The notes under the pieces were generated by a model that was not told where the DNA came from, did not search any database, and was given only the letters and a program-made list of their open reading frames with translations. This document shows positions 1 through 64,000 of a stretch of DNA of 64,000 bases, in pieces (within the stretch, counting starts at the first letter, position 1; the number at the start of each line of letters is the position of its first letter). Source of the DNA: a virus; the IMG/VR virus record IMGVR_UViG_3300042197_001567, positions 27,095-91,094 of that record; one strand, 5' to 3'. The position numbers and the translations under genes were made by a program.

Positions 1-140
1 ACGTTGACCACATTAAACCTATTTCATCTTTTATAATTTCAGAAATAGGAGATTCAGAATTTATGAAATGTTGGTCTTTAGACAATCTTCAACCTTTGTG
101 GGGTGAAGAAAATTTAAAAAAATCAAATAAATTACTTTAA
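1..140 (+). CDS. HNH endonuclease, C-terminal fragment (truncated by window edge)
   Basis: Frame from base 3 reads VDHIKPISSF...CWSLDNLQPLWGEENLKKSNKLL*, a DH..P / NLQPL..N HNH signature; not in ORF track. Confidence 0.75.
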   Translation, partial: VDHIKPISSFIISEIGDSEFMKCWSLDNLQPLWGEENLKKSNKLL

Positions 141-341
141 TAATACTCTTATTGATTTTGATAAAACTTCAGTTTCACCTATGGTAAAACAGTTTTTATC
201 ATACGCATGACGTACGGCTTCAATAAGATAAACAAGTGCATGATTTTTATCCATAGTATCCAAAATACTATCTAAATGATCTTCAGTCTGTAGATCAATT
301 CTGTTAAACAGATTACCAAATGATTTATTTTCATTTTCCAT
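132..341 (-). CDS. hypothetical protein, 69 aa
   Basis: ORF with normal composition and ATG, divergent from the 364 gene. Confidence 0.65.
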   Translation of the reverse strand: MENENKSFGNLFNRIDLQTEDHLDSILDTMDKNHALVYLIEAVRHAYDKNCFTIGETEVLSKSIRVLLK

Positions 342-363
342 ATTTTATTATATTTATATAGTA

Positions 364-1884
364 ATGATAACAGATTCTTTAATAAAGAAAATATTACGTG
401 AAGCAACAACTGACTCTGGAAGTAGAGGGTCGTATACGCCACCATTACAACCAGGATTAAGAGATTTTGTAAATAAATTATCTCCGTATAATATATCTGT
501 TTCAGATTATAAAAGTCCTTTGGTACAATATGATAGTTATGATCATACATGGGACTTAAGACGTGATGAAATCAAAAAACTAGAAAAAACCGCAAAAAAA
601 GTAACTGATTTTATTAAAAGTCATCCGGATTCCACATTTACAGATGAAGATGGAGGTATTATAAACCAAACCCCAAGTGGAAAAAATAAAAAAACATCCG
701 AAATAGTACCAATCAAACGTAATAAAAATAAATTAAACGAAATAACTACCACAACTACTGCCGGTGAGTATTCGGGACCTCAAGAATTGGGTATTAGAAA
801 TTGGACTGATAATGAACTAGGAGCTTTTAGAATAAAATCCGACATTCCAATAAATAACCAAATTATTAAAAAATTTATTAAAAAAAATGTTTTAAAAACA
901 GTTGGTGGTTGGGAACCTAGAAAAGGAAAATTTAAAATTGATACTGGATATGCGGGTGAAGAAAAAGAAAAAAAGGTAGATAAAAAAGGTGTTATAGATA
1001 ATGAAGTAATTGATTGGTATAAAAATTCTTATAAATCGAAACTAAAAGAAAATTCCGTAAACGAAGATTTGGCCGTGTGGTTTGGAAAAAAGAAAAAACC
1101 AAAGGGATCATCTCAACCTAAAGGACCTTGGGTTGATATATGTAGAAAAGTTGATGGAAAACACCCCCCTTGTGGAAGAAGTGATACAAGTAAAGGATCT
1201 TACCCCAAATGTAGAGCAGCAGGAGTTGCTGGTAAAATGAGTGATTCACAAAAAAGATCTGCTTGTCAACAAAAAAGAAGGGCCGAAAAACAAGACACAC
1301 AAACAGGTAAAGGTCAAAAACCAATAATGACAAGTTATAAACCAAAAAAGAAATTAAAAGAAGACATGAGACAACAAATTATTACATTAACCGAATCAGA
1401 CATTATGAAAATCGTTAGACGAGTTCTAAAGGAACAAAACGTTGGTGATGACGTAAGTAATTTAGGAAACTTGAGCATGAAATGTATTGCATACAACTCA
1501 AAAACACCATATACATATGATATTGATGGATATAGAGGTGAAGGTACTGTAGAAGAAACTGGTTATGGTCTTGGTTTTAACATAGTAAGATCGTCAAACA
1601 TTCCTATGGATGGAATTGCTGGTGACCCATCACAACCAACTTTAGTTGAATTGGAAGACATGTCTGTAGAGTTACTTAATTATTTAAAAACTAGATTCAC
1701 TAAAAATCCGATTACCGGAGAAGATATCGATTGGAGTACTACAGCAGTAGACAAAAAAGTTATTTACGTTAAAAACTTGGTTTCATCTTTTAAATTTGCT
1801 TGTAAAGTTGATGAGCAAAGAACAGACCCATTATGGATATCGTTCTTTAAAGATACTGCATACAACCTACCGATTGTTGCTTAG
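364..1884 (+). CDS. multidomain putative internal head protein with a basic Cys-containing (DUF5872-like) module
   Basis: 506 aa; IKKILRE and LTESDIMKIVRRVLKEQ motifs, several LNE/LKE linkers; WFG..PWVDI..PCGRS..YPKCR module; TATTTATA at 351-358. Confidence 0.55.
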   Translation: MITDSLIKKILREATTDSGSRGSYTPPLQPGLRDFVNKLSPYNISVSDYKSPLVQYDSYDHTWDLRRDEIKKLEKTAKKVTDFIKSHPDSTFTDEDGGIINQTPSGKNKKTSEIVPIKRNKNKLNEITTTTTAGEYSGPQELGIRNWTDNELGAFRIKSDIPINNQIIKKFIKKNVLKTVGGWEPRKGKFKIDTGYAGEEKEKKVDKKGVIDNEVIDWYKNSYKSKLKENSVNEDLAVWFGKKKKPKGSSQPKGPWVDICRKVDGKHPPCGRSDTSKGSYPKCRAAGVAGKMSDSQKRSACQQKRRAEKQDTQTGKGQKPIMTSYKPKKKLKEDMRQQIITLTESDIMKIVRRVLKEQNVGDDVSNLGNLSMKCIAYNSKTPYTYDIDGYRGEGTVEETGYGLGFNIVRSSNIPMDGIAGDPSQPTLVELEDMSVELLNYLKTRFTKNPITGEDIDWSTTAVDKKVIYVKNLVSSFKFACKVDEQRTDPLWISFFKDTAYNLPIVA

Positions 1885-2135
1885 TCTTTCTTTTTATATT
1901 TAATTTCACCGGAAACTAAAGTTTTTAAAATTTCAAAAGCCTCAACGTCTGACAATGTTTCCATGTACATGATAAAATCTTGTTGATTTGGACTTGCGTT
2001 TGAAATGTCAACCCCACGAACAACATTTGGATTTGTTTGTGTTTGTTTTGTGGTATCAACAGGTGTTGTCGGTTTAGTTTGTGAAAAACTAACAAAGGAT
2101 AAAAATAAAGTGGAGATAAAGATTAATGTTTTCAT
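1881..2135 (-). CDS. small exported protein with Sec signal peptide
   Basis: MKTLIFISTLFLSFVSFS|Q: basic N-terminus, hydrophobic core, S-F-S cleavage site then Gln. Confidence 0.65.
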   Translation of the reverse strand: MKTLIFISTLFLSFVSFSQTKPTTPVDTTKQTQTNPNVVRGVDISNASPNQQDFIMYMETLSDVEAFEILKTLVSGEIKYKKKD

Positions 2136-2136
2136 A

Positions 2137-2568
2137 TTATTGGTGTTTTTGAGTTTCTTGAAGTATTTTTTGGTAGATTTTATCTAGAGTGTTTTTAATA
2201 TTTGTTTTTATTTCTTTTTCAGTTGTAATACGTCGTTTCTCTGTTTCTGTATCATATAAATATAAAACTCTATCAAAATCTCTAGCTGAAAGTTTTACAT
2301 CATAGTGAAATATGTGGTTTGTAATTTCAACCTTACCGTAGTCAATGATGATAAACAAATTTAAAGTTTCATTTAAAATGTATCTCTTATTTGTTAGAGG
2401 AGCTATGGTAAAAACTGAATCTTGATGTGAAATAAGTTTTACACAAATTTTGAATGCTGTTTTTTCATGAAGTTCTAACTCTTCATGAGTTTTCATTGAG
2501 GATTTACGATTGAGTTTTTCTACAAATACTCTAAACCTTTTATAAAATTTTAAAATTTTTTTTTTCAT
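2137..2568 (-). CDS. hypothetical protein (start reassigned to ATG 2568)
   Basis: ORF 2137..2649; the upstream extension overlaps a promoter and the HNH gene. Confidence 0.65.
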   Translation of the reverse strand: MKKKILKFYKRFRVFVEKLNRKSSMKTHEELELHEKTAFKICVKLISHQDSVFTIAPLTNKRYILNETLNLFIIIDYGKVEITNHIFHYDVKLSARDFDRVLYLYDTETEKRRITTEKEIKTNIKNTLDKIYQKILQETQKHQ

Positions 2569-2593
2569 ATATTGGTGTTTTGTGGTTGTTCTA

Positions 2594-2625
2594 CAAATAT
2601 ATGAAATAAATCTAATTAATTCAAA
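2594..2625 (-). promoter_or_regulatory. Bacteroidota-type housekeeping promoter (-33 TTTG, -7 TAnnTTTG)
   Basis: Minus strand TTTG-N20-TATATTTG, 26 nt upstream of ATG 2568. Confidence 0.55.
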
Positions 2626-3095
2626 ATTAATGATAAAAAATTTTTCCAAGTTTCTAAATCATTTTTATTTCTACCTATGTTTGCAGAATAACAACACAGA
2701 ACAACATTATCTTTAGTATATCCTTTATTATTATCTAATCTATCTAAAGATGGTTGTTGTGGATGTTTTTTTTGATGGGAAGGTATTAAAGGTATTTTAA
2801 ACCAATGACAAAGACCGTTTTGTTTCTCCATCATTTCATTGATGTCGTCAACGGTTAACGTACATTCTATTTTTCTATGTTTTGAGTCATGAATAAGAGT
2901 GTTTTGCCACAATCTAACCCTTCTTTCTTTTTGTAAGATCCCTTCTCTTTTTCTGTGTTCCGGATCTAATCTTTTCTTTCTTTTATATTCTCGTGTTACT
3001 TTTAAAATACATTCTTTACATTTATTTCCTCTTTGAGTTTTATAAAAATCAGTTATAGATTTTATTTTTCCGCATTTACTACATTGTTGATCCAT
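2616..3095 (-). CDS. HNH homing endonuclease with N-terminal zinc finger
   Basis: CSKC...CKEC and SLDRLDNNKGYTKDNVVLCCYSANIGRN; start reassigned to ATG 3095. Confidence 0.8.
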   Translation of the reverse strand: MDQQCSKCGKIKSITDFYKTQRGNKCKECILKVTREYKRKKRLDPEHRKREGILQKERRVRLWQNTLIHDSKHRKIECTLTVDDINEMMEKQNGLCHWFKIPLIPSHQKKHPQQPSLDRLDNNKGYTKDNVVLCCYSANIGRNKNDLETWKNFLSLILN

Positions 3096-3156
3096 ACTAA
3101 TAAATATACGGATAAACATAAAATTCAAAAAAAGAGATATTAATTTCTTTTATTCT

Positions 3157-3624
3157 TTAACAAAACGCACCTGAACACCTTCTTTTTCCGTCGAGTCCTT
3201 TGATTTTTCCTTTGCATACTTGAACGGCGTGACCATTACTATAAGCGGAGGGGTGAACGTCATATTTCGCTTTAGCAGATGCTAAACCTCTTGCGCAAAG
3301 TTTAGTTCCTGTTTTTTTACGACCCTCCATCATTACCATATCTTCATCGTCTATATTCATGGACATTTGCATACCATGTTTTTTTGTTTCATTCATTAAA
3401 AAATCAAAAACTTGATCCATATTATTTTTTGCCTCACTGATATGATCTTGAGCCCAGTCGTGACCACTATCAAGGATTTCTTCAATCATAGAATGGTCCA
3501 TTTCTAATAACATATCACATTGTCTTCTCATTTGTTGCAAGTTCGAAAAGAACATGTATCTTGATGATTCACCATCGTGACTTTCTCTAATAACTTTTTT
3601 TATAATTCTTTCTAACCTATCCAT
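3157..3624 (-). CDS. putative internal head protein with DUF5872-like C-terminus
   Basis: MDRLERIIKKVIRES N-terminal motif; LCARG..AKAKYDVHPSAYSNG..VQVCKG. Confidence 0.5.
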   Translation of the reverse strand: MDRLERIIKKVIRESHDGESSRYMFFSNLQQMRRQCDMLLEMDHSMIEEILDSGHDWAQDHISEAKNNMDQVFDFLMNETKKHGMQMSMNIDDEDMVMMEGRKKTGTKLCARGLASAKAKYDVHPSAYSNGHAVQVCKGKIKGLDGKRRCSGAFC

Positions 3625-3626
3625 GA

Positions 3627-3800
3627 CTATCCATTTAATCCATTTCCTGATCCGATAAGTACCATGTTTAGTTGTGTGACCGAATCACCAGCACCATTTG
3701 TCCAAATCGGATGCGGAGGTACTACCGCTGTTGATCCAGTAAATTCACAATCTGGAACACAAATAAAAGTTTCTGTATTTGCACTTAAAGATTCTCCCAT
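3627..3800 (-). CDS. small putative virion protein, 57 aa (below ORF-track cutoff)
   Basis: MGESLSANTETFICVPDCEFTGSTAVVPPHPIWTNGAGDSVTQLNMVLIGSGNGLNG*; fills the intergenic gap exactly; TATTTATA at 3814-3821. Confidence 0.7.
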   Translation of the reverse strand: MGESLSANTETFICVPDCEFTGSTAVVPPHPIWTNGAGDSVTQLNMVLIGSGNGLNG

Positions 3801-3824
3801 AATTAATTTTATTTATAAATATCT

Positions 3825-5282
3825 TTATTTTTTGTTTACGATTTGAAATTTCAAAGTTCTTTTATATGTGTTAATTTCTCCACTCGAAATAACTTTCATA
3901 TCTATGTAATATTCGTTTGGTATTTTATCTCTTGTATCAAACATTAAATAATATTCCGTAGGTGTTCTATTAAGTTTTGTCCAGTCTTGAACTTGGACTT
4001 CAGTTTGTCCCTCTCTAACATAAACTCTATAATAGGCTTCTACTTTTGGTAATCTTTTATTTGTTGTATATGCTTGTTTTATAATGACACTGACTTTTCT
4101 CATGTCGGTGTTTAAAATTTTCTCATCTTGTTTTATACCATAAAAATCAAAACCATAAGTTTTTGGTTCTGTGGACACCACCCCAATTTGTAAAGTTTTT
4201 GATATTGGGTAAACCGTAAATTCATTAACAACATTCGGTAATGAAAACCCATTCAATTTAATGTTTGACCAAGTATCTGATAAAGAACAATTTGGTGGAA
4301 ATCCAACAAGTGGTGGAATTGTAACCTCATAAACTCCTTGTGTTCTTACACAACTTGGCATATTAATTAAACCAGGTATTGCATTTCCATTACCATCTTT
4401 AATTGTCACCAAAGGATTCTCGTCCAAATTTATAAAGTTACCATCTTCATATGAATACAAATAAAGTTTATTTGCCTTACCTAATGAAAAAGTATATCTA
4501 TCATCTTCAATTAAATCATTATACGATGTTTCAAGACGAGGTTCATAAAAGGTTTGTGTGTGTCTTGAAAAGAAACCAACATAATAAGCCTTTGTGGTAC
4601 CAGTAAGTAATTCTAACTCTGGAAGGTATGATATTCCCCACCCAGCAGGATTTTGAATAGATCCGTTAAGAACTGAATTAATTTCATTTGTCATGTCAAA
4701 TTCAATATCCTCATTTCCAAACTCAAAATGTTGTATATCAACTATGGTTAATGCCGAATAATTGAAAATTCCTTTATTTTGGTTGTCATATATCCCCTCT
4801 TGCTCCCAATTATCTATTGTTTGTCTTTGAACCCAGTTTGATGGTCTTGTTGAATAATTTCTATCTCCGGGTAAGGAATCTAAATCTGTAAAGTCATACC
4901 CCACACCTTCATCCCAGTATTGAGGTTGATTTGGATTATTTTCAATATATGGTATTCTCCAAAGAATCAAATCGAAAGAAATTCCTCTTTCTTTTTCTTC
5001 GGATGTTTCTGTATTTAAAAAGTCTCTTGAAAATGTACTTGTGTTTGTCATTCTCAAAATGTGTTTCACATCATCATCACATTGTCCTGAAATAATTTTA
5101 TTTTGATATTTTTTTCTTAAAGAATTTAAATCAATATCAAAAATGCATCTGGAAAACCCATATGGGTATTTTATATTTCCATCACCATAATATAACTCAA
5201 TAATTGGATTTCTTCCAGTATTAGTTAATCCTGTAAAAACTATGGTATTATTTCTATTTAAATACGAATTATGAATTGACAT
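3825..5282 (-). CDS. putative virion structural (baseplate/tail) protein
   Basis: 485 aa, beta-rich; late motif at 5295-5302; follows the gp5-like gene. Confidence 0.5.
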   Translation of the reverse strand: MSIHNSYLNRNNTIVFTGLTNTGRNPIIELYYGDGNIKYPYGFSRCIFDIDLNSLRKKYQNKIISGQCDDDVKHILRMTNTSTFSRDFLNTETSEEKERGISFDLILWRIPYIENNPNQPQYWDEGVGYDFTDLDSLPGDRNYSTRPSNWVQRQTIDNWEQEGIYDNQNKGIFNYSALTIVDIQHFEFGNEDIEFDMTNEINSVLNGSIQNPAGWGISYLPELELLTGTTKAYYVGFFSRHTQTFYEPRLETSYNDLIEDDRYTFSLGKANKLYLYSYEDGNFINLDENPLVTIKDGNGNAIPGLINMPSCVRTQGVYEVTIPPLVGFPPNCSLSDTWSNIKLNGFSLPNVVNEFTVYPISKTLQIGVVSTEPKTYGFDFYGIKQDEKILNTDMRKVSVIIKQAYTTNKRLPKVEAYYRVYVREGQTEVQVQDWTKLNRTPTEYYLMFDTRDKIPNEYYIDMKVISSGEINTYKRTLKFQIVNKK

Positions 5283-5302
5283 TTACTTTTTTATTATAAA
5301 TA

Positions 5303-6826
5303 TCAATTAATTCGAATATTTTGATTAAGAACTGTTTTGTATGCGTTATTAAATGCGGTTTCAATCTGCGAAACTGTAACCGAGTTTAGTGGTTCTTGGA
5401 TTGGAGCTTCGTTTATATTGTGGGTGTGACTTGTCAAAAAAGAAACAATAAGTCGAAGTAATTTTAAAAGTTCTTCACCTCTTACCATCGAATTGGTACT
5501 TTTTAATATTTCATCTGTAAATTTTTCTTGTGGAATACCATAGAGTGTATTACTTAAATTAATTGGGTTGGTTCCTGGAATGACTGATCGATGAGACAAC
5601 AAATAAAGAAAATCACCACCTACAGATGCGTAAGTTACTGGTGATTCTTTATATTCTGATTTTTCGATTTCATCTTCAATTGTTGTTGTTTGAGGCCCAA
5701 CGGTATTTTTAGACCAGATCACTGCAAATCCAACTTCATTGCTTACTTCAAATAGTTTAACATTGTTGTAAATTGCCGATATAAAGTTAGATTCAATCGG
5801 GTCATTTCCAATCATTTTATCGTAAGTTAATAATGAAGGTGCAAAAACAAAAGGAAATTGATCGTTCAAAAATCCATTATTTGGGTATTCGTTATAACCA
5901 TTTATATTTATTTTTCCTTTGTTGTAACCTTTTATATATTGGTTGATAAATTGACTAGCTTGACTTATAGTTAAACCACTAAATTCCATTTTGGAATTTG
6001 GTACCGGTAAACATTGTGCGTACGATAAAAGAGAAATTTCAAACGTAGATACAGTTGTTCCGTTTCCTTGTAGTATTGGTATGATTGTGTTTACCTCAAC
6101 ACTTCCGTTTACGGTTTGACTATTAATGTCGATTGTATCTATTGACCATTTAATAAAGTTCTTTAACTGTAAATCGTTATACTCTTCACTTGTTATTGTT
6201 TCTGTTCCGGTACTTACTTTTTCTAAATCATAAAAAGATAACTGAACAAATGACCTATTATCATTAAGTTTAATCTGTGGAGAATCCGGTCTTTCATTGT
6301 TAACAGAATTTGTGTATTTACCAGATCTTAATATTATGTCTTGGGTTTTTAATAATAGATCTGTATTTCCTCTTCCTAAAATTGCATTATCTCCAGGTAA
6401 TGGATATATTCCTGTAATTTCTTTTTGTATTTCTCCGGTTTCGGGATCTCTAATATTATCCGCCTGTTTTATATAGTCCCCGTTTGCAAGCATCGCTTGA
6501 GAACTATTAAATGACTCATAGTAATTATTCCACGGTCTTGTTATAGGTCCTTGAATATAAAACTTATTCCAGTCTTTGGTTTCGTCTCTTGTCGAATATA
6601 TAACTCCGACATATTCACCAACTTTTGGTACTTGACTTATGTAATAAGGTAAAAGTGGTAAGCAAACAAAAGGATCTAATTTTGTCCATTCTTGTTTTTT
6701 TTCTGGTTGATTTTGAATCTCATTTTCGATTTTTGGTAATACTCTAATTCTACCTAACATCAAAGGATCATTAACATCTAAAACAAGACCAGGGACTATT
6801 ATTCTTTTATCATAAATTGCTGACAC
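5303..6826 (-). CDS. gp5/VgrG-like baseplate hub-spike protein
   Basis: N-terminal OB-fold signature VLDVNDPLMLGRIRV..PKVGEYV; C-terminal HTH (His-x-His) spike-tip motif. Confidence 0.7.
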   Translation of the reverse strand: MSAIYDKRIIVPGLVLDVNDPLMLGRIRVLPKIENEIQNQPEKKQEWTKLDPFVCLPLLPYYISQVPKVGEYVGVIYSTRDETKDWNKFYIQGPITRPWNNYYESFNSSQAMLANGDYIKQADNIRDPETGEIQKEITGIYPLPGDNAILGRGNTDLLLKTQDIILRSGKYTNSVNNERPDSPQIKLNDNRSFVQLSFYDLEKVSTGTETITSEEYNDLQLKNFIKWSIDTIDINSQTVNGSVEVNTIIPILQGNGTTVSTFEISLLSYAQCLPVPNSKMEFSGLTISQASQFINQYIKGYNKGKININGYNEYPNNGFLNDQFPFVFAPSLLTYDKMIGNDPIESNFISAIYNNVKLFEVSNEVGFAVIWSKNTVGPQTTTIEDEIEKSEYKESPVTYASVGGDFLYLLSHRSVIPGTNPINLSNTLYGIPQEKFTDEILKSTNSMVRGEELLKLLRLIVSFLTSHTHNINEAPIQEPLNSVTVSQIETAFNNAYKTVLNQNIRIN

Positions 6827-7034
6827 CGTTTCGTTTTTTGTATTCTTTTAATAATGAATTATAAGTAATTTCTAATTTATCTAAATGGTCCGTCATTTTG
6901 ATTAATTGTTCTTTTGTGTGATCAAAATCCGCTTTGACAAAATTCATTGCAAGTTCCAAATCTTTGTTTGGCCTTTCTCTTCTTTCCGAAATTATTTTTA
7001 AGACCTCATCTGATGTAATTTTTTGTCTATTCAT
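6810..7034 (-). CDS. hypothetical coiled-coil protein, 74 aa
   Basis: ORF tightly coupled within the operon. Confidence 0.65.
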   Translation of the reverse strand: MNRQKITSDEVLKIISERRERPNKDLELAMNFVKADFDHTKEQLIKMTDHLDKLEITYNSLLKEYKKRNGVSNL

Positions 7035-7037
7035 TAT

Positions 7038-9044
7038 TTATAATTTTTTACCATAACATAAACCAGGAGCTGTCATACCAATTGGTGTGACAGTAAACCC
7101 TAAACAAGCAATTTCCGTTTTTCCGTTTTCGGCCTCCTCTTTATCGATACCATCAACAATTGCCTTAACTGCTGCCATAAATTTATTTGGAGAACCATCT
7201 GCCATTGGACCTGTCGGTATTCCAACGCTTTCGAACTCACCCACAATGCCAGAATATGCTCTAGAAGATGAAAACCCATCCATAAATTTGGAGGCCGCTA
7301 ATAAAGGTAAAGGTATGTCATTTCCACCACCTCCAAAAATTTTTGTAGTTAGTTTCAATAATCTTTGCAATTCATCAATTACACTTTTACATTCTCTAAT
7401 ATCAACCACTAAATCATAAAGTGTTGTTATTATTTCTGTAAGAGCTAAAATTATTTTGACCCTTTTATTATTTTTTTCATTTTTAATATCCGCAATTACA
7501 TCTTTAATTAATTTTTTGATATCTTGTACGACTGAATCAAAAATTATTTTTACAAAAATACCACCTATTTTAGATACCACTTGAACAAAAAAGTTTTTAA
7601 ACTTTTGTGAAAACTCTGTATAACTTTTTATTGTGTCTAAACTATTATTACCCAAAGATTTTAGAACAATTGCAAATGGTAATAAAGTTTTTGGGGATAT
7701 AAGAGCATTAATAACCGCCTTTGGTAATTCTTTGATAAATTCTAAATCTAAATTTATTTGTATTGGTAACCAGTCTGGATTTTCAGTAATTGATGTTGTG
7801 AAATCAACCGCATCGTCAATATTGTTATTATTATTTGATCCTGGCACAAAATTCAAATTACCAACTGCAGATATTGCCGCAGATGAATTAACAGGTAATT
7901 TGATGTTATCACATGTTGCAAACACAGCAACTCTATTTTGAATATTAGTCAGAGTTTCATCTATAAAATTCAAATCTATTTCTGAAAATTCAAAAAAAGA
8001 ATCGTCCAAATTATCTAACTCTGATAGTTTTGCTGACCCAGATACGTCTATTTCTTTATTAGGATCAAAACATAATCCTAATATTCTTTGAATTATTAGT
8101 AATATTTTTTGATATTCGATGATATCATTTTGACCATCAGATTTTTCAATTGATAAAGCTCCGACCAATTGATTTATTAAATTTGCAAATATATTTTTGA
8201 AATCTAAAACTTCTATAGTTTTATAATAATCTTTTAAAAATTGTTTGACTACATTTCCAGTCACTCTATTTGCCAAATTAATTTTTAAAAAATTACCATT
8301 ATTACCAAGATTATCAATATCAACATATGTCATATTGAATAAATCTTGAGTTGATTGACCTTTATATTGAGATCCGTATTGGACTGAAAATGGTTGGTTT
8401 ATGTTTTGTATTCTGTTGTAAATTTCCTTGTTCATAGGAAATGGATTAGATGGATACGATAAGTTTTTTTGTTCATATATAATTTTACCAACATCACTAG
8501 TCGGGTCTTGCTTCAACATCCCTAAAAAATCTATTGACTGTAATTTTATGTATAAATCTTGGTTTGGGGTAAATGTTTGATTTTCCGAACATCCCGCGGC
8601 TTTTAAAATTTCATTCTCTAATAATTTTAATATTTCCGGTTTTAAACCCTCAATTCCAATTATAAATTTTCTTATTATGTATTTTTTTACGTCTCTATCT
8701 TCAGAATGTTTTTTTTCAAAGTCATATAGTTTTTTTTCTAAATTAGTAGATAAACTATCTATTGTGGATTTAACTAAATCATCCGAAGACTCGAGTTTTA
8801 AATTCAAAAGTTCATCGAGTTGTGTTTTGAATTTTTCTTTTGACTTATTAAATTTCTTTTTTTTGGCTTTATATTTTTCACTATATTTTTCGTATCTTTT
8901 TGTTAACTGCTCTTTCTTTTTTTCAAATGAATCACCATGTTTTTTTTTAAGTTTTTTGTAATCCGCTTGCAGTTGTTTAAATCTTTTGGTGTTTTTTATT
9001 TTTTTACCGATTTCATCATAACCGTCTTCGATATCAATTGCCAT
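7038..9044 (-). CDS. hypothetical protein (probable structural), 668 aa
   Basis: Long ORF in the late operon upstream of the spike gene. Confidence 0.6.
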   Translation of the reverse strand: MAIDIEDGYDEIGKKIKNTKRFKQLQADYKKLKKKHGDSFEKKKEQLTKRYEKYSEKYKAKKKKFNKSKEKFKTQLDELLNLKLESSDDLVKSTIDSLSTNLEKKLYDFEKKHSEDRDVKKYIIRKFIIGIEGLKPEILKLLENEILKAAGCSENQTFTPNQDLYIKLQSIDFLGMLKQDPTSDVGKIIYEQKNLSYPSNPFPMNKEIYNRIQNINQPFSVQYGSQYKGQSTQDLFNMTYVDIDNLGNNGNFLKINLANRVTGNVVKQFLKDYYKTIEVLDFKNIFANLINQLVGALSIEKSDGQNDIIEYQKILLIIQRILGLCFDPNKEIDVSGSAKLSELDNLDDSFFEFSEIDLNFIDETLTNIQNRVAVFATCDNIKLPVNSSAAISAVGNLNFVPGSNNNNNIDDAVDFTTSITENPDWLPIQINLDLEFIKELPKAVINALISPKTLLPFAIVLKSLGNNSLDTIKSYTEFSQKFKNFFVQVVSKIGGIFVKIIFDSVVQDIKKLIKDVIADIKNEKNNKRVKIILALTEIITTLYDLVVDIRECKSVIDELQRLLKLTTKIFGGGGNDIPLPLLAASKFMDGFSSSRAYSGIVGEFESVGIPTGPMADGSPNKFMAAVKAIVDGIDKEEAENGKTEIACLGFTVTPIGMTAPGLCYGKKL

Positions 9045-9046
9045 AA

Positions 9047-9415
9047 CTATTTTTTGAATTTATATTGATTATCTGACGCATCTTTATCTATTAATGATTT
9101 CATAACGTCATCGTCCAAATCTAAATCAGATAGGGTAAAATCATCTTCCTTTTCGTTTGATTTTTGCCATATTTGGGCTTGGAGTTTTGAAAGAGATAAT
9201 TTTTTTTCAACACAGTCATTAATAATTTTTTGTTGTTTTTCAATTACAGGACCAATAAGAGTCATATCTTCAGGTTCTTTCATCATTGTCAACATTTTAT
9301 TTTGAATTCTAATTGCAGTACTTCTTTGTTCTACAAGTTCATTATAGATTTCCTGCATCAATGATACCATTGAATCTTTAGATAAATTAATTTCTTTTTT
9401 TTGTGGTCTTGGCAT
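9047..9415 (-). CDS. hypothetical protein (start MPRPQ at 9415)
   Basis: ORF 9047..9430; the late motif at 9419-9426 lies in the annotated extension. Confidence 0.65.
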   Translation of the reverse strand: MPRPQKKEINLSKDSMVSLMQEIYNELVEQRSTAIRIQNKMLTMMKEPEDMTLIGPVIEKQQKIINDCVEKKLSLSKLQAQIWQKSNEKEDDFTLSDLDLDDDVMKSLIDKDASDNQYKFKK

Positions 9416-9426
9416 ATCTATAAATA

Positions 9427-10176
9427 TCAATCTTTAAAAATTTCCTGTATCAAGTCTACGTATATTTTTTTATATCGTTTCATACAAATTCTAATTTCTT
9501 TTGTTGTTAAGTTTGTCATTTCACGTAATTCAAAAAGAATAACATTTTTATTGAACTTATTATTGTTTGATTCTGGTAATAAATTTTTATAATTATCAAA
9601 TAAATCTGAAATTGCTCTACCAAGTTTTTTTTCTTCTTCTGTTATTTTTTTATCGTTCATATTATCATAAAGTTTTTTTTTAAACTTTTTAATAATTTCT
9701 TCAGTCGATATTTCCTCTTCATCAATAAAATATATTAAATCCGGGTTGTTTTGAATATCAGAAGATATATCTTCGTATGAAACTTTTCTGTTCATTTCTT
9801 TCTGATCTTTCATTATTTGACCCATCAAATAATTTTTACATATAGTTCCAAAATATGAATAAGCCTTTTTTTCTTTCGAAGGTTTGAACTTATCAATTTT
9901 GGTCATCAAAAAAGAATGTGTATCATTATGAATCTCATTATAATTCATATCCTTCCTATACAATTTGTATCTTCTTATTATGGAAGATATCATTTTATCT
10001 AAAGGGTGCCTTAAAAATTCATTATATATTTTATTTTTATCTTCAAAAGAATCGGCGATTAAAAACTCTCTAACCGCCAATTCTTCTTTTTCCGCAAAAT
10101 AATTTGTATTATTAGGCTTTCTACCTTTCCTTTTCTTTGTCTCACAATCTAAACAATTCTCATCTTTTTGTAACAT
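9427..10176 (-). CDS. phage sigma factor, T4 gp55-like (late transcription)
   Basis: KFKPSKEKKAYSYFGTICKNYL resembles sigma region 2.3-2.4 as seen in gp55-like proteins; NYFAEKE N-terminal motif. Confidence 0.6.
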   Translation of the reverse strand: MLQKDENCLDCETKKRKGRKPNNTNYFAEKEELAVREFLIADSFEDKNKIYNEFLRHPLDKMISSIIRRYKLYRKDMNYNEIHNDTHSFLMTKIDKFKPSKEKKAYSYFGTICKNYLMGQIMKDQKEMNRKVSYEDISSDIQNNPDLIYFIDEEEISTEEIIKKFKKKLYDNMNDKKITEEEKKLGRAISDLFDNYKNLLPESNNNKFNKNVILFELREMTNLTTKEIRICMKRYKKIYVDLIQEIFKD

Positions 10177-10982
10177 TAAACAGTTTCGGGTTCATATTTT
10201 ATTTCTCTATCTTTTATGTAGAAATATTCTTTTTTTGCTGAATCAATCCAAAACTTTACCTCATCTTCAGACAAACGATCATCACCATTCTTATAGTTCC
10301 AAAAAATCGAACCAGTTCGAAGATTCATATGTTTATATCCGATTTTTGGGATTGTCATAATTTTAGTTGAGTTTTGAGTAAGTCTCAAAAACAATTCATA
10401 ACCAAAAGTTAATTTAATCGATGGTTTAAGCCCACCATTAATTAGAAAAGAATCTCTTTTTATAACCATTCCAGAAATTTGAAAATTTTGATAGGTCAAG
10501 AGAGTGTCATTGGATAAAATCCCAATATCTGAAGATATATTAGCTGCAAATGTTGCTTCGTTTGTAAATCCCACAAAAACACCTTTGTCATCAACATCAA
10601 CAACTACTGGTAAAAATGCATCATAATCTTGATATATACTCATATAATTTTTTACATTTTTAAACCAAATATTTGAGTACTCATCATCAAACTCTAAAAT
10701 ACTTACCCATTCGGAAGTTGCTTTTTCGACTCCAAGATTTACCTGGCTTGAGAAATTGGGCGATCCTTCATGTTCATAAATTTTTACATTGATACCTTCG
10801 AAATTAAATGACTCAACATAATTTTTAAAATTATCTTCGCCAGAATGAACGATAACTAATTCATTTACTTGTTCACTTTGGTTTTTTACCGACAAAATAC
10901 ATTTTTCGAAAAATTCATCAAAATCTGAAGTGTTTCTTGTCTTAATTGGTAATATTACTGATATTGTGTTCATGTGTTCCAT
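10176..10982 (-). CDS. glycosyltransferase family 2
   Basis: ISVILP, NLGVEKATSEWVSILEFDD (GT-A fold, DxD-like). Confidence 0.8.
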   Translation of the reverse strand: MEHMNTISVILPIKTRNTSDFDEFFEKCILSVKNQSEQVNELVIVHSGEDNFKNYVESFNFEGINVKIYEHEGSPNFSSQVNLGVEKATSEWVSILEFDDEYSNIWFKNVKNYMSIYQDYDAFLPVVVDVDDKGVFVGFTNEATFAANISSDIGILSNDTLLTYQNFQISGMVIKRDSFLINGGLKPSIKLTFGYELFLRLTQNSTKIMTIPKIGYKHMNLRTGSIFWNYKNGDDRLSEDEVKFWIDSAKKEYFYIKDREIKYEPETV

Positions 10983-10983
10983 A

Positions 10984-12045
10984 TTATTGTATAGTTTCTA
11001 ATTTATTTAATTGATCCTCAAATGAAGCGGATCTTTTGTCAAAGATTTCTGAAAAAACTTCAACAACATTTTTTTGAAATTTCTCATAGCTGCTATATTC
11101 AGATGATGTTGTTTCCATACTAGAATACAACTCTGGATTAATATTATCTTCTAACCAGTTTTGTACAAAATCAGCAACAACATCAACAACAGAGTTTTTA
11201 TTAACTAACCATAATCCGTTGTCTTCGTTTAACCAGTTTGGTTGTACATAAGGTAAAACACCAATTACCGGGATACCCATTTTCATAGACTCCAACGGAA
11301 ATGTACCAAAACTACTTGTTGGGTCTATCCAGATAGAAACAAAACTATCTTTCATTGCCTCACTGAATTGTTTTTCGGTTAACCCTCTCAAATCTCTGAA
11401 AGTAATCCACCGATATTGTGGAAACCTTGCGTAAAATTCTTTAATTATATTGGCAGTATCACGTTGATCCCTAGTGTGCATTGAGATTATTGTTTTTGCA
11501 GGAGTTTCACTTTTCTGAAAACATTCTGATATAACAGGATTGATAATATCAAAAGATACTTTTCTCATAATTTTTTCAATGTGTGATTTTTGACTTTCGG
11601 ATGTTGTAATACATTTGAAAAAACCTAACTGTGACCAGGTTTGTCCAGGTTGTAATGTTTCGAACATGTGATCATATGCTTGAGTTAAAACAATTTTTCC
11701 ACACGGAAGATTTTTTACTTGTTCCATAATATATCCAAATATTTCAGGAACAATAAGTAAATCATCTGGAGATATTTCAAGATTACCTTCATCTATTGAT
11801 TTGTGAGGTAAAGTGTCCATATAATAAGACCCTAACCATTCACCAACACCAATATATTCTTTTGTTTCATGTAGGATAATTGGATTATATCCATTTTCTT
11901 TTAATGTTAGAGCCATTTGATATGTGTGTCTAACAGATGCTCTAGCATTTCCTTTTGTGTCTTGGACTACAAAGTAAATTCTAGATCTTTTGTCTTTCAT
12001 ATTAGAAATTGATTTTTCTAACTTCTTGATTTGTTCTGTATTCAT
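10984..12045 (-). CDS. glycosyltransferase, GT-B fold (GT4-like)
   Basis: SFGTFPLESMKMGIPVIG matches the E(x7)E/GxPV GT4 motif; DLLIVPE. Confidence 0.75.
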   Translation of the reverse strand: MNTEQIKKLEKSISNMKDKRSRIYFVVQDTKGNARASVRHTYQMALTLKENGYNPIILHETKEYIGVGEWLGSYYMDTLPHKSIDEGNLEISPDDLLIVPEIFGYIMEQVKNLPCGKIVLTQAYDHMFETLQPGQTWSQLGFFKCITTSESQKSHIEKIMRKVSFDIINPVISECFQKSETPAKTIISMHTRDQRDTANIIKEFYARFPQYRWITFRDLRGLTEKQFSEAMKDSFVSIWIDPTSSFGTFPLESMKMGIPVIGVLPYVQPNWLNEDNGLWLVNKNSVVDVVADFVQNWLEDNINPELYSSMETTSSEYSSYEKFQKNVVEVFSEIFDKRSASFEDQLNKLETIQ

Positions 12046-12053
12046 ATTTTATA

Positions 12054-12353
12054 TTATAATTTGTTTATTATTTCTTTCATTAAAAGTGAATTAAATGCAA
12101 TCTTAAATGGGATTGTTAATTCGCTGTTATTTGGTCCTAACTTTTCATCAACATCGTGTGATTCTGTCAATACAGTTTCTAAAAGGTTTTTTATTAATTC
12201 ATATTTAACTAAATGAATTTGTGCTTCTTCTTTAGGTTCTGTATTTTCCATTTCTACATCCTCGATTTCTGACTCAATCGGAACTTTAATTTGTACGTAT
12301 TCATCAATTCTATCGATGTCAACATAGTAAGTTTCATTAAATATTTTAAACAT
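12054..12353 (-). CDS. hypothetical protein, 99 aa
   Basis: ORF coupled within the operon. Confidence 0.65.
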   Translation of the reverse strand: MFKIFNETYYVDIDRIDEYVQIKVPIESEIEDVEMENTEPKEEAQIHLVKYELIKNLLETVLTESHDVDEKLGPNNSELTIPFKIAFNSLLMKEIINKL

Positions 12354-13011
12354 AACTTTTTGATATTTTTTCTAATGATAATTTAAATTCTGATAAAGTG
12401 GATATTTTATGATCACATTGAACATCTTTATTATATGCAGTTTCAAATTTAATTACGGTTTTATTGTTCGGGACGTTGTTTAGTAAAGAAGGATTGGCCG
12501 TTAGCAATACATCAACTTCATCCCACATTTGATTTTTAGTTATTTCACTATAGAATAAAATTTTTTCAATCAAACAACCAAACTTACTTAAGAAAAATAA
12601 AGATGCCGGTTTTGATTTACCAATCTCGTCTGACACTATAAGTAAATTATATTCATCTCGTAAGTCATAATAAATTTCATTTAGTAAATTAAATGTATTC
12701 ATTTCTGTTGATGGTGCATGTCCGAATAATTCCATAGTATATTCTTCATACATAAAACTATATAATTCATCTTTGTCTTGAAACTTGTAATGATTCATAA
12801 GATCTAAAGAATTGACATCACTAATAATACCATATTCGAATGAATTTGTGTTATAAGTTTCCTCTGTGTTCCCAGAATAATCCATATTGTACGTTCTACC
12901 TAAAAACATTTCGTGATCAACGTCGACCAAATGTTTTTCGTAAAGTTGTTTAAATTTTTCTAAAGTGTCTCTTAACACACCATTAATTTCAATCCCTATT
13001 CTCATCGTCAT
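12346..13011 (-). CDS. HAD-fold 5'(3')-deoxyribonucleotidase-like protein with degenerate active site
   Basis: MRIGIEINGVLRD aligns with the NT5C motif IxIDxDGVLxD; TAYN near the C-terminus. Confidence 0.6.
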   Translation of the reverse strand: MTMRIGIEINGVLRDTLEKFKQLYEKHLVDVDHEMFLGRTYNMDYSGNTEETYNTNSFEYGIISDVNSLDLMNHYKFQDKDELYSFMYEEYTMELFGHAPSTEMNTFNLLNEIYYDLRDEYNLLIVSDEIGKSKPASLFFLSKFGCLIEKILFYSEITKNQMWDEVDVLLTANPSLLNNVPNNKTVIKFETAYNKDVQCDHKISTLSEFKLSLEKISKSYV

Positions 13012-13726
13012 ATTTTTTTAGTATTTTACCGATTAATGGATTTCTAACATTTTTGGCGTTTCCAAAATCATATATCCCAACGTCATCAACATTTTTAAAT
13101 CTTTGAATTGCGTCGTACAATCCGGATTGTTTTTTGTCTTTATATCTATCGGTTTGCTCAAGATCACCAGAAATAAAAAACTTACTGTTGAACCCAATTC
13201 TGGTTAATAATAGTTTCATCTGATTTGGTGTTGAGTTTTGTGATTCTTCAAATATCAAAATAGAATTGTCGATATTCATACCTCTCATGTATGCTAAAGC
13301 AAACACCTCAATAATTTCAGCGTCTTTTAATTTTTCTCTTGCTTCTTTTCCGATAATTTTATTTAACAAATAATATGATGGAAAAATATACGGGTCTAAT
13401 TTTTCTTCTAAATTTCCAGGGAGAGACCCAAGTTTTTCTTCCGCCTCAACTGCTGGTCTAACAATGATAATTTTTTCATAAGAATTTTCGGGATCCATAA
13501 GTAAATCAACAGCCGCTTTCATTGCAATATAGGATTTACCAACACCGGCAGGTCCTGAAGCTATTGTAATTTGATTTGACTTTAATATCTTATAATATTC
13601 TTCTTGTTCTTCAGATAAAAATTTATTTCTTTGTTTTCTTTTAATTATAGTGTTAATGAAATCTTTTTTAGAAAGAAGAGGTGTTGGTTCTTCTTTCACT
13701 GGGGTTTGTTTTTTTCTTGTTGTCAT
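12989..13726 (-). CDS. phoH: PhoH family ATPase
   Basis: GPAGVGKS, RPAVEAEEKLGSLPG, LAYMRG, EESQN, LLTRIG, GDLEQTD. Confidence 0.95.
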   Translation of the reverse strand: MTTRKKQTPVKEEPTPLLSKKDFINTIIKRKQRNKFLSEEQEEYYKILKSNQITIASGPAGVGKSYIAMKAAVDLLMDPENSYEKIIIVRPAVEAEEKLGSLPGNLEEKLDPYIFPSYYLLNKIIGKEAREKLKDAEIIEVFALAYMRGMNIDNSILIFEESQNSTPNQMKLLLTRIGFNSKFFISGDLEQTDRYKDKKQSGLYDAIQRFKNVDDVGIYDFGNAKNVRNPLIGKILKKYDDENRD

Positions 13727-14172
13727 TAAGTTGCAAATCTTTTTTTAGATTCCTGTTTATAGATTTCTTGTCTTAAAGATGATGTTGAAAAATGATGGTC
13801 TCTTCTATTATAAATGACTTTAATTCCTCTTTTTTGACATATATCTTTTGCCGTAAAATCTTGGTTCTTATAGTCCTCACCTATGATTCTAACATCTAGA
13901 TCCAGTGCGGAAAATAATGTCTCTAACTCTTCTTCAGTTGAATATGGTATAATTTTGTCAACATAATTAACCGCATCGAGTTGTATATATCTCTCAACTA
14001 AAGATTGTATTGGTTTATTTTTTTCGGGTCTGTCTATTGTTGGGTCAACTTGTAATGCACAAATTAAAAAATCACAATATTTTTTACATTCCTCTAACAT
14101 TATAATATGTCCAGTATGTAATAAGTCAAATGTACTACAAGTAATACCAATTATTTTATTTTCTATTTTCAT
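13726..14172 (-). CDS. tagD: glycerol-3-phosphate cytidylyltransferase-like (TagD family)
   Basis: TFDLLHTGH (HxGH), ERYIQL, GEDY, STSSLR. Confidence 0.8.
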   Translation of the reverse strand: MKIENKIIGITCSTFDLLHTGHIIMLEECKKYCDFLICALQVDPTIDRPEKNKPIQSLVERYIQLDAVNYVDKIIPYSTEEELETLFSALDLDVRIIGEDYKNQDFTAKDICQKRGIKVIYNRRDHHFSTSSLRQEIYKQESKKRFAT

Positions 14173-14198
14173 AATATTAATCTATCACAAAAATAAAT

Positions 14199-15578
14199 TT
14201 AGTCCACATTAAAGATTAATAACATTTCATAGTTTTTAGGAAGATATTGATTATCTTCCGGTTTAATTGTTGTGTAAGTTATATTTTGTTTTTCTCTTTT
14301 AAATAAATCTTTTCCGTTCTTTACAACGTCCATAATATGTTCTTCGTTTACAAATTCTCCATTATTATACTCTTGGTGTGAAAAATTTTGAATTTTATTT
14401 TTAATAAAATTTACATCCCCAAAATATGAAAAATGCCAACCTCCTTTTTGTACCACACTTCCATCACCCATTCTAACTCTTTGAGGTGAGTTAATTGTTT
14501 TATAAGTTCCATAATTAATAACTTTTGGAAAATGCCAAACACCATTAAATTTACAAGTTAAATTATAATAATACATTTCCTGTCTCAATGTCATTAAAGA
14601 TTTTACCAATTTTTTAGCTTTAAGTTCTTTGATGGTATTTGTGTCTGGTATTTCATCAACATCGGTTATAAGAATAATGTCATCATCATTTAATGATAAT
14701 TGTTTAATACCTTTATCAATTGCATTTCTTTGTGTTGTTTCATTTGTCCAGGGGTTAGAATGGTTAAGTTCGTCCTCAACAATATGGATAATTTTATTAA
14801 GATATTTTTCATAACGTTCCTTATTTTCCTCAAAAAACAATGGCTTTTCTTTACCGACAAATGTTTTTGTGGACTCAACTAAAACAAATTTATCAACTAA
14901 ACCATCAAGTTCTTTCAATCTAAATTCTAACATATCAAACTCATTATAAAAAATAAAACAATCTATTATTTTTGTTTCACTTTCTTCTTTGATTTCTTGT
15001 TCTCCTTTGGTAAAGATAGAAGTCATACTATCATAATTAATTTTTTCGTCTTTTTTAAAAATCTCAATATTTTTCATTTGGTTTATTATATTGGATAGGG
15101 AAGGTAAAGTTTCACTTTTAGTTAAAATCTGGTAAGGAGTGACCTTTGAATCGATATATTCTTCTCTAAAGGATGTATGAAGATCCTCAATCACATAAAA
15201 TCCAGAATTTTTTAATTTTGGCCAAAGGATCTCTAATGATTTTAATTGGTGTGATGTCATATGACTACCGTCGTCAATGATAATATCGAAAAAATCATCT
15301 TGATATAATTTAGTTAAATTATCGTCCGCTTGTGAAATTTTTGTAAAATGAAATCTTTCGTGTTGAAAATTGATGTCGATAATATCGATGCAATATATTT
15401 CAGCGTTTTGAAAATAATCTAACCATGTTTTAATTGAATTTCCGGATAGAAATCCTATTTCTAATAGATTAATTTTTTCATTTCGTAAATTATTAAATTT
15501 AGAATCATAAAAATCTAGAAACTTATGATAAGTCGCTTTGTCAGTTTTGTAGGATAATCCTATTTCTTGTAGTGTCAT
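14199..15578 (-). CDS. fusion: class I SAM O-methyltransferase + GT17 (MGAT3-like) glycosyltransferase
   Basis: N-terminal TDK, LLEIG, IIIDDGSH, YVIEDL; C-terminal DCFIFYNEFDMLEFRL, QRN, DVDEIP, GGWHFSY. Confidence 0.85.
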   Translation of the reverse strand: MTLQEIGLSYKTDKATYHKFLDFYDSKFNNLRNEKINLLEIGFLSGNSIKTWLDYFQNAEIYCIDIIDINFQHERFHFTKISQADDNLTKLYQDDFFDIIIDDGSHMTSHQLKSLEILWPKLKNSGFYVIEDLHTSFREEYIDSKVTPYQILTKSETLPSLSNIINQMKNIEIFKKDEKINYDSMTSIFTKGEQEIKEESETKIIDCFIFYNEFDMLEFRLKELDGLVDKFVLVESTKTFVGKEKPLFFEENKERYEKYLNKIIHIVEDELNHSNPWTNETTQRNAIDKGIKQLSLNDDDIILITDVDEIPDTNTIKELKAKKLVKSLMTLRQEMYYYNLTCKFNGVWHFPKVINYGTYKTINSPQRVRMGDGSVVQKGGWHFSYFGDVNFIKNKIQNFSHQEYNNGEFVNEEHIMDVVKNGKDLFKREKQNITYTTIKPEDNQYLPKNYEMLLIFNVD

Positions 15579-16273
15579 ATTGTAATTTTTTTTCTGTTAT
15601 AAAATATGTGTGATGCTCGATATTCACAATCAACAATCACATTTTGTGGTACTTTAATATAACCATAATCATAAAAATCAAAAATATTTACCCAGAATTT
15701 TTCTGGTTGTTCATTACAATGATGGTAATGAGCTGAATTTGTGCCAGGGGGCTCAAAAGAAAACCAAATAATATCTGAATGGTCAACCAGTGTTTTAATT
15801 AAAGTGGCACTAAAAGGAGTTTCGATATGTTCAGCAACTTCAGTACAACAAACCATATCAAATCTTTTTTCTAGGTTTATTGGTAATCTTAAATCGTGTC
15901 TTTTTATAATTTCTGTTGATATACCTTTACTTATTGACGAATCATAACCACAAATAGAACCCTCAAGTGCAAAAATACCAATATTTCTATTTAAAAATTC
16001 TTTTGTAAACCATCCACCACCACAACCAACTTCTAATACCGAATTAAGATTTTTATTTGTTATTTTTTTGTAATAATTGATAACATGACCTACATATTTT
16101 TTTGTGACAATATAAGATACATGATCATGTTTAAAATAATTTTTTTCATAGAATGTGTCAATGTCAAATAATTCAAAGGAATTTGGGTGATCTTCATCAA
16201 ACCACCATTTTTGATTTTTACCAATCCACCCAATATCTTGACCGGATTCATTAAATACTTCTACTTTTTTCAT
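15575..16273 (-). CDS. class I SAM-dependent methyltransferase
   Basis: VLEVGCGGG, FDMVCCTEVAEHI, HHCNEQ. Confidence 0.85.
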   Translation of the reverse strand: MKKVEVFNESGQDIGWIGKNQKWWFDEDHPNSFELFDIDTFYEKNYFKHDHVSYIVTKKYVGHVINYYKKITNKNLNSVLEVGCGGGWFTKEFLNRNIGIFALEGSICGYDSSISKGISTEIIKRHDLRLPINLEKRFDMVCCTEVAEHIETPFSATLIKTLVDHSDIIWFSFEPPGTNSAHYHHCNEQPEKFWVNIFDFYDYGYIKVPQNVIVDCEYRASHIFYNRKKITI

Positions 16274-16274
16274 A

Positions 16275-16955
16275 TTATCTTTTTCTCCATTTATTCATAA
16301 ACACACGACCTAATCCATCAGTCATTTCATATTTCTTTCTTCCTTCAAGAAATCCATGACTTTTACTTAAAAGGTGTGTTACTTTTGATTTTGTAATAAG
16401 CGCGTGTTTAATATTGTTTTTCTTTAAACTTTGAGCATAATCATTGTCCTGATACCAAAATGTAAATTGTTCATCAAATCCACCAATTGTTTGAATTGCC
16501 GATTTATGAACCAATATTGACCAACCAGCAACTTCATATGAAGTTCTATACCCATAGTAAATGTCAGACTTTTTATCAAATGTTTGATGTCTGTGCCAAT
16601 CATCATCCATAGGTGACATAGATAAAATTTGATTGTCATGATTATGAGCAATCATCATTTCTTCTAAAAAGTTTTTGTGATATATTGTATCATTGTTGGA
16701 TATCAAAACCCAATCATTTTTACAATCCTTAAGTCCAATATTTAAAAATTTGTTGTAATTAAATTCTTCCTTTGGTTGTATTACTTTAACATTTGGTTGA
16801 TCATATTTGTATCCGTTAATCCAATCAGTTTCAATTAATAAAATATTAAATTTAATATCTTCAGAACTAGAGTTTAGACTATTAATACAGTCATTATTCA
16901 TTTTTAAAATTGAGTCGTCTTTTACATAACTCAAAATTATTACATCTACTACCAT
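16275..16955 (-). CDS. glycosyltransferase family 2
   Basis: VDVIILS, FNYNKFLNIG, SNND, GGFDEQF..WYQDND. Confidence 0.85.
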   Translation of the reverse strand: MVVDVIILSYVKDDSILKMNNDCINSLNSSSEDIKFNILLIETDWINGYKYDQPNVKVIQPKEEFNYNKFLNIGLKDCKNDWVLISNNDTIYHKNFLEEMMIAHNHDNQILSMSPMDDDWHRHQTFDKKSDIYYGYRTSYEVAGWSILVHKSAIQTIGGFDEQFTFWYQDNDYAQSLKKNNIKHALITKSKVTHLLSKSHGFLEGRKKYEMTDGLGRVFMNKWRKR

Positions 16956-17006
16956 CTTATTTATTATTATAAACGTGTTTTATTGTGTTGTAAATATATA
17001 AGTTTA

Positions 17007-17150
17007 TTATAAGGCCCTTTTTGTTGTCCAAACTATTATACGTTTACGTTCCAACTTAATTTTTAATTTTTCTTCTACCTGATTGCGAGTTAATAACTCA
17101 CCTTCAATGACCATAACATTTTTTTCTAATTTACTAATGGTTGGTTGCAT
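17007..17150 (-). CDS. possible small protein, 47 aa
   Basis: MQPTISKLEKNVMVIEGELL...TKRAL*; starts 1 nt after the upstream stop. Confidence 0.4.
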   Translation of the reverse strand: MQPTISKLEKNVMVIEGELLTRNQVEEKLKIKLERKRIIVWTTKRAL

Positions 17151-17151
17151 T

Positions 17152-18675
17152 TTATCTATTTCCATATAAATGTCTAATAACATTCATGACAAATTGTTGG
17201 TTTACTAATGGTGTTTCTGTTGGTGTTATTCCGTGTTTTCGTTTATAATGTTCTGTACCAACTCTAAAGTTTTCATTCCATTCCGGAGTTCTTGCAATTG
17301 TACTTTCCTGTATTGAGTTTGGAATATCGGTCAAGTAATCCCAACTTTTATCAATATCCGCAAAATACCAAAAAGGTGGGTGAAAATTATTTTTAATTGC
17401 TTGATAAGTGTGCTCAACATGTTCCCAAGCGTTTTTAAACATCGGATCAAATAAACCAATTTTATCTAATACTGATTTGTGATAGTACGAAAATGCACCA
17501 ACGCAATTAGGATATAAAACAACACTGACACCTTCTGGATATGGTACTACCATTCTTGGATTTGGTTCTCCATCAACATCTTTTCTATCTTCAAGAGTTG
17601 TAAAACCCGTGGATCCTTTTTTATTTGCTGGACCATGAAGTGCAAAATTTAAATGTTTTATCCCGGAAATAACTGAATGTCTTATGTATTGTTCAAAAAC
17701 TTTTTCGTTTTTAATTAATATGTCGTCTTCCATAAGAAATATGTGCTCACAACCTTGATCTAACAAATATTTCATTGCGGTATTTTTTGCTGCCCCAACA
17801 CATTGATTTGTTTCATGTTGAATGATGTGTGCTTGTTCTGGATATGATGAACTATCGTATGGAGTACCATCATTTACAATTACAAAGTTTTTCATCCACT
17901 TTGGTACTGTAAATGCAGATTGTTTGATTCTGTGTTCTGCTTTATATGTTGTCATCCCAATACCAACTTTAGAAATATCAAATTCCATTTTTTCTTCTAA
18001 AGTTTTATTGTTGGATAATCTTACGGGAAGATTATTCTTATATTTTTCTTCGAATTTTGTTTTATTTTGTTCCCACTGTTCGTTGGTCATGCCAACAGAT
18101 TTGTGAGTAACTCTAATTAAAGTTGTAACTCCAAGTTTAACCCCATTTAAGTAGTTTTCAAAACAAAATGGAATTTCATAAAAATGAAACCCTTTGAACT
18201 CTTCGTTGAAATTTGATTTTAATTTTGTTTTATCAACGGCAAAAAATAACCCGTCAAGAACAACAACTTCTTTAATTTTATTTCCTTGGTCAGGCGAATA
18301 TGTGTTAGTCCATTTTTTTCCTTCATGTTTGTGTGAAACGATTCCGGTCATTGATTCTTTCATTGTCCACCAACGACCATCAATTAAATCTGTGGTTCCT
18401 GCAATTCCAATTACACCGAATTCGGGGTTTTTAGAAAATAATTTTAATAATTTTTCACCCCAATTTTTTGTATCGAATTCAATATCGTCATGACAAAAAA
18501 CAACTATATCATTTTTCGACTCATTTAAAATTTCATTATAAACTTGTGCCAATCCTTTTTCACCATTATTTACCTTTTCGATAAATTCATAGTGTTTGTT
18601 TTTTCCACAAGAGCTTCTTAAATATTCTAAAAGTTGTGGATTATGTTGTCTAGTTGAGTATCCTAATGTTATCAT
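17152..18675 (-). CDS. tandem two-domain GT-A glycosyltransferase
   Basis: Domain 1 YN..VVFCHDD..GIAG..LDGLF..FHFY; domain 2 VNDG..GAAKN..FLMEDD..GLFD..EH. Confidence 0.8.
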   Translation of the reverse strand: MITLGYSTRQHNPQLLEYLRSSCGKNKHYEFIEKVNNGEKGLAQVYNEILNESKNDIVVFCHDDIEFDTKNWGEKLLKLFSKNPEFGVIGIAGTTDLIDGRWWTMKESMTGIVSHKHEGKKWTNTYSPDQGNKIKEVVVLDGLFFAVDKTKLKSNFNEEFKGFHFYEIPFCFENYLNGVKLGVTTLIRVTHKSVGMTNEQWEQNKTKFEEKYKNNLPVRLSNNKTLEEKMEFDISKVGIGMTTYKAEHRIKQSAFTVPKWMKNFVIVNDGTPYDSSSYPEQAHIIQHETNQCVGAAKNTAMKYLLDQGCEHIFLMEDDILIKNEKVFEQYIRHSVISGIKHLNFALHGPANKKGSTGFTTLEDRKDVDGEPNPRMVVPYPEGVSVVLYPNCVGAFSYYHKSVLDKIGLFDPMFKNAWEHVEHTYQAIKNNFHPPFWYFADIDKSWDYLTDIPNSIQESTIARTPEWNENFRVGTEHYKRKHGITPTETPLVNQQFVMNVIRHLYGNR

Positions 18676-19235
18676 ATGCCTGTACTTCCAAAACCTTTAT
18701 CGGACCTATCTTTATTTTTAATAGTTCCTACTTCTACTAGTCTAATCCACTTACCACAAACAACAGGAGATACGACCGCTTGAGCAATTTTTTGTCCTTT
18801 TTCTATTTTAACTTTTTGATTTGTAGTGTTGAATATAATTACTTGAATTTCACCAGTATAACCTTGATCTACAGTTCCTGGTGAATTTAAAACCATAAGA
18901 CCTTGTTTAAGTGCTAATCCACTTTTTGATCTTACTTGGATTTCATATCCGTCTGGAATATCTATGTGTAGTCCAGTCGGTACTAAAATCCTATCGAAAG
19001 GATGAACCCAGATATCTGTGGTTGAAAATAAATCAAAACCAGAATCCGTAGGATATGCATACTTTGGAGATGTTGCGTCTTCATTTGATTTAGAAAATTT
19101 AACGTCCATAGTTGGTTGATACGCAACCATCTCTTTTTCTAAAGAATCAATAGTAAAACCAAATCTTTCTTCAAAATTCTTAAACGAATTGTTTTCAAAA
19201 TCATCACTGAATAAATCTTCAATATTTTCTTCCAT
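18672..19235 (-). CDS. dut: dUTPase (trimeric)
   Basis: SGFDL, RSKSGLA, PGTVDQGYTGEI, IAQ, RSDKGFGSTG. Confidence 0.95.
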   Translation of the reverse strand: MEENIEDLFSDDFENNSFKNFEERFGFTIDSLEKEMVAYQPTMDVKFSKSNEDATSPKYAYPTDSGFDLFSTTDIWVHPFDRILVPTGLHIDIPDGYEIQVRSKSGLALKQGLMVLNSPGTVDQGYTGEIQVIIFNTTNQKVKIEKGQKIAQAVVSPVVCGKWIRLVEVGTIKNKDRSDKGFGSTGI

Positions 19236-19936
19236 TATTTTAAACTTTTTAATTTCATAATTGCGTCAATCAATACTTCAACATCTCTCTCACAGTATTC
19301 GGCAATTTCTTTTAATTTATTTTGTTCCCAGTAGGATTCGTGTACTTTACCACCAGTTACCTCACCATCTTTTGGTGTCGGTATATCCAAACAAGCACAC
19401 ATCAAATCTAATGAACCAATTGCGGTGTATGCCCCATATTGCCAAATTTCTTTTGTGTCAATTGCCTTTACCTCCCATGGTTTAGTATCGTAAGACGGAA
19501 GTATTTTAGATGGCATAATTCCATTTACAATCATACGTTTTGCTAACATAGGAATGTCAAAGTTTTTTAAATTATGACCGCAAAGGTAAAAGTCTAACTT
19601 ATGACAACGATTTAATAAATCTCGAACATCGGTTAACAATTTAACTTCGTCATCACCAGAAAACGTTTGTTTTTTTACTTCACCATTATCTAAAACAAAT
19701 GCCATTGACACACAAACAATTTTTGCAAACTCCGGAACTAATGCGGTTCGTTTTGCGAAAATCTGATCTAATGAAAGTTGCGAATCTTCAGGAAATCTTT
19801 TTTGAAACCAGTCGATATATTTAATGAATTGATCCGCCACTTTTGGATTACTGGTTTTACATGTTTCATAGTCCCTACAACCACCAACAGTTTCAATATC
19901 CAAAAATAAAATTTTTGTTAAAGGTATATTTATCAT
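19235..19936 (-). CDS. 3'-5' exonuclease, PolB-exo-like (DEDDy)
   Basis: FLDIETV, GHNLKNFDIP, YCERDV. Confidence 0.85.
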   Translation of the reverse strand: MINIPLTKILFLDIETVGGCRDYETCKTSNPKVADQFIKYIDWFQKRFPEDSQLSLDQIFAKRTALVPEFAKIVCVSMAFVLDNGEVKKQTFSGDDEVKLLTDVRDLLNRCHKLDFYLCGHNLKNFDIPMLAKRMIVNGIMPSKILPSYDTKPWEVKAIDTKEIWQYGAYTAIGSLDLMCACLDIPTPKDGEVTGGKVHESYWEQNKLKEIAEYCERDVEVLIDAIMKLKSLK

Positions 19937-20769
19937 TATTTGTTTTTTAGTTTATCGATTATTTCCCACCCTTTGTTTTTACCATATGCTTTTAAAGTTG
20001 TGGTGCTAACAGACAATTTATTTTTTTTTACATGTTCAATAAATGAAGTATAACCCAAAAATTTTAAAATGTCATTAGATGGTGTTTTAATTACCCAAAT
20101 AATTTTTCTAGAGTGAGATTGTTTTTCCACCGATTCCTTGCTCCTTTTCTTACCTAATCTAGATAAAGACATTTGTATTTTTCGTTCATCAGTATATTTT
20201 TTACCTTTGTTAGGTGATACTTGTCCTTTTTTTTTATCTGAAATTTTTTTCTTGGATTCATTAGACATTGGTTTTTTTTTTATACCTTTTAGTGACTCAC
20301 TAATTTTTTTTCTTGTGTTGTCATTTATAATTCTACCTTTAGACACTTCTCTAATTTTTTTTCTAAAACCTTCAGACATTTTTAGACCTTTATTCCAACC
20401 ACCGATATTTCTATTTTGATTTTTTGCGGTTTGAGACATTTTAATTTTACTTTCTTTGGTGTGTTTTTTTCCTAACATAGGGGATCCGCCGTCACCACCT
20501 GAAGTTAAATTAACTAAATTAAATCCCCAACATTTCATTTGATAAATCCAATATGACTCAATTTCATTTGATATGTCATCATCACAGATATCTAATATTT
20601 CCATAACAATTTTTCTGTTATTTAATAAAACATTATTAATCCACTTTTCTTTATAAGTTTTTTTGTGTTTACTCTCATTGATGTGTGAGTGATATCTTTT
20701 GACGGTAAATTTTGTTTTACCAACATAACGGATTTTTTCTCCGTCGCTTAATGTGTAAATATAAGTCAT
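19936..20769 (-). mobile_element. GIY-YIG homing endonuclease with NUMOD3 repeats
   Basis: YIY..IRYVGKT..R..H, E..WI, NLTSGGDG, repeated GKKHTKESKIKMS-type motifs. Confidence 0.85.
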
Positions 20770-20797
20770 AACAATAAATATTATGACTTATATAATA

Positions 20798-22045
20798 TTA
20801 CTTAACTAAACTCAAATAAAAATCAGCTCTTGTTTTAGTGACCAAATTAAGATCATATCTATCTTTTACGGTTTCATACAATCTTTCTCCAAGATCTGTA
20901 ATCATATTTGGATTTTCAACCAATTTTTTAATCGATTTGAACCAATCGCTGTGATTTCTTGTCTCATCAACTAATAGTGCGTTTCCATCAGTAAACTGAC
21001 CATTTTTAAGTGCGTGTTTTAAATCAATTGTATATGGACCAACGTTTGATGCGATTAATGCTTTTTTATAAAAGCCAGCCTCAATTACTTTTAATTGTGA
21101 TTTCATTCGATTAAATACATGATTTTTAATTGGTGCTAATGAAATATCAAATTTAGAATAATTTTTAGCATAGCTTGTAACCGGTCTTGTCCATACTCTA
21201 ACATAATTTTCATTCTCAACACCAAGGTAATCGTTCTCAATAAAAGTATCTAAATAATTTTTATACTTTTCTGAAATTATTTTGTAATTATCAGTAAAAA
21301 TCTGTTCGTATTTAACCCAAACGGTTTCTTCAGGTCTAATTGGTCTTTGTGTTTTTTCACCAGTTTGTCTATTGATTTCAGTAACTTGTCCTCTAATGTC
21401 AAATCCACAAACATAATACTGTAACTTATTTTGGTAGTTTGACAACTTTGGGACCAATCCGTCTAAAAGTTTTAAATCATGTAGGTGAGAAGATCCTCCT
21501 AACCAACCAACTCTAATTTTTTCGGATGGTAGTGTTGGTTCACAAAACTGCGGGTCTTTTGGATCAACAGCATTAGGTAAAACAAAAACATTTTTATTAA
21601 ATTTTCTAATTTCATTTGCAAACAATTCTGTGGTTGTCGTAACATAATCACAAACTTTAAGATTTGCCATAATTTTCTCGTGCAATTTGTTTGACACGAT
21701 TAACTGATGAATTGGATGTTCTTTTGTTGGTAACCAATAATCATCAATATCTCCAATTACAACAATACCTAATGACCGTAATGATTTAATTAAATTTGGT
21801 GTGTTATCGTAATCTGAACCTATGGTTCTGTGAAAATGTACAATCTGATATTTTTTCCAGTAATTTATATCGTTAATTCTTGGCGAATAATCAATATCAA
21901 CATGAAACTCGTCTGGAAAAAGATTTTGTAATTTAACGTGGGGGTCAACTGAACGGAATTTACCTCAGCCAACCCCCGACTGGTCACTTGGAAGAACCAA
22001 TACTCTGATTCTTTCACGACCATTCAAGGGGTTATTTTGTGTCAT
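20798..22045 (-). CDS. GT-B glycosyltransferase whose reading frame contains an in-frame TGA at codon 27 (21967-21965)
   Basis: Track ORF 20798..21697 continues in frame upstream: MTQNNPLNGRERIRVLVLPSDQSGVG*GKFRSVDPH...DIDDYW...; C-terminal GWLGGSSH, DISLAP, KSQLKVIEAG. Confidence 0.8.
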
Positions 22046-22946
22046 ATTTTTTAATTAGTTTATTTATTATAGTTCGATCCGAAATATAATCCGATTCCCA
22101 AACTACTTCTAAATTATAACCATTATTTAAAATTATGTCAACTTTGTTTCTATCATATTCCCAAAGTTTTTCGGCCGTCATACCTTTTACTTGGTGAAAA
22201 TAGTCTTTATTGTACTTGTTTGGGTTACAGTGCCAATAATCACCATTATACTCTATTATCAAATTTAATTTAGGTAAAAATATATCACAAATTTTTGTAT
22301 CAACTCTGTGAGAATGTTTTACACTATACCCAAGTTTTTTTATTTCATTTATTATTTCTTTTTCTGTTTTTGATCTGTTAATTGATTTTAATTTACCTAG
22401 TCTTCTTGTTTCATTCATTTTTTCAGACATTATTTTTTTAACGTGATCTAATTCACCACTATCCCATTTTTGTTTAAGATTTTTTCTTGCCTTTTCTTTC
22501 CACATTTTGTTTGACATAGAATTTTTATTACCAGTCGCCTTTCCTTTTCTATTTTCAGATATTTGTTTTTTTGTTTCTTCTGAATGTTTTTTATTATAAA
22601 ATGGGTTATTATTTCCTTTCATATTTTCAGATAAACAACTTTTACAAACTGAATTTTTATTTTCTGAATTAAAATAGTTTCTACATGTTGTTACTTGAGT
22701 TTTTGTTGTAATTAATATTATTTTTTCACATCTCGGACATTTTCTTTCAGTTACATACTTCCCATTTATTAGTTTTATCTCAATAGATTTACATCTATTT
22801 CTTTTTCTAACAACTTTGTTATCATTCAGTATTTTTAAAATAGTTGGTTTAGAAACATTAAATTCTTCGGCAATTTGTATCGAATTTCTTCCTTGTAAAT
22901 ATTTTTTGATGATTAACTTTTCGTCCAGATTGATCTTTTTACCCAT
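22032..22946 (-). mobile_element. homing endonuclease: HTH + Zn finger + NUMOD3 + Vsr/DUF559-like nuclease domain
   Basis: CPRC..CKSC, NPFYNKKHSEETKKQIS, D..IIEYNGDYWH..D..K..GYNLEVVWESD; start reassigned to ATG 22946. Confidence 0.8.
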
Positions 22947-23005
22947 AACATTTTTTATTATAAATACACCGTAAATGTCAATAGGCAACATTAACAATAG
23001 AAAAT

Positions 23006-23036
23006 AAAAAACCCCACAACAATTGTCATGGGGATT
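23006..23036 (-). terminator. intrinsic terminator
   Basis: Minus strand AATCCCCATGAC-AATT-GTTGTGGGGTT followed by a T run. Confidence 0.65.
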
Positions 23037-23055
23037 ACTACATTTTTTTAGTTGA

Positions 23056-23646
23056 TTAATCTTTGTTAGATATTTTTTTGATTTTAGTTAATTTACCTTC
23101 AAATATATGATTACCAACTCTAAATTTAAAAACTTCATCACTTCTTGTTGTTGATTCTACAAGTAATCCATTTTCTTTTAACACATCTTCAACCGTTTCT
23201 CTAACAATATTTTTAATAGATGAAAGATCAACATTTGTTGATTGTCTTTGTTGTTGTGGTTGTTGCTTAGTCGGTTGTTCTTGTAAGTTAGAATTCATAA
23301 GTCTAGATGCCTTTTCAACTAATTCATTTGATAGTGTCGGTCCTGAACCCATAGTTGGTTTATCAATAGGATGTTCCATCATTAATTTTTTAATTTCATC
23401 TGGAAGTTTAGAGTTCATAATTCTTTGTTCTGTTGGCATTTGATTTACCATGTCAACAGTTGTTTGCGGTCTTGACTCGGTTAGAAACTCGTTTGGCAAA
23501 TTATATTTTGCCTGTGGGGTTTGAAATTCTTGTAGCTGAACATTAGAAGTTGATTGGATATTACCACCTCTTCCCATGTCATTATGTTTTTCCATTATTT
23601 TTTTGGAAATCATTAGTTTGTTTAAAAGATCTTGTTCTGAATTCAT
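23056..23646 (-). CDS. hypothetical protein, 196 aa
   Basis: ORF at the end of the late operon; IKNIVRETVEDVLKE motif. Confidence 0.65.
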   Translation of the reverse strand: MNSEQDLLNKLMISKKIMEKHNDMGRGGNIQSTSNVQLQEFQTPQAKYNLPNEFLTESRPQTTVDMVNQMPTEQRIMNSKLPDEIKKLMMEHPIDKPTMGSGPTLSNELVEKASRLMNSNLQEQPTKQQPQQQRQSTNVDLSSIKNIVRETVEDVLKENGLLVESTTRSDEVFKFRVGNHIFEGKLTKIKKISNKD

Positions 23647-23687
23647 ATTAATAATATTAGTATATTGGTTAAAAAATTAAATACTAT

Positions 23688-24068
23688 TTAAAATACTGCG
23701 TTTATAATAACTTTGGTCATGCTTTTATCTCCCGCAGGATTATAATTTGGTCTTGGCTCGTTAAAAGTTTCGGTCGTAGGTTTTAAAGTTATTATTTTAT
23801 CAACCCTAAATAATCTCCAACTCGGTAATGGTTTTTGACCTATATACGCCCTGTGAGAAGATCCTTCTAAATCCCACGCTCTTAAAACCGGATTTCCCGC
23901 CTTACTATAACCATAACAAACTGGTTCTACAATTCTTAAACCTTTTCCTCCTGGTTCATCACCATTATAATAAACAATAACACGTTGTCTTTTTTTTATC
24001 GCATCAACAATACTATCGATCGAAGCGATTTCATTCAATAACATATTATATGTTTCTAATAACTTCAT
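23688..24068 (-). CDS. stand-alone WYL-domain protein
   Basis: Y..RIVEPVCYG..VLRAW..WRLFRVDKI. Confidence 0.75.
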   Translation of the reverse strand: MKLLETYNMLLNEIASIDSIVDAIKKRQRVIVYYNGDEPGGKGLRIVEPVCYGYSKAGNPVLRAWDLEGSSHRAYIGQKPLPSWRLFRVDKIITLKPTTETFNEPRPNYNPAGDKSMTKVIINAVF

Positions 24069-24355
24069 TATGCTGAAGGTGTGGTATAGGGTTTGTCTTT
24101 TTGGTATTCGTTGATTTTAATCTCATTGATTCTTTCAATAACATCAACTGAAGAACCTCCATTTGCCGTATCTAAAAAGATGCCGGTACCTTTACCAAAC
24201 TCATCTCCATCACCTAAAGCATCTGGATTTGTTGATGAATACTTATTTTGTTCCTTATAATCATTTTTAGGAATAAGTTTTTTTCTTTGTTCTTCACCAA
24301 TAATACCAAGGTCATTCATTGGTTGACTAAAATCTAATCTCTCTGTAGTTGCCAT
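24068..24355 (-). CDS. hypothetical protein, 95 aa
   Basis: Coupled ORF; ALGDGDEFGKGTG. Confidence 0.65.
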   Translation of the reverse strand: MATTERLDFSQPMNDLGIIGEEQRKKLIPKNDYKEQNKYSSTNPDALGDGDEFGKGTGIFLDTANGGSSVDVIERINEIKINEYQKDKPYTTPSA

Positions 24356-24825
24356 TAAAGTAGTTTTTTCATTATTTCGTTTATCCTTTTCAGGTGTTCT
24401 CTTATTTTAACATCTTGTGTAAATGTACTATGTTCTTTGGATGGTCTATTCATATCGGCCAACCATCCCATTTCATCATGTAATTTTGTATCAACAGGTT
24501 CTGGACTGTAATCTTGTTTAACTTGTTTTGTAAAACTATCACCAGATCGAAGCGTTGTCAAAGTTTGATCTACCCAGCTTCTAACATAATCACCACCATT
24601 TAATATGAAAGGTGCGTCTGTTTTATCTCCAGTATAATTATCGAACCAATTTTTCATTCTACCAAGCTGTTGATAAGTAACTTCACCACTATCTCGTAGT
24701 TCCTGATTTCTATTGTATCCTTCGGTATTTGAATCTGCATTTTGTGCTTGACCAAAACATGATTCCAAATACTCAACAATTTCTTCAGGTAATGGAATTA
24801 TATGACCATATAAATCTTTATTCAT
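24355..24825 (-). CDS. hypothetical protein, 156 aa
   Basis: Coupled ORF; C-terminal IREHLKRINEIM. Confidence 0.65.
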   Translation of the reverse strand: MNKDLYGHIIPLPEEIVEYLESCFGQAQNADSNTEGYNRNQELRDSGEVTYQQLGRMKNWFDNYTGDKTDAPFILNGGDYVRSWVDQTLTTLRSGDSFTKQVKQDYSPEPVDTKLHDEMGWLADMNRPSKEHSTFTQDVKIREHLKRINEIMKKLL

Positions 24826-25943
24826 TACTTAATTTTTTTTAGTAAATGTCTTAATTCTATTCCGTGTTTGTCGGCAATTTTTTTAATCGCTTCTAAATTT
24901 CTAATTATAATTCTTTCGACTGGAGATTGACTTTGTTTTTCTTTTTCGAATATTTCTTCTTCTTTGGATTTTTTATCTAACAAAAGTTCGTCAATCATTT
25001 GTCTCATTTTTTCTTTCCTTAACTCGACAATTCTTTGTACCCCTTCATCGTCTAATTCTGGATCAAAACCTATTGATTCACATCTTGATCTTGCGTCATA
25101 TTCATCCTTAACCTCCAAACCACCATCTTTTGATTTATGGTCACTGCCCTTCCAATTGAACATTTCCATGCACCCTTTAAATGTTTTTATATTTTTTTTT
25201 TGCATCTCATCCCAACCGTAAGAGACAGAAAAATTTTCTTCATCAATTGTCGACTCACCATCTATAGACTCACCATAATAAATTCTGGCTTTAAATGGAA
25301 ATCCCCCACTTGCCATTCTAGTTAGAGATGCTCTCATATCTTGTGTCCATTGAGTGTGTTGACTTCTATCCAAAATTGGAATTGCTGATGATGAAAAGGT
25401 TCCGTCAGCGTCAACAAACTCTTCTATTTCACCAGATGATTTTTCTTTGGTGTTTGATGTAAAATGTAATGATGTTTTTCTTTGTAGTTTAGAAATAAAC
25501 TCATCTATTAATCTTTCATCTGAAAAAAAACTAGTAAGGACCGCAGGTATCGCTCTAACCGCATCCCTTGGTAAAGATTTAATAAAATCTAAATCTTTTT
25601 TTTCTATTTTAAAATCACCATCTAAAACATAATTATTAAGTGCTGTTGACAATATTTTCGCAACCAAATAGGATTCCGCACTTCCTTTTTTTGTTTCTTT
25701 TCTTGTTTTAGATATTTTTGGAAACAATTTTTCAGCAGAAGTTTTTTCTGGATTTTTCAAAATTTGAGTCACAATACTTTTGATTTCCTTTTCTTTTGAT
25801 TTAGGGACCTCAACTTTTTTTTCTTCTTTTTTTGACTCATTCAAGTTTGATGTAACTTTATAATGTACTGTAATACTATTCCCGTTATCTTTCAAATAAA
25901 AATAATAAGGCGAGTTATAATATTTCTTGTTAAGCTCAATCAT
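24825..25943 (-). CDS. hypothetical protein, 372 aa
   Basis: ORF preceded by the late motif at 25958-25965. Confidence 0.65.
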   Translation of the reverse strand: MIELNKKYYNSPYYFYLKDNGNSITVHYKVTSNLNESKKEEKKVEVPKSKEKEIKSIVTQILKNPEKTSAEKLFPKISKTRKETKKGSAESYLVAKILSTALNNYVLDGDFKIEKKDLDFIKSLPRDAVRAIPAVLTSFFSDERLIDEFISKLQRKTSLHFTSNTKEKSSGEIEEFVDADGTFSSSAIPILDRSQHTQWTQDMRASLTRMASGGFPFKARIYYGESIDGESTIDEENFSVSYGWDEMQKKNIKTFKGCMEMFNWKGSDHKSKDGGLEVKDEYDARSRCESIGFDPELDDEGVQRIVELRKEKMRQMIDELLLDKKSKEEEIFEKEKQSQSPVERIIIRNLEAIKKIADKHGIELRHLLKKIK

Positions 25944-25957
25944 GTGTGTATTTTAAA

Positions 25958-25985
25958 TATAAATACTTTAAACTTGGTATTTATA
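25958..25985. promoter_or_regulatory. back-to-back putative late promoters (TATTTATA on each strand)
   Basis: TATAAATA at 25958-25965 and TATTTATA at 25978-25985 in a 52-bp divergent gap. Confidence 0.7.
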
Positions 25986-25995
25986 AAGAAAAAGA

Positions 25996-28239
25996 ATGGC
26001 CGAGCAAAATATAAATCAATACGTTTATAAAAAATATAAATTAAGTATAGTTTCGGATTCTCAAGATATGTCCTTGGCTTCCGACGAAAATGACTACCAA
26101 CAGGAAGTTATTTTTTCACCATACTTAATTGCTCAAACTTATGGAAAAAAATTACCAGTATTTTTCGATTTAAATGACACGTTAACGGCACAAGATATTT
26201 CATTAACTTATAATAATTTTAACCCAAATAATATTTTAGTTTCTGCAAATTATTACACAAAAGAAAATAATAATTTTTGTGGATTAAGTGCGTCCACCGC
26301 ATGTGACGTGGGTCTTACGGGTATTGATAATGGTCTTGTAGATAAAATGGTCGGAAAGGACATTTATTTCACAAATGGTATTTTTGAAGACTCTGTAAAG
26401 TTTGAAAGAGAATATTTTGATAAAAGATTAAAATTATTTCAAGTAACCGGGCATACAGGTCAAAACGCCAAATTTTCGGGAATACCAAATTATACAAAAT
26501 ATGAAGTGGTGTCAAAAATAGATCCCACGGCCGGAAGATATCATGAATTATATGGTGGATTTTATCAAGGGTTTTATAAGTTGTATGGTTATGATTACGA
26601 AATTCTTCCAGAAAGAATGGAAAAAGGATGGACGGTAGAAATGGTTTTAAAACCAAGATTTTGTGACCAATATGGTCCAGGAATTGGTGAAACAACTTTA
26701 AACACAATTTATCCTAAAAATAAGAATACATTTTTTTATATGGGTACTAGAGCGGAAAATAAGTTTTACCATTATGCCGACGGAACCCCAAAATGTTTTT
26801 CCGGTTATACAAGAGTTACAACACCATTAGCAAATTGTGTTGAGACTTGTGCTTGTTGTAATCTAACTATATCAAATAGTAAATGTGTATATGTTTATCC
26901 GCCAAGACCTATTGGTGGAAACTTTGATCCACATATAAGTTATTCATGTCCAACTTGTGGTTCAATTACCGGTGGTAAAACTTCTTGTGGATGTAGTTGT
27001 GGTGATTTAGCATGTTTAGAATGTGGATATCAATGTTTTGAACATAAATGTGATATTGTAATAACCCCAACTCCCACACCGACCCCAGTACCAACTCCAG
27101 TTCCAAGTTGTGAAACCACGACTCCAGTTTGTACCCCAACTTGTACGACATGTAGTGGTGATGGTTGTTTTGAATGTTTGGACTGTCCATCGTCAGGTTT
27201 TACAACAATACAAGACACATGTGAAAAAAACCCGTTAGATGATGTAATGTCTAATAACATATCTTTTAAAATTTGTGGAGACATAAAAAATCCAAGAATT
27301 GGTATTAAAGTTTTAAGATTTACAGGTGATTGTATAACTACTGGTGACACAACAATTGGAACTGGTGTTACTTTTACAACCGGATATACAATACAAGAAT
27401 GGTGTACTCCAGCAATATATGATGCATGTAAAGACTTAAACCCGGCATTTTTAGATGAAGAACATTGGTTTATGGTAAGTGTGGTGTGGGAAAGATATAC
27501 CTATTTAGATGAATGTGATTTGTGGTATAGAGGAGGACTTGGTGATATAACTAAAAAAGAAAATGTTGAGTCCTTGGCAAATAATAGCATGTCTCTAATT
27601 ATGCCACCATATTCCAATAATAAAAAAGAAGAAGAATTTGTTGATATAGTTAATCTTAACAGTAAATGGATTGAAGATAAGAAATTCAGAAATGGTAGAT
27701 TAAAAATTTATGTTAATGGTAAAAAATTATATACAATTGAAAATTTTGAAGAGGTAATTCCAAGACCTTTGAATACGGAAAAAGAAAAACAATTGACCGT
27801 ACCTTTTAATATATCGTGGGGTGGTGGAACACAAGGTCTTCACGAAAATTTAACATTTTCATCTTGCACTGGACTAACATCAAATTATATTCAAGACCCA
27901 GAATGTTTTCCAACATCATTACTGGATACAACATCACTTTCTGGGTTGACAACAAATATTATGTTGGAGAAAGAATTTGGTGGAACTTTTGAAGGAGGGA
28001 TTTCGCAATTTAGAATGTGCGTGGAACCATTGAGTGTGTCCGAAATCAAACACAATTTTGATGTGATAAAAGATAGATTTAGAATGTTTGACCCATATTG
28101 CCCTAATTGTAATACGACTTATTGTCCTTACAATGATTTTACGTATGTGTTGTACACCACAACTACAACTACATTCAACCCAACTACAACAACTACAACT
28201 TTTTTTCCAATAACAACTACAACAACAACTTTTATTTAA
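25996..28239 (+). CDS. Cys-rich virion protein with LamG/ConA-like segments and Pro/Thr tracts
   Basis: GWTVEM, LKIYVNGK, FNISWGGG, FEGGISQFR; PTPTPTPVPTP; C-terminal TTTTTT x3. Confidence 0.6.
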   Translation: MAEQNINQYVYKKYKLSIVSDSQDMSLASDENDYQQEVIFSPYLIAQTYGKKLPVFFDLNDTLTAQDISLTYNNFNPNNILVSANYYTKENNNFCGLSASTACDVGLTGIDNGLVDKMVGKDIYFTNGIFEDSVKFEREYFDKRLKLFQVTGHTGQNAKFSGIPNYTKYEVVSKIDPTAGRYHELYGGFYQGFYKLYGYDYEILPERMEKGWTVEMVLKPRFCDQYGPGIGETTLNTIYPKNKNTFFYMGTRAENKFYHYADGTPKCFSGYTRVTTPLANCVETCACCNLTISNSKCVYVYPPRPIGGNFDPHISYSCPTCGSITGGKTSCGCSCGDLACLECGYQCFEHKCDIVITPTPTPTPVPTPVPSCETTTPVCTPTCTTCSGDGCFECLDCPSSGFTTIQDTCEKNPLDDVMSNNISFKICGDIKNPRIGIKVLRFTGDCITTGDTTIGTGVTFTTGYTIQEWCTPAIYDACKDLNPAFLDEEHWFMVSVVWERYTYLDECDLWYRGGLGDITKKENVESLANNSMSLIMPPYSNNKKEEEFVDIVNLNSKWIEDKKFRNGRLKIYVNGKKLYTIENFEEVIPRPLNTEKEKQLTVPFNISWGGGTQGLHENLTFSSCTGLTSNYIQDPECFPTSLLDTTSLSGLTTNIMLEKEFGGTFEGGISQFRMCVEPLSVSEIKHNFDVIKDRFRMFDPYCPNCNTTYCPYNDFTYVLYTTTTTTFNPTTTTTTFFPITTTTTTFI

Positions 28240-28308
28240 TTTTTTTTTTCAAAATGACATTTGTCGTTGTATTTATATAAAAATAAACATTAATAAAAAA
28301 AATAAAAA

Positions 28309-31300
28309 ATGGCATTTGTAATTATTAATGACCCTATTGGTGGTCTAACGTCCACGGTAAGATGTGGTCAATCGAATACGGCGGCTAACTCATACTCAAC
28401 GGTGTCCGGTGGTTTTCAAAACACATCGAAAGGAAACTACACCACAATTTCTGGCGGTCGTAATAACCAAAATAGAAACGATTATTCGTCTGTTGTTGGT
28501 GGTATAAAAAATACAACTATAGATTGTTTATCTATTGTTGGTGGAGGTCAATTAAACACCTCTTGTAAAAATTACACAGTGATAGGTGGCGGTTTTGGAA
28601 ATTTTACAAATGGTTGTTATTCATCAATATCCGGTGGTAGAAATAATACCGCATGTGGAAATTATTCATCAGTAATTGGTGGATGTAACAATACTGCAAC
28701 AGGAATTGCTTCAATGGCATTTGGACTTGATAACAAAGCACTTGCTTGTGGAACTGTTGTTTTAGGTGGTCAATTTTTAACTGGTACTGTTGCTAATCGA
28801 GTATATGTGCCAACATTAAACATAAATTCATTACCTTCAGGTTCTTTTGCAAATAATTTAGGTGTTGACAATTTTGGTAATGTAATCGCTGGTAGAGATT
28901 ATTTTGTAACTGGTGGAACTTTGAATTATAATACATGTAATTTAACATTAAATAGACAAAACGGTTCAGTTGTAATTTCAGGTTTACAAGACATATACTT
29001 GACAGGAGCAACTTACGATTCTTTGACTGGTATATTATCCTTGGAAAGAAATAATGGATGTGCAGTGATCAATGCAGGTCCATTTGTTACAAATAACACA
29101 TTTGTAACTGGAGGTACTCTTGATTATAATGCAGGGCAATTAACTTTAGATAATAATGATGGATCTAATGTTATCATAAATGGATTACAAGATTACTATA
29201 CTACAGGTTTTACATTTAATAATAGTAACTTTGACTTAACAATTGAATTAAATAACAATAGTGCCTATACAGTAAATCTTGGTGTTCTAGCAACCGACCT
29301 TGGTTTAACTGGTGGTACTTACGACGCAAACACTGGAGTTGTTACATTTATTAACACTTCAGGTCAAACTGTACAAGTATCAGGTTTTACAACAGGTTAT
29401 ACCGACATTTATTTAACTGGTGGTACATTCTCAAACGGAGATTTGACTTTGACAAATACAGATGGATCTACAGTTCTTGTTACTGGATTCACTTCAATCG
29501 ACACTTATGTTACTGGTGGAACTTATGATAACAACACTGGTGACGCAACATTCTTTGATAACCAAGGAGGATCATTTGTTGTAACCGGTTTTACTACTGG
29601 TGCGACAGATTACTATACGACTGGATTTACATTTAATGTAGGTAATTATGACTTAACCGTAGAACTTAATAATGGAAGTGCTTATACTGTGAATCTTGGT
29701 GTTTTATCAAGTGATATGACAATTACTGGAGGAACTTATGATCCTGTAACAGGAATCGCAGAATTTACAAATAATACCGGAGGAACCTTCTTTGTTACAG
29801 GATTTTTAACTGGATACACCGATCATTATGTGACTGGTGGTTTTGTGGACGCAGCAAATAATCAGTTAGTAATCCAACAACAAAATGGTAACGTTTTAAT
29901 TCCTTTTGATGATGCTGTTATCATTAATGGTACTGGATTTAATTCTGCGGTTAGAAAAAATGTGGGTAACATTGCAAATAACAGTTATTCTTCAGTTTTG
30001 GGTGGACTCAACAATTTAGGTTCTGGATACGCATCTATAGTTGGTTCTGGTTTACTTAATACTGCTGGTAATTTTTATGGATCCGTAGTTGGTGGTGTTC
30101 TTAACGTAAGTATTGGGGGTTATGATAGTGTTGGTGGAGGTGCTTACAATACAAGTTCATCACAATTCTCAAATGTTGTTGGTGGATATGCCAATACATC
30201 ATCAGGATTTTATTCATCTATTAACAGTGGATATTTCAATAAGTCTAGAAACCAGTACTCCCATATTTCAAACGGACAATCTAACACAGCACATAGTATT
30301 TATACATTTGTTGGTAATGGGTGTTTAAACAAAGCCGTTGGTTGTCATTCTGCAGTTCTTAACGGAAGTCAAAACACATCTTTAGGTGTTTTTTCTACCG
30401 TAATTGGTGGGTCATGTAATACTTCAGTAGGATTTAATTCTGCTGTAATTGGAGGAAATAGTATTATTGGTGCTGACTCAAATAAGGTTTATGTTCCAAA
30501 ATTAAATATTCAAACAATAGAATCAACCGCACCAGTTTATAATTTGGCAATAGATGCTAATGGAAATGTTGTTTCAGGATCATCTACAACAGATTATTAC
30601 TTAACAGGTTTAACTTGGAACCCAGGTACATTTGATTTAACCGCAGAAGTTAATGACGGAAATAACTACACAGTTAGTTTGTCAGTTCTTGCTTCTGATA
30701 TGACGGTAACCGGTGGTACTTATGATGCCAACACAGGTATTGTGACCTTTACAACAAATTCTGGAAACACATTTAATGTAACTGGTTTCACAACTGGATA
30801 TACTGATGTTTTCTTAACAGGAGGTACATATAATAACTCAAACGGTGAGATCACATTAACAAACACTGATGGATCAACAGTTGTTGTAACAGGATTAACT
30901 TCTTGTTGTGTGACTGGTGGTACATTTGATTACACGGGAGGTACTTTAACATTAGATACCGTAACTGGTCAAATAACAATTCCAGGATTACAAGATCATT
31001 ATTTATCTGCAGCAACATACAACACAGGTATTTTGACTTTAACTATGGAGGATGGATCAATAATTCAAGCTTCCGGGTTTGTAACACAAGACACATTCAT
31101 AACTGGAGGTACTTTTGATCAACTCACAAATACATTAACGTTAGATCTTAATGATACAACTCAAGTTACAATTCCAGGTTTCCCTCAAGAAACATTTGTA
31201 CAGAGCGGAACTTTTGATTCTAATTTTGGAATCTTAAATTTACAACAACAAAATGGTATTGTGTCAATTGGTGGATTCCCTACGGGGCCAGCAATCAACC

Positions 31301-32103
31301 CAATTATAATTCCTGGGTCAGGGACTAATTCATCTTTGAGATGTGGTTTGTCAAATACAACATGTGCGCCAAGATCAATCGCTTTAGGTTGTAAAAACAC
31401 AGTTGCATTAGGTGGGGATGACTCAAATATTTTAGGTGGAGATACTAATAAAATCACAGGTAGCGTCTCAACAATCGTAGGTGGTATTAATAACGTTTCA
31501 TTGGCAAGTAACAGCATTAATGGTGGTACTGGAAACTACATTGGATCATCAGGTGTTGCATCAACAATAATTGGGGGTCAAGGAAACTGTGTTAATAATA
31601 CACATTCATTTATCGGTGGTGGTTTAACAAACACATTATTAAGTTGTAGATCAGTAATAGCTGGTGGAGAATTAAATAAAATTTGTACAACAGCACCAAA
31701 CGCATCCATTTTAGGTGGTAGAGCAAATACAGTCTTATCAAACGCTAATGGAGGATTTATTGGTGGTGGTTCATTTAACACGACTTTAGGAAATCTTTCT
31801 TCAGTACTTGGTGGATCCACAAATACGGCGGTTGGTGACTTCTCATCAATTTTAGGTGGAAGTTCAAACAAAGCAACTTGTGTTTACTCAAGTGTTATTG
31901 GGTGTAACATTACATCAACTTGTTCTTATACAACTCACGTAAATAACCTATTAGTTAATGGTGGCGGACTTTCTTTAACTCACGTTATTGTAAACTCAAT
32001 ACCAACAGAGTCTGACTTACCATCTCTTCCAATAGGTGCAATTTACAGATGTACAAATGATGGAAATGGAACTAACACTTCATTACACATTAAATGGCAA
32101 TAA
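28309..32103 (+). CDS. long tail fibre/adhesin-like protein with GGxxN beta-helix repeats and TGGT repeats
   Basis: 1264 aa; three blocks of ~15-aa S.(I/V).GG..N repeats alternating with ~30-aa Y(V/L)TGGT(Y/F)D..G.LTL repeats. Confidence 0.7.
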   Translation: MAFVIINDPIGGLTSTVRCGQSNTAANSYSTVSGGFQNTSKGNYTTISGGRNNQNRNDYSSVVGGIKNTTIDCLSIVGGGQLNTSCKNYTVIGGGFGNFTNGCYSSISGGRNNTACGNYSSVIGGCNNTATGIASMAFGLDNKALACGTVVLGGQFLTGTVANRVYVPTLNINSLPSGSFANNLGVDNFGNVIAGRDYFVTGGTLNYNTCNLTLNRQNGSVVISGLQDIYLTGATYDSLTGILSLERNNGCAVINAGPFVTNNTFVTGGTLDYNAGQLTLDNNDGSNVIINGLQDYYTTGFTFNNSNFDLTIELNNNSAYTVNLGVLATDLGLTGGTYDANTGVVTFINTSGQTVQVSGFTTGYTDIYLTGGTFSNGDLTLTNTDGSTVLVTGFTSIDTYVTGGTYDNNTGDATFFDNQGGSFVVTGFTTGATDYYTTGFTFNVGNYDLTVELNNGSAYTVNLGVLSSDMTITGGTYDPVTGIAEFTNNTGGTFFVTGFLTGYTDHYVTGGFVDAANNQLVIQQQNGNVLIPFDDAVIINGTGFNSAVRKNVGNIANNSYSSVLGGLNNLGSGYASIVGSGLLNTAGNFYGSVVGGVLNVSIGGYDSVGGGAYNTSSSQFSNVVGGYANTSSGFYSSINSGYFNKSRNQYSHISNGQSNTAHSIYTFVGNGCLNKAVGCHSAVLNGSQNTSLGVFSTVIGGSCNTSVGFNSAVIGGNSIIGADSNKVYVPKLNIQTIESTAPVYNLAIDANGNVVSGSSTTDYYLTGLTWNPGTFDLTAEVNDGNNYTVSLSVLASDMTVTGGTYDANTGIVTFTTNSGNTFNVTGFTTGYTDVFLTGGTYNNSNGEITLTNTDGSTVVVTGLTSCCVTGGTFDYTGGTLTLDTVTGQITIPGLQDHYLSAATYNTGILTLTMEDGSIIQASGFVTQDTFITGGTFDQLTNTLTLDLNDTTQVTIPGFPQETFVQSGTFDSNFGILNLQQQNGIVSIGGFPTGPAINPIIIPGSGTNSSLRCGLSNTTCAPRSIALGCKNTVALGGDDSNILGGDTNKITGSVSTIVGGINNVSLASNSINGGTGNYIGSSGVASTIIGGQGNCVNNTHSFIGGGLTNTLLSCRSVIAGGELNKICTTAPNASILGGRANTVLSNANGGFIGGGSFNTTLGNLSSVLGGSTNTAVGDFSSILGGSSNKATCVYSSVIGCNITSTCSYTTHVNNLLVNGGGLSLTHVIVNSIPTESDLPSLPIGAIYRCTNDGNGTNTSLHIKWQ

Positions 32104-32116
32104 AAAAAATAAACTC

Positions 32117-32143
32117 AACCCCCTTTTAACCGAGGGGGTTTTT
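32117..32143 (+). terminator. intrinsic terminator or attenuator between the fibre genes
   Basis: AACCCCCT-TTTAACCG-AGGGGGTT-TTT. Confidence 0.65.
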
Positions 32144-32158
32144 AAAAAAAATAAAAAA

Positions 32159-34183
32159 ATGGCTTTTGTAATAATTGACGATCCGGTAGGTGGTATCAGT
32201 ACAACGGTAAGAACTGGGTACAATAATAAGGCTCTAGGACCAAATTCAGTAGTTTTAGGTGGATTTGGAAATACTTCGTTATCAAAGTATGGAATAATTT
32301 CTGGTGGTTATTGTAATACAAATATTGGTTACTTATCAAACATCGATGGTGGTAGAAGAAACACAACCACAGGTTGTTATTCAAATATAGGAGGTGGTTA
32401 TTGTAATATAACCACTGCTGTTTTATCATCAATAAATGGTGGTTTTAGAAATACGATAACAGGTGGTAATGCAACAATAAACGGAGGTACAACAAATTTC
32501 GCGTCTGGTCTTGTTTCTACAATAGGTGGTGGATGTCAAAATATTGCCACTGGTGGTTGTTCTGTCGTTTCTGGTGGATATTTAAATTCGGCGACCAACA
32601 CTAACTCTAGTATTGTAGGTGGTTGTTTAAACACTGCATCTGGTCAGTATAGTTTTATAGGTGGCGGTAGTAATAACACTGCGTCTAGTCTTAATTCAAT
32701 TGTTACTGGTGGATTTTCTAACATCGCAAATAATTTATGTTCTGGTGTTCATGGTGGTTCTTTTAATGAAGCCCTTGGTGAATTTTCATTCATAGGTGGT
32801 GGTAAAGATAACACAGTTTTATGTTCAGTATCAACTGTTGTTGGTGGTAACTATAATACAGTTAATTCTGAATGTGCGATTATTGGCGCTGGTCAAAACA
32901 ATACTATTGAATCAAATTATGGTTTTATTGGTGGTGGTTTATACAATACATTGGATGCTGATAGCTCATCTATTGTTGCAGGATTTAACAATTTAGCATT
33001 AGGATCACTTTCTTTTATTGGTGGTGGTAGATTAAATACTGTACTATCAAACATGTCAGTAATCGGTGGAGGTTTTAGTAATGATAACTTTGCAACTTAC
33101 GGTACCGTTGGTGGTGGTTCTGAAAACACTGTAATTCTGGACGGATCAACAATTGCTGGAGGTCAGTTTAATACTGTTATACAATATAACTCTACAGTTG
33201 CTGGAGGTTATGGGAACTTTATTGATGGTAACTGTTCATTCGCAGTAGGTAATAGTAACGTTGTTAGTGGTGATTCGTCTTATGTAATTTCTAATAGTTC
33301 TACATTAAATGCAACAAATTCAGCAATTATTGGTGGTTCTGGAATTATTGGAAACGATAGTGACACTGTTTATGTTCCTTATTTGAATATCCAAAATGTA
33401 ACCACAGGAACTTCAATTTCTAATCTAGGAATTACTTCCGCAGGTTTAGTTGTGTTTGGTGATGACTTAACAGGATCCACACCATCATTGGCACAAACAA
33501 TAGCAGTTGACCCTCTTACAGGTGGAAACATTGTAATGACCACCTCAACAGCAATCATTTCTGAAAACACTCAAGGTAATATGAGTGTTAACGATTCCGG
33601 GTTAGGCGCTCAAATATTTATGCAAACCGCAGCAAGTGGAGATACTGTGGATAGTGTATATGATCAACAAAACACTTCTATTTCAGTTCAAGTTAGAGAC
33701 AATTTGATAATTCAAAGTAACCTACAAATGTCCACTAAAGAAATTAAATTAACAACAATTGATAACCCACTTGGAACAACTGGTTCAACCGATACGGGTG
33801 TTGTAATTAACGGTTACAAATATGTTACGGCAACTTTGGTTACAAATGATGCAACACCAACCGATATAATTAAAATTGAAAATTCTACAGGTGAATTAGT
33901 TGGTGGTGTCACAAATGTAAAAGTATGGTGTAATGCTTATGATACTTCATTAGTATCTTCAGGATTATCACAAGAATTTACTTCAGCATATCTTGTTGAC
34001 GGATCTTCAGTTCTTTCTCAATTATCTTTAACTCCAACAACAAATTTAAATTACTCTAGTTTTGATCCGACTGTAAGCGCGGATTTAACTTACACAACAT
34101 CACCAGCAAGAGTAATAGTCGAGGTGACTGGTTTAGCTTCAGATTCCGTATCATGGAAATGTAGGGCTAGATGGTCTCAATAA
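32159..34183 (+). CDS. second fibre/adhesin paralogue with GGxxN repeats (start reassigned to 32159)
   Basis: MAFVIIDDPVGG matches MAFVIINDPIGG of the 28309 gene; more than 20 GGxxN repeats. Confidence 0.7.
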   Translation: MAFVIIDDPVGGISTTVRTGYNNKALGPNSVVLGGFGNTSLSKYGIISGGYCNTNIGYLSNIDGGRRNTTTGCYSNIGGGYCNITTAVLSSINGGFRNTITGGNATINGGTTNFASGLVSTIGGGCQNIATGGCSVVSGGYLNSATNTNSSIVGGCLNTASGQYSFIGGGSNNTASSLNSIVTGGFSNIANNLCSGVHGGSFNEALGEFSFIGGGKDNTVLCSVSTVVGGNYNTVNSECAIIGAGQNNTIESNYGFIGGGLYNTLDADSSSIVAGFNNLALGSLSFIGGGRLNTVLSNMSVIGGGFSNDNFATYGTVGGGSENTVILDGSTIAGGQFNTVIQYNSTVAGGYGNFIDGNCSFAVGNSNVVSGDSSYVISNSSTLNATNSAIIGGSGIIGNDSDTVYVPYLNIQNVTTGTSISNLGITSAGLVVFGDDLTGSTPSLAQTIAVDPLTGGNIVMTTSTAIISENTQGNMSVNDSGLGAQIFMQTAASGDTVDSVYDQQNTSISVQVRDNLIIQSNLQMSTKEIKLTTIDNPLGTTGSTDTGVVINGYKYVTATLVTNDATPTDIIKIENSTGELVGGVTNVKVWCNAYDTSLVSSGLSQEFTSAYLVDGSSVLSQLSLTPTTNLNYSSFDPTVSADLTYTTSPARVIVEVTGLASDSVSWKCRARWSQ

Positions 34184-34201
34184 AATTATTTTAATAATAA
34201 T

Positions 34202-34227
34202 AACCCCACACTTAAGTGGGGTTTTTT
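34202..34227 (+). terminator. intrinsic terminator
   Basis: AACCCCAC-ACTTAA-GTGGGGTT-TTTT. Confidence 0.7.
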
Positions 34228-34267
34228 GTTTTATACACTTTTGATTTTCATTTATTATTTTAAAGGT

Positions 34268-35011
34268 ATGTTTGTAAGTATATGTAACAAAGAATACTTG
34301 GTTGGATATGAAGTAATGTTAAAATCTTTGACTGATACAAATCCAAGAGTTATAAATGAAAATATCCCCTTTTATTTAATTAGTAATGATTTGACTGATG
34401 AAGATTTGATCGTGTCAAAAAAAATTCACTCAAATATTACATTAATGAATTACAACACAGAAAAATACGAAAAATTAAAAAAGTTACAAGAAGGTCAAGT
34501 TGTTTTTGGAGACTATAGTAAGTATGAAATATTTTCTTTAGATTTTTTAGATAAAATAATATTTCTAGATACCGATATTGTTGTGTTAGGAAATATCGAT
34601 CATTTGATAGACTTCAAAGAAGATTTCGGTGCGGTTAGAGAATTATACATTGATCAATATAACACTGGAGTTATGGTGATTGGAAAAAAATATCTCAATA
34701 AAGAAGTTACTGATCACCTTATTCATCTTACAACAATTTATGGAACAACTGAACATTTAGATCAAGACATAATTGATCATTACTTCAGTGACATAATTAC
34801 CCCACTACCAATAGAGTACAATTATTTAAAAACATATTCAAAACAAATATTTCAAAATACAGGACTTCCAAAGTATTTAAAAATTTTACACTTCATTGTA
34901 AAAAAACCTTGGCAAAATAAACCATTGGTGTTTTTAGAGGAAGGTACAATTTGGCAAGAAAAATATTGGTTTGATGTTTATTCTAAAATATTAAAATTAA
35001 AAAATGGTTAA
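34268..35011 (+). CDS. glycosyltransferase family 8 (glycogenin-like)
   Basis: KIIFLDTD, YNTGVMV, DQD, LPIEYN, ILHF..KPW; start reassigned to ATG 34268. Confidence 0.9.
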   Translation: MFVSICNKEYLVGYEVMLKSLTDTNPRVINENIPFYLISNDLTDEDLIVSKKIHSNITLMNYNTEKYEKLKKLQEGQVVFGDYSKYEIFSLDFLDKIIFLDTDIVVLGNIDHLIDFKEDFGAVRELYIDQYNTGVMVIGKKYLNKEVTDHLIHLTTIYGTTEHLDQDIIDHYFSDIITPLPIEYNYLKTYSKQIFQNTGLPKYLKILHFIVKKPWQNKPLVFLEEGTIWQEKYWFDVYSKILKLKNG

Positions 35012-35909
35012 AAGACATTACGAGCAACACGAGTTATTAAAATATAACCAACGTGAACCTAACATTACAAATTATGAAGGAAAAGAATTATTATTACATT
35101 TTGATTCTTTTTGTTTAGGAGATACAATTTGTTTTTCTTCTTTTATGGATTCTTTTATGGAATATCATAAACCAAGATTTGTTTGGGTCACAACATTTTT
35201 TCCCCATTTATTAAAATCACACAGACCTGATTATGAATTTGTTTCCGCGCAAAATGATAAGTTTTTAGATGTGGACAAACTTTTAGACATAGGTTATGAC
35301 AAAGATAATATGAGCCACACAACAGGAGGAATGTTTTATGCCGTTAAAGATACAATGCAATTACCACAACATTTTTCACCTAGCGATTGTCCTGTAATTC
35401 CATTCGAAAGAAAAATAAACCCTAGAAAAATTACAATAGGTCCAGAGACAATTAAATATATTTCGCAGTGGAACTATAAAGGTGGATGGCAATATGTTGT
35501 TGATTATTTAAACAATTGTGGTTTTGAGGTTTATAATATTTCATATGAAAACACATTAAATTTAAAAAATGTTTATGGTATTCATGGTCACGACGACTTG
35601 AATGTTGCAATTTCACATATAAATGAATCTAGATTTTTTGTTGGTCTATCATCAGGTCTTTCATGGTTATCATGGGCATATAAGGTTCCAGTTGTGATGA
35701 TATCGAATTTTACAAAAAGACAAAACGAATTTGATTGCTTTAGAGTTGAGAACTTAAATGTGTGTAACGGATGTTTTAATGTATTTCCGAATATTAAATC
35801 TGATTGTCCGGTTTTGAATAATACCAACAGACAAAATGAATGTCACTTAACAATTACACCTCAAATGGTTATAGATAAAATAAACATGGCTATTGAATTT
35901 ACAAAATAA
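35004..35909 (+). CDS. autotransporter O-heptosyltransferase-like (AAH/TibC family) glycosyltransferase
   Basis: LGDTI, FVGLSSGLSWLSWAYKVPVVMISNFT..EF, VCNGCFN..CP..ECHLTITPQMV (four-Cys iron-finger pattern). Confidence 0.75.
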   Translation: MVKRHYEQHELLKYNQREPNITNYEGKELLLHFDSFCLGDTICFSSFMDSFMEYHKPRFVWVTTFFPHLLKSHRPDYEFVSAQNDKFLDVDKLLDIGYDKDNMSHTTGGMFYAVKDTMQLPQHFSPSDCPVIPFERKINPRKITIGPETIKYISQWNYKGGWQYVVDYLNNCGFEVYNISYENTLNLKNVYGIHGHDDLNVAISHINESRFFVGLSSGLSWLSWAYKVPVVMISNFTKRQNEFDCFRVENLNVCNGCFNVFPNIKSDCPVLNNTNRQNECHLTITPQMVIDKINMAIEFTK

Positions 35910-35922
35910 AAAAAATATAATT

Positions 35923-36813
35923 ATGAAAATGGAAAAACAAAAGGAAAAAAAATATTCTATATTCCACATTGAAGGTGGTTTAGGAAAACATGTCTTGGCA
36001 ACTGCGGTTGCACAATGTATTAAAAATAATCACCCAGACAGAGAATTAATTATTGTCTGTGGTTATCCTGAAATTTTTATAAATTTAAATTTTGTTAGTA
36101 GAGTTTATAGAATTGGGTTAACACCTTATTTTTATGATGACTACATTAAAGATAAGGACAGTCTCATTTTCAAACACGAACCATATTTTACTTCGGATCA
36201 CATAAATAAAAAACTTCATTTACTTTTAAACTGGTGTAAACTGTATGGTTTAAAATATAATAATGAACAACCTCAATTAGTTTATAATGTAAGACAACAA
36301 CAAATTGCTCATGGTAAATGGTTCAGAGATAAACCCGTAATGGTATTACAAACTAACGGAGGACCACTGCAGGAACAACAGTATACGTACTCTTGGACTA
36401 GAGACATACCTTTTGATGTTGCCCAAAACATGGTAAATCATTTTTCAACAAAGTATCATGTAATTCAAATATGTAGAGATCAATCTAATGTATTACAAAA
36501 TGTTGAGGCACATTTTGGTCCAATGCCAAACATGGAACTATTTTCACTTTTGGCTTACGCACAAAAAAGAATTTTAATTGATTCATGTTTGCAACATGCG
36601 GCAGCAGCAATGAATTTACCATCCACAGTATTGTGGGTTGGTACATCACCAGACTTATTCGGTTATAAATTACATGAAAATATTGTGGCAAAATTACCAG
36701 AAAACTTCAGATTACCTGATAGTTATTTGTTCGACTACAATTTTAATGGTGTAACACATGAATGTCCTATGATGGATACAAACATTTTTGATATGACAAA
36801 AATTTTAAAGTAA
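35923..36813 (+). CDS. GT9-like glycosyltransferase
   Basis: IEGGLGK, IDSCLQHAAAAMNLPSTVLW..T.P..FGY. Confidence 0.75.
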   Translation: MKMEKQKEKKYSIFHIEGGLGKHVLATAVAQCIKNNHPDRELIIVCGYPEIFINLNFVSRVYRIGLTPYFYDDYIKDKDSLIFKHEPYFTSDHINKKLHLLLNWCKLYGLKYNNEQPQLVYNVRQQQIAHGKWFRDKPVMVLQTNGGPLQEQQYTYSWTRDIPFDVAQNMVNHFSTKYHVIQICRDQSNVLQNVEAHFGPMPNMELFSLLAYAQKRILIDSCLQHAAAAMNLPSTVLWVGTSPDLFGYKLHENIVAKLPENFRLPDSYLFDYNFNGVTHECPMMDTNIFDMTKILK

Positions 36814-37292
36814 TGGAAAATTGGGATTTTAAATTTCACGGAGGGTTTAAAAGAAACCATGAAAAAAATAAAAGGGCGATGATTGTTGGTACATTTCAAC
36901 CATACCATCTTTGTCATATTGCAATGGTAAATAGGTTGTTATCAGATGGAGTCCCAGTATTAATTTTAGTTAAAGATGTGGAGATTTCGACTGCAACACC
37001 TTTTGGTTCTGAAAACGTAAAAAAACTAATCGAAAAATATCATAACGCAAAGGGTGATGACGTTGTTGTTCAAATAATACCTGATATTGAATCATTTAAT
37101 TTTAGAAATTCTGACGACATAGAAATAAAAGAACACATTTCACCAAAAACAGTTTCAACTATTTCTGTTAAAGGTATTAGAAATTGTTTAGCAATTCAAA
37201 ATGATTCTTGGAAAAATTCAATAGATCCAATTTTACATGAAGACGTATTAAAAATTATCTCACAATCCACTTCAAATCATATTTATATGTAA
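36813..37292 (+). CDS. cytidylyltransferase-like protein with degenerate motif
   Basis: GTFQPYHLCH (canonical G.FQP.H.GH), IIPDIES, ISVKGIR. Confidence 0.6.
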   Translation: MENWDFKFHGGFKRNHEKNKRAMIVGTFQPYHLCHIAMVNRLLSDGVPVLILVKDVEISTATPFGSENVKKLIEKYHNAKGDDVVVQIIPDIESFNFRNSDDIEIKEHISPKTVSTISVKGIRNCLAIQNDSWKNSIDPILHEDVLKIISQSTSNHIYM

Positions 37293-37295
37293 AAG

Positions 37296-37526
37296 GTGAT
37301 GAGTCAATCAATTCTAATAGAAAGTAGTAATTACAATAATCAGGACGCTAACGTTTTGTTCTATCCTGAAACTACGGATATTGTTATAAATTTAGGTGTT
37401 GTTACAATTCCATTTCTATTTGAATCGTCTATGTTGTATCCTCCACAAGAACCTTTTGGTTATTATACAATATTACCGGTTGACTCTCCAGATTGTCCTA
37501 ACGTATTACACGTACCAAGAACATAA
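37296..37526 (+). CDS. small putative virion protein
   Basis: Late motif at 37280-37287; INLGVVTIPF. Confidence 0.55.
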   Translation: MMSQSILIESSNYNNQDANVLFYPETTDIVINLGVVTIPFLFESSMLYPPQEPFGYYTILPVDSPDCPNVLHVPRT

Positions 37527-37528
37527 TT

Positions 37529-37750
37529 ATGTCACATCAAATTACAATATTAGGTATCACTGGTACGTCACCTTATGATGTATATGTATGCGATATAACA
37601 AACACATATTGTTTTTTGGTTTCTGGCGGAACTTCAATCCCACCATCATTTACGTTTGAGCCCAAATTTCCACTAAATAATGTTGATTCATTACTTGTAA
37701 AAGTGATAGATTCAAATGGTTGTGAAATATTTAATTATTACGAATGTTAG
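37529..37750 (+). CDS. small putative virion protein (Ig-like beta strands)
   Basis: GTSPYDVYVC..VKVIDSNGC. Confidence 0.55.
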   Translation: MSHQITILGITGTSPYDVYVCDITNTYCFLVSGGTSIPPSFTFEPKFPLNNVDSLLVKVIDSNGCEIFNYYEC

Positions 37751-37766
37751 TTATTTTTAACTGACT

Positions 37767-39011
37767 ATGACAATATTCATTCAGATTGCATCTTATAGAG
37801 ATCCCCAACTTATACCAACAATAAAAAGTATTTTAAAAAATGCTAAACATCCGGAAAATTTAAGATTTGGGATTGCCAGACAATATCACAATGATGATAA
37901 TTTTGATAATTTAGATGACTACAAAAATGACAGTAGATTTAGAATATTAGACATACCATATGAAATGTCTAATGGTGTTTGCTGGGCAAGAAATCAAGTA
38001 CAACAACTTTATAGTGGCGAAACCTACACACTTCAAATAGATTCTCATATGAGATTTGAAAAGAGCTGGGATGAAGAATTAATTAAAATGTTAATTGACT
38101 TACAATCAAAAGGTTATAAAAAACCATTACTAACAGGTTATGTATCTTCATTCGATCCAGATAACGATCCAAATGGTAGAGTCAATGAACCATGGAGAAT
38201 GGCGTTTGATCGATTCACACCAGAAGGTGTTGTGTTTTTTTTACCAGAAATAATTCCAGGATGGAAAGAATTAAATGAACCTGTAAGATCCAGATTTTAT
38301 TCGGCACATTTTTGTTTTACACTAGGTCAGTTCTCGATTGAGGTTCAACACGACCCAGAGTATTATTTTCATGGTGAAGAAATATCAATTGCAGTAAGGG
38401 CATTTACGCATGGATATGACTTATTTCATCCACATAAAGTTTTAGTTTGGCACGAATATACAAGAAAAGGAAGAACTAAACAGTGGGATGATGATATAAC
38501 ATGGCACGTTAAAAACATATCGTCACACTCGAAAAATAGAAAAGTTTTAGGTGTTGATGGTGAAAAATACGAAGGAGAATTAAAATATGGATTTGGCACA
38601 GAAAGAACCATTACTGACTATGAAAAATATTCTGGGATAAGATTTGAAAATAGATCAGTTCAACAATATACACTGGATAAAAATTATCCTCCCAATCCAT
38701 ATGGATTTAATAATGACAACGAATGGAAAGATAGTTTTTCAACAATATTTAAACATTGTATTGATATAACACATCAATTGGTACCAGAAGATGATTATGA
38801 ATTCTGGGTTGTCGCGTTCCACAATTCGAATGATGAAACTTTATTTAGGAAAGATGCAACCGAATCCGAAATAAAAAATATGAAAAATGATAAGGATGGG
38901 TATTGTAAAATATGGCGAGAATTCATAACATCAGCTAAACCATCATATTGGGTTGTTTGGCCTTATAGCAAATCAAAAGGTTGGTGCGATAGAATAACCG
39001 GTCAATTATAG
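37767..39011 (+). CDS. polypeptide GlcNAc-transferase-like (GT60, Skp1 Gnt1 family)
   Basis: TIFIQIASYRDPQL, GVCWARN, LQIDSHMRF..WD, F.GEE, GYDLFHP. Confidence 0.85.
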   Translation: MTIFIQIASYRDPQLIPTIKSILKNAKHPENLRFGIARQYHNDDNFDNLDDYKNDSRFRILDIPYEMSNGVCWARNQVQQLYSGETYTLQIDSHMRFEKSWDEELIKMLIDLQSKGYKKPLLTGYVSSFDPDNDPNGRVNEPWRMAFDRFTPEGVVFFLPEIIPGWKELNEPVRSRFYSAHFCFTLGQFSIEVQHDPEYYFHGEEISIAVRAFTHGYDLFHPHKVLVWHEYTRKGRTKQWDDDITWHVKNISSHSKNRKVLGVDGEKYEGELKYGFGTERTITDYEKYSGIRFENRSVQQYTLDKNYPPNPYGFNNDNEWKDSFSTIFKHCIDITHQLVPEDDYEFWVVAFHNSNDETLFRKDATESEIKNMKNDKDGYCKIWREFITSAKPSYWVVWPYSKSKGWCDRITGQL

Positions 39012-39059
39012 TTTTAGATTCAGTAGTTAGCAAAATAAATTAAGACGCATTGAAATGAT

Positions 39060-40724
39060 ATGATAACACTTGTTACTGGTTTATGGGATATTGGAAGATC
39101 AAATCTTAATGAAGGTTGGTCTAGAAATTTTGATTATTATTTATCTAGGTTTTCCGAACTTTTAGAAGTGGAAAACAATATGATAATTTTTGGTGATTCT
39201 AAATTAAAAGAATTTGTTTTTAACATAAGAAACGAAAGTAATACTCAATTTATTGAAAGAGATGTTAATTGGTTTACATCCAATGATTATTTTAACTTAA
39301 TACAAACCGTAAGAACAAACCCATCTTGGTATGATCAGGTTGGTTGGTTGAAAGACTCGACACAGGCTAAATTGAAATACTACAATCCACTTGTAATGTC
39401 TAAAATGTTTTTATTACACGACGCAAATATTTTAGATAAATTTAATTCTGATAATTTATTTTGGATTGACGCCGGATTGACCAACACGGTAAATAAGGGA
39501 TATTTCACTCACGATAAAGTTTTAAATAATGTAAAAACACAATCAAATAAATTTTATTTTGTTTGTTTTCCCTATGAAGCAAATACTGAAGTACATGGAT
39601 TTTCTTTCGATAAAATGTGTGAATTATCAAATGATAAACCAAATATGGTAGCTAGGGGTGGTTTTTTTGGTGGGGATAAAGAATCTATAACAGAAATGAA
39701 TATATTGTATTATAATATTTTAGTTGATACTTTAACTGAAGGTTATATGGGAACTGAAGAGTCTTTGTTTACAATTTTACTTTATCAACATCCAGACTTA
39801 ATTAATTATTCTTTAATCGAATCTGATGGTTTAATGTTTAGGTATTTCGAAAATTTAAAAGATTCAAATGTAAAAGTTTTTTCCAAAAACAAACAAATAG
39901 ATCTTAAACAAGATGGGGATATAGGACTTTATGTAATTACATTTAATTCACCAAAACAATTCGAAACTCTGGTAAATTCAATGATAGAATATGATATGAC
40001 ATTTTTAAGTCACACAAAAAAATTCTTATTGGATAACTCAACGGACTTATCAACAACAAAAGAATATCAGGTATTATGTAAATTATATGACTTTGAGCAT
40101 ATTAAAAAAGACAATATTGGTATTACAGGTGGAAGACAATTTATCGCTGAACATTTTAATAAACAAGAAAATTTAAGTCACTATTTCTTTTTTGAAGATG
40201 ATATGTTTTTTGTTCACCCGGAAGTATCAATTTGTAAAAATGGATTTAATCGATATGTAGAAAAATTATTTAATAAAATAATGAAGATTATGAAAAAAGA
40301 AAATTTTGATTTTCTTAAATTAAATTTTACAGAATTTTTTGGATCTCATCAAACACAATGGGCTTGGTACAATGTTCCACAATCTTTTAGAGAAAAATAT
40401 TGGCCCGAAAAAAATAAATTACCTTCTTTCGGTTATGATCCAAACGCCCCTTGTATTGAATATAAAAATATAAAATCTTTGGATGGGGTAGCATATACGT
40501 CTGGTGAAATATACTTATCGAACTGGCCGATAATAATGTCAAAAGAGGGAAACTATAAATGCTATATAAAACAAAAATTTGATTTTCCGTACGAACAAAC
40601 TTTAATGTCATATAATTTTCAAGAGTTAGTTAAAGGTAATTTAAACCCAGGTTTACTTCTTTTAACTCCAACTGAACATAATAGATTTGATTTTTACGAC
40701 GCGGATTTAAGAAAAGAATGTTAA
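39060..40724 (+). CDS. HtrL/YibB-like glycosyltransferase fused to a GT-A domain
   Basis: TLVTGLWDIGR, SKMFLL, FWIDAG, GGFFGG, EESLF; second domain LLDNS..GGRQ..FFEDD. Confidence 0.7.
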   Translation: MITLVTGLWDIGRSNLNEGWSRNFDYYLSRFSELLEVENNMIIFGDSKLKEFVFNIRNESNTQFIERDVNWFTSNDYFNLIQTVRTNPSWYDQVGWLKDSTQAKLKYYNPLVMSKMFLLHDANILDKFNSDNLFWIDAGLTNTVNKGYFTHDKVLNNVKTQSNKFYFVCFPYEANTEVHGFSFDKMCELSNDKPNMVARGGFFGGDKESITEMNILYYNILVDTLTEGYMGTEESLFTILLYQHPDLINYSLIESDGLMFRYFENLKDSNVKVFSKNKQIDLKQDGDIGLYVITFNSPKQFETLVNSMIEYDMTFLSHTKKFLLDNSTDLSTTKEYQVLCKLYDFEHIKKDNIGITGGRQFIAEHFNKQENLSHYFFFEDDMFFVHPEVSICKNGFNRYVEKLFNKIMKIMKKENFDFLKLNFTEFFGSHQTQWAWYNVPQSFREKYWPEKNKLPSFGYDPNAPCIEYKNIKSLDGVAYTSGEIYLSNWPIIMSKEGNYKCYIKQKFDFPYEQTLMSYNFQELVKGNLNPGLLLLTPTEHNRFDFYDADLRKEC

Positions 40725-40751
40725 ATAGTATATTTATATTAAAAAGCATAG

Positions 40752-41954
40752 ATGGAATTTTATATCAAGAAGAACGCAACACTTCCGTTGCTAAAAATGC
40801 AAGTTGTTAAAGACGGACGAAGTGATTATAACAGATTTATGCAACTTCTGGAAGAATCTTCTATATTCTTTTCTATGGTTGATATCGAAACCGGAATTCC
40901 AAAAATACAAAACAAACCAGCGGGATTAGTTAATAAAACATTTTTAGATCCAAATGCTGATCCAGAATATTATATTTTTTATCAATTTTCAAATTTAGAA
41001 ACAAAAAAACCAGGAAGATACGAAGGTCAATTTATAATTGTGAATTATGAAGGAACTTTAATTTTACCAATTAGAGATAAATTATTTATAAACATACAAG
41101 AAAGTTTTATTTGTGACGACTTAAGTTATGATAATAATTGTTATGTTGTTGAATATCCTTGTTGTAATACAAAACCTGTTGGTCCTGTAACAACTACAAC
41201 AACCACAATTTGTTACGTACCTCCGATTACAACAACAACCACTACTATACCACCACCAACAACAACCACAACAACAACTTTAAGTCCTTTTAGCGCGACT
41301 ATAGTAACTTTGGTAATACCTGGGTCTGTAAAAGTTCAATCATATGTTCAATATAATTACGGTTTAGATGTTACCACATGTGTTAGTTTTGATGTAAATT
41401 TAGAAACTTCAAATGGAGATGTTTTAGTTGTTCCTAAACAAATACTTTTGAATTCTGGTGAAACTACAGGATACACAGAAACAATATTAGATTATTCTTA
41501 TTCTGGATTGTCAGATCAAACTTATTACTCTAATATAGATTTTAGCGGATCTACAGTTCCTGTAGAATACAATACTGAAATTATAACTCAAATAACACCA
41601 ACTCCTACTCCATCGGCAAGCGTCTTTCCAACATTATATTATGGTAAGTTGACATCAAGCGAATTTGATCCAGGAGATGAAACATTACTTCAAACTATTC
41701 AATCTGTTGATTCGGTTAACATTTATTTAGATGTAAATGCCGGTACAGGATATGTTTTTGTTTTGATTCCACAGTCAATGAATCAACCAATTCAATTTAG
41801 AAATAGCGTTAGTGGATGTAATGGATTTGTTGTTCCTATAATCAACAAACCAGATGTAACCATTATTGACATTTTTGGAAATATCCATATTTATAAAGTA
41901 TACAGAACATGGGTCTCAACGAATGCGCAAGTTGATCTATGGTTATGTGGATAA
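40752..41954 (+). CDS. virion/baseplate-associated protein with mucin-like Thr tracts
   Basis: MEFYIKKNATLP..GRYEGQF N-terminal domain (BppU-like); TTTTTT x3, TPTPTP; late motif at 40731-40738. Confidence 0.55.
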   Translation: MEFYIKKNATLPLLKMQVVKDGRSDYNRFMQLLEESSIFFSMVDIETGIPKIQNKPAGLVNKTFLDPNADPEYYIFYQFSNLETKKPGRYEGQFIIVNYEGTLILPIRDKLFINIQESFICDDLSYDNNCYVVEYPCCNTKPVGPVTTTTTTICYVPPITTTTTTIPPPTTTTTTTLSPFSATIVTLVIPGSVKVQSYVQYNYGLDVTTCVSFDVNLETSNGDVLVVPKQILLNSGETTGYTETILDYSYSGLSDQTYYSNIDFSGSTVPVEYNTEIITQITPTPTPSASVFPTLYYGKLTSSEFDPGDETLLQTIQSVDSVNIYLDVNAGTGYVFVLIPQSMNQPIQFRNSVSGCNGFVVPIINKPDVTIIDIFGNIHIYKVYRTWVSTNAQVDLWLCG

Positions 41955-41975
41955 TATAATATGTAAATTCTTTAG

Positions 41976-42359
41976 ATGGCAGATTTTAGTACACTCGGTG
42001 GTGTAGGCATAATGGGTTTCATATCACCGATGGATTCCTTGGATACTTATGCGGTAATTGATCCTATTTATGGTGTTGATGGTTTAAGAAACGTGGATAC
42101 TGAATCTGATTTAGATTTCATATCATATGAAAGAAGAAGACCCGGTATGATTGTCGGTATCGGTAGTGGAGAAAAATATTATAAGTTAAAAAATGATTTT
42201 TGGACTTTTACAATAAGTGATTGGGAACAAATTTTTTTATATACAGTTTCGCAATCGGCCATTACATCTAATGAAATTATAGGAGGTCATTTAGATTATG
42301 TTTCACAAACTTTAGTTTTATCAAAAGCGTCTGGTGGTACAATAACAATTACCGGGTGA
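41976..42359 (+). CDS. fibre-like virion protein, apparently 3'-truncated
   Basis: Ends just after a first GG.LDY..TLVL..GGTITITG repeat unit; overlaps the convergent ORF by 64 nt. Confidence 0.5.
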   Translation: MADFSTLGGVGIMGFISPMDSLDTYAVIDPIYGVDGLRNVDTESDLDFISYERRRPGMIVGIGSGEKYYKLKNDFWTFTISDWEQIFLYTVSQSAITSNEIIGGHLDYVSQTLVLSKASGGTITITG

Positions 42360-42631
42360 GTTGATTTTGCAATTTCTCTATATATTTCTTTTATTTTTTG
42401 TTTTTCTTCTTCCGTAACTTCATAAATTTCTGTATCTTTAATCACAGATTTATTTTCTTTACCATCCCCTGATACAACTACCGGTTGATCAGAATGTTTT
42501 GAAACTTCAGTCATAAACAAACTTTTATATTCATTTGTAAACTCTTCAACATATTGGTTTTGCAAGTCCAATATTTCTAACTCATTGAGTAACATTTTAA
42601 ACCTATAGTTGTAAAATTTTTTATTTTTCAT
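42296..42631 (-). pseudogene. J-domain-like protein truncated within the HPD motif
   Basis: KIKEIYREIAKSTHP, then reads into the antisense strand of the neighbouring gene. Confidence 0.55.
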
Positions 42632-42658
42632 TAATGATAAATAGAAAGAAATTTTGTT

Positions 42659-42687
42659 TTGACATTTGAAAGATAATCATTTATACT
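42659..42687 (+). promoter_or_regulatory. sigma70-like promoter for the DNA polymerase gene
   Basis: TTGACA-N17-TATACT, 60 nt upstream of the ATG. Confidence 0.55.
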
Positions 42688-42747
42688 TAAGAAGGAAGGG
42701 TAAATGTCGACCTAATTCGACAGCTAATACACCAAACAAAAATAATT

Positions 42748-45531
42748 ATGATATCACAAGAAGAAATAGAAAATTTCTTACAGGGAAATGACACAGAAGA
42801 ATTTATCGTGGCAGTCGAATTTGATTATCAATCTGACCACATCTACAAAATAAAAGAAGTTCCTGGAAAGGGAAAAGAAATCCAAAGAGACAATTTAATT
42901 TCATTTGCGTGGGTTGGTGACCTGCGTGGTTTAAATTTTTATTCGGGGTCAAAGGCACTACAAAAAGAAGCCATGACCAAATACGGGATAATGATCGAAA
43001 AATTAAGAACCGATAACAATGAACGTCTAGAAAATGGTCTAACCTTTATGGTTAAATCATTAAAAGGGTATAGGGCTCTTACACAATTTTTCAGAGATGG
43101 TGGACTTGATCCTTGGGGTGAAAAATTAAAAGATAAAATTCTTATGTTACCCCCAGTTGAGCAGTACCTCATCTCAAAAGAAAAAAGATTGTTCAAAGGA
43201 TTCGAAGAATACAATGACATCACAAGACTTGTATTTGACCTTGAGACTACCTCTTTAGAACCTAAAGATGGTAGAATTTTTATGATCGGACTAAAAACAA
43301 ATAAAGGGTTTCAAAAAGTTATTGAGTGTACCAACGAAGATGAAGAAAGACGAGGTATTGCGGAGTTTTTTAGAATTATTGACGAAATCAAACCATCAAT
43401 CATTTCAGGATATAACTCATTCAACTTTGACTGGTATTGGATATATGAAAGATGTAGAATACTTAAACTTGACATAAAAAGAGTTGCGGTTTCCTTACAT
43501 AGAGAAAAAACAATTTCACAAAAAGAATCAATGTTGAAACTTGCAAACGAAGTTGAGAAGTTTACACAAACTCAAATGTGGGGATATAACATTATTGATA
43601 TTCTACATTCAGTTCGTCGTGCTCAAGCAATTAACTCAAACATCAAAGAAGCTGGTTTGAAGTATATTACAAAATATATTGAAGCAGAGGCCCCTGACCG
43701 AGTATATGTTGATCATGATAAAATTGGATCAATGTATCGAAACAAAGAAGAATATTGGTTAAATATTGAAAATGGTAAATACAAAAAATTTGGGGTAGAT
43801 CCAAAGGTTGATGAGGTGTGTGAAAGACATTCAAATGTATATATCAAAACAACTGGAGACGACATCATTGAGCGTTATCTTGACGATGACCTTGAAGAAA
43901 CTCTATTGGTTGATGAAGAATTCAATCAAGGTTCATTTTTATTGGCGTCACTTCTTCCAACAACATATGAAAGAGTTTCAACGATGGGTACCGCAACATT
44001 ATGGAAAATGTTGATGTTAGCTTGGTCTTATAAACATGGTCTTGCGATTCCTGAAAAAGGAGATAAAAGAAACTTCGTAGGAGGACTTTCTCGTTTGATC
44101 CGAACAGGATACTCAAGGAACGTATTAAAACTTGACTACTCGTCTCTATATCCATCTATTCAGTTAGTACATGATGTATTCCCCGAGTGTGATGTCACAG
44201 GCGCAATGAAAGGTTTATTATCATACTTTCGTAACACTCGTATTAAGTATAAACAATTGGCCGAGGAATATGCATCTATTGATAAAAAGAAATCAACTTC
44301 TTATGACCGTAAACAATTACCGATTAAGATCTTTATCAACTCCATGTTTGGTGCCCTGTCTGCCCCACAAGTTTTTCATTGGGGTGATATGGACAAAGGT
44401 GAGATGATTACTTGTACGGGTCGTCAATATCTTCGTATGATGATTAATTTCTTTATGGATCGTGGTTATACACCTCTTGTGATGGACACGGATGGTATTA
44501 ACTTCTCTGTTCCTGAAGGTGTCGAAGAAAGAAAGTATATTGGTAAAGGTCTGAACTGGAAAGTTGTTGATGGTAAAGAATATGTCGGTGAAGAAGCAGA
44601 TGTGATGGAGTTCAATGATTTTGCAATGAGAGGTGAGATGGCACTTGATACTGACGGACAATGGCCGGCGTGTATTAATTTGGCTCGAAAAAACTACGCT
44701 CTTATCACCGCAAAAGGTAAAATCAAACTTACAGGAAACTCAATCAAATCTAAAAAGATGCCAATCTATATTGAGAAGTTTTTGGATAAAGGAATTAAAT
44801 TACTTCTTGATGGTAAAGGTCAGGAGTTTGTTGAATACTATTATGAGTATGTACAACAAATCTTTGATCTACAAATTCCTTTAATGGATATTGCAAACAA
44901 GGCTAAAGTAAAACAAAGTACTGACGACTATATCATTCGTAGTAAACAAACAACAAAGGCGGGAAGTTTAATGTCTCGTCAGGCACATATGGAGTTAGCA
45001 ATAAAAGAAGGTCTTAATGTGAATCTTGGTGATGTGATATTCTATGTAAACAACGGAACTAAAGCTTCACACGGAGATGTTCAAAAAGTTAACAAACCAA
45101 AGAAAGGTTGGTCACAAGAACATATTGATACTTATGGTGGACCAATACCCGAAAATTTAGATTCTATAATACAACTTAATTGTTATCGTATTGATCCATT
45201 AGATTTAGAAAGTAACCCGACCATGAAAGGTCAGTACAATATTCAACGAGCAATTGCGACTTTTAACAAACGAGTAGAACCATTACTTGTTGTTTTCAAA
45301 CAAGAAGTAAGAAATAGTTTATTAGTTAAAAATCCGGAAGACAGACCATTTTTTACAAAAGTACAATGTGAACTAATCAATGGACAACCTTTTGATGAAG
45401 GAGATCAAGACAAACTAGAAGATGTTATGGTAATTTCAAATGAAGAAATGATTTACTGGAATAAAGTAGGTGTCAGTCCTTATCATATGTATGAATTGGC
45501 CGACCCCGAAATGAAGAAGTACGTGAAATAA
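42748..45531 (+). CDS. polB: DNA polymerase family B
   Basis: Exonuclease FDLET, GYNSFNFD; polymerase DYSSLYPS, KIFINSMFG, DTDG, KNYA. Confidence 0.95.
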   Translation: MISQEEIENFLQGNDTEEFIVAVEFDYQSDHIYKIKEVPGKGKEIQRDNLISFAWVGDLRGLNFYSGSKALQKEAMTKYGIMIEKLRTDNNERLENGLTFMVKSLKGYRALTQFFRDGGLDPWGEKLKDKILMLPPVEQYLISKEKRLFKGFEEYNDITRLVFDLETTSLEPKDGRIFMIGLKTNKGFQKVIECTNEDEERRGIAEFFRIIDEIKPSIISGYNSFNFDWYWIYERCRILKLDIKRVAVSLHREKTISQKESMLKLANEVEKFTQTQMWGYNIIDILHSVRRAQAINSNIKEAGLKYITKYIEAEAPDRVYVDHDKIGSMYRNKEEYWLNIENGKYKKFGVDPKVDEVCERHSNVYIKTTGDDIIERYLDDDLEETLLVDEEFNQGSFLLASLLPTTYERVSTMGTATLWKMLMLAWSYKHGLAIPEKGDKRNFVGGLSRLIRTGYSRNVLKLDYSSLYPSIQLVHDVFPECDVTGAMKGLLSYFRNTRIKYKQLAEEYASIDKKKSTSYDRKQLPIKIFINSMFGALSAPQVFHWGDMDKGEMITCTGRQYLRMMINFFMDRGYTPLVMDTDGINFSVPEGVEERKYIGKGLNWKVVDGKEYVGEEADVMEFNDFAMRGEMALDTDGQWPACINLARKNYALITAKGKIKLTGNSIKSKKMPIYIEKFLDKGIKLLLDGKGQEFVEYYYEYVQQIFDLQIPLMDIANKAKVKQSTDDYIIRSKQTTKAGSLMSRQAHMELAIKEGLNVNLGDVIFYVNNGTKASHGDVQKVNKPKKGWSQEHIDTYGGPIPENLDSIIQLNCYRIDPLDLESNPTMKGQYNIQRAIATFNKRVEPLLVVFKQEVRNSLLVKNPEDRPFFTKVQCELINGQPFDEGDQDKLEDVMVISNEEMIYWNKVGVSPYHMYELADPEMKKYVK

Positions 45532-45535
45532 ATTT

Positions 45536-45907
45536 TTAAGAAAATTTCATACCATCAGAAGAAAGTATATACCAATTACCTTCAACAAACTGAAAAAGTA
45601 CTGAAGCACCTTTCTCTAAAAGTAATTCGTCCCAGTCATCATCAATCGAACCAACATCTGATTTGACAATTACATTTGTTAGTGATTTAATGTAGATTTT
45701 TTGATTTATTTGTGAGTTTAACAAAATCTCACATTGATCCACATCTTTTACTATCAATAAAGTTTCATCACTAACAGTGTATTCTGTTTCTGAAATTATT
45801 TTGTGAAGTTCATGAGGTTTTTGGATAATTACCTTTGGCTCAACATAGTGTTGTGTTTGATATTTCACAATGTTTTTTCTTGGGGTTACGTTTTCAATTC
45901 TTATCAT
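45536..45907 (-). CDS. hypothetical protein, 123 aa
   Basis: Coupled to the neck gene; ends GNWYILSSDG. Confidence 0.65.
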   Translation of the reverse strand: MIRIENVTPRKNIVKYQTQHYVEPKVIIQKPHELHKIISETEYTVSDETLLIVKDVDQCEILLNSQINQKIYIKSLTNVIVKSDVGSIDDDWDELLLEKGASVLFQFVEGNWYILSSDGMKFS

Positions 45908-47028
45908 ATTACATAGATTTGTCTAGGCATTGCTCTAAATTTGAGCTGTTTATTTAGGTTTTCCGCCAACAACGCTTCTCTTTCCATAACCTTTTCAGGC
46001 TTCAACCTTGTTAACCTTCCTTCCGCGCCTATTAATTCTTCTATGAGTTTTGTCTTTTCATCCTTTGCTTCAGTGGCCAATGACTGGTAATCCATTGTCA
46101 AATCACCATCTGGCGCTTTTAAATTACCACTAAATTTACCTCTTACTTTAGATAATGTTTCTTTACAATATGCAATAAACCATCTTCTTACCCACACCTG
46201 AGCCGGATTATTTAAGTCTTCCCAACTCATTTTATTAAAAGGAACATCGGAAGGCATTTTAATAATATCGGGGTTATCAGCCAAACATTTGTCTCTGTCT
46301 GAACCCTCTGTATCGTAATACCAATACCATACTTTACCTTTCATAAGTGTTGAATTACCAAAATCAAATTTACCACCAGGTGTATTCATCAAGTGAAGTG
46401 CTTTTTTACCTCCAGGTAATGCGGTCACACGATAAGTTAAATCTCCCGCAATAATTCTTCTTTGTATGTTTATTTCTTGCATACGAAGTAACATATCAAA
46501 TGCTGGCATTAAAAAGTAACTACCTGACAAATTACCCACTTGAGCGTAACCCGCTGGTCCTGAAATACCACCACCCGCAATTCCACCAAAAGCCCATGGA
46601 TCAAACAACATATTATTCATAGTTGCCGGAGTAAACCATAAAACTTCATTCAACTCTCTGTTTGCTGGTATTTCATAAATTTGTTGGTTCGGAACCAATT
46701 GTACGTAATCTTTTTTTAGTACCCAGTCTCCACCTGCTTGTAACCCAACTATTTTTGAATACGCATATGTATATCTTGTTTCATAATCTAAACTTCTTGT
46801 TGTAAATGCCTTTGCTAGTGATTGAGTATCCAAATCTAAATTGTTAAGTGCGGTCCATTGAGACTCGATTAACCAATCTTGTACGTACTGCGAATATTCG
46901 TCAATAGAAAATTCCAAAAGGGTATCCATTTGTTCATCCTCTAGTTCGATACTTCTTAAGGGTGCTCCAAGTACGTGGCGTACTTTTTTGTATAGACTTG
47001 CTCTTTCTGTTTCACTAATTATTGACAT
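45904..47028 (-). CDS. head-tail adaptor/neck protein (T4 gp13-like)
   Basis: LGAPLRSIELEDEQ at the N-terminus; WVRRW..A..KE.L..VRGKF, EAKDEK..L at the C-terminus. Confidence 0.7.
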   Translation of the reverse strand: MSIISETERASLYKKVRHVLGAPLRSIELEDEQMDTLLEFSIDEYSQYVQDWLIESQWTALNNLDLDTQSLAKAFTTRSLDYETRYTYAYSKIVGLQAGGDWVLKKDYVQLVPNQQIYEIPANRELNEVLWFTPATMNNMLFDPWAFGGIAGGGISGPAGYAQVGNLSGSYFLMPAFDMLLRMQEINIQRRIIAGDLTYRVTALPGGKKALHLMNTPGGKFDFGNSTLMKGKVWYWYYDTEGSDRDKCLADNPDIIKMPSDVPFNKMSWEDLNNPAQVWVRRWFIAYCKETLSKVRGKFSGNLKAPDGDLTMDYQSLATEAKDEKTKLIEELIGAEGRLTRLKPEKVMEREALLAENLNKQLKFRAMPRQIYVI

Positions 47029-47059
47029 AAGATGTTTTCTCTATAAATATCGCGTTGTC

Positions 47060-49153
47060 TTATTTTAACAACCTTTTCAAGTCTAATTTGAATCTTTGAT
47101 TTTTAGATAAATCCCTAATAATGTCTTGTGGTATATTAGATCCAAGATTATCCACACCATATTTTTTTCCAAACATATCAAATAAATTTAATATTTCTTG
47201 TGTGTTTTCGTCACCGATTAAAAAGTCACTATACTCTTGAAGTGATATGTTGGGGAATTGGATTCTTCCTTTGATAATATTTGGGTTGTCTAGTTTTAAT
47301 ATTTTAGAAGAAAATGTGATTGTTTGAGCTCCACTTTGTTTTCCCGTTCTTAACATGTCAGGTATTTTAGCGGCATTTATAAGAGCATCTTTATTGAAAT
47401 AAATCAATTCAATTTGATATGAATTTGGGTCTGGTACGCCGACAAGCATTCCGGTTATCTCACTCAACAGGTCGCCCAACATATCTTCACCAACATTTCT
47501 TATGTCTTGATTTTCATGTCTCAAAACTAAATCCACAAAGTTCGGGTATTTTGTCAAATCCATAAGAATTGCTTTGTTTTCTTCACTTCCATTATAATTT
47601 TTTATAAATAATTCAACAGACCTACGAACATTTTTTAATGAAATTTTTTCACTTTTGTTTCTTACAACCTTACAAGAAACTTTATCTCCAAATCTAGAAA
47701 CAACATCATAAGGGGAGTTTAACGCCGCCGCCATTTCACCTCCAAGTAAACCAGCAATAAGGGCTTCAAAATCATACCCCCTAGTTTTACTTTTAACCCA
47801 TCTTATATAATAATTATTAAATCTGTATCTAGATCTTTCAGAAACATTATTTAAGTCTAATGACATCAAACCAATTAAGGTTCTATCATAATTTAGATAA
47901 CCCCTCTCAATTGAACTTGTAATAATGTTGTTAATTGCATCGGTTGCCGCTTCACTATCTAAAGGGATCAGTCTGATTTTTTGAAGTTCCCTTTTCATTC
48001 TATTTTTTAGATCTAATTCTTGGTCGGTATCTTCTTTAAGTAATGTTCTTAAATAAGTTTCATTTAATTTCTTTTTTGTTTTTGAAACAAATAAATCATT
48101 AACAAATTCCCAGTTTACACTGTTCCAAAACTTTTTAATATATTGATCTCTTTTGTTTCTGTATCTTAAATAATATGCGTGTTCCCACAAATCCAAACCT
48201 AAAATAGGATAACCACCACCTTTTATAATGTTCATCAAAGGGTTGTCTTGATTTGGTGTCGACATTATTTTTAACTTATTACTTTTAGTTAAAACCAACC
48301 AAACCCATCCAGAACCAAAACGATCAAGTGCGACTTGGTTGAACTCGTCTTTCATTTTTTTTATGTTTCCAAAATCCTGATTAATCTTATTCAAAATTTC
48401 TTTCTTTGGTAATTGTTTTGTTGGTGACAACATTTTCCAAAACAATGCGTGATTAAAGGCTCCACCGGCATTATTTCTAACTTTTGTGTCATATAAACTA
48501 ATTGATCTAATTATTTCCTCAAGATCATCATATTTTCTTTTGGTATTTTTAAGAGCGTCGTTTAGTTTTTTCACATAAGTTTTGTAATGTTTGTTATAGT
48601 GGATATCCATAGTTTCCGGATCCACAAATTGTTTGATAGCAGAATAAGAATACGGTAATTTCTCAATACCAATTTGTTTCATTTCGTTTATAAATTCTTC
48701 TTGGATATTAATTTTTTCAGTTATTAAAATTTGTTCATTTAATAAATTTATTTTATTTTGAATTGATTCGTACATTAAAGGTTCTTTGATTGGATGATCT
48801 TTTTCAAACATTTTTAAAATTGACCCGGCTTTAGCACTTGCTTCATCCTCAATCGGTCCACCAATGTCTCCTGTTGGTTTTTTTCCTTTTGTGGTCATTT
48901 GCCATTCATGTATCCATTCATGAGCCAAAGTTCTTAATATGTCTCTATTGATTCTTTTCTTTGTGAAAACTTTAATTACTGATTTTGAATTTCTACTTCC
49001 AGTTGACATTTCACCAATTCTTTCACCAGTAAAAACAATACTCACATCATTTTTTAAAGGAAAATATTTTTGAAGGTATTTTATAAATTCATTTGATAAC
49101 TCAATATCCTTATCGGACATATCACATTCAATATGTTTGACTTTAACATTCAT
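47060..49153 (-). CDS. sod: three-domain protein: HExxH metallopeptidase-like + Fe/Mn superoxide dismutase + unknown C-terminal domain
   Basis: LAHEWIH..EDEA; LPYSY, HYNKH, NHALFW, FGSGWVWL, NQD, DLWEHAYY. Confidence 0.85.
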   Translation of the reverse strand: MNVKVKHIECDMSDKDIELSNEFIKYLQKYFPLKNDVSIVFTGERIGEMSTGSRNSKSVIKVFTKKRINRDILRTLAHEWIHEWQMTTKGKKPTGDIGGPIEDEASAKAGSILKMFEKDHPIKEPLMYESIQNKINLLNEQILITEKINIQEEFINEMKQIGIEKLPYSYSAIKQFVDPETMDIHYNKHYKTYVKKLNDALKNTKRKYDDLEEIIRSISLYDTKVRNNAGGAFNHALFWKMLSPTKQLPKKEILNKINQDFGNIKKMKDEFNQVALDRFGSGWVWLVLTKSNKLKIMSTPNQDNPLMNIIKGGGYPILGLDLWEHAYYLRYRNKRDQYIKKFWNSVNWEFVNDLFVSKTKKKLNETYLRTLLKEDTDQELDLKNRMKRELQKIRLIPLDSEAATDAINNIITSSIERGYLNYDRTLIGLMSLDLNNVSERSRYRFNNYYIRWVKSKTRGYDFEALIAGLLGGEMAAALNSPYDVVSRFGDKVSCKVVRNKSEKISLKNVRRSVELFIKNYNGSEENKAILMDLTKYPNFVDLVLRHENQDIRNVGEDMLGDLLSEITGMLVGVPDPNSYQIELIYFNKDALINAAKIPDMLRTGKQSGAQTITFSSKILKLDNPNIIKGRIQFPNISLQEYSDFLIGDENTQEILNLFDMFGKKYGVDNLGSNIPQDIIRDLSKNQRFKLDLKRLLK

Positions 49154-49176
49154 TGTTTATAAATACTTTGTAAAAT

Positions 49177-49206
49177 AAAAACCCCACTTGATTAGGTGGG
49201 GATTTT
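49177..49206 (-). terminator. intrinsic terminator
   Basis: Minus strand CCCCACCT-AATC-AAGTGGGG followed by a T run. Confidence 0.6.
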
Positions 49207-49229
49207 TAAAATTTAATTCGATGATACTA

Positions 49230-49556
49230 TTATCTTTTTCCTTTATATCTGATTCTTCCTTCTGCCATTGTTGGAAGATCCATTTGTGAAGTTGGTATTT
49301 CAGTTTTAGTTACTTGAGCAACTCCCTGAAATGCAGGAAAAAATTCTTTTACAAATTTATTAAATGGTAGGGTATCCATTGCGTTTGACAAACACATGTT
49401 AGCATCAAACTTATCTCCACCACAACCTTGTATTTCTGAAACACCTTCGATTTCACCTAGTTTATTTACCGGACTTAAATCCATTTCATCTTCTTTGATA
49501 ACTCGTCTAACTAATTTAGACATGTCTCTTTCTGTAATTCTTTTAACTATTTTCAT
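49230..49556 (-). CDS. putative internal head protein
   Basis: MKIVKRITERDMSKLVRRVIKED motif. Confidence 0.55.
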   Translation of the reverse strand: MKIVKRITERDMSKLVRRVIKEDEMDLSPVNKLGEIEGVSEIQGCGGDKFDANMCLSNAMDTLPFNKFVKEFFPAFQGVAQVTKTEIPTSQMDLPTMAEGRIRYKGKR

Positions 49557-49569
49557 AATTCATTTATTT

Positions 49570-49995
49570 TTATCTTGGAGTGAAGAAAATTGGATCTGAC
49601 TCCATTACTTTTATGCCTAATTGAGTGGTATATGTTACTTTAGCTCTATAATAACCCTCAACTGTTGCTGTATAACTACTGTAAATTGCCCCAGAAATAA
49701 CTTCAGCCTCCAAATACCATTCCCACGTTGTTGACGTAACTATAATTGGAAATTGAGTTGGGGCCATAGCGTAAAAGGTGTCATGGTCTAAATTCACATA
49801 TAATGAATTTCCAAAGACCAAATTTAATACTGCCGACTTTAAATCATCTATTTGTCCTTGAAGATTTATATCTACTTGATCGTTTTGAGAATCTTCAGTT
49901 GATATTTTGGCTTCTAACGAAACATCTATTGAATCTAAAGATTGTATTTCTTCTGGTAATCCGTTTACTTGACTTTGGTCTAATTTTGTTGGCAT
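49570..49995 (-). CDS. hypothetical protein (short coiled coil plus beta domain)
   Basis: 141 aa ORF preceded by TATTTATT. Confidence 0.6.
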   Translation of the reverse strand: MPTKLDQSQVNGLPEEIQSLDSIDVSLEAKISTEDSQNDQVDINLQGQIDDLKSAVLNLVFGNSLYVNLDHDTFYAMAPTQFPIIVTSTTWEWYLEAEVISGAIYSSYTATVEGYYRAKVTYTTQLGIKVMESDPIFFTPR

Positions 49996-50019
49996 ATTTA
50001 TTTTTTTTTTAAATAAATA

Positions 50020-52920
50020 TCACCTTTTATTAATTAGATTTAAAATTTCTTCGACAACATCACCAAAATTATTATTTTCTTGGTCTCCCATAACAGTTCG
50101 TATAATTTGTTTTTTGTTATTTAGAATATCATATATTACACCCTCAATAGTGTTTTCAAACAAAGGATAATATACAAGTACATTAGATTTTTGACCATAC
50201 CTATATGCTCGATCTTCTGCCTGTGCGTGTTCGGCAGGCACAAAAGATAAGTCGTTCATGATTACAACTTCTGCTGATGTTAAAGTTAAACCAACTCCAG
50301 CAGCTTTTAAATTACCAACAAATACTTTAATTTTTTCGTCATTTTGAAATGAATCTACGGCTTGTTGACGAACCGAATTACTACAACTACCGTCAAGATA
50401 AACAGCCTGTTTTCCAAAATGTTGGTATATGGTTTGTAGTGTGTCTGTGAAGTTTGTGAATATAATAACTTTCTTTCCTTGTTCTAAAATATTTTCAGCA
50501 AATTCTATAGTTTGATTTGCTTTTTCATTTGCGATTACCTTTCTAACTTTCATTAGTTTTGAAAACTGAACAGTAAGTGATGAAGACTCATCTGGGTTTT
50601 TATCATACCATTCATAATATTCACCCATAAGATTTTCATACTCTTTTGATTTCAATCTCAAATAAACCGATGTGATAATTTTATCCGGTAAATCTAACAC
50701 ATCTTCTTTAAGTCTTCGTAATATTTGACCAGACGTTCTATCTCGAAGTTCTTCAAGATTTGATGCTCCAGTAACGTTCCACACTTTTCTATTTCCAGCC
50801 CTAAATTGATATCCCTGACAATAACGAATAGCATATGCCATCCAGTTTTGAGCTACCGGACTTTCTATGATATTTAAAAGGTTATAATAATTAATAGGTC
50901 TGGATGTCATAGGTGTTCCAGTTAACAACCACACTCTATTAATTTTTTTAACGAAACTATTGACCAATTTTGTTCTTTGTGCTTGAGCGTTTGATATCAT
51001 ATGTGCTTCATCTAAAATTACTAAATCGAAATTAGACTGATTTAATAGTGACTCATCTTTCTTTTTTGGATCTATATCGTGAAAGTTTTTTAAAATGTCA
51101 TAATTAACAATTACAAAATCAGAATCAGTTGAATATTTTTTTCCTTCAGCAATAAAAACACTTCGATCTGAATAATTTGCAATCTCTCTTTGCCAGTTAA
51201 TCTTCAATGATGCGGGACAAATAATTAATATTTTTTTTGCATGTGTTTCAAGTGCTGCGATTATTGTTGATGTTGTATTATGTGTAACAATAGCGTTTTC
51301 AGTAACATACAATTTATCTGGTGAATTAACAGAAATACAAACCGCTTCACCAACACATTCATATTTAATATCTTTGATATATCTACCAACTTTATATTTT
51401 TTTGGGTTATTATATAAATTAAATTTTCTTTTAAGTTTGAACGGATTCATATCTTCTGGTAATTTAATATTTACCCTATAAGATTTTTTACATTCTTTTT
51501 TGATACCTTTATGTCTATACCAAGTTTTTCGTGATTTTTTTCTTGCAATACCACCTAAACTATTAACAATTTCAATAACATCATTACATAATTTTTCAGA
51601 TGTTGTTGAAAATTCAGTCCCTTCAAAGCACCCTTTTTTAATAACTGAACAAGTTCCATCAGTATCCATCAAACCTTTTATAATTTCTAATCTTGATTCA
51701 ATTGATGAGTATTTGTATATGTTTGGAATAAATTTATTTTCTGATCCACAACCCATTAAATTTAATTCTTTTAAAATTTGTATAACTTCATTTTTGTGTC
51801 CATTTATTTTTGTTATTCTATAACCATACTTTGAATTATTATTTTTGATAATTTGTGTATTTTTTGGTAGAATATTTATAATATACTCAACAATTTCATC
51901 ATCTTTTGTTGTAAAACTAATACCTTTTTGTGTTATACCACCATCACCTAAAATAAGACCTAATAAATATGGGTTAAGTGGTAAACTATTATGATTAAAT
52001 TCTATTGGTTTTACAATAGGAATTTGCCATTTATTGTTACCATTTTTTTCTTTAAAAAATGTTTTATAGTTATATGTCCTATTTTTATTATTCTGTGAAC
52101 CATTAATCCCAAGAGTTAAGTTTTCGTCTAACATTTGTTCAACCGATAATACAATAGATTCTTTATTTCTTTTATTTTTAGTATTATCACCAAAACTTCT
52201 TGATTTAACAGAAAATAAATGCTCTTTACAAACTAAAACAGAAGAATCGTCATTAAACGTGACTCTATATAAATCTTTAATTCCTTGAGGATAAACACCT
52301 CTAACTAAACATTTTTTACCATCACTACCAATTACTTCATCACCAACAATCAAATCCCCTATTTTTTTTCTACCATTAGGGGTAAATACTCTGTTTTCAA
52401 CGAATTCCGCTTTGCCAAGTCCCATATCATCTGCTAAAATGTACCTTTTAGACCCTACCAATTTTTCAATTGCTTCTTTTTGATGACTTAATGGTGGCCT
52501 ATGTGAATATTTTGAATAATCGATTTCTACTTTTTGTACGTTATGTGTTTTAATAAGAGAAGACTTTGGAACCCAGAATTCACTTAAAACATCATTTTCA
52601 AAAAACTTACCCCATACATGATATGATTTATCTTTTTCAACCAATAACTTTTCAATATAAACTTGTGTTGGTGTTTGTAAAAAATATTTATCCTTTGCAA
52701 ATTTTTCAGCAAAATATGTATCAAGAGCAACCCACTTACGAGCAACTTTTGGTTTTACATCAAAATAATTAATTATATAGTCTGCTTGAGTTCGTGTTGG
52801 AAAAAACTTTTTATTGGTTTCTTTTTTTGTTTTTAGATATAATATATAGTTATTAGCCCCACTATACGAATCTAGAAGGTCCAAAGCTTTAACTTCAATT
52901 ATATTTTTAGTTTGTTCCAA
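50020..52920 (-). CDS. SNF2/HARP-like helicase containing an intein (probable TTG start at 52920)
   Basis: LADDMGLGK^T, CPASLK.NW, DEAH, LTGTP, GVGLTL, QAEDRAYR. Confidence 0.9.
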   Translation of the reverse strand: MEQTKNIIEVKALDLLDSYSGANNYILYLKTKKETNKKFFPTRTQADYIINYFDVKPKVARKWVALDTYFAEKFAKDKYFLQTPTQVYIEKLLVEKDKSYHVWGKFFENDVLSEFWVPKSSLIKTHNVQKVEIDYSKYSHRPPLSHQKEAIEKLVGSKRYILADDMGLGKAEFVENRVFTPNGRKKIGDLIVGDEVIGSDGKKCLVRGVYPQGIKDLYRVTFNDDSSVLVCKEHLFSVKSRSFGDNTKNKRNKESIVLSVEQMLDENLTLGINGSQNNKNRTYNYKTFFKEKNGNNKWQIPIVKPIEFNHNSLPLNPYLLGLILGDGGITQKGISFTTKDDEIVEYIINILPKNTQIIKNNNSKYGYRITKINGHKNEVIQILKELNLMGCGSENKFIPNIYKYSSIESRLEIIKGLMDTDGTCSVIKKGCFEGTEFSTTSEKLCNDVIEIVNSLGGIARKKSRKTWYRHKGIKKECKKSYRVNIKLPEDMNPFKLKRKFNLYNNPKKYKVGRYIKDIKYECVGEAVCISVNSPDKLYVTENAIVTHNTTSTIIAALETHAKKILIICPASLKINWQREIANYSDRSVFIAEGKKYSTDSDFVIVNYDILKNFHDIDPKKKDESLLNQSNFDLVILDEAHMISNAQAQRTKLVNSFVKKINRVWLLTGTPMTSRPINYYNLLNIIESPVAQNWMAYAIRYCQGYQFRAGNRKVWNVTGASNLEELRDRTSGQILRRLKEDVLDLPDKIITSVYLRLKSKEYENLMGEYYEWYDKNPDESSSLTVQFSKLMKVRKVIANEKANQTIEFAENILEQGKKVIIFTNFTDTLQTIYQHFGKQAVYLDGSCSNSVRQQAVDSFQNDEKIKVFVGNLKAAGVGLTLTSAEVVIMNDLSFVPAEHAQAEDRAYRYGQKSNVLVYYPLFENTIEGVIYDILNNKKQIIRTVMGDQENNNFGDVVEEILNLINKR
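51277..52410 (-). mobile_element. intein with LAGLIDADG endonuclease, 378 aa, Ala1
   Basis: Splits Walker A GK|T; begins AEFVENRVFTPNG, ends IVTHN; YLLGLILGDG and IKGLMDTDG. Confidence 0.92.
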
Positions 52921-52976
52921 TTTCTTAATATAAATAAAAATAATCATAAAAAGTATATTTATCAAGAAAACAACCT

Positions 52977-53489
52977 ATGACAAACAGAGTTCCAATTACA
53001 AGACTGGGTAAATTTTTTGGTGAAAACGATTTCAATCTAGAAATTGAAATGGGACAAGAGTGGTTAGATGGTGATATGAACTACACTTGTGTATTATATA
53101 GGGTAGACAAGAACAAAACAAAAACCGATGATGTTTATGGTGAGGCGGTTAGTGATGGTGTTAAATTTTTACCTCCGGTTGAATTTTATGCATATGTTGC
53201 AATTGCCGCTCCTGAAAACAGAAATGTTGGATCAACAAAAAACGTTCAGTTGGAACCGGGGAACATTACAATTTCTGTTTATTTAAAAACATTAGAAGAT
53301 TTAGAAATAGACATCGATCTTGGAGATTATATTGGGTATTACGATACAGAAAGTTTTGTTAGATATTATACCGTTGTAAATGATGGTAGAGTTGTGTCTG
53401 ACATTAAACACACCTATAAAGGTTATCGTCCGTTTTATAAAACAATAATTGCGGCCCCAGTTGGTCCGAACGAATTTAGAGGATTTTAA
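52977..53489 (+). CDS. head-closure/neck protein (gp14-like)
   Basis: LYRVD..TDDVYGE..GDYI; position before the tail genes. Confidence 0.5.
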   Translation: MTNRVPITRLGKFFGENDFNLEIEMGQEWLDGDMNYTCVLYRVDKNKTKTDDVYGEAVSDGVKFLPPVEFYAYVAIAAPENRNVGSTKNVQLEPGNITISVYLKTLEDLEIDIDLGDYIGYYDTESFVRYYTVVNDGRVVSDIKHTYKGYRPFYKTIIAAPVGPNEFRGF

Positions 53490-53494
53490 ATAAT

Positions 53495-54532
53495 ATGGCA
53501 TTTCCTAAAAAAATAAAAAAATTTATTCCATTAACCGAACCTAAAACTCTTTTACCACGAAGAAGGGAGCTTCGAGATATGATTGAACAGGATGGAACGT
53601 TTCTTCCTAAAAGTTTATTACATGCAGATTTGGACAGAGGATTTTTGGATTTTGTAAGAGATGAGTTGAAATGTGTTGTGGAAGGGAAAACTGTACCGAT
53701 GATCGATATTTTAATCACAACACAAAATTGGGCACAATTTACGGAAACATGGGATTTTCAAAATATCGACAAAAACACTGAACCCCCATTTATAACAGTA
53801 ATTAGAACACCTGAAGTTAAGTACGGTAATAACCCAGCAATTGTTTATAATATTCCAAATAGAAAATTGTATTTCTATATGAAAGTTCCAACCTGGGACG
53901 GAAACAAAAATGGATTTGACATTTATAAAATACCACAACCCGTACCTGTTGATATAACTTATACAATTGCAATTGTTTGTAATAGAATGAGAGAGATTAA
54001 TAAGTTTAATCAAATAATGATGGAAAAATTTGCGTCACTTCAGGCGTATCAAAATATTAAAGGTCATTATATTCCTTTAAAACTTAATAGTGTTAGTGAT
54101 GAATCAGTAATGGAAGTTGAAAAAAGAAAATATTACATTCAAAAATATGAAGTTTTAATGATGGGATTTCTAATAGATGAAGATCAGTTTGAAGTAAGTC
54201 CTGCGATTACAAGAACTTTTCAAATTTATGAAACCGAAACAAAATACAAAAAAAGAAAATATAATTCTAAAGTTCCACCTGAACCACCAGTTTACGATTT
54301 AATATTTCCAACAACATCCGATGAGATTGAAGAATTATTCAATTACAATCTGAATTTAATTTTAACTTTTACTGAAAACGTAAGTTCATTTCAAGTTTAT
54401 ATAAATGATGACTATTATGGAGACACATTAGATACAATACAAGTTAGTAGTGGAGACACAATTAGATTTCAAATTGTTAGAGTGGACGCAACAAAAGTTG
54501 CTAAATTAACATATACCCAAAGTATACTTTAA
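53495..54532 (+). CDS. tail completion/terminator protein (gp15-like)
   Basis: PFITVIR, PQPVPVDITY; immediately upstream of the sheath gene. Confidence 0.5.
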   Translation: MAFPKKIKKFIPLTEPKTLLPRRRELRDMIEQDGTFLPKSLLHADLDRGFLDFVRDELKCVVEGKTVPMIDILITTQNWAQFTETWDFQNIDKNTEPPFITVIRTPEVKYGNNPAIVYNIPNRKLYFYMKVPTWDGNKNGFDIYKIPQPVPVDITYTIAIVCNRMREINKFNQIMMEKFASLQAYQNIKGHYIPLKLNSVSDESVMEVEKRKYYIQKYEVLMMGFLIDEDQFEVSPAITRTFQIYETETKYKKRKYNSKVPPEPPVYDLIFPTTSDEIEELFNYNLNLILTFTENVSSFQVYINDDYYGDTLDTIQVSSGDTIRFQIVRVDATKVAKLTYTQSIL

Positions 54533-54533
54533 T

Positions 54534-54695
54534 TTATTCTCCATATATATCTTTTTTTTCTTTACACTTTTCCATGATTAAAGATTCCAAAAACTTATAC
54601 ATTTTTAATCCGCGTTTATCACAATAACGTTTCAAAACATCATGGACATCCTTATCTATCTTTAAATTTTTAATCTTCTTGGTATCTTTATTCAT
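54534..54695 (-). CDS. small ribbon-helix-helix-like DNA-binding protein
   Basis: KNLKIDKDVHDVLKRYCDKRGLKMYKFLESLI. Confidence 0.6.
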   Translation of the reverse strand: MNKDTKKIKNLKIDKDVHDVLKRYCDKRGLKMYKFLESLIMEKCKEKKDIYGE

Positions 54696-54815
54696 AGGTA
54701 GAAAAAAGGCAGAAAAAAATCTTACCAAAATATAAATACTTTTTTTTAAGTAAAGTTTTTGCTTAAAAAGATAATATTTATAAGAAAATAAATAAAAACT
54801 AAATTATTATTAAAC

Positions 54816-57800
54816 ATGGCTACTAACAGTAAAATATTTGTATCACCTGGAGTGTATACATCTGAAGTAGATTTGAGTTTTGTTGCTCAAAGTGTTGGTG
54901 TGACTACTCTTGGTATTGTTGGTGAAACTCAAAAGGGACCAGCGTTTGAACCAATTTTTGTGAGAAACTTTGACGAGTTTACACAATACTTTGGTGGAAC
55001 GTCACCTGAAAAGTTCATCGGAACACAAATCCCAAAGTATGAAGCATCTTACATTGCTAAAGCATACCTTTCTCAATCTAATCAATTATTTGTTACAAGA
55101 ATACTAGGTTTGTCCGGATATGACGCTGGACCATCTTGGTCTATTATGACAAAAGCAAATCTTGATCCATCAACACTAGACTATTGGTGTTTGAGTGGTG
55201 TAACACCAAGTGGAACTTGTGAACCAATTTGTGTTGTTAAAAAAGAATTACCTTTAATGGTAGATTTCAGTGCTTGTACAGATGGTACCGTAGCATATAA
55301 TTTGAACGGATCATCATTCCCTTCATTCATTAATATTGATGAGTTATACGAAACATTCCAAGGAGGAACATCAACATTAAGAGATGATATTGATCAAATG
55401 ATTTTAGATATTATTAATGATTCAAATCCATATTTGGCGGAAGATCAGTACATTAATTATTTTGGTTCAATTCCAAAAGTTGATTATACATTCTTAACCG
55501 CTAATGGTTATACAGCATCAACTAATGTATTTGGTGTTGATAATGTTTCTTTTGAAGATTCTAACCCATCTTCAGGATTAAACGATCCTTGGTATTATGC
55601 TTCATTTGATAACATTGGTAATTCACAATATAGTGGTTATTCATTCTTTACTACAGTAACAGGTATTACTCATTTGAATCCAATTACAACATCAACAACA
55701 ACTGGTGTTCCACCTACAACAACTACAACAACAACTAACCCTTGTGTTACCCCAACACCTATTACCACAACTACAACAACAGCACCTTTAATTATTGATT
55801 GTTATGCTGGTACCGTCGTTGGTATGATTTATTATTTTACAGGTACATCATATACTCAATATGATGATCTAGTTGTTTGTACATTAAGAAGTAGAGGTTT
55901 ATCAACTTACTCTGACGAAATTAATCCTGTATTTGAAGTTACAGGAACTTCACAAGTAACTTATGATATGACTGGAGAATATAGTGGTGTTTTGAAAAAC
56001 CCATTCTTACCATTCGAAATTCAAGCAATTAATAATGATGGTACTGTATTTAATTTTGAAGTTTCATTAAGTGTGTCAGATGCTAACAACGTAAGTAAAG
56101 TATTTGGTAGAGGAAACTTTGACAAACCAAGAACTTCAGTTCCATTAATGGTTGAAGAACTTTACAGTACATTATTAACTTATGGTTGGAACAAAGGATT
56201 TATTAGAGGATTAAGTCCTGTTGTCGTATCTTCGGACGGAGCTCAAGCTAATGATCCAAAAACTATTGGTTGGTACATGGAAAGATTCCAGTCACCAAGT
56301 TCACCGTGGGTGGTATCTGAATTAAGAGGTTCAAAAGTTTATAACTTATTCAAATTCTTTACAATTTCTGATGGTAATAGTGCTAACACTGAAGTTAAAA
56401 TTTCATTATCTGATCTATCATTCAATAACGAAACATTTACTGTACTAGTAAGAGATTATTTTGACACTGATTCTAACCCTGTAGTTCTCGAGAAATTCAC
56501 TAATTGTTCAATGAACCCAGAAGAAAATAACTTTATCGCTAAAAAAATCGGTACATTAGATGGTGAATATGAATTAAGATCTAAATATATTTTAATCGAA
56601 ATGAACCCAGACGCACCGGTTGATGCAATCCCTTGTGGTTTTGAAGGTTATACATTTAGAGAATACGCAGCAGGAAGATCACCATATCCTGTTTACAAAA
56701 CAAAATATTTCTTACCTGGTGAACAAGTTTACAACCCACCATTCGGTACAACGACTGGTCAAGACGATGCGTTCGTTAGTGCTGGTGATAACGTAAGAAA
56801 AACTTATTTAGGTTTAGGTTCTTACTGGGGTTATGATTCTGACTTCTTCCAATATAAAGGAAAAGTAAAACCATTTGATTTATGTAATGGTGATGGAACT
56901 GAATGGAACTTTAGAACAAAAGGTTTCCATATGGACCAATTTGCTAGTGGAATTACAATTTCATCTGGTTTTGCGTCTAGTGGAACACCGGCTTATGAAG
57001 TAGGTTCTACATCATTCTCTTCTGAACCACAAGATCCTACCGATCCATATTACAGATTAATTGCTCGTAAATTTACAGTGTTTGTTTATGGTGGATTTGA
57101 CGGATGGGATATATATAGAGAATTTAGAACAAATGCCGACAAATTTGCACTTGGTAGAAGTGGATTCTTAAATGGAGCTTGTTCCTCATTAAGATACCCT
57201 AAAGGTAAAGGAAATGGTCTATTTAAACAAATTTCAATTGGTGACGGTACAATCGAATACGGAAATACTGATTACTACGCATATTTGTTAGGACAAAGAA
57301 CATTTGCTAATCCTGAAGCAGTTAACATCAATGTATTTACAACACCGGGTATTGATATTCAAAATAACTCTGATCTTGTTGAACAAGCTATTAGTATGGT
57401 TGAAGAAGATAGAGCGGATTCATTGTATATCGCAACTTTACCTGACTACAATATGTTTGTTGCTACAACTACGGAAGGTGATAACATGATTTATCCACAA
57501 GAAGCGGTTGATATTGTTGAAGAAACTGGTATCGACTCTAACTATACCGCAACTTATTATCCATGGGTATTAACAAGAGATAGTGTTAATAATACACAAC
57601 TTTATATTCCAGCAACCGCTGAAGTAACAAGAAACTTGGCCCTTACAGATAATATCGCATTCCCTTGGTTCGCAGCAGCAGGTTACACTCGTGGTATTGT
57701 TAACTCAATTAAGGCACGTAAGAAGTTAACACAACAAGATAGAGATGTTCTTTATTTAGGAAGAGTTAACCCAATTGCAACATTTGCTGATGTGGGTACT

Positions 57801-58157
57801 GTAATTTGGGGTAATAAAACACTTCAAGTTAGAGAATCAGCACTTGACAGAATCAATGTTAGAAGATTACTACTTCAAGCAAGAAAACTAATATCTGCGG
57901 TTTCTGTAAGATTGTTATTTGATCAGAACGATCAACAAGTAAGACAAGACTTCTTAAACGCTGTTAACCCAATATTAGATGCGATTAGAAGAGACCGAGG
58001 TCTATACGACTTTAGAGTTACAGTTTCTAACGATACAGAAGATTTAGATAAAAATCAGTTGGTAGGTAAAATCTACATTAAACCAACAAGATCTCTTGAG
58101 TTTATTGATATAACATTCTATATCACACCAACAGGAGCATCTTTCGATAACATCTAA
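54816..58157 (+). CDS. contractile tail sheath protein
   Basis: FVSPGVYTSEVD, KGPAFEP, PWFAAAGYTRG, IWGNKTL, DRINVRRLL, IKPTRSLEFI. Confidence 0.95.
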   Translation: MATNSKIFVSPGVYTSEVDLSFVAQSVGVTTLGIVGETQKGPAFEPIFVRNFDEFTQYFGGTSPEKFIGTQIPKYEASYIAKAYLSQSNQLFVTRILGLSGYDAGPSWSIMTKANLDPSTLDYWCLSGVTPSGTCEPICVVKKELPLMVDFSACTDGTVAYNLNGSSFPSFINIDELYETFQGGTSTLRDDIDQMILDIINDSNPYLAEDQYINYFGSIPKVDYTFLTANGYTASTNVFGVDNVSFEDSNPSSGLNDPWYYASFDNIGNSQYSGYSFFTTVTGITHLNPITTSTTTGVPPTTTTTTTNPCVTPTPITTTTTTAPLIIDCYAGTVVGMIYYFTGTSYTQYDDLVVCTLRSRGLSTYSDEINPVFEVTGTSQVTYDMTGEYSGVLKNPFLPFEIQAINNDGTVFNFEVSLSVSDANNVSKVFGRGNFDKPRTSVPLMVEELYSTLLTYGWNKGFIRGLSPVVVSSDGAQANDPKTIGWYMERFQSPSSPWVVSELRGSKVYNLFKFFTISDGNSANTEVKISLSDLSFNNETFTVLVRDYFDTDSNPVVLEKFTNCSMNPEENNFIAKKIGTLDGEYELRSKYILIEMNPDAPVDAIPCGFEGYTFREYAAGRSPYPVYKTKYFLPGEQVYNPPFGTTTGQDDAFVSAGDNVRKTYLGLGSYWGYDSDFFQYKGKVKPFDLCNGDGTEWNFRTKGFHMDQFASGITISSGFASSGTPAYEVGSTSFSSEPQDPTDPYYRLIARKFTVFVYGGFDGWDIYREFRTNADKFALGRSGFLNGACSSLRYPKGKGNGLFKQISIGDGTIEYGNTDYYAYLLGQRTFANPEAVNINVFTTPGIDIQNNSDLVEQAISMVEEDRADSLYIATLPDYNMFVATTTEGDNMIYPQEAVDIVEETGIDSNYTATYYPWVLTRDSVNNTQLYIPATAEVTRNLALTDNIAFPWFAAAGYTRGIVNSIKARKKLTQQDRDVLYLGRVNPIATFADVGTVIWGNKTLQVRESALDRINVRRLLLQARKLISAVSVRLLFDQNDQQVRQDFLNAVNPILDAIRRDRGLYDFRVTVSNDTEDLDKNQLVGKIYIKPTRSLEFIDITFYITPTGASFDNI

Positions 58158-58178
58158 TAAGAAAAAAAAAGAAGAAAG

Positions 58179-58208
58179 GGGGTCAAAGAAATTTGACCTC
58201 TTTTTTTT
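58179..58208 (+). terminator. intrinsic terminator
   Basis: GGGGTCAAA-GAAA-TTTGACCTC-T8. Confidence 0.8.
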
Positions 58209-58229
58209 ATATACTAGATATTTATTAAT

Positions 58230-59144
58230 ATGAATTATAAAAAGTTAGTTAGAGATATTTTATCAGAAATGGAAGTTGGTTCTTTTATACCAACTGTATA
58301 TCCTAGTCTAGACTGGGATGATAATATCATGAGAATGCCAACAAAAATTTATCTTTTAGATAAGGAAGGAAGAGATGTTGGTATGTCAACAGAAGACTTT
58401 GCCGAATACAGAAGTATGATTGGTAAAGAACATTTTGATTATGAAGGTCATACTATTGTTGGTTATTCACCAGATCCATTAGTTGACTTTAGAACCACAG
58501 GGGACAGAAAATTTTTAGATGATATAGAAAACGCACCACTTGTTAGAGTTGGATGGGAAAAGTTAAGAGACGCAATCAATAATGGTGTGATATTTGCAAT
58601 AATCACAGCAAGGGGTCATCACCCTAACACACTTAAAAAGGCGGTCTTAAAATTAATCAGTATGGAAAGGGGGGGTATTGACAAGAACCAAATGTTAAAC
58701 TCACTTCGAAAATTTAGAGAGACCATGAAATTAAAACCTATGAGTGATTCTGAATTGGTAAGAGATTATTTAAATCGTTGTGTTTTTGTGCCGGTTAGTT
58801 ATGAGTCAGACGAAGCTGCGTCCCCAGAAGAATTAAAGTTCCAAGCAAACAAAAATTTTCACGATTATGTAAGTGCTTTATCTTATAGATTACAGAAGAA
58901 GGCATATTTTGACGATCAAATCGGAGATAAAGGGCCTGTAGAAAGTGGATTCTTATTTGTAGAACCCGAAGTACACTTTTTAGATGATGATGAAAAAAAC
59001 GCAATTGCATCAAGTGAAAGAGCTAAAGAAACAGGATTAAAATCTTTAAGAACATTTTTAACTAAATCAGGTGAAGAAGAAGAAATTAAAGAAAATAAAT
59101 TAGCTGAAAATATTATTGCTAGAATTAAAAGAAGAATATTTTAA
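58230..59144 (+). CDS. HAD-superfamily phosphatase-like protein
   Basis: LDWDDN (motif I), ITARG (II), K (III), FLDDDEKN (IV). Confidence 0.65.
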   Translation: MNYKKLVRDILSEMEVGSFIPTVYPSLDWDDNIMRMPTKIYLLDKEGRDVGMSTEDFAEYRSMIGKEHFDYEGHTIVGYSPDPLVDFRTTGDRKFLDDIENAPLVRVGWEKLRDAINNGVIFAIITARGHHPNTLKKAVLKLISMERGGIDKNQMLNSLRKFRETMKLKPMSDSELVRDYLNRCVFVPVSYESDEAASPEELKFQANKNFHDYVSALSYRLQKKAYFDDQIGDKGPVESGFLFVEPEVHFLDDDEKNAIASSERAKETGLKSLRTFLTKSGEEEEIKENKLAENIIARIKRRIF

Positions 59145-59234
59145 AAAAAAACAAAGTAAATAGAAAAATTTTTTGACATGATATATTTATCATAATAAAA
59201 GAATAAACATAAAACAAAAAAAAATAAAAAAATT

Positions 59235-59723
59235 ATGGCTGATTTATTAATGAAAATGCCAGTTCCGTATGAACCTAAAAGACAGAACAGGTTTATTTTA
59301 CGTTTTCCTTCAAGTTTAGGTATTAACGAGTGGTTTGTAGAAAGTGCATCTCGACCAACAATTAAAATCAACTCTACGGAAATTCAATTTTTGAATACTT
59401 CAACTTATGTTGCTGGTAGATTTGTATGGAACTCAATCAATGTTAAGTTTAGAGATCCAATTGGGCCATCAGCTTCACAAGCAATTATGGAATGGATTCG
59501 TTTATGTGCTGAATCAGTAACAGGACGTATGGGTTATGCTGCGGGTTACAAAAAAAATGTCGACCTTGAAATGTTAGACCCTACAGGAGTTGTTGTTGAA
59601 AAGTGGATATTAGAGGGAGCTTTCTTAACTGATGCTAACTTTGGTTCGTTATCTTATTCACAAGATGCAATTGCCGACATTTCAGCGACTTTGCAAATGG
59701 ATCGTTGTATTTTGGTTTACTGA
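59235..59723 (+). CDS. tail tube protein (T4 gp19-like)
   Basis: YEPKRQNRF, W, GYKKNV.L.MLDP.G.VVEKW.L.GAF; 162 aa, follows the sheath gene. Confidence 0.85.
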   Translation: MADLLMKMPVPYEPKRQNRFILRFPSSLGINEWFVESASRPTIKINSTEIQFLNTSTYVAGRFVWNSINVKFRDPIGPSASQAIMEWIRLCAESVTGRMGYAAGYKKNVDLEMLDPTGVVVEKWILEGAFLTDANFGSLSYSQDAIADISATLQMDRCILVY

Positions 59724-59746
59724 AAACGATTCAAAATATTTTTTTC

Positions 59747-59782
59747 AAAATCCCTTTACTTCGGTATTAGGGATTTTTTTTT
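59747..59782 (+). terminator. intrinsic terminator
   Basis: AAAATCCCT..TAC-TTCG-GTA..AGGGATTTT followed by a T run. Confidence 0.7.
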
Positions 59783-59846
59783 GTTTATATTAATTCTTTA
59801 CTAAAAACAATGTGAAATTATATTTAAAATAAAAGTAAAATTAAAT

Positions 59847-60611
59847 ATGGAAAACAATGCTCACGAATACGGACAAATGAATTTTAACTTACCACACGAT
59901 GTTGTGTCTCTTCCATCCGGTGGTATTTTTTATCCAAACAAAAAAAAGAGTGTAAAAATTGGATATTTAACTGCCGCAGATGAAAATATCCTTGTAAACT
60001 TTGACGGAAACAAAACTATTAAAGAAAGTATTGTATTACCTCTTTTAAGAAATAAACTTTATGAATCGGATTTAAGACCGGAAGATTTACTTGACGGAGA
60101 TGTTGAAGCGATTTTAATTTTTTTAAGAAACACATCTTTTGGACCGGAGTACAAAGTTAATGTTGTGGATCCCGCAACTCAAAAAAATTTCACATCATCT
60201 ATTATGTTAGATGAACTTAACATTAAAAAAACCACAGTAAAACCAGACGAAAGTGGTACTTTTACAGTTTTACTACCAAAAAGTCAAACGACAGTAAAAG
60301 TGAAACCTTTAAACATGAGAGACACAGTTGAAATGGAAAGAATACTTGACATGTACCCACAAGGACGAGTTTCACCAATTATCACCACAAGACTTCAAAA
60401 ACAAATTGTAGAACTTAATGGTAGTGACGACAAAGGGCAAATTGCTAAGTTTGTTGAAAGTATGCCCATATCTGACTCTAAATTTGTTAGAAATTTTATT
60501 TTTGAAAACGAACCTAGATTAGATTTAACCCGAGAAATTATAGCCCCGTCTGGAGAAAGAGTTACTGTAACAGTAAACTTTGGGGTGGAATTTTTTCGGC
60601 CTTTCTTCTGA
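59847..60611 (+). CDS. tail assembly chaperone/baseplate hub assembly protein (T4 gp26-like)
   Basis: LPSGG.FY, LTAADENIL, L..GD..AILIFLR..SFG..Y, ends EFFRPFF; lies between tube and tape measure. Confidence 0.7.
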   Translation: MENNAHEYGQMNFNLPHDVVSLPSGGIFYPNKKKSVKIGYLTAADENILVNFDGNKTIKESIVLPLLRNKLYESDLRPEDLLDGDVEAILIFLRNTSFGPEYKVNVVDPATQKNFTSSIMLDELNIKKTTVKPDESGTFTVLLPKSQTTVKVKPLNMRDTVEMERILDMYPQGRVSPIITTRLQKQIVELNGSDDKGQIAKFVESMPISDSKFVRNFIFENEPRLDLTREIIAPSGERVTVTVNFGVEFFRPFF

Positions 60612-60750
60612 ATATAGAACCTTTATATTAGACGAATACATATTCTTAGCCAGAATGTTAAGAATTTCTTACTCTGATTTTCAGAGGATGCCAACTTACG
60701 AAAGAAAATACATTATTGACAAATTAATTGAGTCGAAAAATAAAAACTGA
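60595..60750 (+). CDS. frameshift extension of the tail chaperone (lambda gpGT analogue)
   Basis: +1 frame FGLSSEYRTFILDEYIFLARMLRISYSDFQRMPTYERKYIIDKLIESKNKN* entered at TTT TTT CGG. Confidence 0.65.
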   Translation, partial: FGLSSEYRTFILDEYIFLARMLRISYSDFQRMPTYERKYIIDKLIESKNKN

Positions 60751-60777
60751 TAAAAATATATTTATTAAATAAAAAAT

Positions 60778-62826
60778 ATGTTTGCACCAGGACAAGAAGC
60801 GGACCCAACGGCAATTAGTGCTGAAATTCTTAAACAACAACAAGATGCTAACATTAGAGAGTCTAGAAGGGTTGGTAAAGATCTCTACACAAATATTTTA
60901 AGAGGATTTGCCGAAGGTAATATTTTTGACCCAGCCAACAAAGACAGCGTCGCGGCTGTTCTGAATGATGCAATCAAAAAGGTTACTGATCCCAGGGAAA
61001 TTTTAAAAAGGACTGCGGATTTAGATGCTATGGCGGCTAAATTAAGAAACACTCTTGGTTTAGGAACAGAAAAAAGTAGAGAATTTTCACAGGCAATTGC
61101 AGACAATGCGGGTAGATTTATTGAATACGGATTTGATATTGAAGAAGTTGTTGACACATATGAAGATTTATTTAAAACATATAGAACAAATGTAACAATA
61201 TCGGATGAAGAATTATTACAACTTAAATCAACTGCAGCAGTAACCGCTCAAGGTGTTGGAACCTTAACTGAAAGTTTTAGAGCGGTTGGTGTAGGTATCA
61301 ATGAGATTGGTGATAGAATGTTAGAAGTTACTAACATTGCAAAAGATGCTGGAGTTGCGGTAAGTGCTGTAGCGGCTGGTGTTGTTAGTAATTTAGAAAA
61401 AATGAATATCTATAATTTTGAGGGAGGAACAAAAGGTTTAGCCAAAATGTCAGCACAGGCTGCAAGATTAAATATAGACATGGGTAAAATTTTTACCGTT
61501 GTGGACAAAGTATTCAACCCAGAAGGAGCAATAGAATTGGCAGCCTCATTACAAAGGTTAGGTGTGTCTGCAAACGCACTTTTAGATCCTTTGAGATTAA
61601 TGGACCTATCACAAAACGACCCAGCCGAACTACAAAATCAAATAGTAGAAATGTCTAAAGATTTCGTAAGGTTCAATGAAACTTTAGGTCAATTTGAAAT
61701 TTTACCAGGTGAAAAAAGAAGATTAAATGAAATAGGTAAAGAACTTGGTATGACAAGTGGAGAATTACAAAAGATGGCAATAAACGCCGCCAATCTTGAC
61801 CATAAAATGAAACAAATTAAATTTCCAAGTTCAATCGCAAGTAAAGAAGATAGAGAATTAATTGCAACCTTAGCCACTGTAAATAAAGAAGGTATTGCAG
61901 AAATAAAAGTTAAACAATTTGACGATAAAGGAAACGAAACTGGACAATTTGAAATTGTTGAGGCGTCACAACTTACTGCCAAACAAATCGAGGCATTGAA
62001 AAAAGACCAACAAAGTAGAGGTCTTACCATGGAAGAACTACAAAAAGAAAATTTAACTGAATTACAGAGACTTAATTATTTGGTCGAGTCAATTGTAACC
62101 GCAATTGCATATGGAGAATCTGGATCTATGCCAGCAAGGGAATTATACGAGTTTGGTACTAAAAAAGTAAGAGAAACTTTATTTACCGAAGGAGATAGAC
62201 AAGGTATTGTTGGTGAAGAATTTAGAAACAGTAAACAATATAGACAAACTATTGATGATATGTATGCTGGTTTGAAACCAACACTTCAACAAATGGGACC
62301 TGAAGTTATGGAGTTGATAATGACAAAAGGAAAAGAAATTATTCAAAATATGAATATACCAACTTCTATTGGAGATATAACAACTATGATTAAAGACAAA
62401 ATTACGGATATTATAGGAGGAGGAGGAGGATTCAGTAATATTTTATCTAATTTTGGTATCGGAGGTTCTGAAACAGATCCTTTATCAAACTTTAATAAAA
62501 ACACCGAAGTATTAAACACAACCGTTTCAAACTTTACCACGCAACTTAATAATGTTTTTGAAATGGGTAAAATTGAATTTAAACCATTAGAAATAAATGA
62601 AAACGTTAAAATAGACTTAAATGTTAAGTTAGATCCAGATTCTAAAAACCAAGCATTAACAGATCTTATGACAAGAGCATTAACAGAATATTTCGAAGGT
62701 GGAAATAATACAACAAATATCAACATGATACTTGATCAAATGAACAAACACAAAACTGGAAATGGTTTAATACCTGGAGGATCTGGAGGACAATACACCG
62801 CAAGTGCTCCAGGAAAACCTTCATAA
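60778..62826 (+). CDS. tape-measure-like protein
   Basis: 682 aa, helical and Ala/Glu-rich; follows tube and chaperone. Confidence 0.6.
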   Translation: MFAPGQEADPTAISAEILKQQQDANIRESRRVGKDLYTNILRGFAEGNIFDPANKDSVAAVLNDAIKKVTDPREILKRTADLDAMAAKLRNTLGLGTEKSREFSQAIADNAGRFIEYGFDIEEVVDTYEDLFKTYRTNVTISDEELLQLKSTAAVTAQGVGTLTESFRAVGVGINEIGDRMLEVTNIAKDAGVAVSAVAAGVVSNLEKMNIYNFEGGTKGLAKMSAQAARLNIDMGKIFTVVDKVFNPEGAIELAASLQRLGVSANALLDPLRLMDLSQNDPAELQNQIVEMSKDFVRFNETLGQFEILPGEKRRLNEIGKELGMTSGELQKMAINAANLDHKMKQIKFPSSIASKEDRELIATLATVNKEGIAEIKVKQFDDKGNETGQFEIVEASQLTAKQIEALKKDQQSRGLTMEELQKENLTELQRLNYLVESIVTAIAYGESGSMPARELYEFGTKKVRETLFTEGDRQGIVGEEFRNSKQYRQTIDDMYAGLKPTLQQMGPEVMELIMTKGKEIIQNMNIPTSIGDITTMIKDKITDIIGGGGGFSNILSNFGIGGSETDPLSNFNKNTEVLNTTVSNFTTQLNNVFEMGKIEFKPLEINENVKIDLNVKLDPDSKNQALTDLMTRALTEYFEGGNNTTNINMILDQMNKHKTGNGLIPGGSGGQYTASAPGKPS

Positions 62827-62891
62827 AATTATCATATCTTTAATTTAAAAAAACCATAATTATCTATTTATTTATAACAAAGTAAATTTTA

Positions 62892-64000
62892 ATGTCGGAT
62901 ACAACTTTATCATTTGATGCAAGTTCATCATTTAGAAATTCATTGATGAATAGAAACCTACCACCATATGCGGTACCGGGAGCCTTTTCACCACCATCAG
63001 GAAATGTAAATTATGAAATTTCACCATTGAATGATAGTTCAGTTATTGACTCACCAAATGATCTGATAGGTACAACTCAATTAGCAAATCAATTATATCC
63101 ACTAAATGAATATGGTCCAGATGGAGGATATAATAATGTTACATCAATAAGTCCAATTCCATTACCAGTCGACCCAAATCAAGGTGAATATGGACAGGAT
63201 GATGCGGAAATTTCATTAGTTAATGAATTTTTCATTGACGCCGCATACATAAAAAATGTTTATGGTCCAGAAACAGGATATAAAGATTTATATATTGTAA
63301 CTGATGTAATTCAAAATGCACAATATTTTGTGCCTTATTCTGATAGTGAAGGAGTACCTTTAGTCTTTCTTCCTTCAACATATACACCATTTCAAATATT
63401 AATCGACGACAACCCACAAGGATCATCCGGTTTATTATCACAAGACTCACAATTAGCTCAAAGAGCAGCGATCGCACTTCGAGATGAATTTAAAGCAAGA
63501 ATTGCATTTGAACAACAACAATTAATATCGAACGTATTTCAATTAGATAACTTACAAGATCCATTTGAGGCTTCATTAGTTGCTACAGGTCAACAACCAT
63601 TGATTGGAAAAAACTGGAAGATTACAGTTCCAGAAAATCCATTACTTTTAGCCGTTTCATTTGCCAATAGATTGACAGGAACTTATTTTCCTGTATCACC
63701 AATACCTGGAGATTATTTTGACGAAAATAATCAAGTACTATCACCACAGACAGAAAATGCACTAAACACGGTAAATAATTTAACTGGAGGACTATTAGGT
63801 CCTATTTTGAATAAAACAAGAAATCCATCCGAAGTATTTTTAGCGAATACTGGATACGGACAAAAATCAGTTTTATTTAAAAGTTTAGATTATAATGTTT
63901 ATCGTCCTAAATATGAAAAAGGATTATTGTTAGGTGTAACAACAGCAATCAATAATTTACTTGGTAACAATACAACGCAAGGTGGTGGTTACTATGTAGG
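62892..64000 (+). CDS. putative structural protein, runs off window end
   Basis: MSDTTLSFDASSSFRNSLMNRNLPPY...; apparently open to the window end; TATTTAT upstream. Confidence 0.65.
   Translation, partial: MSDTTLSFDASSSFRNSLMNRNLPPYAVPGAFSPPSGNVNYEISPLNDSSVIDSPNDLIGTTQLANQLYPLNEYGPDGGYNNVTSISPIPLPVDPNQGEYGQDDAEISLVNEFFIDAAYIKNVYGPETGYKDLYIVTDVIQNAQYFVPYSDSEGVPLVFLPSTYTPFQILIDDNPQGSSGLLSQDSQLAQRAAIALRDEFKARIAFEQQQLISNVFQLDNLQDPFEASLVATGQQPLIGKNWKITVPENPLLLAVSFANRLTGTYFPVSPIPGDYFDENNQVLSPQTENALNTVNNLTGGLLGPILNKTRNPSEVFLANTGYGQKSVLFKSLDYNVYRPKYEKGLLLGVTTAINNLLGNNTTQGGGYYV

What the first reader, a model, noticed from the sequence alone, without database searches (positions are those of the whole stretch)
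19936..22988. Homing endonuclease plus recoded insertion as a possible mobile cassette
Seen: the interrupted GT gene has a homing endonuclease on each side. The Vsr/DUF559-NUMOD3 gene overlaps the GT start by 14 nt and ends about 65 bp from the UGA. Established: in T4 the gene 60 bypass insertion destroys the cleavage site of the neighbouring MobA endonuclease, so the two move together. Inference: the 6-nt insertion and local recoding immunise this allele against the adjacent nuclease, while hopping rescues translation. This would be a minimal intron-less self-protection device.
Basis: inference. Interest (0 to 1): 0.75.

Follow-up and report, generated by a model that had tools for sequence, protein, structure and literature searches.

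The report
Endonuclease cassette with short ribosome hop
A selfish endonuclease gene in an uncultured lake jumbo phage has rebuilt the start of the neighbouring sugar-transferase gene, leaving a stop codon in it. Fifty natural variants of this break indicate that ribosomes hop over it, which would be a short, independent counterpart of the phage T4 gene 60 bypass, not yet shown at the bench.

Summary
The GT gene (22045-20798, minus strand) has one in-frame TGA at codon 27, between GGC and GGT. A Vsr-like homing endonuclease gene (HEG) overlaps its ATG by 14 nt.

- **The break:** Among 145 unique alleles from public viromes and metagenomes, 50 carry a break at this codon. Gaps are 2, 3, 4, 5, 6, 7, 8 or 10 nt. 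Every gap opens with TGA or TAA.
- **Matched codons:** 49 of 50 gaps lie between matched codons (GGY to GGN, or AGY to AGC). Skipping the gap restores the invariant motif SGVGKFRS. Readthrough cannot explain gaps that are not multiples of three.
- **Leader and hairpin:** All gapped alleles carry a 9-11-codon N-terminal extension. It encodes the 5' arm of a covarying hairpin of about 26 bp that ends at the take-off codon. Ungapped alleles lack this hairpin.
- **Mobility:** The gap tracks the HEG tree (3 changes), not the GT tree (at least 29). The window is a mosaic: its flanks are 97-100% identical to a cassette-less phage, and its cassette (about 22990-21944) is 98% identical to another phage.
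- **Selection:** GT bodies of gapped alleles are under purifying selection (dN/dS 0.04-0.18).

Protection of the allele from the nuclease is untested. The downstream GIY-YIG gene is a separate element. I found no publication on this. This scan has already noted the same cassette on other genomes.

The parts
22032..22946 (-). Free-standing homing endonuclease gene (304 aa). Domains: N-terminal HTH, CxxC..CxxC zinc finger, NUMOD3, C-terminal Vsr-like nuclease.
   Evidence: Pfam NUMOD3 at 39.4 bits (above cut-off) and HTH_7. PHROG 'homing endonuclease'. AF2 model pLDDT 86.5. Best Foldseek hits are the I-Bth0305I catalytic domain 3r3p (TM 0.75 over the target) and E. coli Vsr 1vsr (TM 0.63). Invariant D221, E232, G235-D-Y-W-H239, K254, D265, E284 in 36 homologues.
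21944..22990 (-). The mobile cassette as delimited in this genome: HEG, new GT start, N-terminal extension, hairpin, gap, and about 18 nt of recoded sequence after the landing codon.
   Evidence: Flanks are 97.5% identical to the cassette-less L180/L181, up to 22987 and again from about 21943. Inside these limits the window is 57-60 of 60 nt identical to L182, whose flanks are only about 60-95% identical.
21968..22045 (-). First coding piece of the GT gene (26 codons, ATG to take-off GGC). Codons 1-11 (22045-22013) are the cassette-borne N-terminal extension.
   Evidence: Translation. ATG-to-take-off is 26-29 codons in all gapped alleles. It is 17-18 (two of 20) in most ungapped ones; a few read longer, mostly from an upstream ATG.
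21970..22034 (-). Long hairpin (26 bp in the window). The 5' arm lies in the N-terminal extension. The 3' arm ends on the first base of the take-off codon.
   Evidence: MFE -29.4 kcal/mol, z -3.35. Present in all 42 distinct gapped alleles: MFE -23.7 to -34.8, against an ungapped median of -13.1 and best of -20.7. Covariation: 85.2% of cells paired, 73 double-change cells against 27.5 in shuffles, 0 of 500. Chimeric arms -20.6 against native -30.0, 0 of 2000. Covariance model R1 hits all 39 gapped loci searched (38 at E <= 0.01; L049 at 0.16) and none of 12 ungapped controls.
21968..21970 (-). Take-off codon GGC (Gly).
   Evidence: Always GGY or AGY in the 50 gapped alleles. The same codon is GGA or GGG in 39 of 95 ungapped alleles.
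21965..21967 (-). Coding gap: TGA stop, in the A site at take-off.
   Evidence: The first triplet after take-off is TGA (32) or TAA (18) in all 50 gapped alleles.
21962..21964 (-). Landing codon GGT (Gly).
   Evidence: Matched to the take-off codon in 49 of 50 alleles. Gly pairs go with the motif GVG|KFRS and Ser pairs with GVS|YFRS.
21940..21977 (-). Second, alternative 13-bp hairpin with take-off codon and stop in its 5' arm. It shares bases with the first hairpin, so the two cannot form together.
   Evidence: MFE -24.8, z -3.5. Kept in the GGY-TGA-GGT subclade (88.9% of cells paired), but covariation is not significant (94 of 500). Absent from many TAA and Ser alleles.
20798..21964 (-). Second coding piece of the GT gene (landing codon to stop, 388 codons). 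GT-B type glycosyltransferase.
   Evidence: PHROG glycosyltransferase at 1e-44. 7902 homologues. dN/dS 0.04-0.18 between gapped alleles. The motif lies at the beta1-loop-alpha1 junction in the model.
19936..20769 (-). GIY-YIG plus NUMOD3 homing endonuclease gene. A separate element, not part of the cassette.
   Evidence: Pfam. Present in the cassette-less L180/L181. Absent from L182 and from the 18 cassette loci.

Best explanation
This is a mobile homing-endonuclease cassette that carries its own translational repair device. The cassette is about 1.05 kb (window about 22990-21944). It holds:
- a Vsr-like endonuclease gene;
- a replacement start and 5' end for the adjacent glycosyltransferase gene;
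- a short untranslatable gap (here TGA) placed inside the DNA that encodes the enzyme's invariant SGVGKFRS loop.

**Spread (inferred).** The endonuclease cuts cassette-less alleles near that conserved site in co-infecting phages. Repair then copies the whole cassette. The gap most likely also spoils the enzyme's own target.

**Decoding (inferred from comparative data).**
1. The ribosome starts at the cassette's ATG and reads 26 codons, melting a long hairpin as it goes.
2. It stalls with GGC in the P site and the stop codon in the A site.
3. The hairpin re-forms behind the ribosome. Its 3' arm ends in the take-off codon, so re-forming pulls the mRNA through.
4. Peptidyl-tRNA(Gly) lets go of GGC and re-pairs with GGT 6 nt downstream.
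5. Translation resumes and yields a protein with the wild-type loop.

**Shown:** anatomy, recurrence, matched codons, non-triplet gaps, the covarying hairpin, horizontal transfer of the cassette, purifying selection on gapped genes.

**Inferred:** the hop itself, the hairpin's role as driver, the cleavage site, and self-protection.
For: 1. The stop is obligatory. With the middle codon left free, 18 of 18 contigs have a stop. All 50 unique gapped alleles open the gap with TGA or TAA.
2. Gap lengths are 2, 3, 4, 5, 6, 7, 8 and 10 nt. The downstream frame is shifted accordingly, for example L026 (GGC, 10 nt, GGA), L055 (GGC, 7 nt, GGT), L060 (AGC, 5 nt, AGC) and L049 (AGT, 2 nt, AGC).
3. Take-off and landing codons are matched in 49 of 50 alleles and switch together between Gly and Ser. 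Skipping the gap restores the consensus motif exactly.
4. The take-off codon is always GGY or AGY. Gly at -2 is always GGG or GGA in 38 alleles found without bias, against 46 of 95 GGY in ungapped alleles.
5. The hairpin is universal and covaries, ends at the take-off codon, and is absent from ungapped alleles.
6. Mobility. The gap state needs at least 29 changes on the GT tree (21 forced by well-supported branches) but only 3 on the HEG tree. The window is a mosaic. In four near-isogenic pairs the divergence ends 6-18 nt after the landing codon.
7. Function is retained. dN/dS is 0.04-0.18 for GT bodies of gapped alleles, including a clade that has lost the HEG.
8. No UGA or UAA suppressor tRNA is found among the 45 and 24 tRNA genes of two cassette-bearing phages.
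9. Contigs from RNA libraries of two studies keep the gap.
10. The architecture parallels the T4 MobA/gene 60 element: HEG, an N-terminal extension overlapping the HEG out of frame, a bypass, an end at or just after the landing codon, and HEG loss with the bypass retained (bioRxiv 10.1101/2022.08.31.505936).
Against: - No protein or ribosome data exist. The hop, its efficiency and its product are inferred.
- One allele (L051) has unmatched codons, AGT-TAA-GGC.
- Landing on GGA by a tRNA that reads GGY needs a third-position mismatch.
- After a 6-nt hop, the base of the hairpin would still lie inside or at the edge of the ribosome, so the pulling model is only qualitative.
- Self-protection is untested. 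Nine full-length HEG relatives sit beside ungapped alleles, although they lack a 40-60-residue module.
- The covariation counts come from an alignment fitted to the model.
- The RNA-library contigs could derive from carried-over DNA.
Confidence: 0.8

Rival explanations
1. The stop is read through (near-cognate or suppressor tRNA, or a reassigned code). This would give a protein with two extra residues in the loop.
For: In this window the gap is a single in-frame TGA. Some public gene calls show W at this place (P0003-P0006).
Against: - Twelve of the 50 unique alleles have gaps that are not multiples of three and change the frame.
- TGA and TAA alternate.
- A sense codon never occurs at this place.
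- The loop is invariant in thousands of homologues.
- No opal or ochre suppressor tRNA was found in two cassette phages.
- The other genes of the window read normally under table 11.
Confidence: 0.05
2. The gapped alleles are dead or dying genes, collateral damage of endonuclease invasion. Alternatively the C-terminal part is made alone by internal initiation.
For: An in-frame stop 26 codons into a gene is the usual signature of a pseudogene. The HEG is selfish and could impose a cost.
Against: - 44 gapped alleles have otherwise intact full-length frames.
- dN/dS is 0.04-0.18 at dS up to 1.9, also in a lineage that lost the HEG but kept the gap.
- The 26-29-codon first piece stays open and conserved, with an ATG, in every allele.
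- There is no start codon near the landing site.
- Matched codons and a covarying hairpin have no reason to persist in a dead gene.
Confidence: 0.06
3. The frame is restored by assorted classical events: +1 or -1 frameshifting for some gap lengths and readthrough for others. Or the gap is removed from the RNA.
For: A G-rich, Shine-Dalgarno-like GGGG/GGAG stands 3 nt before the take-off codon next to a stop. This resembles the prfB +1 site (my own knowledge; codon counts).
Against: - Three different mechanisms would be needed for one homologous site. No slippery heptamer is present.
- One rule, re-pairing at the next matched codon, fits 49 of 50 alleles.
- No homopolymer run is present for transcriptional slippage.
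- RNA-library contigs keep the gap.
- Excision of 2-10 nt from RNA is unknown in phages.
Confidence: 0.05
4. The gap and hairpin serve mainly to throttle or time GT synthesis (a regulatory hop), not to protect the allele from the endonuclease. Linkage with the HEG would then be hitch-hiking.
For: - Gapped alleles persist after HEG loss (7 with none, 10 with remnants).
- HEG relatives exist beside ungapped alleles.
- The gene 60 literature itself doubts that protection is the only role.
Against: - The gap follows the HEG phylogeny (3 changes against at least 29).
- It lies at the most conserved DNA of the gene, a typical homing target.
- Cassette-less near-identical phages do well without it: 85 of 97 unique alleles in the unbiased sample are ungapped.
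Confidence: 0.2

Closest known systems
Phage T4 gene 60 translational bypass carried by the MobA homing-endonuclease element (Manning & Atkins, bioRxiv 10.1101/2022.08.31.505936, and the Bonocora et al. 2011 work it cites)
   Same: - A free-standing HEG, an N-terminal extension that overlaps the HEG frame out of frame, and a coding gap move as one unit.
- The gap starts with a stop codon after a Gly take-off codon and ends at a matched landing codon.
- mRNA structure lies around and behind the take-off codon.
- The element ends at or just after the landing codon.
- The HEG decays while the bypass stays.
- The element sits in DNA that encodes a conserved protein motif.
   Different: - No sequence homology, and a different host gene (glycosyltransferase, not topoisomerase).
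- The HEG is Vsr-like, not HNH.
- The HEG is inserted upstream of the gene and does not split it, so there is no C-terminal extension.
- The gap is 2-10 nt instead of 20-50 nt.
- Ser as well as Gly codon pairs are used.
- The dominant RNA element is a long 5' hairpin whose 3' arm ends in the take-off codon.
- Nothing has been shown experimentally.
Short 'hops' over a stop or hungry codon in E. coli constructs (Weiss, Gesteland, Atkins and others; cited as refs 5-8 in the same preprint, otherwise from my own knowledge)
   Same: Peptidyl-tRNA leaves its codon when the A site holds a slowly decoded codon and re-pairs with a matching codon a few bases downstream, independent of frame.
   Different: Those were low-efficiency events in synthetic or mutant contexts. 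Here the site is natural, conserved, carried by a mobile element and equipped with a dedicated hairpin.
Mobile bypass elements ('byps') in the mitochondrial genes of the yeast Magnusiomyces capitatus (from my own knowledge; mentioned)
   Same: Many natural coding gaps with matched take-off and landing codons, spread as mobile DNA.
   Different: Those are 27-55-nt GC-rich inserts in mitochondria, with many per genome and no endonuclease gene attached. Here there is one site per genome, with 2-10 nt and an HEG.
I-Bth0305I / Vsr-like (EDxHD) homing endonucleases
   Same: The predicted nuclease-domain fold matches. They are also phage-borne and mobile.
   Different: I-Bth0305I is intron-encoded. 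This enzyme is free-standing, with HTH, zinc finger and NUMOD3 modules. Its host gene is kept readable by a ribosome hop instead of by splicing.

Membership tests
Programmed translational bypassing (works like T4 gene 60) | Two coding pieces separated by an untranslated gap. The gap need not be a multiple of three. | tested here: met
   Gaps of 2, 3, 4, 5, 6, 7, 8 and 10 nt at one homologous codon. The downstream frame is offset accordingly.
Programmed translational bypassing (works like T4 gene 60) | Matched take-off and landing codons readable by one tRNA. | tested here: met
   49 of 50 alleles: GGY to GGN, or AGY to AGC, switching together. The exception is L051.
Programmed translational bypassing (works like T4 gene 60) | A stop or slowly decoded codon directly after the take-off codon. 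| tested here: met
   TGA in 32 and TAA in 18 of 50 alleles. Never a sense codon.
Programmed translational bypassing (works like T4 gene 60) | Stimulatory mRNA structure at or behind the take-off site. | tested here: met
   A conserved, covarying hairpin ends at the take-off codon. Its stimulatory role itself is not tested.
Programmed translational bypassing (works like T4 gene 60) | One continuous protein made across the gap; nascent-peptide signal. | not testable with these tools
   No proteomic or ribosome data. An N-terminal extension of 9-11 residues is always present, but its peptide role is unknown.
MobA/gene 60 element (membership by descent) | HNH MobA endonuclease inserted in the topoisomerase II large-subunit gene, with a homologous bypass cassette. 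| tested here: not met
   The nuclease is Vsr-like and the host gene is a glycosyltransferase. There is no similarity to phage records. So this is an analogue, not a member.
Homing-endonuclease mobile cassette | Presence/absence polymorphism with sharp borders and a phylogeny discordant with the host gene. | tested here: met
   Mosaic of L180-type flanks and an L182-type cassette. At least 29 changes on the GT tree against 3 on the HEG tree.
Homing-endonuclease mobile cassette | The enzyme cuts cassette-less alleles, and the cassette allele is resistant. | not testable with these tools
   Needs purified protein and substrates.
Vsr-like (EDxHD / I-Bth0305I type) homing endonucleases | Vsr-type nuclease fold with conserved acidic and His residues. 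| tested here: met
   Foldseek: 3r3p TM 0.75 and 1vsr TM 0.63 over the target, probability 1.00 but E about 0.01. Invariant D221, E232, D236, H239, K254, D265, E284. Weak Pfam REase_MTES_1575 hit.
Stop-codon readthrough or reassigned genetic code | Upstream and downstream parts in one frame, with one stop type decoded as an amino acid. | tested here: not met
   Non-triplet gaps, TGA and TAA used interchangeably, and normal stops elsewhere.
Programmed +1/-1 frameshifting (prfB or dnaX type) | One fixed shift at a slippery site. | tested here: not met
   The required shifts would be 0, +1 and -1 at the same site in different alleles. No slippery heptamer is present.

The most novel reading that the evidence does not exclude
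Homing endonucleases have at least twice, independently, solved the problem of sitting next to the most conserved DNA of a host gene by carrying an RNA device that makes ribosomes skip an inserted gap. This family would be a natural, evolving series of hairpin-driven hops of 5 to 13 nt (gap plus landing codon), using either tRNA-Gly or tRNA-Ser. It would offer dozens of ready-made variants for dissecting how a ribosome lets go of a codon and lands again.
Probability: 0.72. Interest if true: 0.85.

Novelty: new variant of a known kind. Interest (0 to 1): 0.8.

Why it matters
**For translation research.** For over thirty years the T4 gene 60 bypass was the only well-documented programmed bypass in a phage. 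The 2022 survey still found it only in topoisomerase genes and calls the cassette unique.

A second, unrelated family would show that HEG-linked bypassing is a general strategy, alongside introns and inteins, for colonising essential coding DNA. This family has very short gaps, two tRNA species and a covarying hairpin that ends in the take-off codon. It supplies a natural mutational series (gap length, codon pair, stop type, hairpin arms) for testing current ideas that mRNA refolding behind the ribosome drives forward sliding (title and abstract of bioRxiv 10.1101/2024.12.09.627546).

**For annotation.** About one in eight alleles of a very common freshwater jumbo-phage gene is mis-called as truncated, or as using code 4.

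Tried and rejected
Contigs of the database proteins were reached through the search for related loci and the DNA search instead.
- **Rejected pattern:** a first degenerate pattern had too few plain bases.
- **Chance matches:** two later pattern scans required GGGGT and GGY and also returned unrelated matches, which were discarded. Codon statistics were therefore recomputed on loci found without that bias.
- **MAFFT plus RNAalifold** on the 40 leaders found only 4 pairs, because the 5' arms are out of register between subclades. This was replaced by per-sequence folds, a chimera test and a covariance-model alignment.
- **Third-position conservation** around the gap is only mildly raised and is confounded by relatedness.
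- **GT structure model:** overall pLDDT 56. Only the N-terminal domain is usable.
- **tRNAs:** none on the window's own 91-kb contig.
- **Cultured phages:** no cultured phage in the GenBank set has this GT, so there is no ready laboratory system.
- **Sequencing runs:** only contigs were available. Parts of the stretch without cover, and the DNA runs holding about half of the words (probably cassette-less relatives), were not interpreted.
- **Earlier check:** an earlier scan note says that part of the same claim 'fell' in a check on other DNA. I could not find which part.
Full report
**Setting**

The window is part of a 91-kb IMG/VR contig, estimated 28% complete. It comes from an AT-rich (about 30% GC) uncultured freshwater phage that has a tail sheath, its own DNA polymerase and a helicase. 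Relatives reach 362 kb and carry up to 45 tRNA genes. All genes discussed lie on the minus strand.

**Observation**

- The GT gene starts at ATG 22045 and reads 26 codons to GGC (21970-21968). Then comes TGA (21967-21965), then GGT (21964-21962) and 387 further sense codons to the stop at 20798.
- The upstream gene (22946-22032) has HTH, NUMOD3 and a weak Vsr-like REase match. Its stop lies 14 nt inside the GT frame.
- The downstream gene (20769-19936) is a GIY-YIG/NUMOD3 endonuclease.

**The break is a recurrent, rule-bound feature**

The GT has thousands of close homologues of 404 aa with an invariant N-terminal motif, PSDxSGVGKFRS. A minority share our longer N-terminus and two extra positions, printed 'GW', in the motif.

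A scan of IMG/VR with a pattern that left the middle codon free returned 18 contigs. All 18 have a stop there (TGA 11, TAA 7), with varying Gly codons on either side.

Protein-based and further pattern searches gave 145 unique alleles, 50 of them gapped. Their properties:

| Property | Result |
|---|---|
| Gap length | 2 nt (1 allele), 3 (38), 4 (3), 5 (1), 6 (1), 7 (1), 8 (3), 10 (2) |
| First triplet after take-off | always TGA or TAA |
| Flanking codons | matched in 49 of 50: GGY to GGN where the motif is GVG\|KFRS, AGY to AGC where it is GVS\|YFRS |
| Take-off codon | never GGA or GGG, although 39 of 95 ungapped alleles use these at that position |

If the gap and one copy of the matched codon are skipped, every allele encodes the consensus loop. 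Readthrough cannot do this for the non-triplet gaps. Classical frameshifting would need three different shifts at one site.

In a sample found without reference to the gap, 12 of 97 unique alleles are gapped.

**The genes are alive**

- Forty-four gapped alleles are otherwise intact.
- Pairwise dN/dS of their GT bodies is 0.04-0.18 at dS up to 1.9. This includes a clade with an 8-nt gap that has lost the endonuclease gene.
- No opal or ochre suppressor tRNA is present among the tRNA genes of two cassette-bearing phages.
- 151-nt contigs from metatranscriptome libraries of two studies match window 21935-22085 and 21922-22072 without any difference. The gap is therefore not visibly removed from RNA, though DNA carry-over cannot be excluded.

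**A dedicated RNA structure**

Following a lead in this scan's earlier notes on other genomes, I folded the leader of every allele.

- **Universal in gapped alleles.** All 42 distinct gapped leaders form a long hairpin running from about codon 4-5 of the N-terminal extension to the take-off codon. MFE is -23.7 to -34.8 kcal/mol (median -30.3). The same stretch of 87 ungapped alleles has a median of -13.1 and a best value of -20.7, so the two ranges do not overlap.
- **In the window.** The hairpin spans 22034-21970, with 26 bp, -29.4 kcal/mol and z -3.35.
- **Where it ends.** The 3' arm ends between -1 and +4 relative to the first base of the take-off codon.
- **The arms covary.**
  - Many positions show two to five pair types.
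  - Swapping 5' and 3' halves between alleles costs 9.4 kcal/mol on average, and 0 of 2000 random re-pairings reach the native mean.
  - On a covariance-model alignment of 38 alleles, 85.2% of cells pair (shuffles 76.6). There are 73 double-change cells (shuffles 27.5) and the covariation score is 0.248 against 0.130, each 0 of 500. Slid controls pair at 29-47%. This alignment is fitted to the model, which favours the structure.
- **Specific to the cassette.** The model finds all 39 gapped loci searched (38 at E <= 0.01; L049 at 0.16) and none of 12 ungapped controls. It also hits L243, an allele that keeps the extension but has no gap.

The hairpin explains two otherwise odd correlates of the gap:

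- The start-to-take-off distance is 26-29 codons in every gapped allele, against 17-18 (two of 20) in most ungapped ones, including those beside an HEG. The extension encodes the 5' arm.
- The Gly codon at -2 is exclusively GGG or GGA. It pairs with CCC or UCC in the extension.

It is confined to the GGY-TGA-GGT subclade, lacks significant covariation and is mutually exclusive with the first.

**The gap belongs to a mobile endonuclease cassette**

- **Co-occurrence.** HEG or its remnants lie beside 38 of 45 gapped and 11 of 88 ungapped alleles. The odds ratio is 38 and Fisher p is 2e-16, not corrected for phylogeny.
- **Phylogeny.** On a GT tree built without the leader, the gapped state needs at least 29 changes, 21 of them forced by well-supported branches. 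That is close to random (shuffled mean 37.4). On the HEG tree it needs 3.
- **Mosaic.** The window is 97.5% identical to two metagenome contigs (L180, L181) on both sides. Those contigs lack the HEG, the extension and the gap. Between about 22990 and 21944 the window is instead 57-60 of 60 nt identical to L182, a phage whose flanks are only about 60-95% identical to ours.
- **Right border.** It lies 18 nt past the landing codon, after a run of synonymous differences. In three further near-isogenic pairs the divergence also ends 6-18 nt after the landing codon. This suggests the break and repair start close to the gap.
- **Decay series.** Seven gapped alleles have lost the HEG cleanly and ten keep remnants. 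All retain the extension, hairpin and gap.

**The endonuclease**

- The model (pLDDT 86.5) and a 36-sequence alignment show an HTH, a four-Cys zinc finger, NUMOD3 and a C-terminal domain. That domain's best structural matches are the I-Bth0305I catalytic domain and E. coli Vsr. The NUMOD3 region matches the I-TevI DNA-binding domain.
- HEG relatives found beside ungapped GT alleles form two groups within the main HEG clade, beside the ungapped outgroup pair L057/L064. Both groups lack a 40-60-residue module between NUMOD3 and the nuclease. They may therefore bind or cut differently.
- This is the main reason the self-protection idea remains open: it cannot be tested here.
- The GIY-YIG gene downstream of the GT is unrelated to the cassette. 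It is present in L180/L181 and absent from L182 and the other cassette loci.

**Mechanism proposed**

The cassette supplies a new start codon inside the 3' end of the HEG.

1. The ribosome unwinds the hairpin while translating the 26-codon leader.
2. With GGC in the P site and UGA in the A site, decoding is slow.
3. The apical part of the hairpin has already re-formed behind the ribosome. Zippering of its G-C-rich base (CCCC with GGGG, ending in the take-off codon) would draw the mRNA out of the exit side and strip the codon from the peptidyl-tRNA.
4. The tRNA re-pairs at the next matching codon.

This is the logic proposed for the 5' stem-loop of gene 60, compressed to a few nucleotides. The G-rich run could alternatively, or additionally, act as a Shine-Dalgarno-like element, as at prfB (my own knowledge).

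The geometry is qualitative. After a 6-nt hop, the base of the stem is still at the edge of the ribosome.

**Comparison with what is known**

The architecture matches the MobA/gene 60 element point by point: HEG, an N-terminal extension overlapping the HEG out of frame, a gap opened by a stop, matched codons, an end just after landing, and loss of the HEG with the bypass retained.

But there is no homology. The host gene, the nuclease family, the gap length (2-10 nt against 20-50 nt) and the position of the HEG (upstream, not splitting the gene) all differ.

Full-text searches found no report of bypassing in a phage glycosyltransferase. The 2022 survey found bypass cassettes only in topoisomerase genes and calls the cassette unique. 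No cultured phage in the GenBank set carries this GT.

Within this scan the same cassette has been reported several times on other genomes, with the same reading. Those are unchecked AI notes, and I treat them as leads only.

**Verdict**

The mobile-cassette and hopping parts of the interpretation are strongly supported by comparative evidence. The self-protection part is plausible but untested. The device is richer than '6 nt plus recoding', because it includes a leader-encoded hairpin. I rate it a new variant of a known kind (HEG-linked programmed bypassing), of high interest, awaiting a simple reporter and mass-spectrometry test.

Noticed in passing
L043:3576-5801 (also L049, L050, L052-L054, L060-L062, L067): In more distant relatives the same GT gene also carries an intein with an endonuclease domain at the second conserved motif (GWLGGS|C...HN|SHL), in addition to the upstream HEG and a Ser-type gap. 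That puts three selfish-element solutions in one gene.
   Followed up: partly
window 19936-20769: The GIY-YIG/NUMOD3 endonuclease gene between the GT and the exonuclease gene is an independent insertion. It is shared with L180/L181 and absent from L182 and the other cassette loci. Only L173 shows a homologue at that position.
   Followed up: partly
L243:4978-5051: An allele that keeps the cassette's N-terminal extension and hairpin (model score 69.6 bits) but has no gap and no HEG. It is either a precise gap loss or a crossover between the hairpin and the gap.
   Followed up: partly
L051:3453-3500: The only gapped allele with unmatched codons (AGT-TAA-GGC). Pairing of tRNA-Ser(GCU) with GGC would need a G-U pair at the first codon position, or the allele is defective.
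   Followed up: no
alignment A5 (HEG proteins), for example L041:2477-3235 and L045:2504-3262: HEG relatives that sit beside ungapped GT alleles lack a 40-60-residue module between NUMOD3 and the nuclease domain.
   Followed up: partly
L340:11351-11424 and L339:5320-5393 (362-kb phage record G001): This complete jumbo phage carries a Ser-type 4-nt gap. It encodes 45 tRNAs, including one with anticodon CUA (amber-suppressor-like; ARAGORN calls it 'Pyl') and one that ARAGORN reads with a four-letter anticodon.
   Followed up: no
window 21940-21977: A second 13-bp hairpin shares the GGGGGUUGGCUGA bases with the main hairpin, so the two are mutually exclusive. It is found only in the GGY-TGA-GGT subclade.
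   Followed up: yes
window 21922-22085: Contigs from metatranscriptome libraries of two studies span the HEG 3' end, the GT start and the gap without a single difference. This fits co-transcription of the HEG and the GT leader, though DNA carry-over is not excluded.
   Followed up: partly

Follow-up and report, generated by a model that had tools for sequence, protein, structure and literature searches.

A candidate programmed stop-hop carried by a homing-endonuclease cassette in a glycosyltransferase gene of large freshwater phages

Introduction

For decades, our understanding of programmed translational bypassing has rested on one well-studied case, gene 60 of phage T4 and its homologues, where ribosomes bypass 50 nt (47 nt between the codons) that lie within a MobA homing-endonuclease element (Manning & Atkins, bioRxiv 10.1101/2022.08.31.505936, and the experiments cited there). 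Besides gene 60 there are one phage candidate and the 'byp' elements of yeast mitochondria. The phage candidate is the terminase gene of Streptomyces phage phiHau3, with 10-nt inserts at a rare UUA codon and a proposed regulatory role in sensing the growth stage of the host (PMC10732093). The byp elements of Magnusiomyces capitatus mitochondria are many short mobile inserts that are bypassed and leave the protein unaffected (PMC5009743).

Stop-hops are a related event known from synthetic E. coli constructs, in which matched codons flank a stop codon and 9 nt are read as one amino acid; their efficiency is low, in reporter constructs that carry no stimulators (PMC5009743). According to the 2016 review by Atkins et al., no natural stop-hop was known (PMC5009743), and our literature search found no published natural case. 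Here we analyse a 64-kb stretch of phage DNA ("the window"), in which a glycosyltransferase (GT) gene is interrupted by a stop codon in exactly the geometry of the synthetic stop-hops: a codon, a stop, and a codon cognate to the same tRNA, for a movement of the peptidyl-tRNA by +6. Unlike the synthetic sites, this one is natural, conserved and selected, with conserved candidate signals around it. We consider it probable that ribosomes make a programmed +6 stop-hop at GGC-TGA-GGT and that a homing-endonuclease cassette carries this site, although there is no evidence for the hop at the protein level.

Results

The window is a metagenome-assembled contig from an uncultured freshwater jumbo phage. 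On its minus strand, a GT-B glycosyltransferase gene reads ...SGVG-GGC TGA GGT-KFRS (Table 1): the ATG at 22045 opens 26 codons, MTQNNPLNGRERIRVLVLPSDQSGVG, which run into the TGA, and 388 sense codons then follow up to the TAA at 20800-20798, so that a hop would give a product of 413 aa. What the first-pass annotation had stated about the sequence of this gene was correct throughout on re-check, including its point that the automatically called start, GTG 21697, comes too late: it is the first in-frame start after the stop, 89 codons downstream and already past DIDDYW, and the stretch from the stop to codon 89 contains no ATG, GTG, TTG, CTG or ATH. The standard genetic code applies in the window. 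A genome-wide reassignment of the stop was rejected, as the GT gene is the only interrupted gene found in the 64 kb, TGA terminates 21 long ORFs there, and no suppressor tRNA (anticodon tca, tta or cta) was found in the 24-25-tRNA arrays of two relatives; the 91-kb record itself has no tRNA genes. As TGA ends genes normally in the window, its reading as Gly (code 25) or Trp (code 4) is ruled out.

Table 1. Features of the interrupted glycosyltransferase locus (window positions).
Feature	Position	Strand	Remarks
Upstream free-standing homing endonuclease gene	22032..22997	-	321 aa from TTG 22997; Pfam HTH_7, NUMOD3, MTES_1575 (Vsr-like REase)
New start codon and N-terminal extension MTQNNPLNGRE	22013..22045	-	Cassette-borne
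Recoded 'homologous region' RIRVLVLPSDQSGV	21971..22012	-	Beta-1 strand and start of Gly loop; cassette copy replacing native codons
13-bp hairpin (predicted)	21940..21977	-	3 G-U pairs, 12-nt loop; 12 bp present in 25/25
G-run GGGGG	21973..21977	-	2 nt 5' of take-off; SD-like; part of hairpin 5' arm
Proposed take-off codon GGC (Gly)	21968..21970	-	GGC 20, GGT 5 among 25 distinct class members
In-frame stop TGA	21965..21967	-	3-nt coding gap; TGA 24, TAA 1 among 25; TAA also in sister lineages
Proposed landing codon GGT (Gly)	21962..21964	-	GGT 23, GGC 1, GGA 1 among 25
Downstream GT reading frame, 388 codons and stop	20798..21964	-	Predicted GT-B fold, GT4-like; dN/dS 0.115; PHROG 7162
Second free-standing homing endonuclease gene	19936..20769	-	GIY-YIG and NUMOD3; just downstream of GT, outside the hop cassette

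An AlphaFold2 model of P0001, a protein 97% identical to the window GT, reached a pLDDT of 96.4 and a pTM of 0.92, and its best Foldseek matches were BshA, PglA, MshA, GlgM and PimA (probability 1.00). Judged by the structural similarity of this model, the protein qualifies as a GT-B, GT4-like enzyme; the Pfam match to Glyco_trans_1_4 is only sub-threshold, and a PDB sequence search with the GT found no relative. The GT region gave no megablast match in the phage collection, and tblastn found only relatives with 35% identity or less, so that no cultured relative is available. The hop site falls in the first turn of helix alpha-1, next to the invariant R20; this turn is made up by SGVGKFRS, the invariant motif of the family. 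The statement in the first-pass annotation that related GTs read GVGKFRS was borne out in 116/120 close homologues. No insertion separates G[VC][GS] from x[FY]R in any of 68 diverse and 116 close homologues (0/184). Relative to homologues, the interruption is an exact two-codon insertion, G-stop-G compared with G, and not a substitution of the form G-x-G.

A stop-blind anchor placed in the N-terminal extension recovered 53 loci with 26 distinct sequences; matches of the same anchor to an unrelated gene family (NGRERIKCQLKRH...) were left out. Among the 26, 24 have TGA and one has TAA, one is without the insert, and Gly-stop-Gly is kept in 25/25 distinct insert-bearing sequences. Such counts are not independent events, because many sequences share cassette ancestry. 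Since the window is metagenome-assembled, an assembly error might be suspected, or a recent nonsense mutation in a dead gene. The same stop recurs, however, in 14 viral contigs and about 39 from metagenomes, with synonymous differences among them, and the TGA is kept in DNA runs from independent studies; dN/dS downstream of the stop is 0.115 (dS 1.36), the same as the 0.115 of uninterrupted homologues, and every sufficiently long locus has an uninterrupted run of 387-390 codons downstream. Both suspicions are refuted by these data: on comparative evidence, the interruption is neither an error nor the mark of a pseudogene, and the interrupted gene is under full purifying selection.

Two RNA-library contigs, from metatranscriptomes of different studies, span 21922-22085 with the hairpin and the TGA unchanged and without a gap. 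Their depth is 2 and DNA carry-over is possible; from other metatranscriptome runs, which share only small numbers of words with the site, we infer neither habitat nor expression level, and only the two bridging contigs were used. They bear on the idea that editing or a micro-splice takes out or changes the 6 nt at the RNA level, leaving an mRNA without the stop. A stable hairpin around the stop could in principle be a processing signal, but direct support is lacking, the two contigs contradict it, no known mechanism excises 2-10 nt from bacterial or phage mRNA, and there is no homopolymer on which transcriptional slippage could act; we give this idea almost no weight.

The origin of the insert becomes apparent from its surroundings. 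The cassette begins with an endonuclease gene; next come a new ATG and an extension of 9-11 codons, then a recoded stretch for beta-1 and the Gly loop and, last, GGC-TGA. The endonuclease matches PHROG homing endonuclease families, and its gene ends 70 nt 5' of the landing codon, in a 14-nt overlap with the GT start. Uninterrupted homologues begin with MxKI(N/K)VLV in place of the extension, and a related motif of Pro and basic residues is found across the N-terminal extensions of all gap classes. The inserted block is delimited by the junction between two loci (L008 vs L049). Among insert-bearing genes, synonymous divergence is low in the recoded region (dS 0.28 vs 1.36 downstream), and there is a gradient of divergence that resembles co-conversion. 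An endonuclease homologue or remnant is present at every insert-bearing locus, and nearly all uninterrupted loci are without one. The insert-bearing genes are dispersed over the tree of the GT 3' part, which requires at least 8 changes, and their monophyly is rejected (p-AU 8e-6). From these comparisons, we place the 6 nt at the 3' end of a mobile homing-endonuclease cassette, with the features of such a cassette in its neighbouring endonuclease gene, its conflict with the phylogeny of the host gene and its co-conversion pattern, and the comparison shows that the cassette has replaced the GT 5' end in large freshwater phages of many lineages that are not related to one another.

More distant cassettes interrupt the same GT codon with other gap lengths, giving shifts of +5, +7, +8, +9, +10 and +13 nt. 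Written as take-off codon, gap and landing codon, these are AGT-TG-AGC (+5), AGC-TGAA-AGC (+7), AGC-TGACA-AGC, AGC-TGAAA-AGT and GGT-TAAAT-GGT (all +8), AGC-TGACTA-AGC (+9), GGC-TGAATTA-GGT (+10) and GGC-TGAATTTAAA-GGA (+13). A stop, TGA or TAA, immediately 3' of the take-off codon is common to all 48 distinct interrupted sequences. Beyond the landing codon the sister cassettes have an open ORF of 388-778 codons, and with shifts of +5, +7, +8, +10 and +13 these long ORFs are under purifying selection; in the +13 class, dN/dS is 0.025-0.05 among diverged genomes with an identical gap. The predicted hop products equal the uninterrupted consensus, for example PSDRTGVS-YFRSTNPHIALE. Within the GGY-TGA-GGY class of the window, the hop would be from GGY to GGY in 24/25 distinct members, and GGY or AGY pairs are matched at 10 of the 14 representative sites examined. 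By their sequence, most sister landing codons would suit the same tRNA as the take-off codon (Gly GGY or Ser AGY). Matching is imperfect in L134, L220 and the +13 class, where GGA is the landing codon after GGC or GGT, and in L231 (AGT-TAA-GGC) the two are unmatched. Taken together, dozens of natural variants, among them many with a change of frame, point to ribosomes that hop across the stop, though no bench evidence supports this.

Readthrough by a near-cognate tRNA (e.g. tRNA-Trp at UGA) would give 415 aa with GVG-X-GKFRS. In the class of the window the insert is in frame, so the ORF would be restored, and for the same reason the window site taken alone cannot exclude readthrough. UGA is the leakiest bacterial stop, which also favors this reading, and gene callers have already yielded proteins with GVGWGKFRS (P0002-P0005); we assume, without having shown it, that their W is a product of code-4 gene calling, and that these entries are wrong-code translations with a spurious Trp. 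Against it, TAA stands in place of TGA in L122 and several sister lineages, the relatives searched yielded no suppressor tRNA, and two residues would be added inside the first turn of alpha-1, where none of the 184 homologues carries an insertion. The duplicated codon matched to one tRNA would be left unexplained, and the sister gaps of +5, +7, +8, +10 and +13 cannot use readthrough because they are out of frame. We thus regard readthrough as unlikely, without dismissing it. Selenocysteine or another UGA-specific recoding was rejected, given the TAA variants, the position of the UGA within the 5' arm of the stem, and an Rfam search of the site that returned no SECIS or other family, only noise. 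Frameshifting by +1 or -1 at the stop was rejected as well: both alternative frames are soon closed in the window, and the sister classes would each need a different shift, with residues added to the invariant loop.

The gene could also be truly split, a 26-aa peptide ending at the stop and assembling with the remainder of the GT, made by re-initiation. Homing endonucleases do divide genes in ways that leave both halves working, as with T4 genes 39 and 60, and in the +5, +10 and +13 classes the downstream frame has a TTG 1-5 codons ahead of the landing codon. No start codon was found in this frame in the +7, TAAAT +8, +9 and all +6 classes, the window among them with none before codon 89, and re-initiation at the SD-like GAGG inside TGAGGT was rejected, with no in-frame start after it. 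Moreover, amino-acid constraint is maintained on the GKFRSVDPH codons directly after the stop, and a 26-aa piece with beta-1 alone is an unlikely subunit. We therefore find a split gene very improbable and return to the stop-hop.

The 13-bp stem noted in the first-pass annotation has a 5' arm, GGGGGTTGGCTGA (21977-21965), that includes the take-off and stop codons, a loop (21964-21953) that starts with the landing codon, and a 3' arm, TCAGTTGACCCCC (21952-21940). Its MFE is -24.1 kcal/mol vs -12.5 +/- 2.8 for 200 dinucleotide shuffles (z -4.1, 0/200 as stable), and the same segment averages -5.9 in 45 uninterrupted homologues. The stem itself stands, but the covariation anticipated in relatives is weak (1 compensatory pair, reached in 39/500 shuffles); its support rests on conservation at synonymous sites, and the codons of the loop vary synonymously. 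The hairpin is confined to the GGY-TGA-GGY class, the other gap classes being without it, and it cannot form with the ribosome at the take-off codon because its arms flank the ribosome on either side. In view of the weak covariation and the restriction to one class, a role of the long hairpin in hopping is unproven. We also considered whether all classes share a hairpin ahead of the take-off codon; at -5.6 vs -3.7 kcal/mol in uninterrupted genes it is barely stronger, and we make no claim for it.

The G-run is a more general feature. A tetramer GGGG or GGAG is present in it in 48/48 distinct interrupted sequences, and at this position 70 uninterrupted sequences have GGGG once and GGAG 25 times. 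The prfB (RF2) +1 frameshift site has UGA in its A site and an SD-like G-rich element that precedes the P-site codon by 2-3 nt. The GT site resembles it in both respects, a likeness that we treat as a lead only; prfB differs in that the slip is by +1 onto an overlapping codon, autoregulatory and not mobile.

Discussion

We propose that once the peptidyl-tRNA-Gly is paired to GGC in the P site and the UGA (21967-21965) occupies the A site, the anticodon would release, the mRNA would slide by 6 nt, the tRNA would pair again at GGU and decoding would resume at AAA 21961-21959, the outcome being the 413-aa protein with SGVGKFRS. The predicted junction peptide is VLVLPSDQSGVGK for the hop and ...SGVG-X-GK for readthrough. 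As stimulators we infer the A-site stop codon, the G-run located 2 nt before take-off, placed as in the prfB site, the conserved N-terminal extension as a possible nascent-peptide signal and, for the GGY-TGA-GGY class only, perhaps the 13-bp hairpin. A hop had been suggested in the first-pass annotation; the reads, the insertion relative to homologues, the downstream selection, the out-of-frame sister gaps and the TAA variants all support that interpretation.

The closest parallel is T4 MobA/gene 60. There too, an endonuclease gene is followed by a new N-terminal extension, an element copy of the replaced codons and then a non-coding insert, with the 3' boundary of the element just past the insert; the take-off codon is a Gly codon with a stop directly after it and a matching landing codon, and a stem-loop holds take-off codon and stop in its 5' arm. 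In both systems the insert outlasts decay of the endonuclease, insertion into related genomes is repeated and independent, and 'hit-and-run' derivatives retain the extension alone (here L131). Homologous membership in the T4 cassette was nonetheless rejected, as target, endonuclease and gap all differ: the target is a GT4-like glycosyltransferase and not the large subunit of topoisomerase II, the endonuclease has HTH, NUMOD3 and Vsr-like domains where MobA is HNH, and the gap spans 2-10 nt (for shifts of +5 to +13; 3 nt in the window). Nor is there sequence similarity between the two cassettes. In addition, the endonuclease does not split the GT gene in two ORFs but lies upstream of the GT start, and the 3' arm of the hairpin lies beyond the landing codon. 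We thus view the GT site as a miniature natural counterpart of the gene 60 bypass, which still lacks a demonstration at the bench. If the analogy with T4 MobA/gene 60 holds, the inserted bases would disrupt the endonuclease's own target site and leave the protein unchanged, cleavage and immunity both being inferred.

phiHau3 shares with the GT site a short gap, a slow A-site codon, a phage gene as the target and, as proposed stimulators, a 5' stem-loop and a Shine-Dalgarno-like element; it differs in its hungry sense codon in place of a stop, its single gap length and the absence of linkage to a homing endonuclease. The byp elements resemble the GT inserts as short mobile sequences that are bypassed with the protein unaffected; they are 27-55 nt long, belong to mitochondrial translation, have an unassigned A-site codon and come without an endonuclease gene.

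It also seems fairly likely to us that the homing endonucleases found in large aquatic phages bring with them a whole family of micro-bypass cassettes. In these, hops of 5-13 nt over a stop would depend on very compact signals, namely the stop itself, a landing codon that matches, a G-run on the 5' side and an extension acting through the nascent peptide, and the target site would be disrupted inside an invariant motif at no cost to the protein. No natural family of stop-hops would precede this one, and its origin would be separate from that of T4 gene 60. If this is true, it would be evidence that evolution has repeatedly paired an endonuclease with a bypass insert and that the pairing is not an oddity of T4, and nature would have made a selected series of gaps at one codon (+5 to +13, two tRNA species), a set of variants for dissecting how ribosomes release and land again. 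Because the gaps vary naturally in length, what governs take-off and landing can be tested directly.

For annotation, genes of this type are currently called as truncated ORFs, in the window from GTG 21697. As a minor observation, the GIY-YIG endonuclease gene that follows the GT gene occurs, among the loci compared, in the window only.

The interrupted glycosyltransferase gene is genuine and under purifying selection

The first-pass annotation had read the GT-B glycosyltransferase (GT) gene as an ATG-initiated frame that meets a single in-frame stop between two glycine codons and then runs on to a distant TAA, and this reading was reproduced on the minus strand. The first in-frame start 3' of the TGA is a GTG at 21697, 89 codons downstream. 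The window (31% GC) uses the standard code: table 11 gives a good tiling of its genes, and TGA terminates 21 long ORFs; no other interrupted gene was found in it. The source record in IMG/VR is 91 kb long and belongs to an uncultured phage with a contractile tail (CheckV completeness 28%), and the runs matching the window are freshwater metagenomes from 16 studies.

Features of the GT gene and its 3' neighbor (window coordinates); the ribosome would hop from the take-off to the landing codon
Feature	Position	Strand	Remark
GT start ATG	22045	minus	followed by MTQNNPLNGRERIRVLVLPSDQSGVG before the take-off codon
Take-off codon GGC (Gly)	21970-21968	minus	
In-frame stop TGA	21967-21965	minus	
Landing codon GGT (Gly)	21964-21962	minus	
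GT stop TAA	20800-20798	minus	reached after 388 further sense codons
Second free-standing homing endonuclease, GIY-YIG + NUMOD3	19936-20769	minus	directly 3' of GT

In a collection of 5.8 billion proteins, 116 of the 120 closest relatives contain SGVGKFRS and start with MxKINVL, which bears out the earlier statement that related GTs read GVGKFRS. The remaining four share the N-terminus of the window's protein, and their site reads GVGWGKFRS. These are public protein predictions (P0002-P0005) whose encoding DNA is unchecked; the W is probably the TGA, translated under code 4 by the gene caller, in which case the recoding site has most likely already been mis-annotated in public collections.

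A degenerate DNA pattern permitting TGA or TGG matched 14 viral contigs, all with TGA. A site-blind anchor, 33-54 nt upstream of the site, retrieved the same 14 viral contigs and 67 metagenome contigs; the GT-type loci among them (n = 53) comprise 26 distinct 51-nt segments, 24 with TGA, one with TAA (L122) and one (L131) with the N-terminal extension discussed below but without the 6-nt insert (GGC-TGA). In the 25 insert-bearing segments the take-off codon is GGC (20) or GGT (5), and the landing codon GGT (23), GGC (1) or GGA (1). The anchor AAYGGTCGTGARAGAATYARR has further matches in ~25 metagenome contigs (L099, L101, L103-L105 and others), where it hits an unrelated gene that is itself conserved (NGRERIKCQLKRHLSPMTVGLITRMLPLEGN...), probably by coincidence.

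Whether the TGA is real at all had been left to the reads; in two independent DNA studies, contigs that read across the site have TGA and no indel. Positions 21922-22085 are also unchanged in two 151-nt metatranscriptome contigs from different studies, at low depth and with DNA carry-over possible. Selection 3' of the stop is not relaxed: dN/dS is 0.115 at dS 1.36 in insert-bearing genes, exactly as in 45 uninterrupted genes, and every sufficiently long locus keeps 387-390 open codons downstream. Variation directly 3' of the stop is synonymous (AAA/AAG, TTT/TTC/TAC/TAT, CGT/CGC/CGA/AGA), so that these codons must be translated in the downstream frame. Sequencing error and pseudogene are thus ruled out by the TGA in independent DNA runs, the many distinct loci and the dN/dS of 0.115. 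In one locus with GGC-TGA-GGA (L134, Ga0172363_10077235), the downstream ORF passes the usual stop position and is open for 416 codons or more, up to where the contig ends; it may have a C-terminal extension or fusion.

The insert travels with a homing endonuclease

The gene 5' of GT encodes HTH_7, NUMOD3 and Vsr-like MTES_1575 domains and is labeled homing endonuclease in PHROGs. This endonuclease (57-69% identity), or a remnant of 30-104 codons, is present in every insert-bearing locus, where its end lies 70 nt 5' of the landing codon, and is absent from almost all uninterrupted loci. An insert-bearing locus with an endonuclease remnant (L008) and an uninterrupted one (L049) are ~90% identical on either side of one differing block, which comprises the 3' end of the endonuclease gene, a new ATG and the eight codons of the extension, recoded RIRVLVLPSDRSGVG codons and GGC-TGA; similarity returns ~12 nt past the insert. 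Insert-bearing genes diverge from one another by 0.11-0.15 across codons 0-38, and by about codon 50-65 the divergence has risen to the family background. The ten distinct insert-bearing genes are dispersed over a tree built from the 3' part; at least eight changes are forced, and monophyly is rejected (p-AU 8e-6). In at least eight lineages the endonuclease has decayed, yet the insert and an intact GT are retained.

L131 (Ga0214923_10012937) has the cassette extension, neither insert nor endonuclease, and the native-type codons GGA GTT GGA AAG; its origin is either a "hit-and-run" event or recombination with a conversion tract that stopped between extension and insert. Distant endonuclease relatives (31-53% identity) lie directly 5' of uninterrupted GTs without extension or gap (loci L218, L219, L221, L223-L228, L236, L237, L244, L249 and L258), so that not every member of the endonuclease family comes with a bypass insert.

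Sister cassettes support a hop

Searches of viral contigs with the endonuclease protein and with the long-form GT revealed sister cassettes that interrupt GT at the very same codon with differing gaps.

Gap classes of the sister cassettes
Shift	Take-off	Gap	Landing	Loci
+5	AGT	TG	AGC	L229, L230 (stop overlaps landing codon)
+6	GGT	TAA	GGT	L210, L212, L216, L248, L250
+6	GGT	TAA	GGC	L232-L234
+6	GGT	TGA	GGA	L220
+6	AGT	TAA	GGC	L231
+7	AGC	TGAA	AGC	L247
+8	AGC	TGACA	AGC	L240, L241, L243
+8	AGC	TGAAA	AGT	L290, L291
+8	GGT	TAAAT	GGT	L296
+9	AGC	TGACTA	AGC	L222
+10	GGC	TGAATTA	GGT	L235
+13	GGC	TGAATTTAAA	GGA	L206-L208, L238

In every class the stop directly follows the take-off codon, and the codon before the resumed conserved sequence is, with few exceptions, cognate for the tRNA of the take-off codon (GGY for Gly, AGY for Ser). 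Beyond the landing codon the ORF stays open for 388-778 codons; the probability that a 770-codon frame is open by chance is ~6e-30. The gap of the +13 class is identical in three genomes that have diverged (pS reaching 0.235) and whose downstream dN/dS is 0.025-0.05; between gap classes, dN/dS is 0.10-0.31. The predicted hop products equal uninterrupted relatives; L288, for example, reads PSDRTGVSYFRSTNPHIALE without a gap. In L231 (about 3394-3480), with Ser take-off and Gly landing, re-pairing would need a first-position G-U pair; its predicted product GVSKFRS is a natural motif variant (e.g. in the homologous protein P0027).

A hop from the take-off to the matched landing codon would be one mechanism for every gap class, always giving the consensus protein. 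The stop-hop proposed in the first-pass annotation thus gains support from the matched codons of the sister gaps, their out-of-frame shifts and their consensus products, and we consider a programmed +6 hop at GGC-TGA-GGT quite likely, while experimental proof is lacking; for the window's in-frame member it is inferred by homology and parsimony.

Readthrough of the stop cannot rescue the +5, +7, +8, +10 and +13 classes, because those shifts change frame. Further evidence against readthrough bears on the window's own in-frame class: TAA can stand as the stop, and none of the 24-25 tRNA genes in each of two insert-bearing relatives has a suppressor anticodon; the same two do encode tRNA-Trp(CCA) and tRNA-Gly(UCC). 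Readthrough would also add residues where homologues have none: between G[VC][GS] and x[FY]R no insertion occurs in 68 diverse representatives (33-78% identity) or 116 close homologues, and the G-x-G that the earlier annotation named as refuting a hop is not seen among the 116. Length variation is confined to before the first Gly. In a high-confidence model (pLDDT 96.4) of the GT-B, GT4-like fold, the site is placed between G17 and K18: beta-1 and the PSDxS loop come before it, helix alpha-1 is in its first turn there, and the invariant R20 follows three residues later.

Re-initiation downstream of the stop does not offer an explanation for all classes. The +7, TAAAT +8, +9 and all +6 classes have no ATG, GTG, TTG, CTG or ATH in the downstream frame; two +8 classes have CTG alone, and the +5, +10 and +13 classes have a TTG 1-5 codons before the landing codon.

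The tRNA arrays (24-25 genes) on L197 and L198, the contigs of L007 and L006, have mostly U34 anticodons. GGA, to which phage tRNA-Gly(UCC) is cognate, serves as the "mismatched" landing codon of L134, L220 and the +13 class. The 25-tRNA array on the contig of the insert-bearing L006 includes a tRNA-like gene (L198:2903-2977, minus strand) with a cloverleaf and a 6-nt anticodon loop, ACACAA, called by ARAGORN as "tRNA-???" with a 2-nt anticodon.

Candidate stimulatory signals

The Gly codon two positions before take-off is GGG in 43 and GGA in five of 48 distinct interrupted sequences, all 48 of which carry the tetramer GGGG or GGAG; in 70 uninterrupted sequences the same codon is GGT (39), GGA (25), GGC (4) or GGG (2), and GGGG occurs once. 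The bias is also present in classes without a long hairpin. Lying 5' of the P-site codon at a distance of 2 nt, while a stop occupies the A site, the G-run resembles in position the SD-like stimulator of the prfB frameshift, a parallel that is inference only. All classes share an N-terminal extension with a common Pro + basic motif, (T/N/S/A)P-x-x-(G/R/Q)-(R/Q)-(K/E/R)-I-(K/R)-VLV. By analogy with gene 60 we infer that it may act as a nascent-peptide signal; alternatively, its role may be no more than to lengthen a chain that without it would have just 17 residues at take-off.

The 13-bp stem with three G-U pairs noted earlier around the TGA was recovered (arms GGGGGTTGGCTGA, 21977-21965, and TCAGTTGACCCCC, 21952-21940), with an MFE of -24.1 kcal/mol vs -12.5 +/- 2.8 for shuffles (z -4.1); it is confined to the GGY-TGA-GGY class. 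Of its base pairs, 12 are present in 25/25 sequences, and of the third-codon positions all eight in loop and flanks vary, while four of seven in the stem are invariant and the other three vary with pairing kept. A formal test for the covariation named earlier as a check gives only weak support (a single series, C-G to U-G to U-A; 39/500 shuffles). The hairpin cannot be folded at take-off, because with GGC in the P site its arms flank the ribosome on opposite sides, and its role in hopping is unresolved. In Ser-type classes a 4-bp AGCU/AGCU mini-helix joins take-off and landing codons. A general 5' hairpin is only weak and also occurs in uninterrupted genes; we claim no stimulatory role for it.

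Relation to known systems

The insert of the MobA/gene 60 element of T4 has been described as shielding that element from the nuclease it encodes (bioRxiv 10.1101/2022.08.31.505936). The window's element has the same logic, cassette layout and behavior, but differs in target gene, endonuclease family and gap length and has no sequence homology; it works like T4 gene 60/MobA but is not a member. Without cleavage data, we infer only from this analogy that the insert protects the cassette from its endonuclease. The gene 60 cassette was described as unique in the 2022 preprint (bioRxiv 10.1101/2022.08.31.505936). The geometry of the site equals that of the synthetic "stop-hop", of which "no occurrences are known" in nature according to a 2016 review (PMC5009743); a phiHau3 terminase candidate has 10-nt gaps at hungry UUA (PMC10732093). 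In open-access literature and bioRxiv, we found no description of short stop-hops in phage glycosyltransferases.

Neighborhood of the gene

The GIY-YIG + NUMOD3 endonuclease occurs in none of ~90 related loci compared, suggesting that it invaded the GT neighborhood recently and in a separate event. Many glycosyltransferase genes lie at 10176-22045 and 28309-41954, and 17152-18675 matches PHROG glycosyltransferase families.
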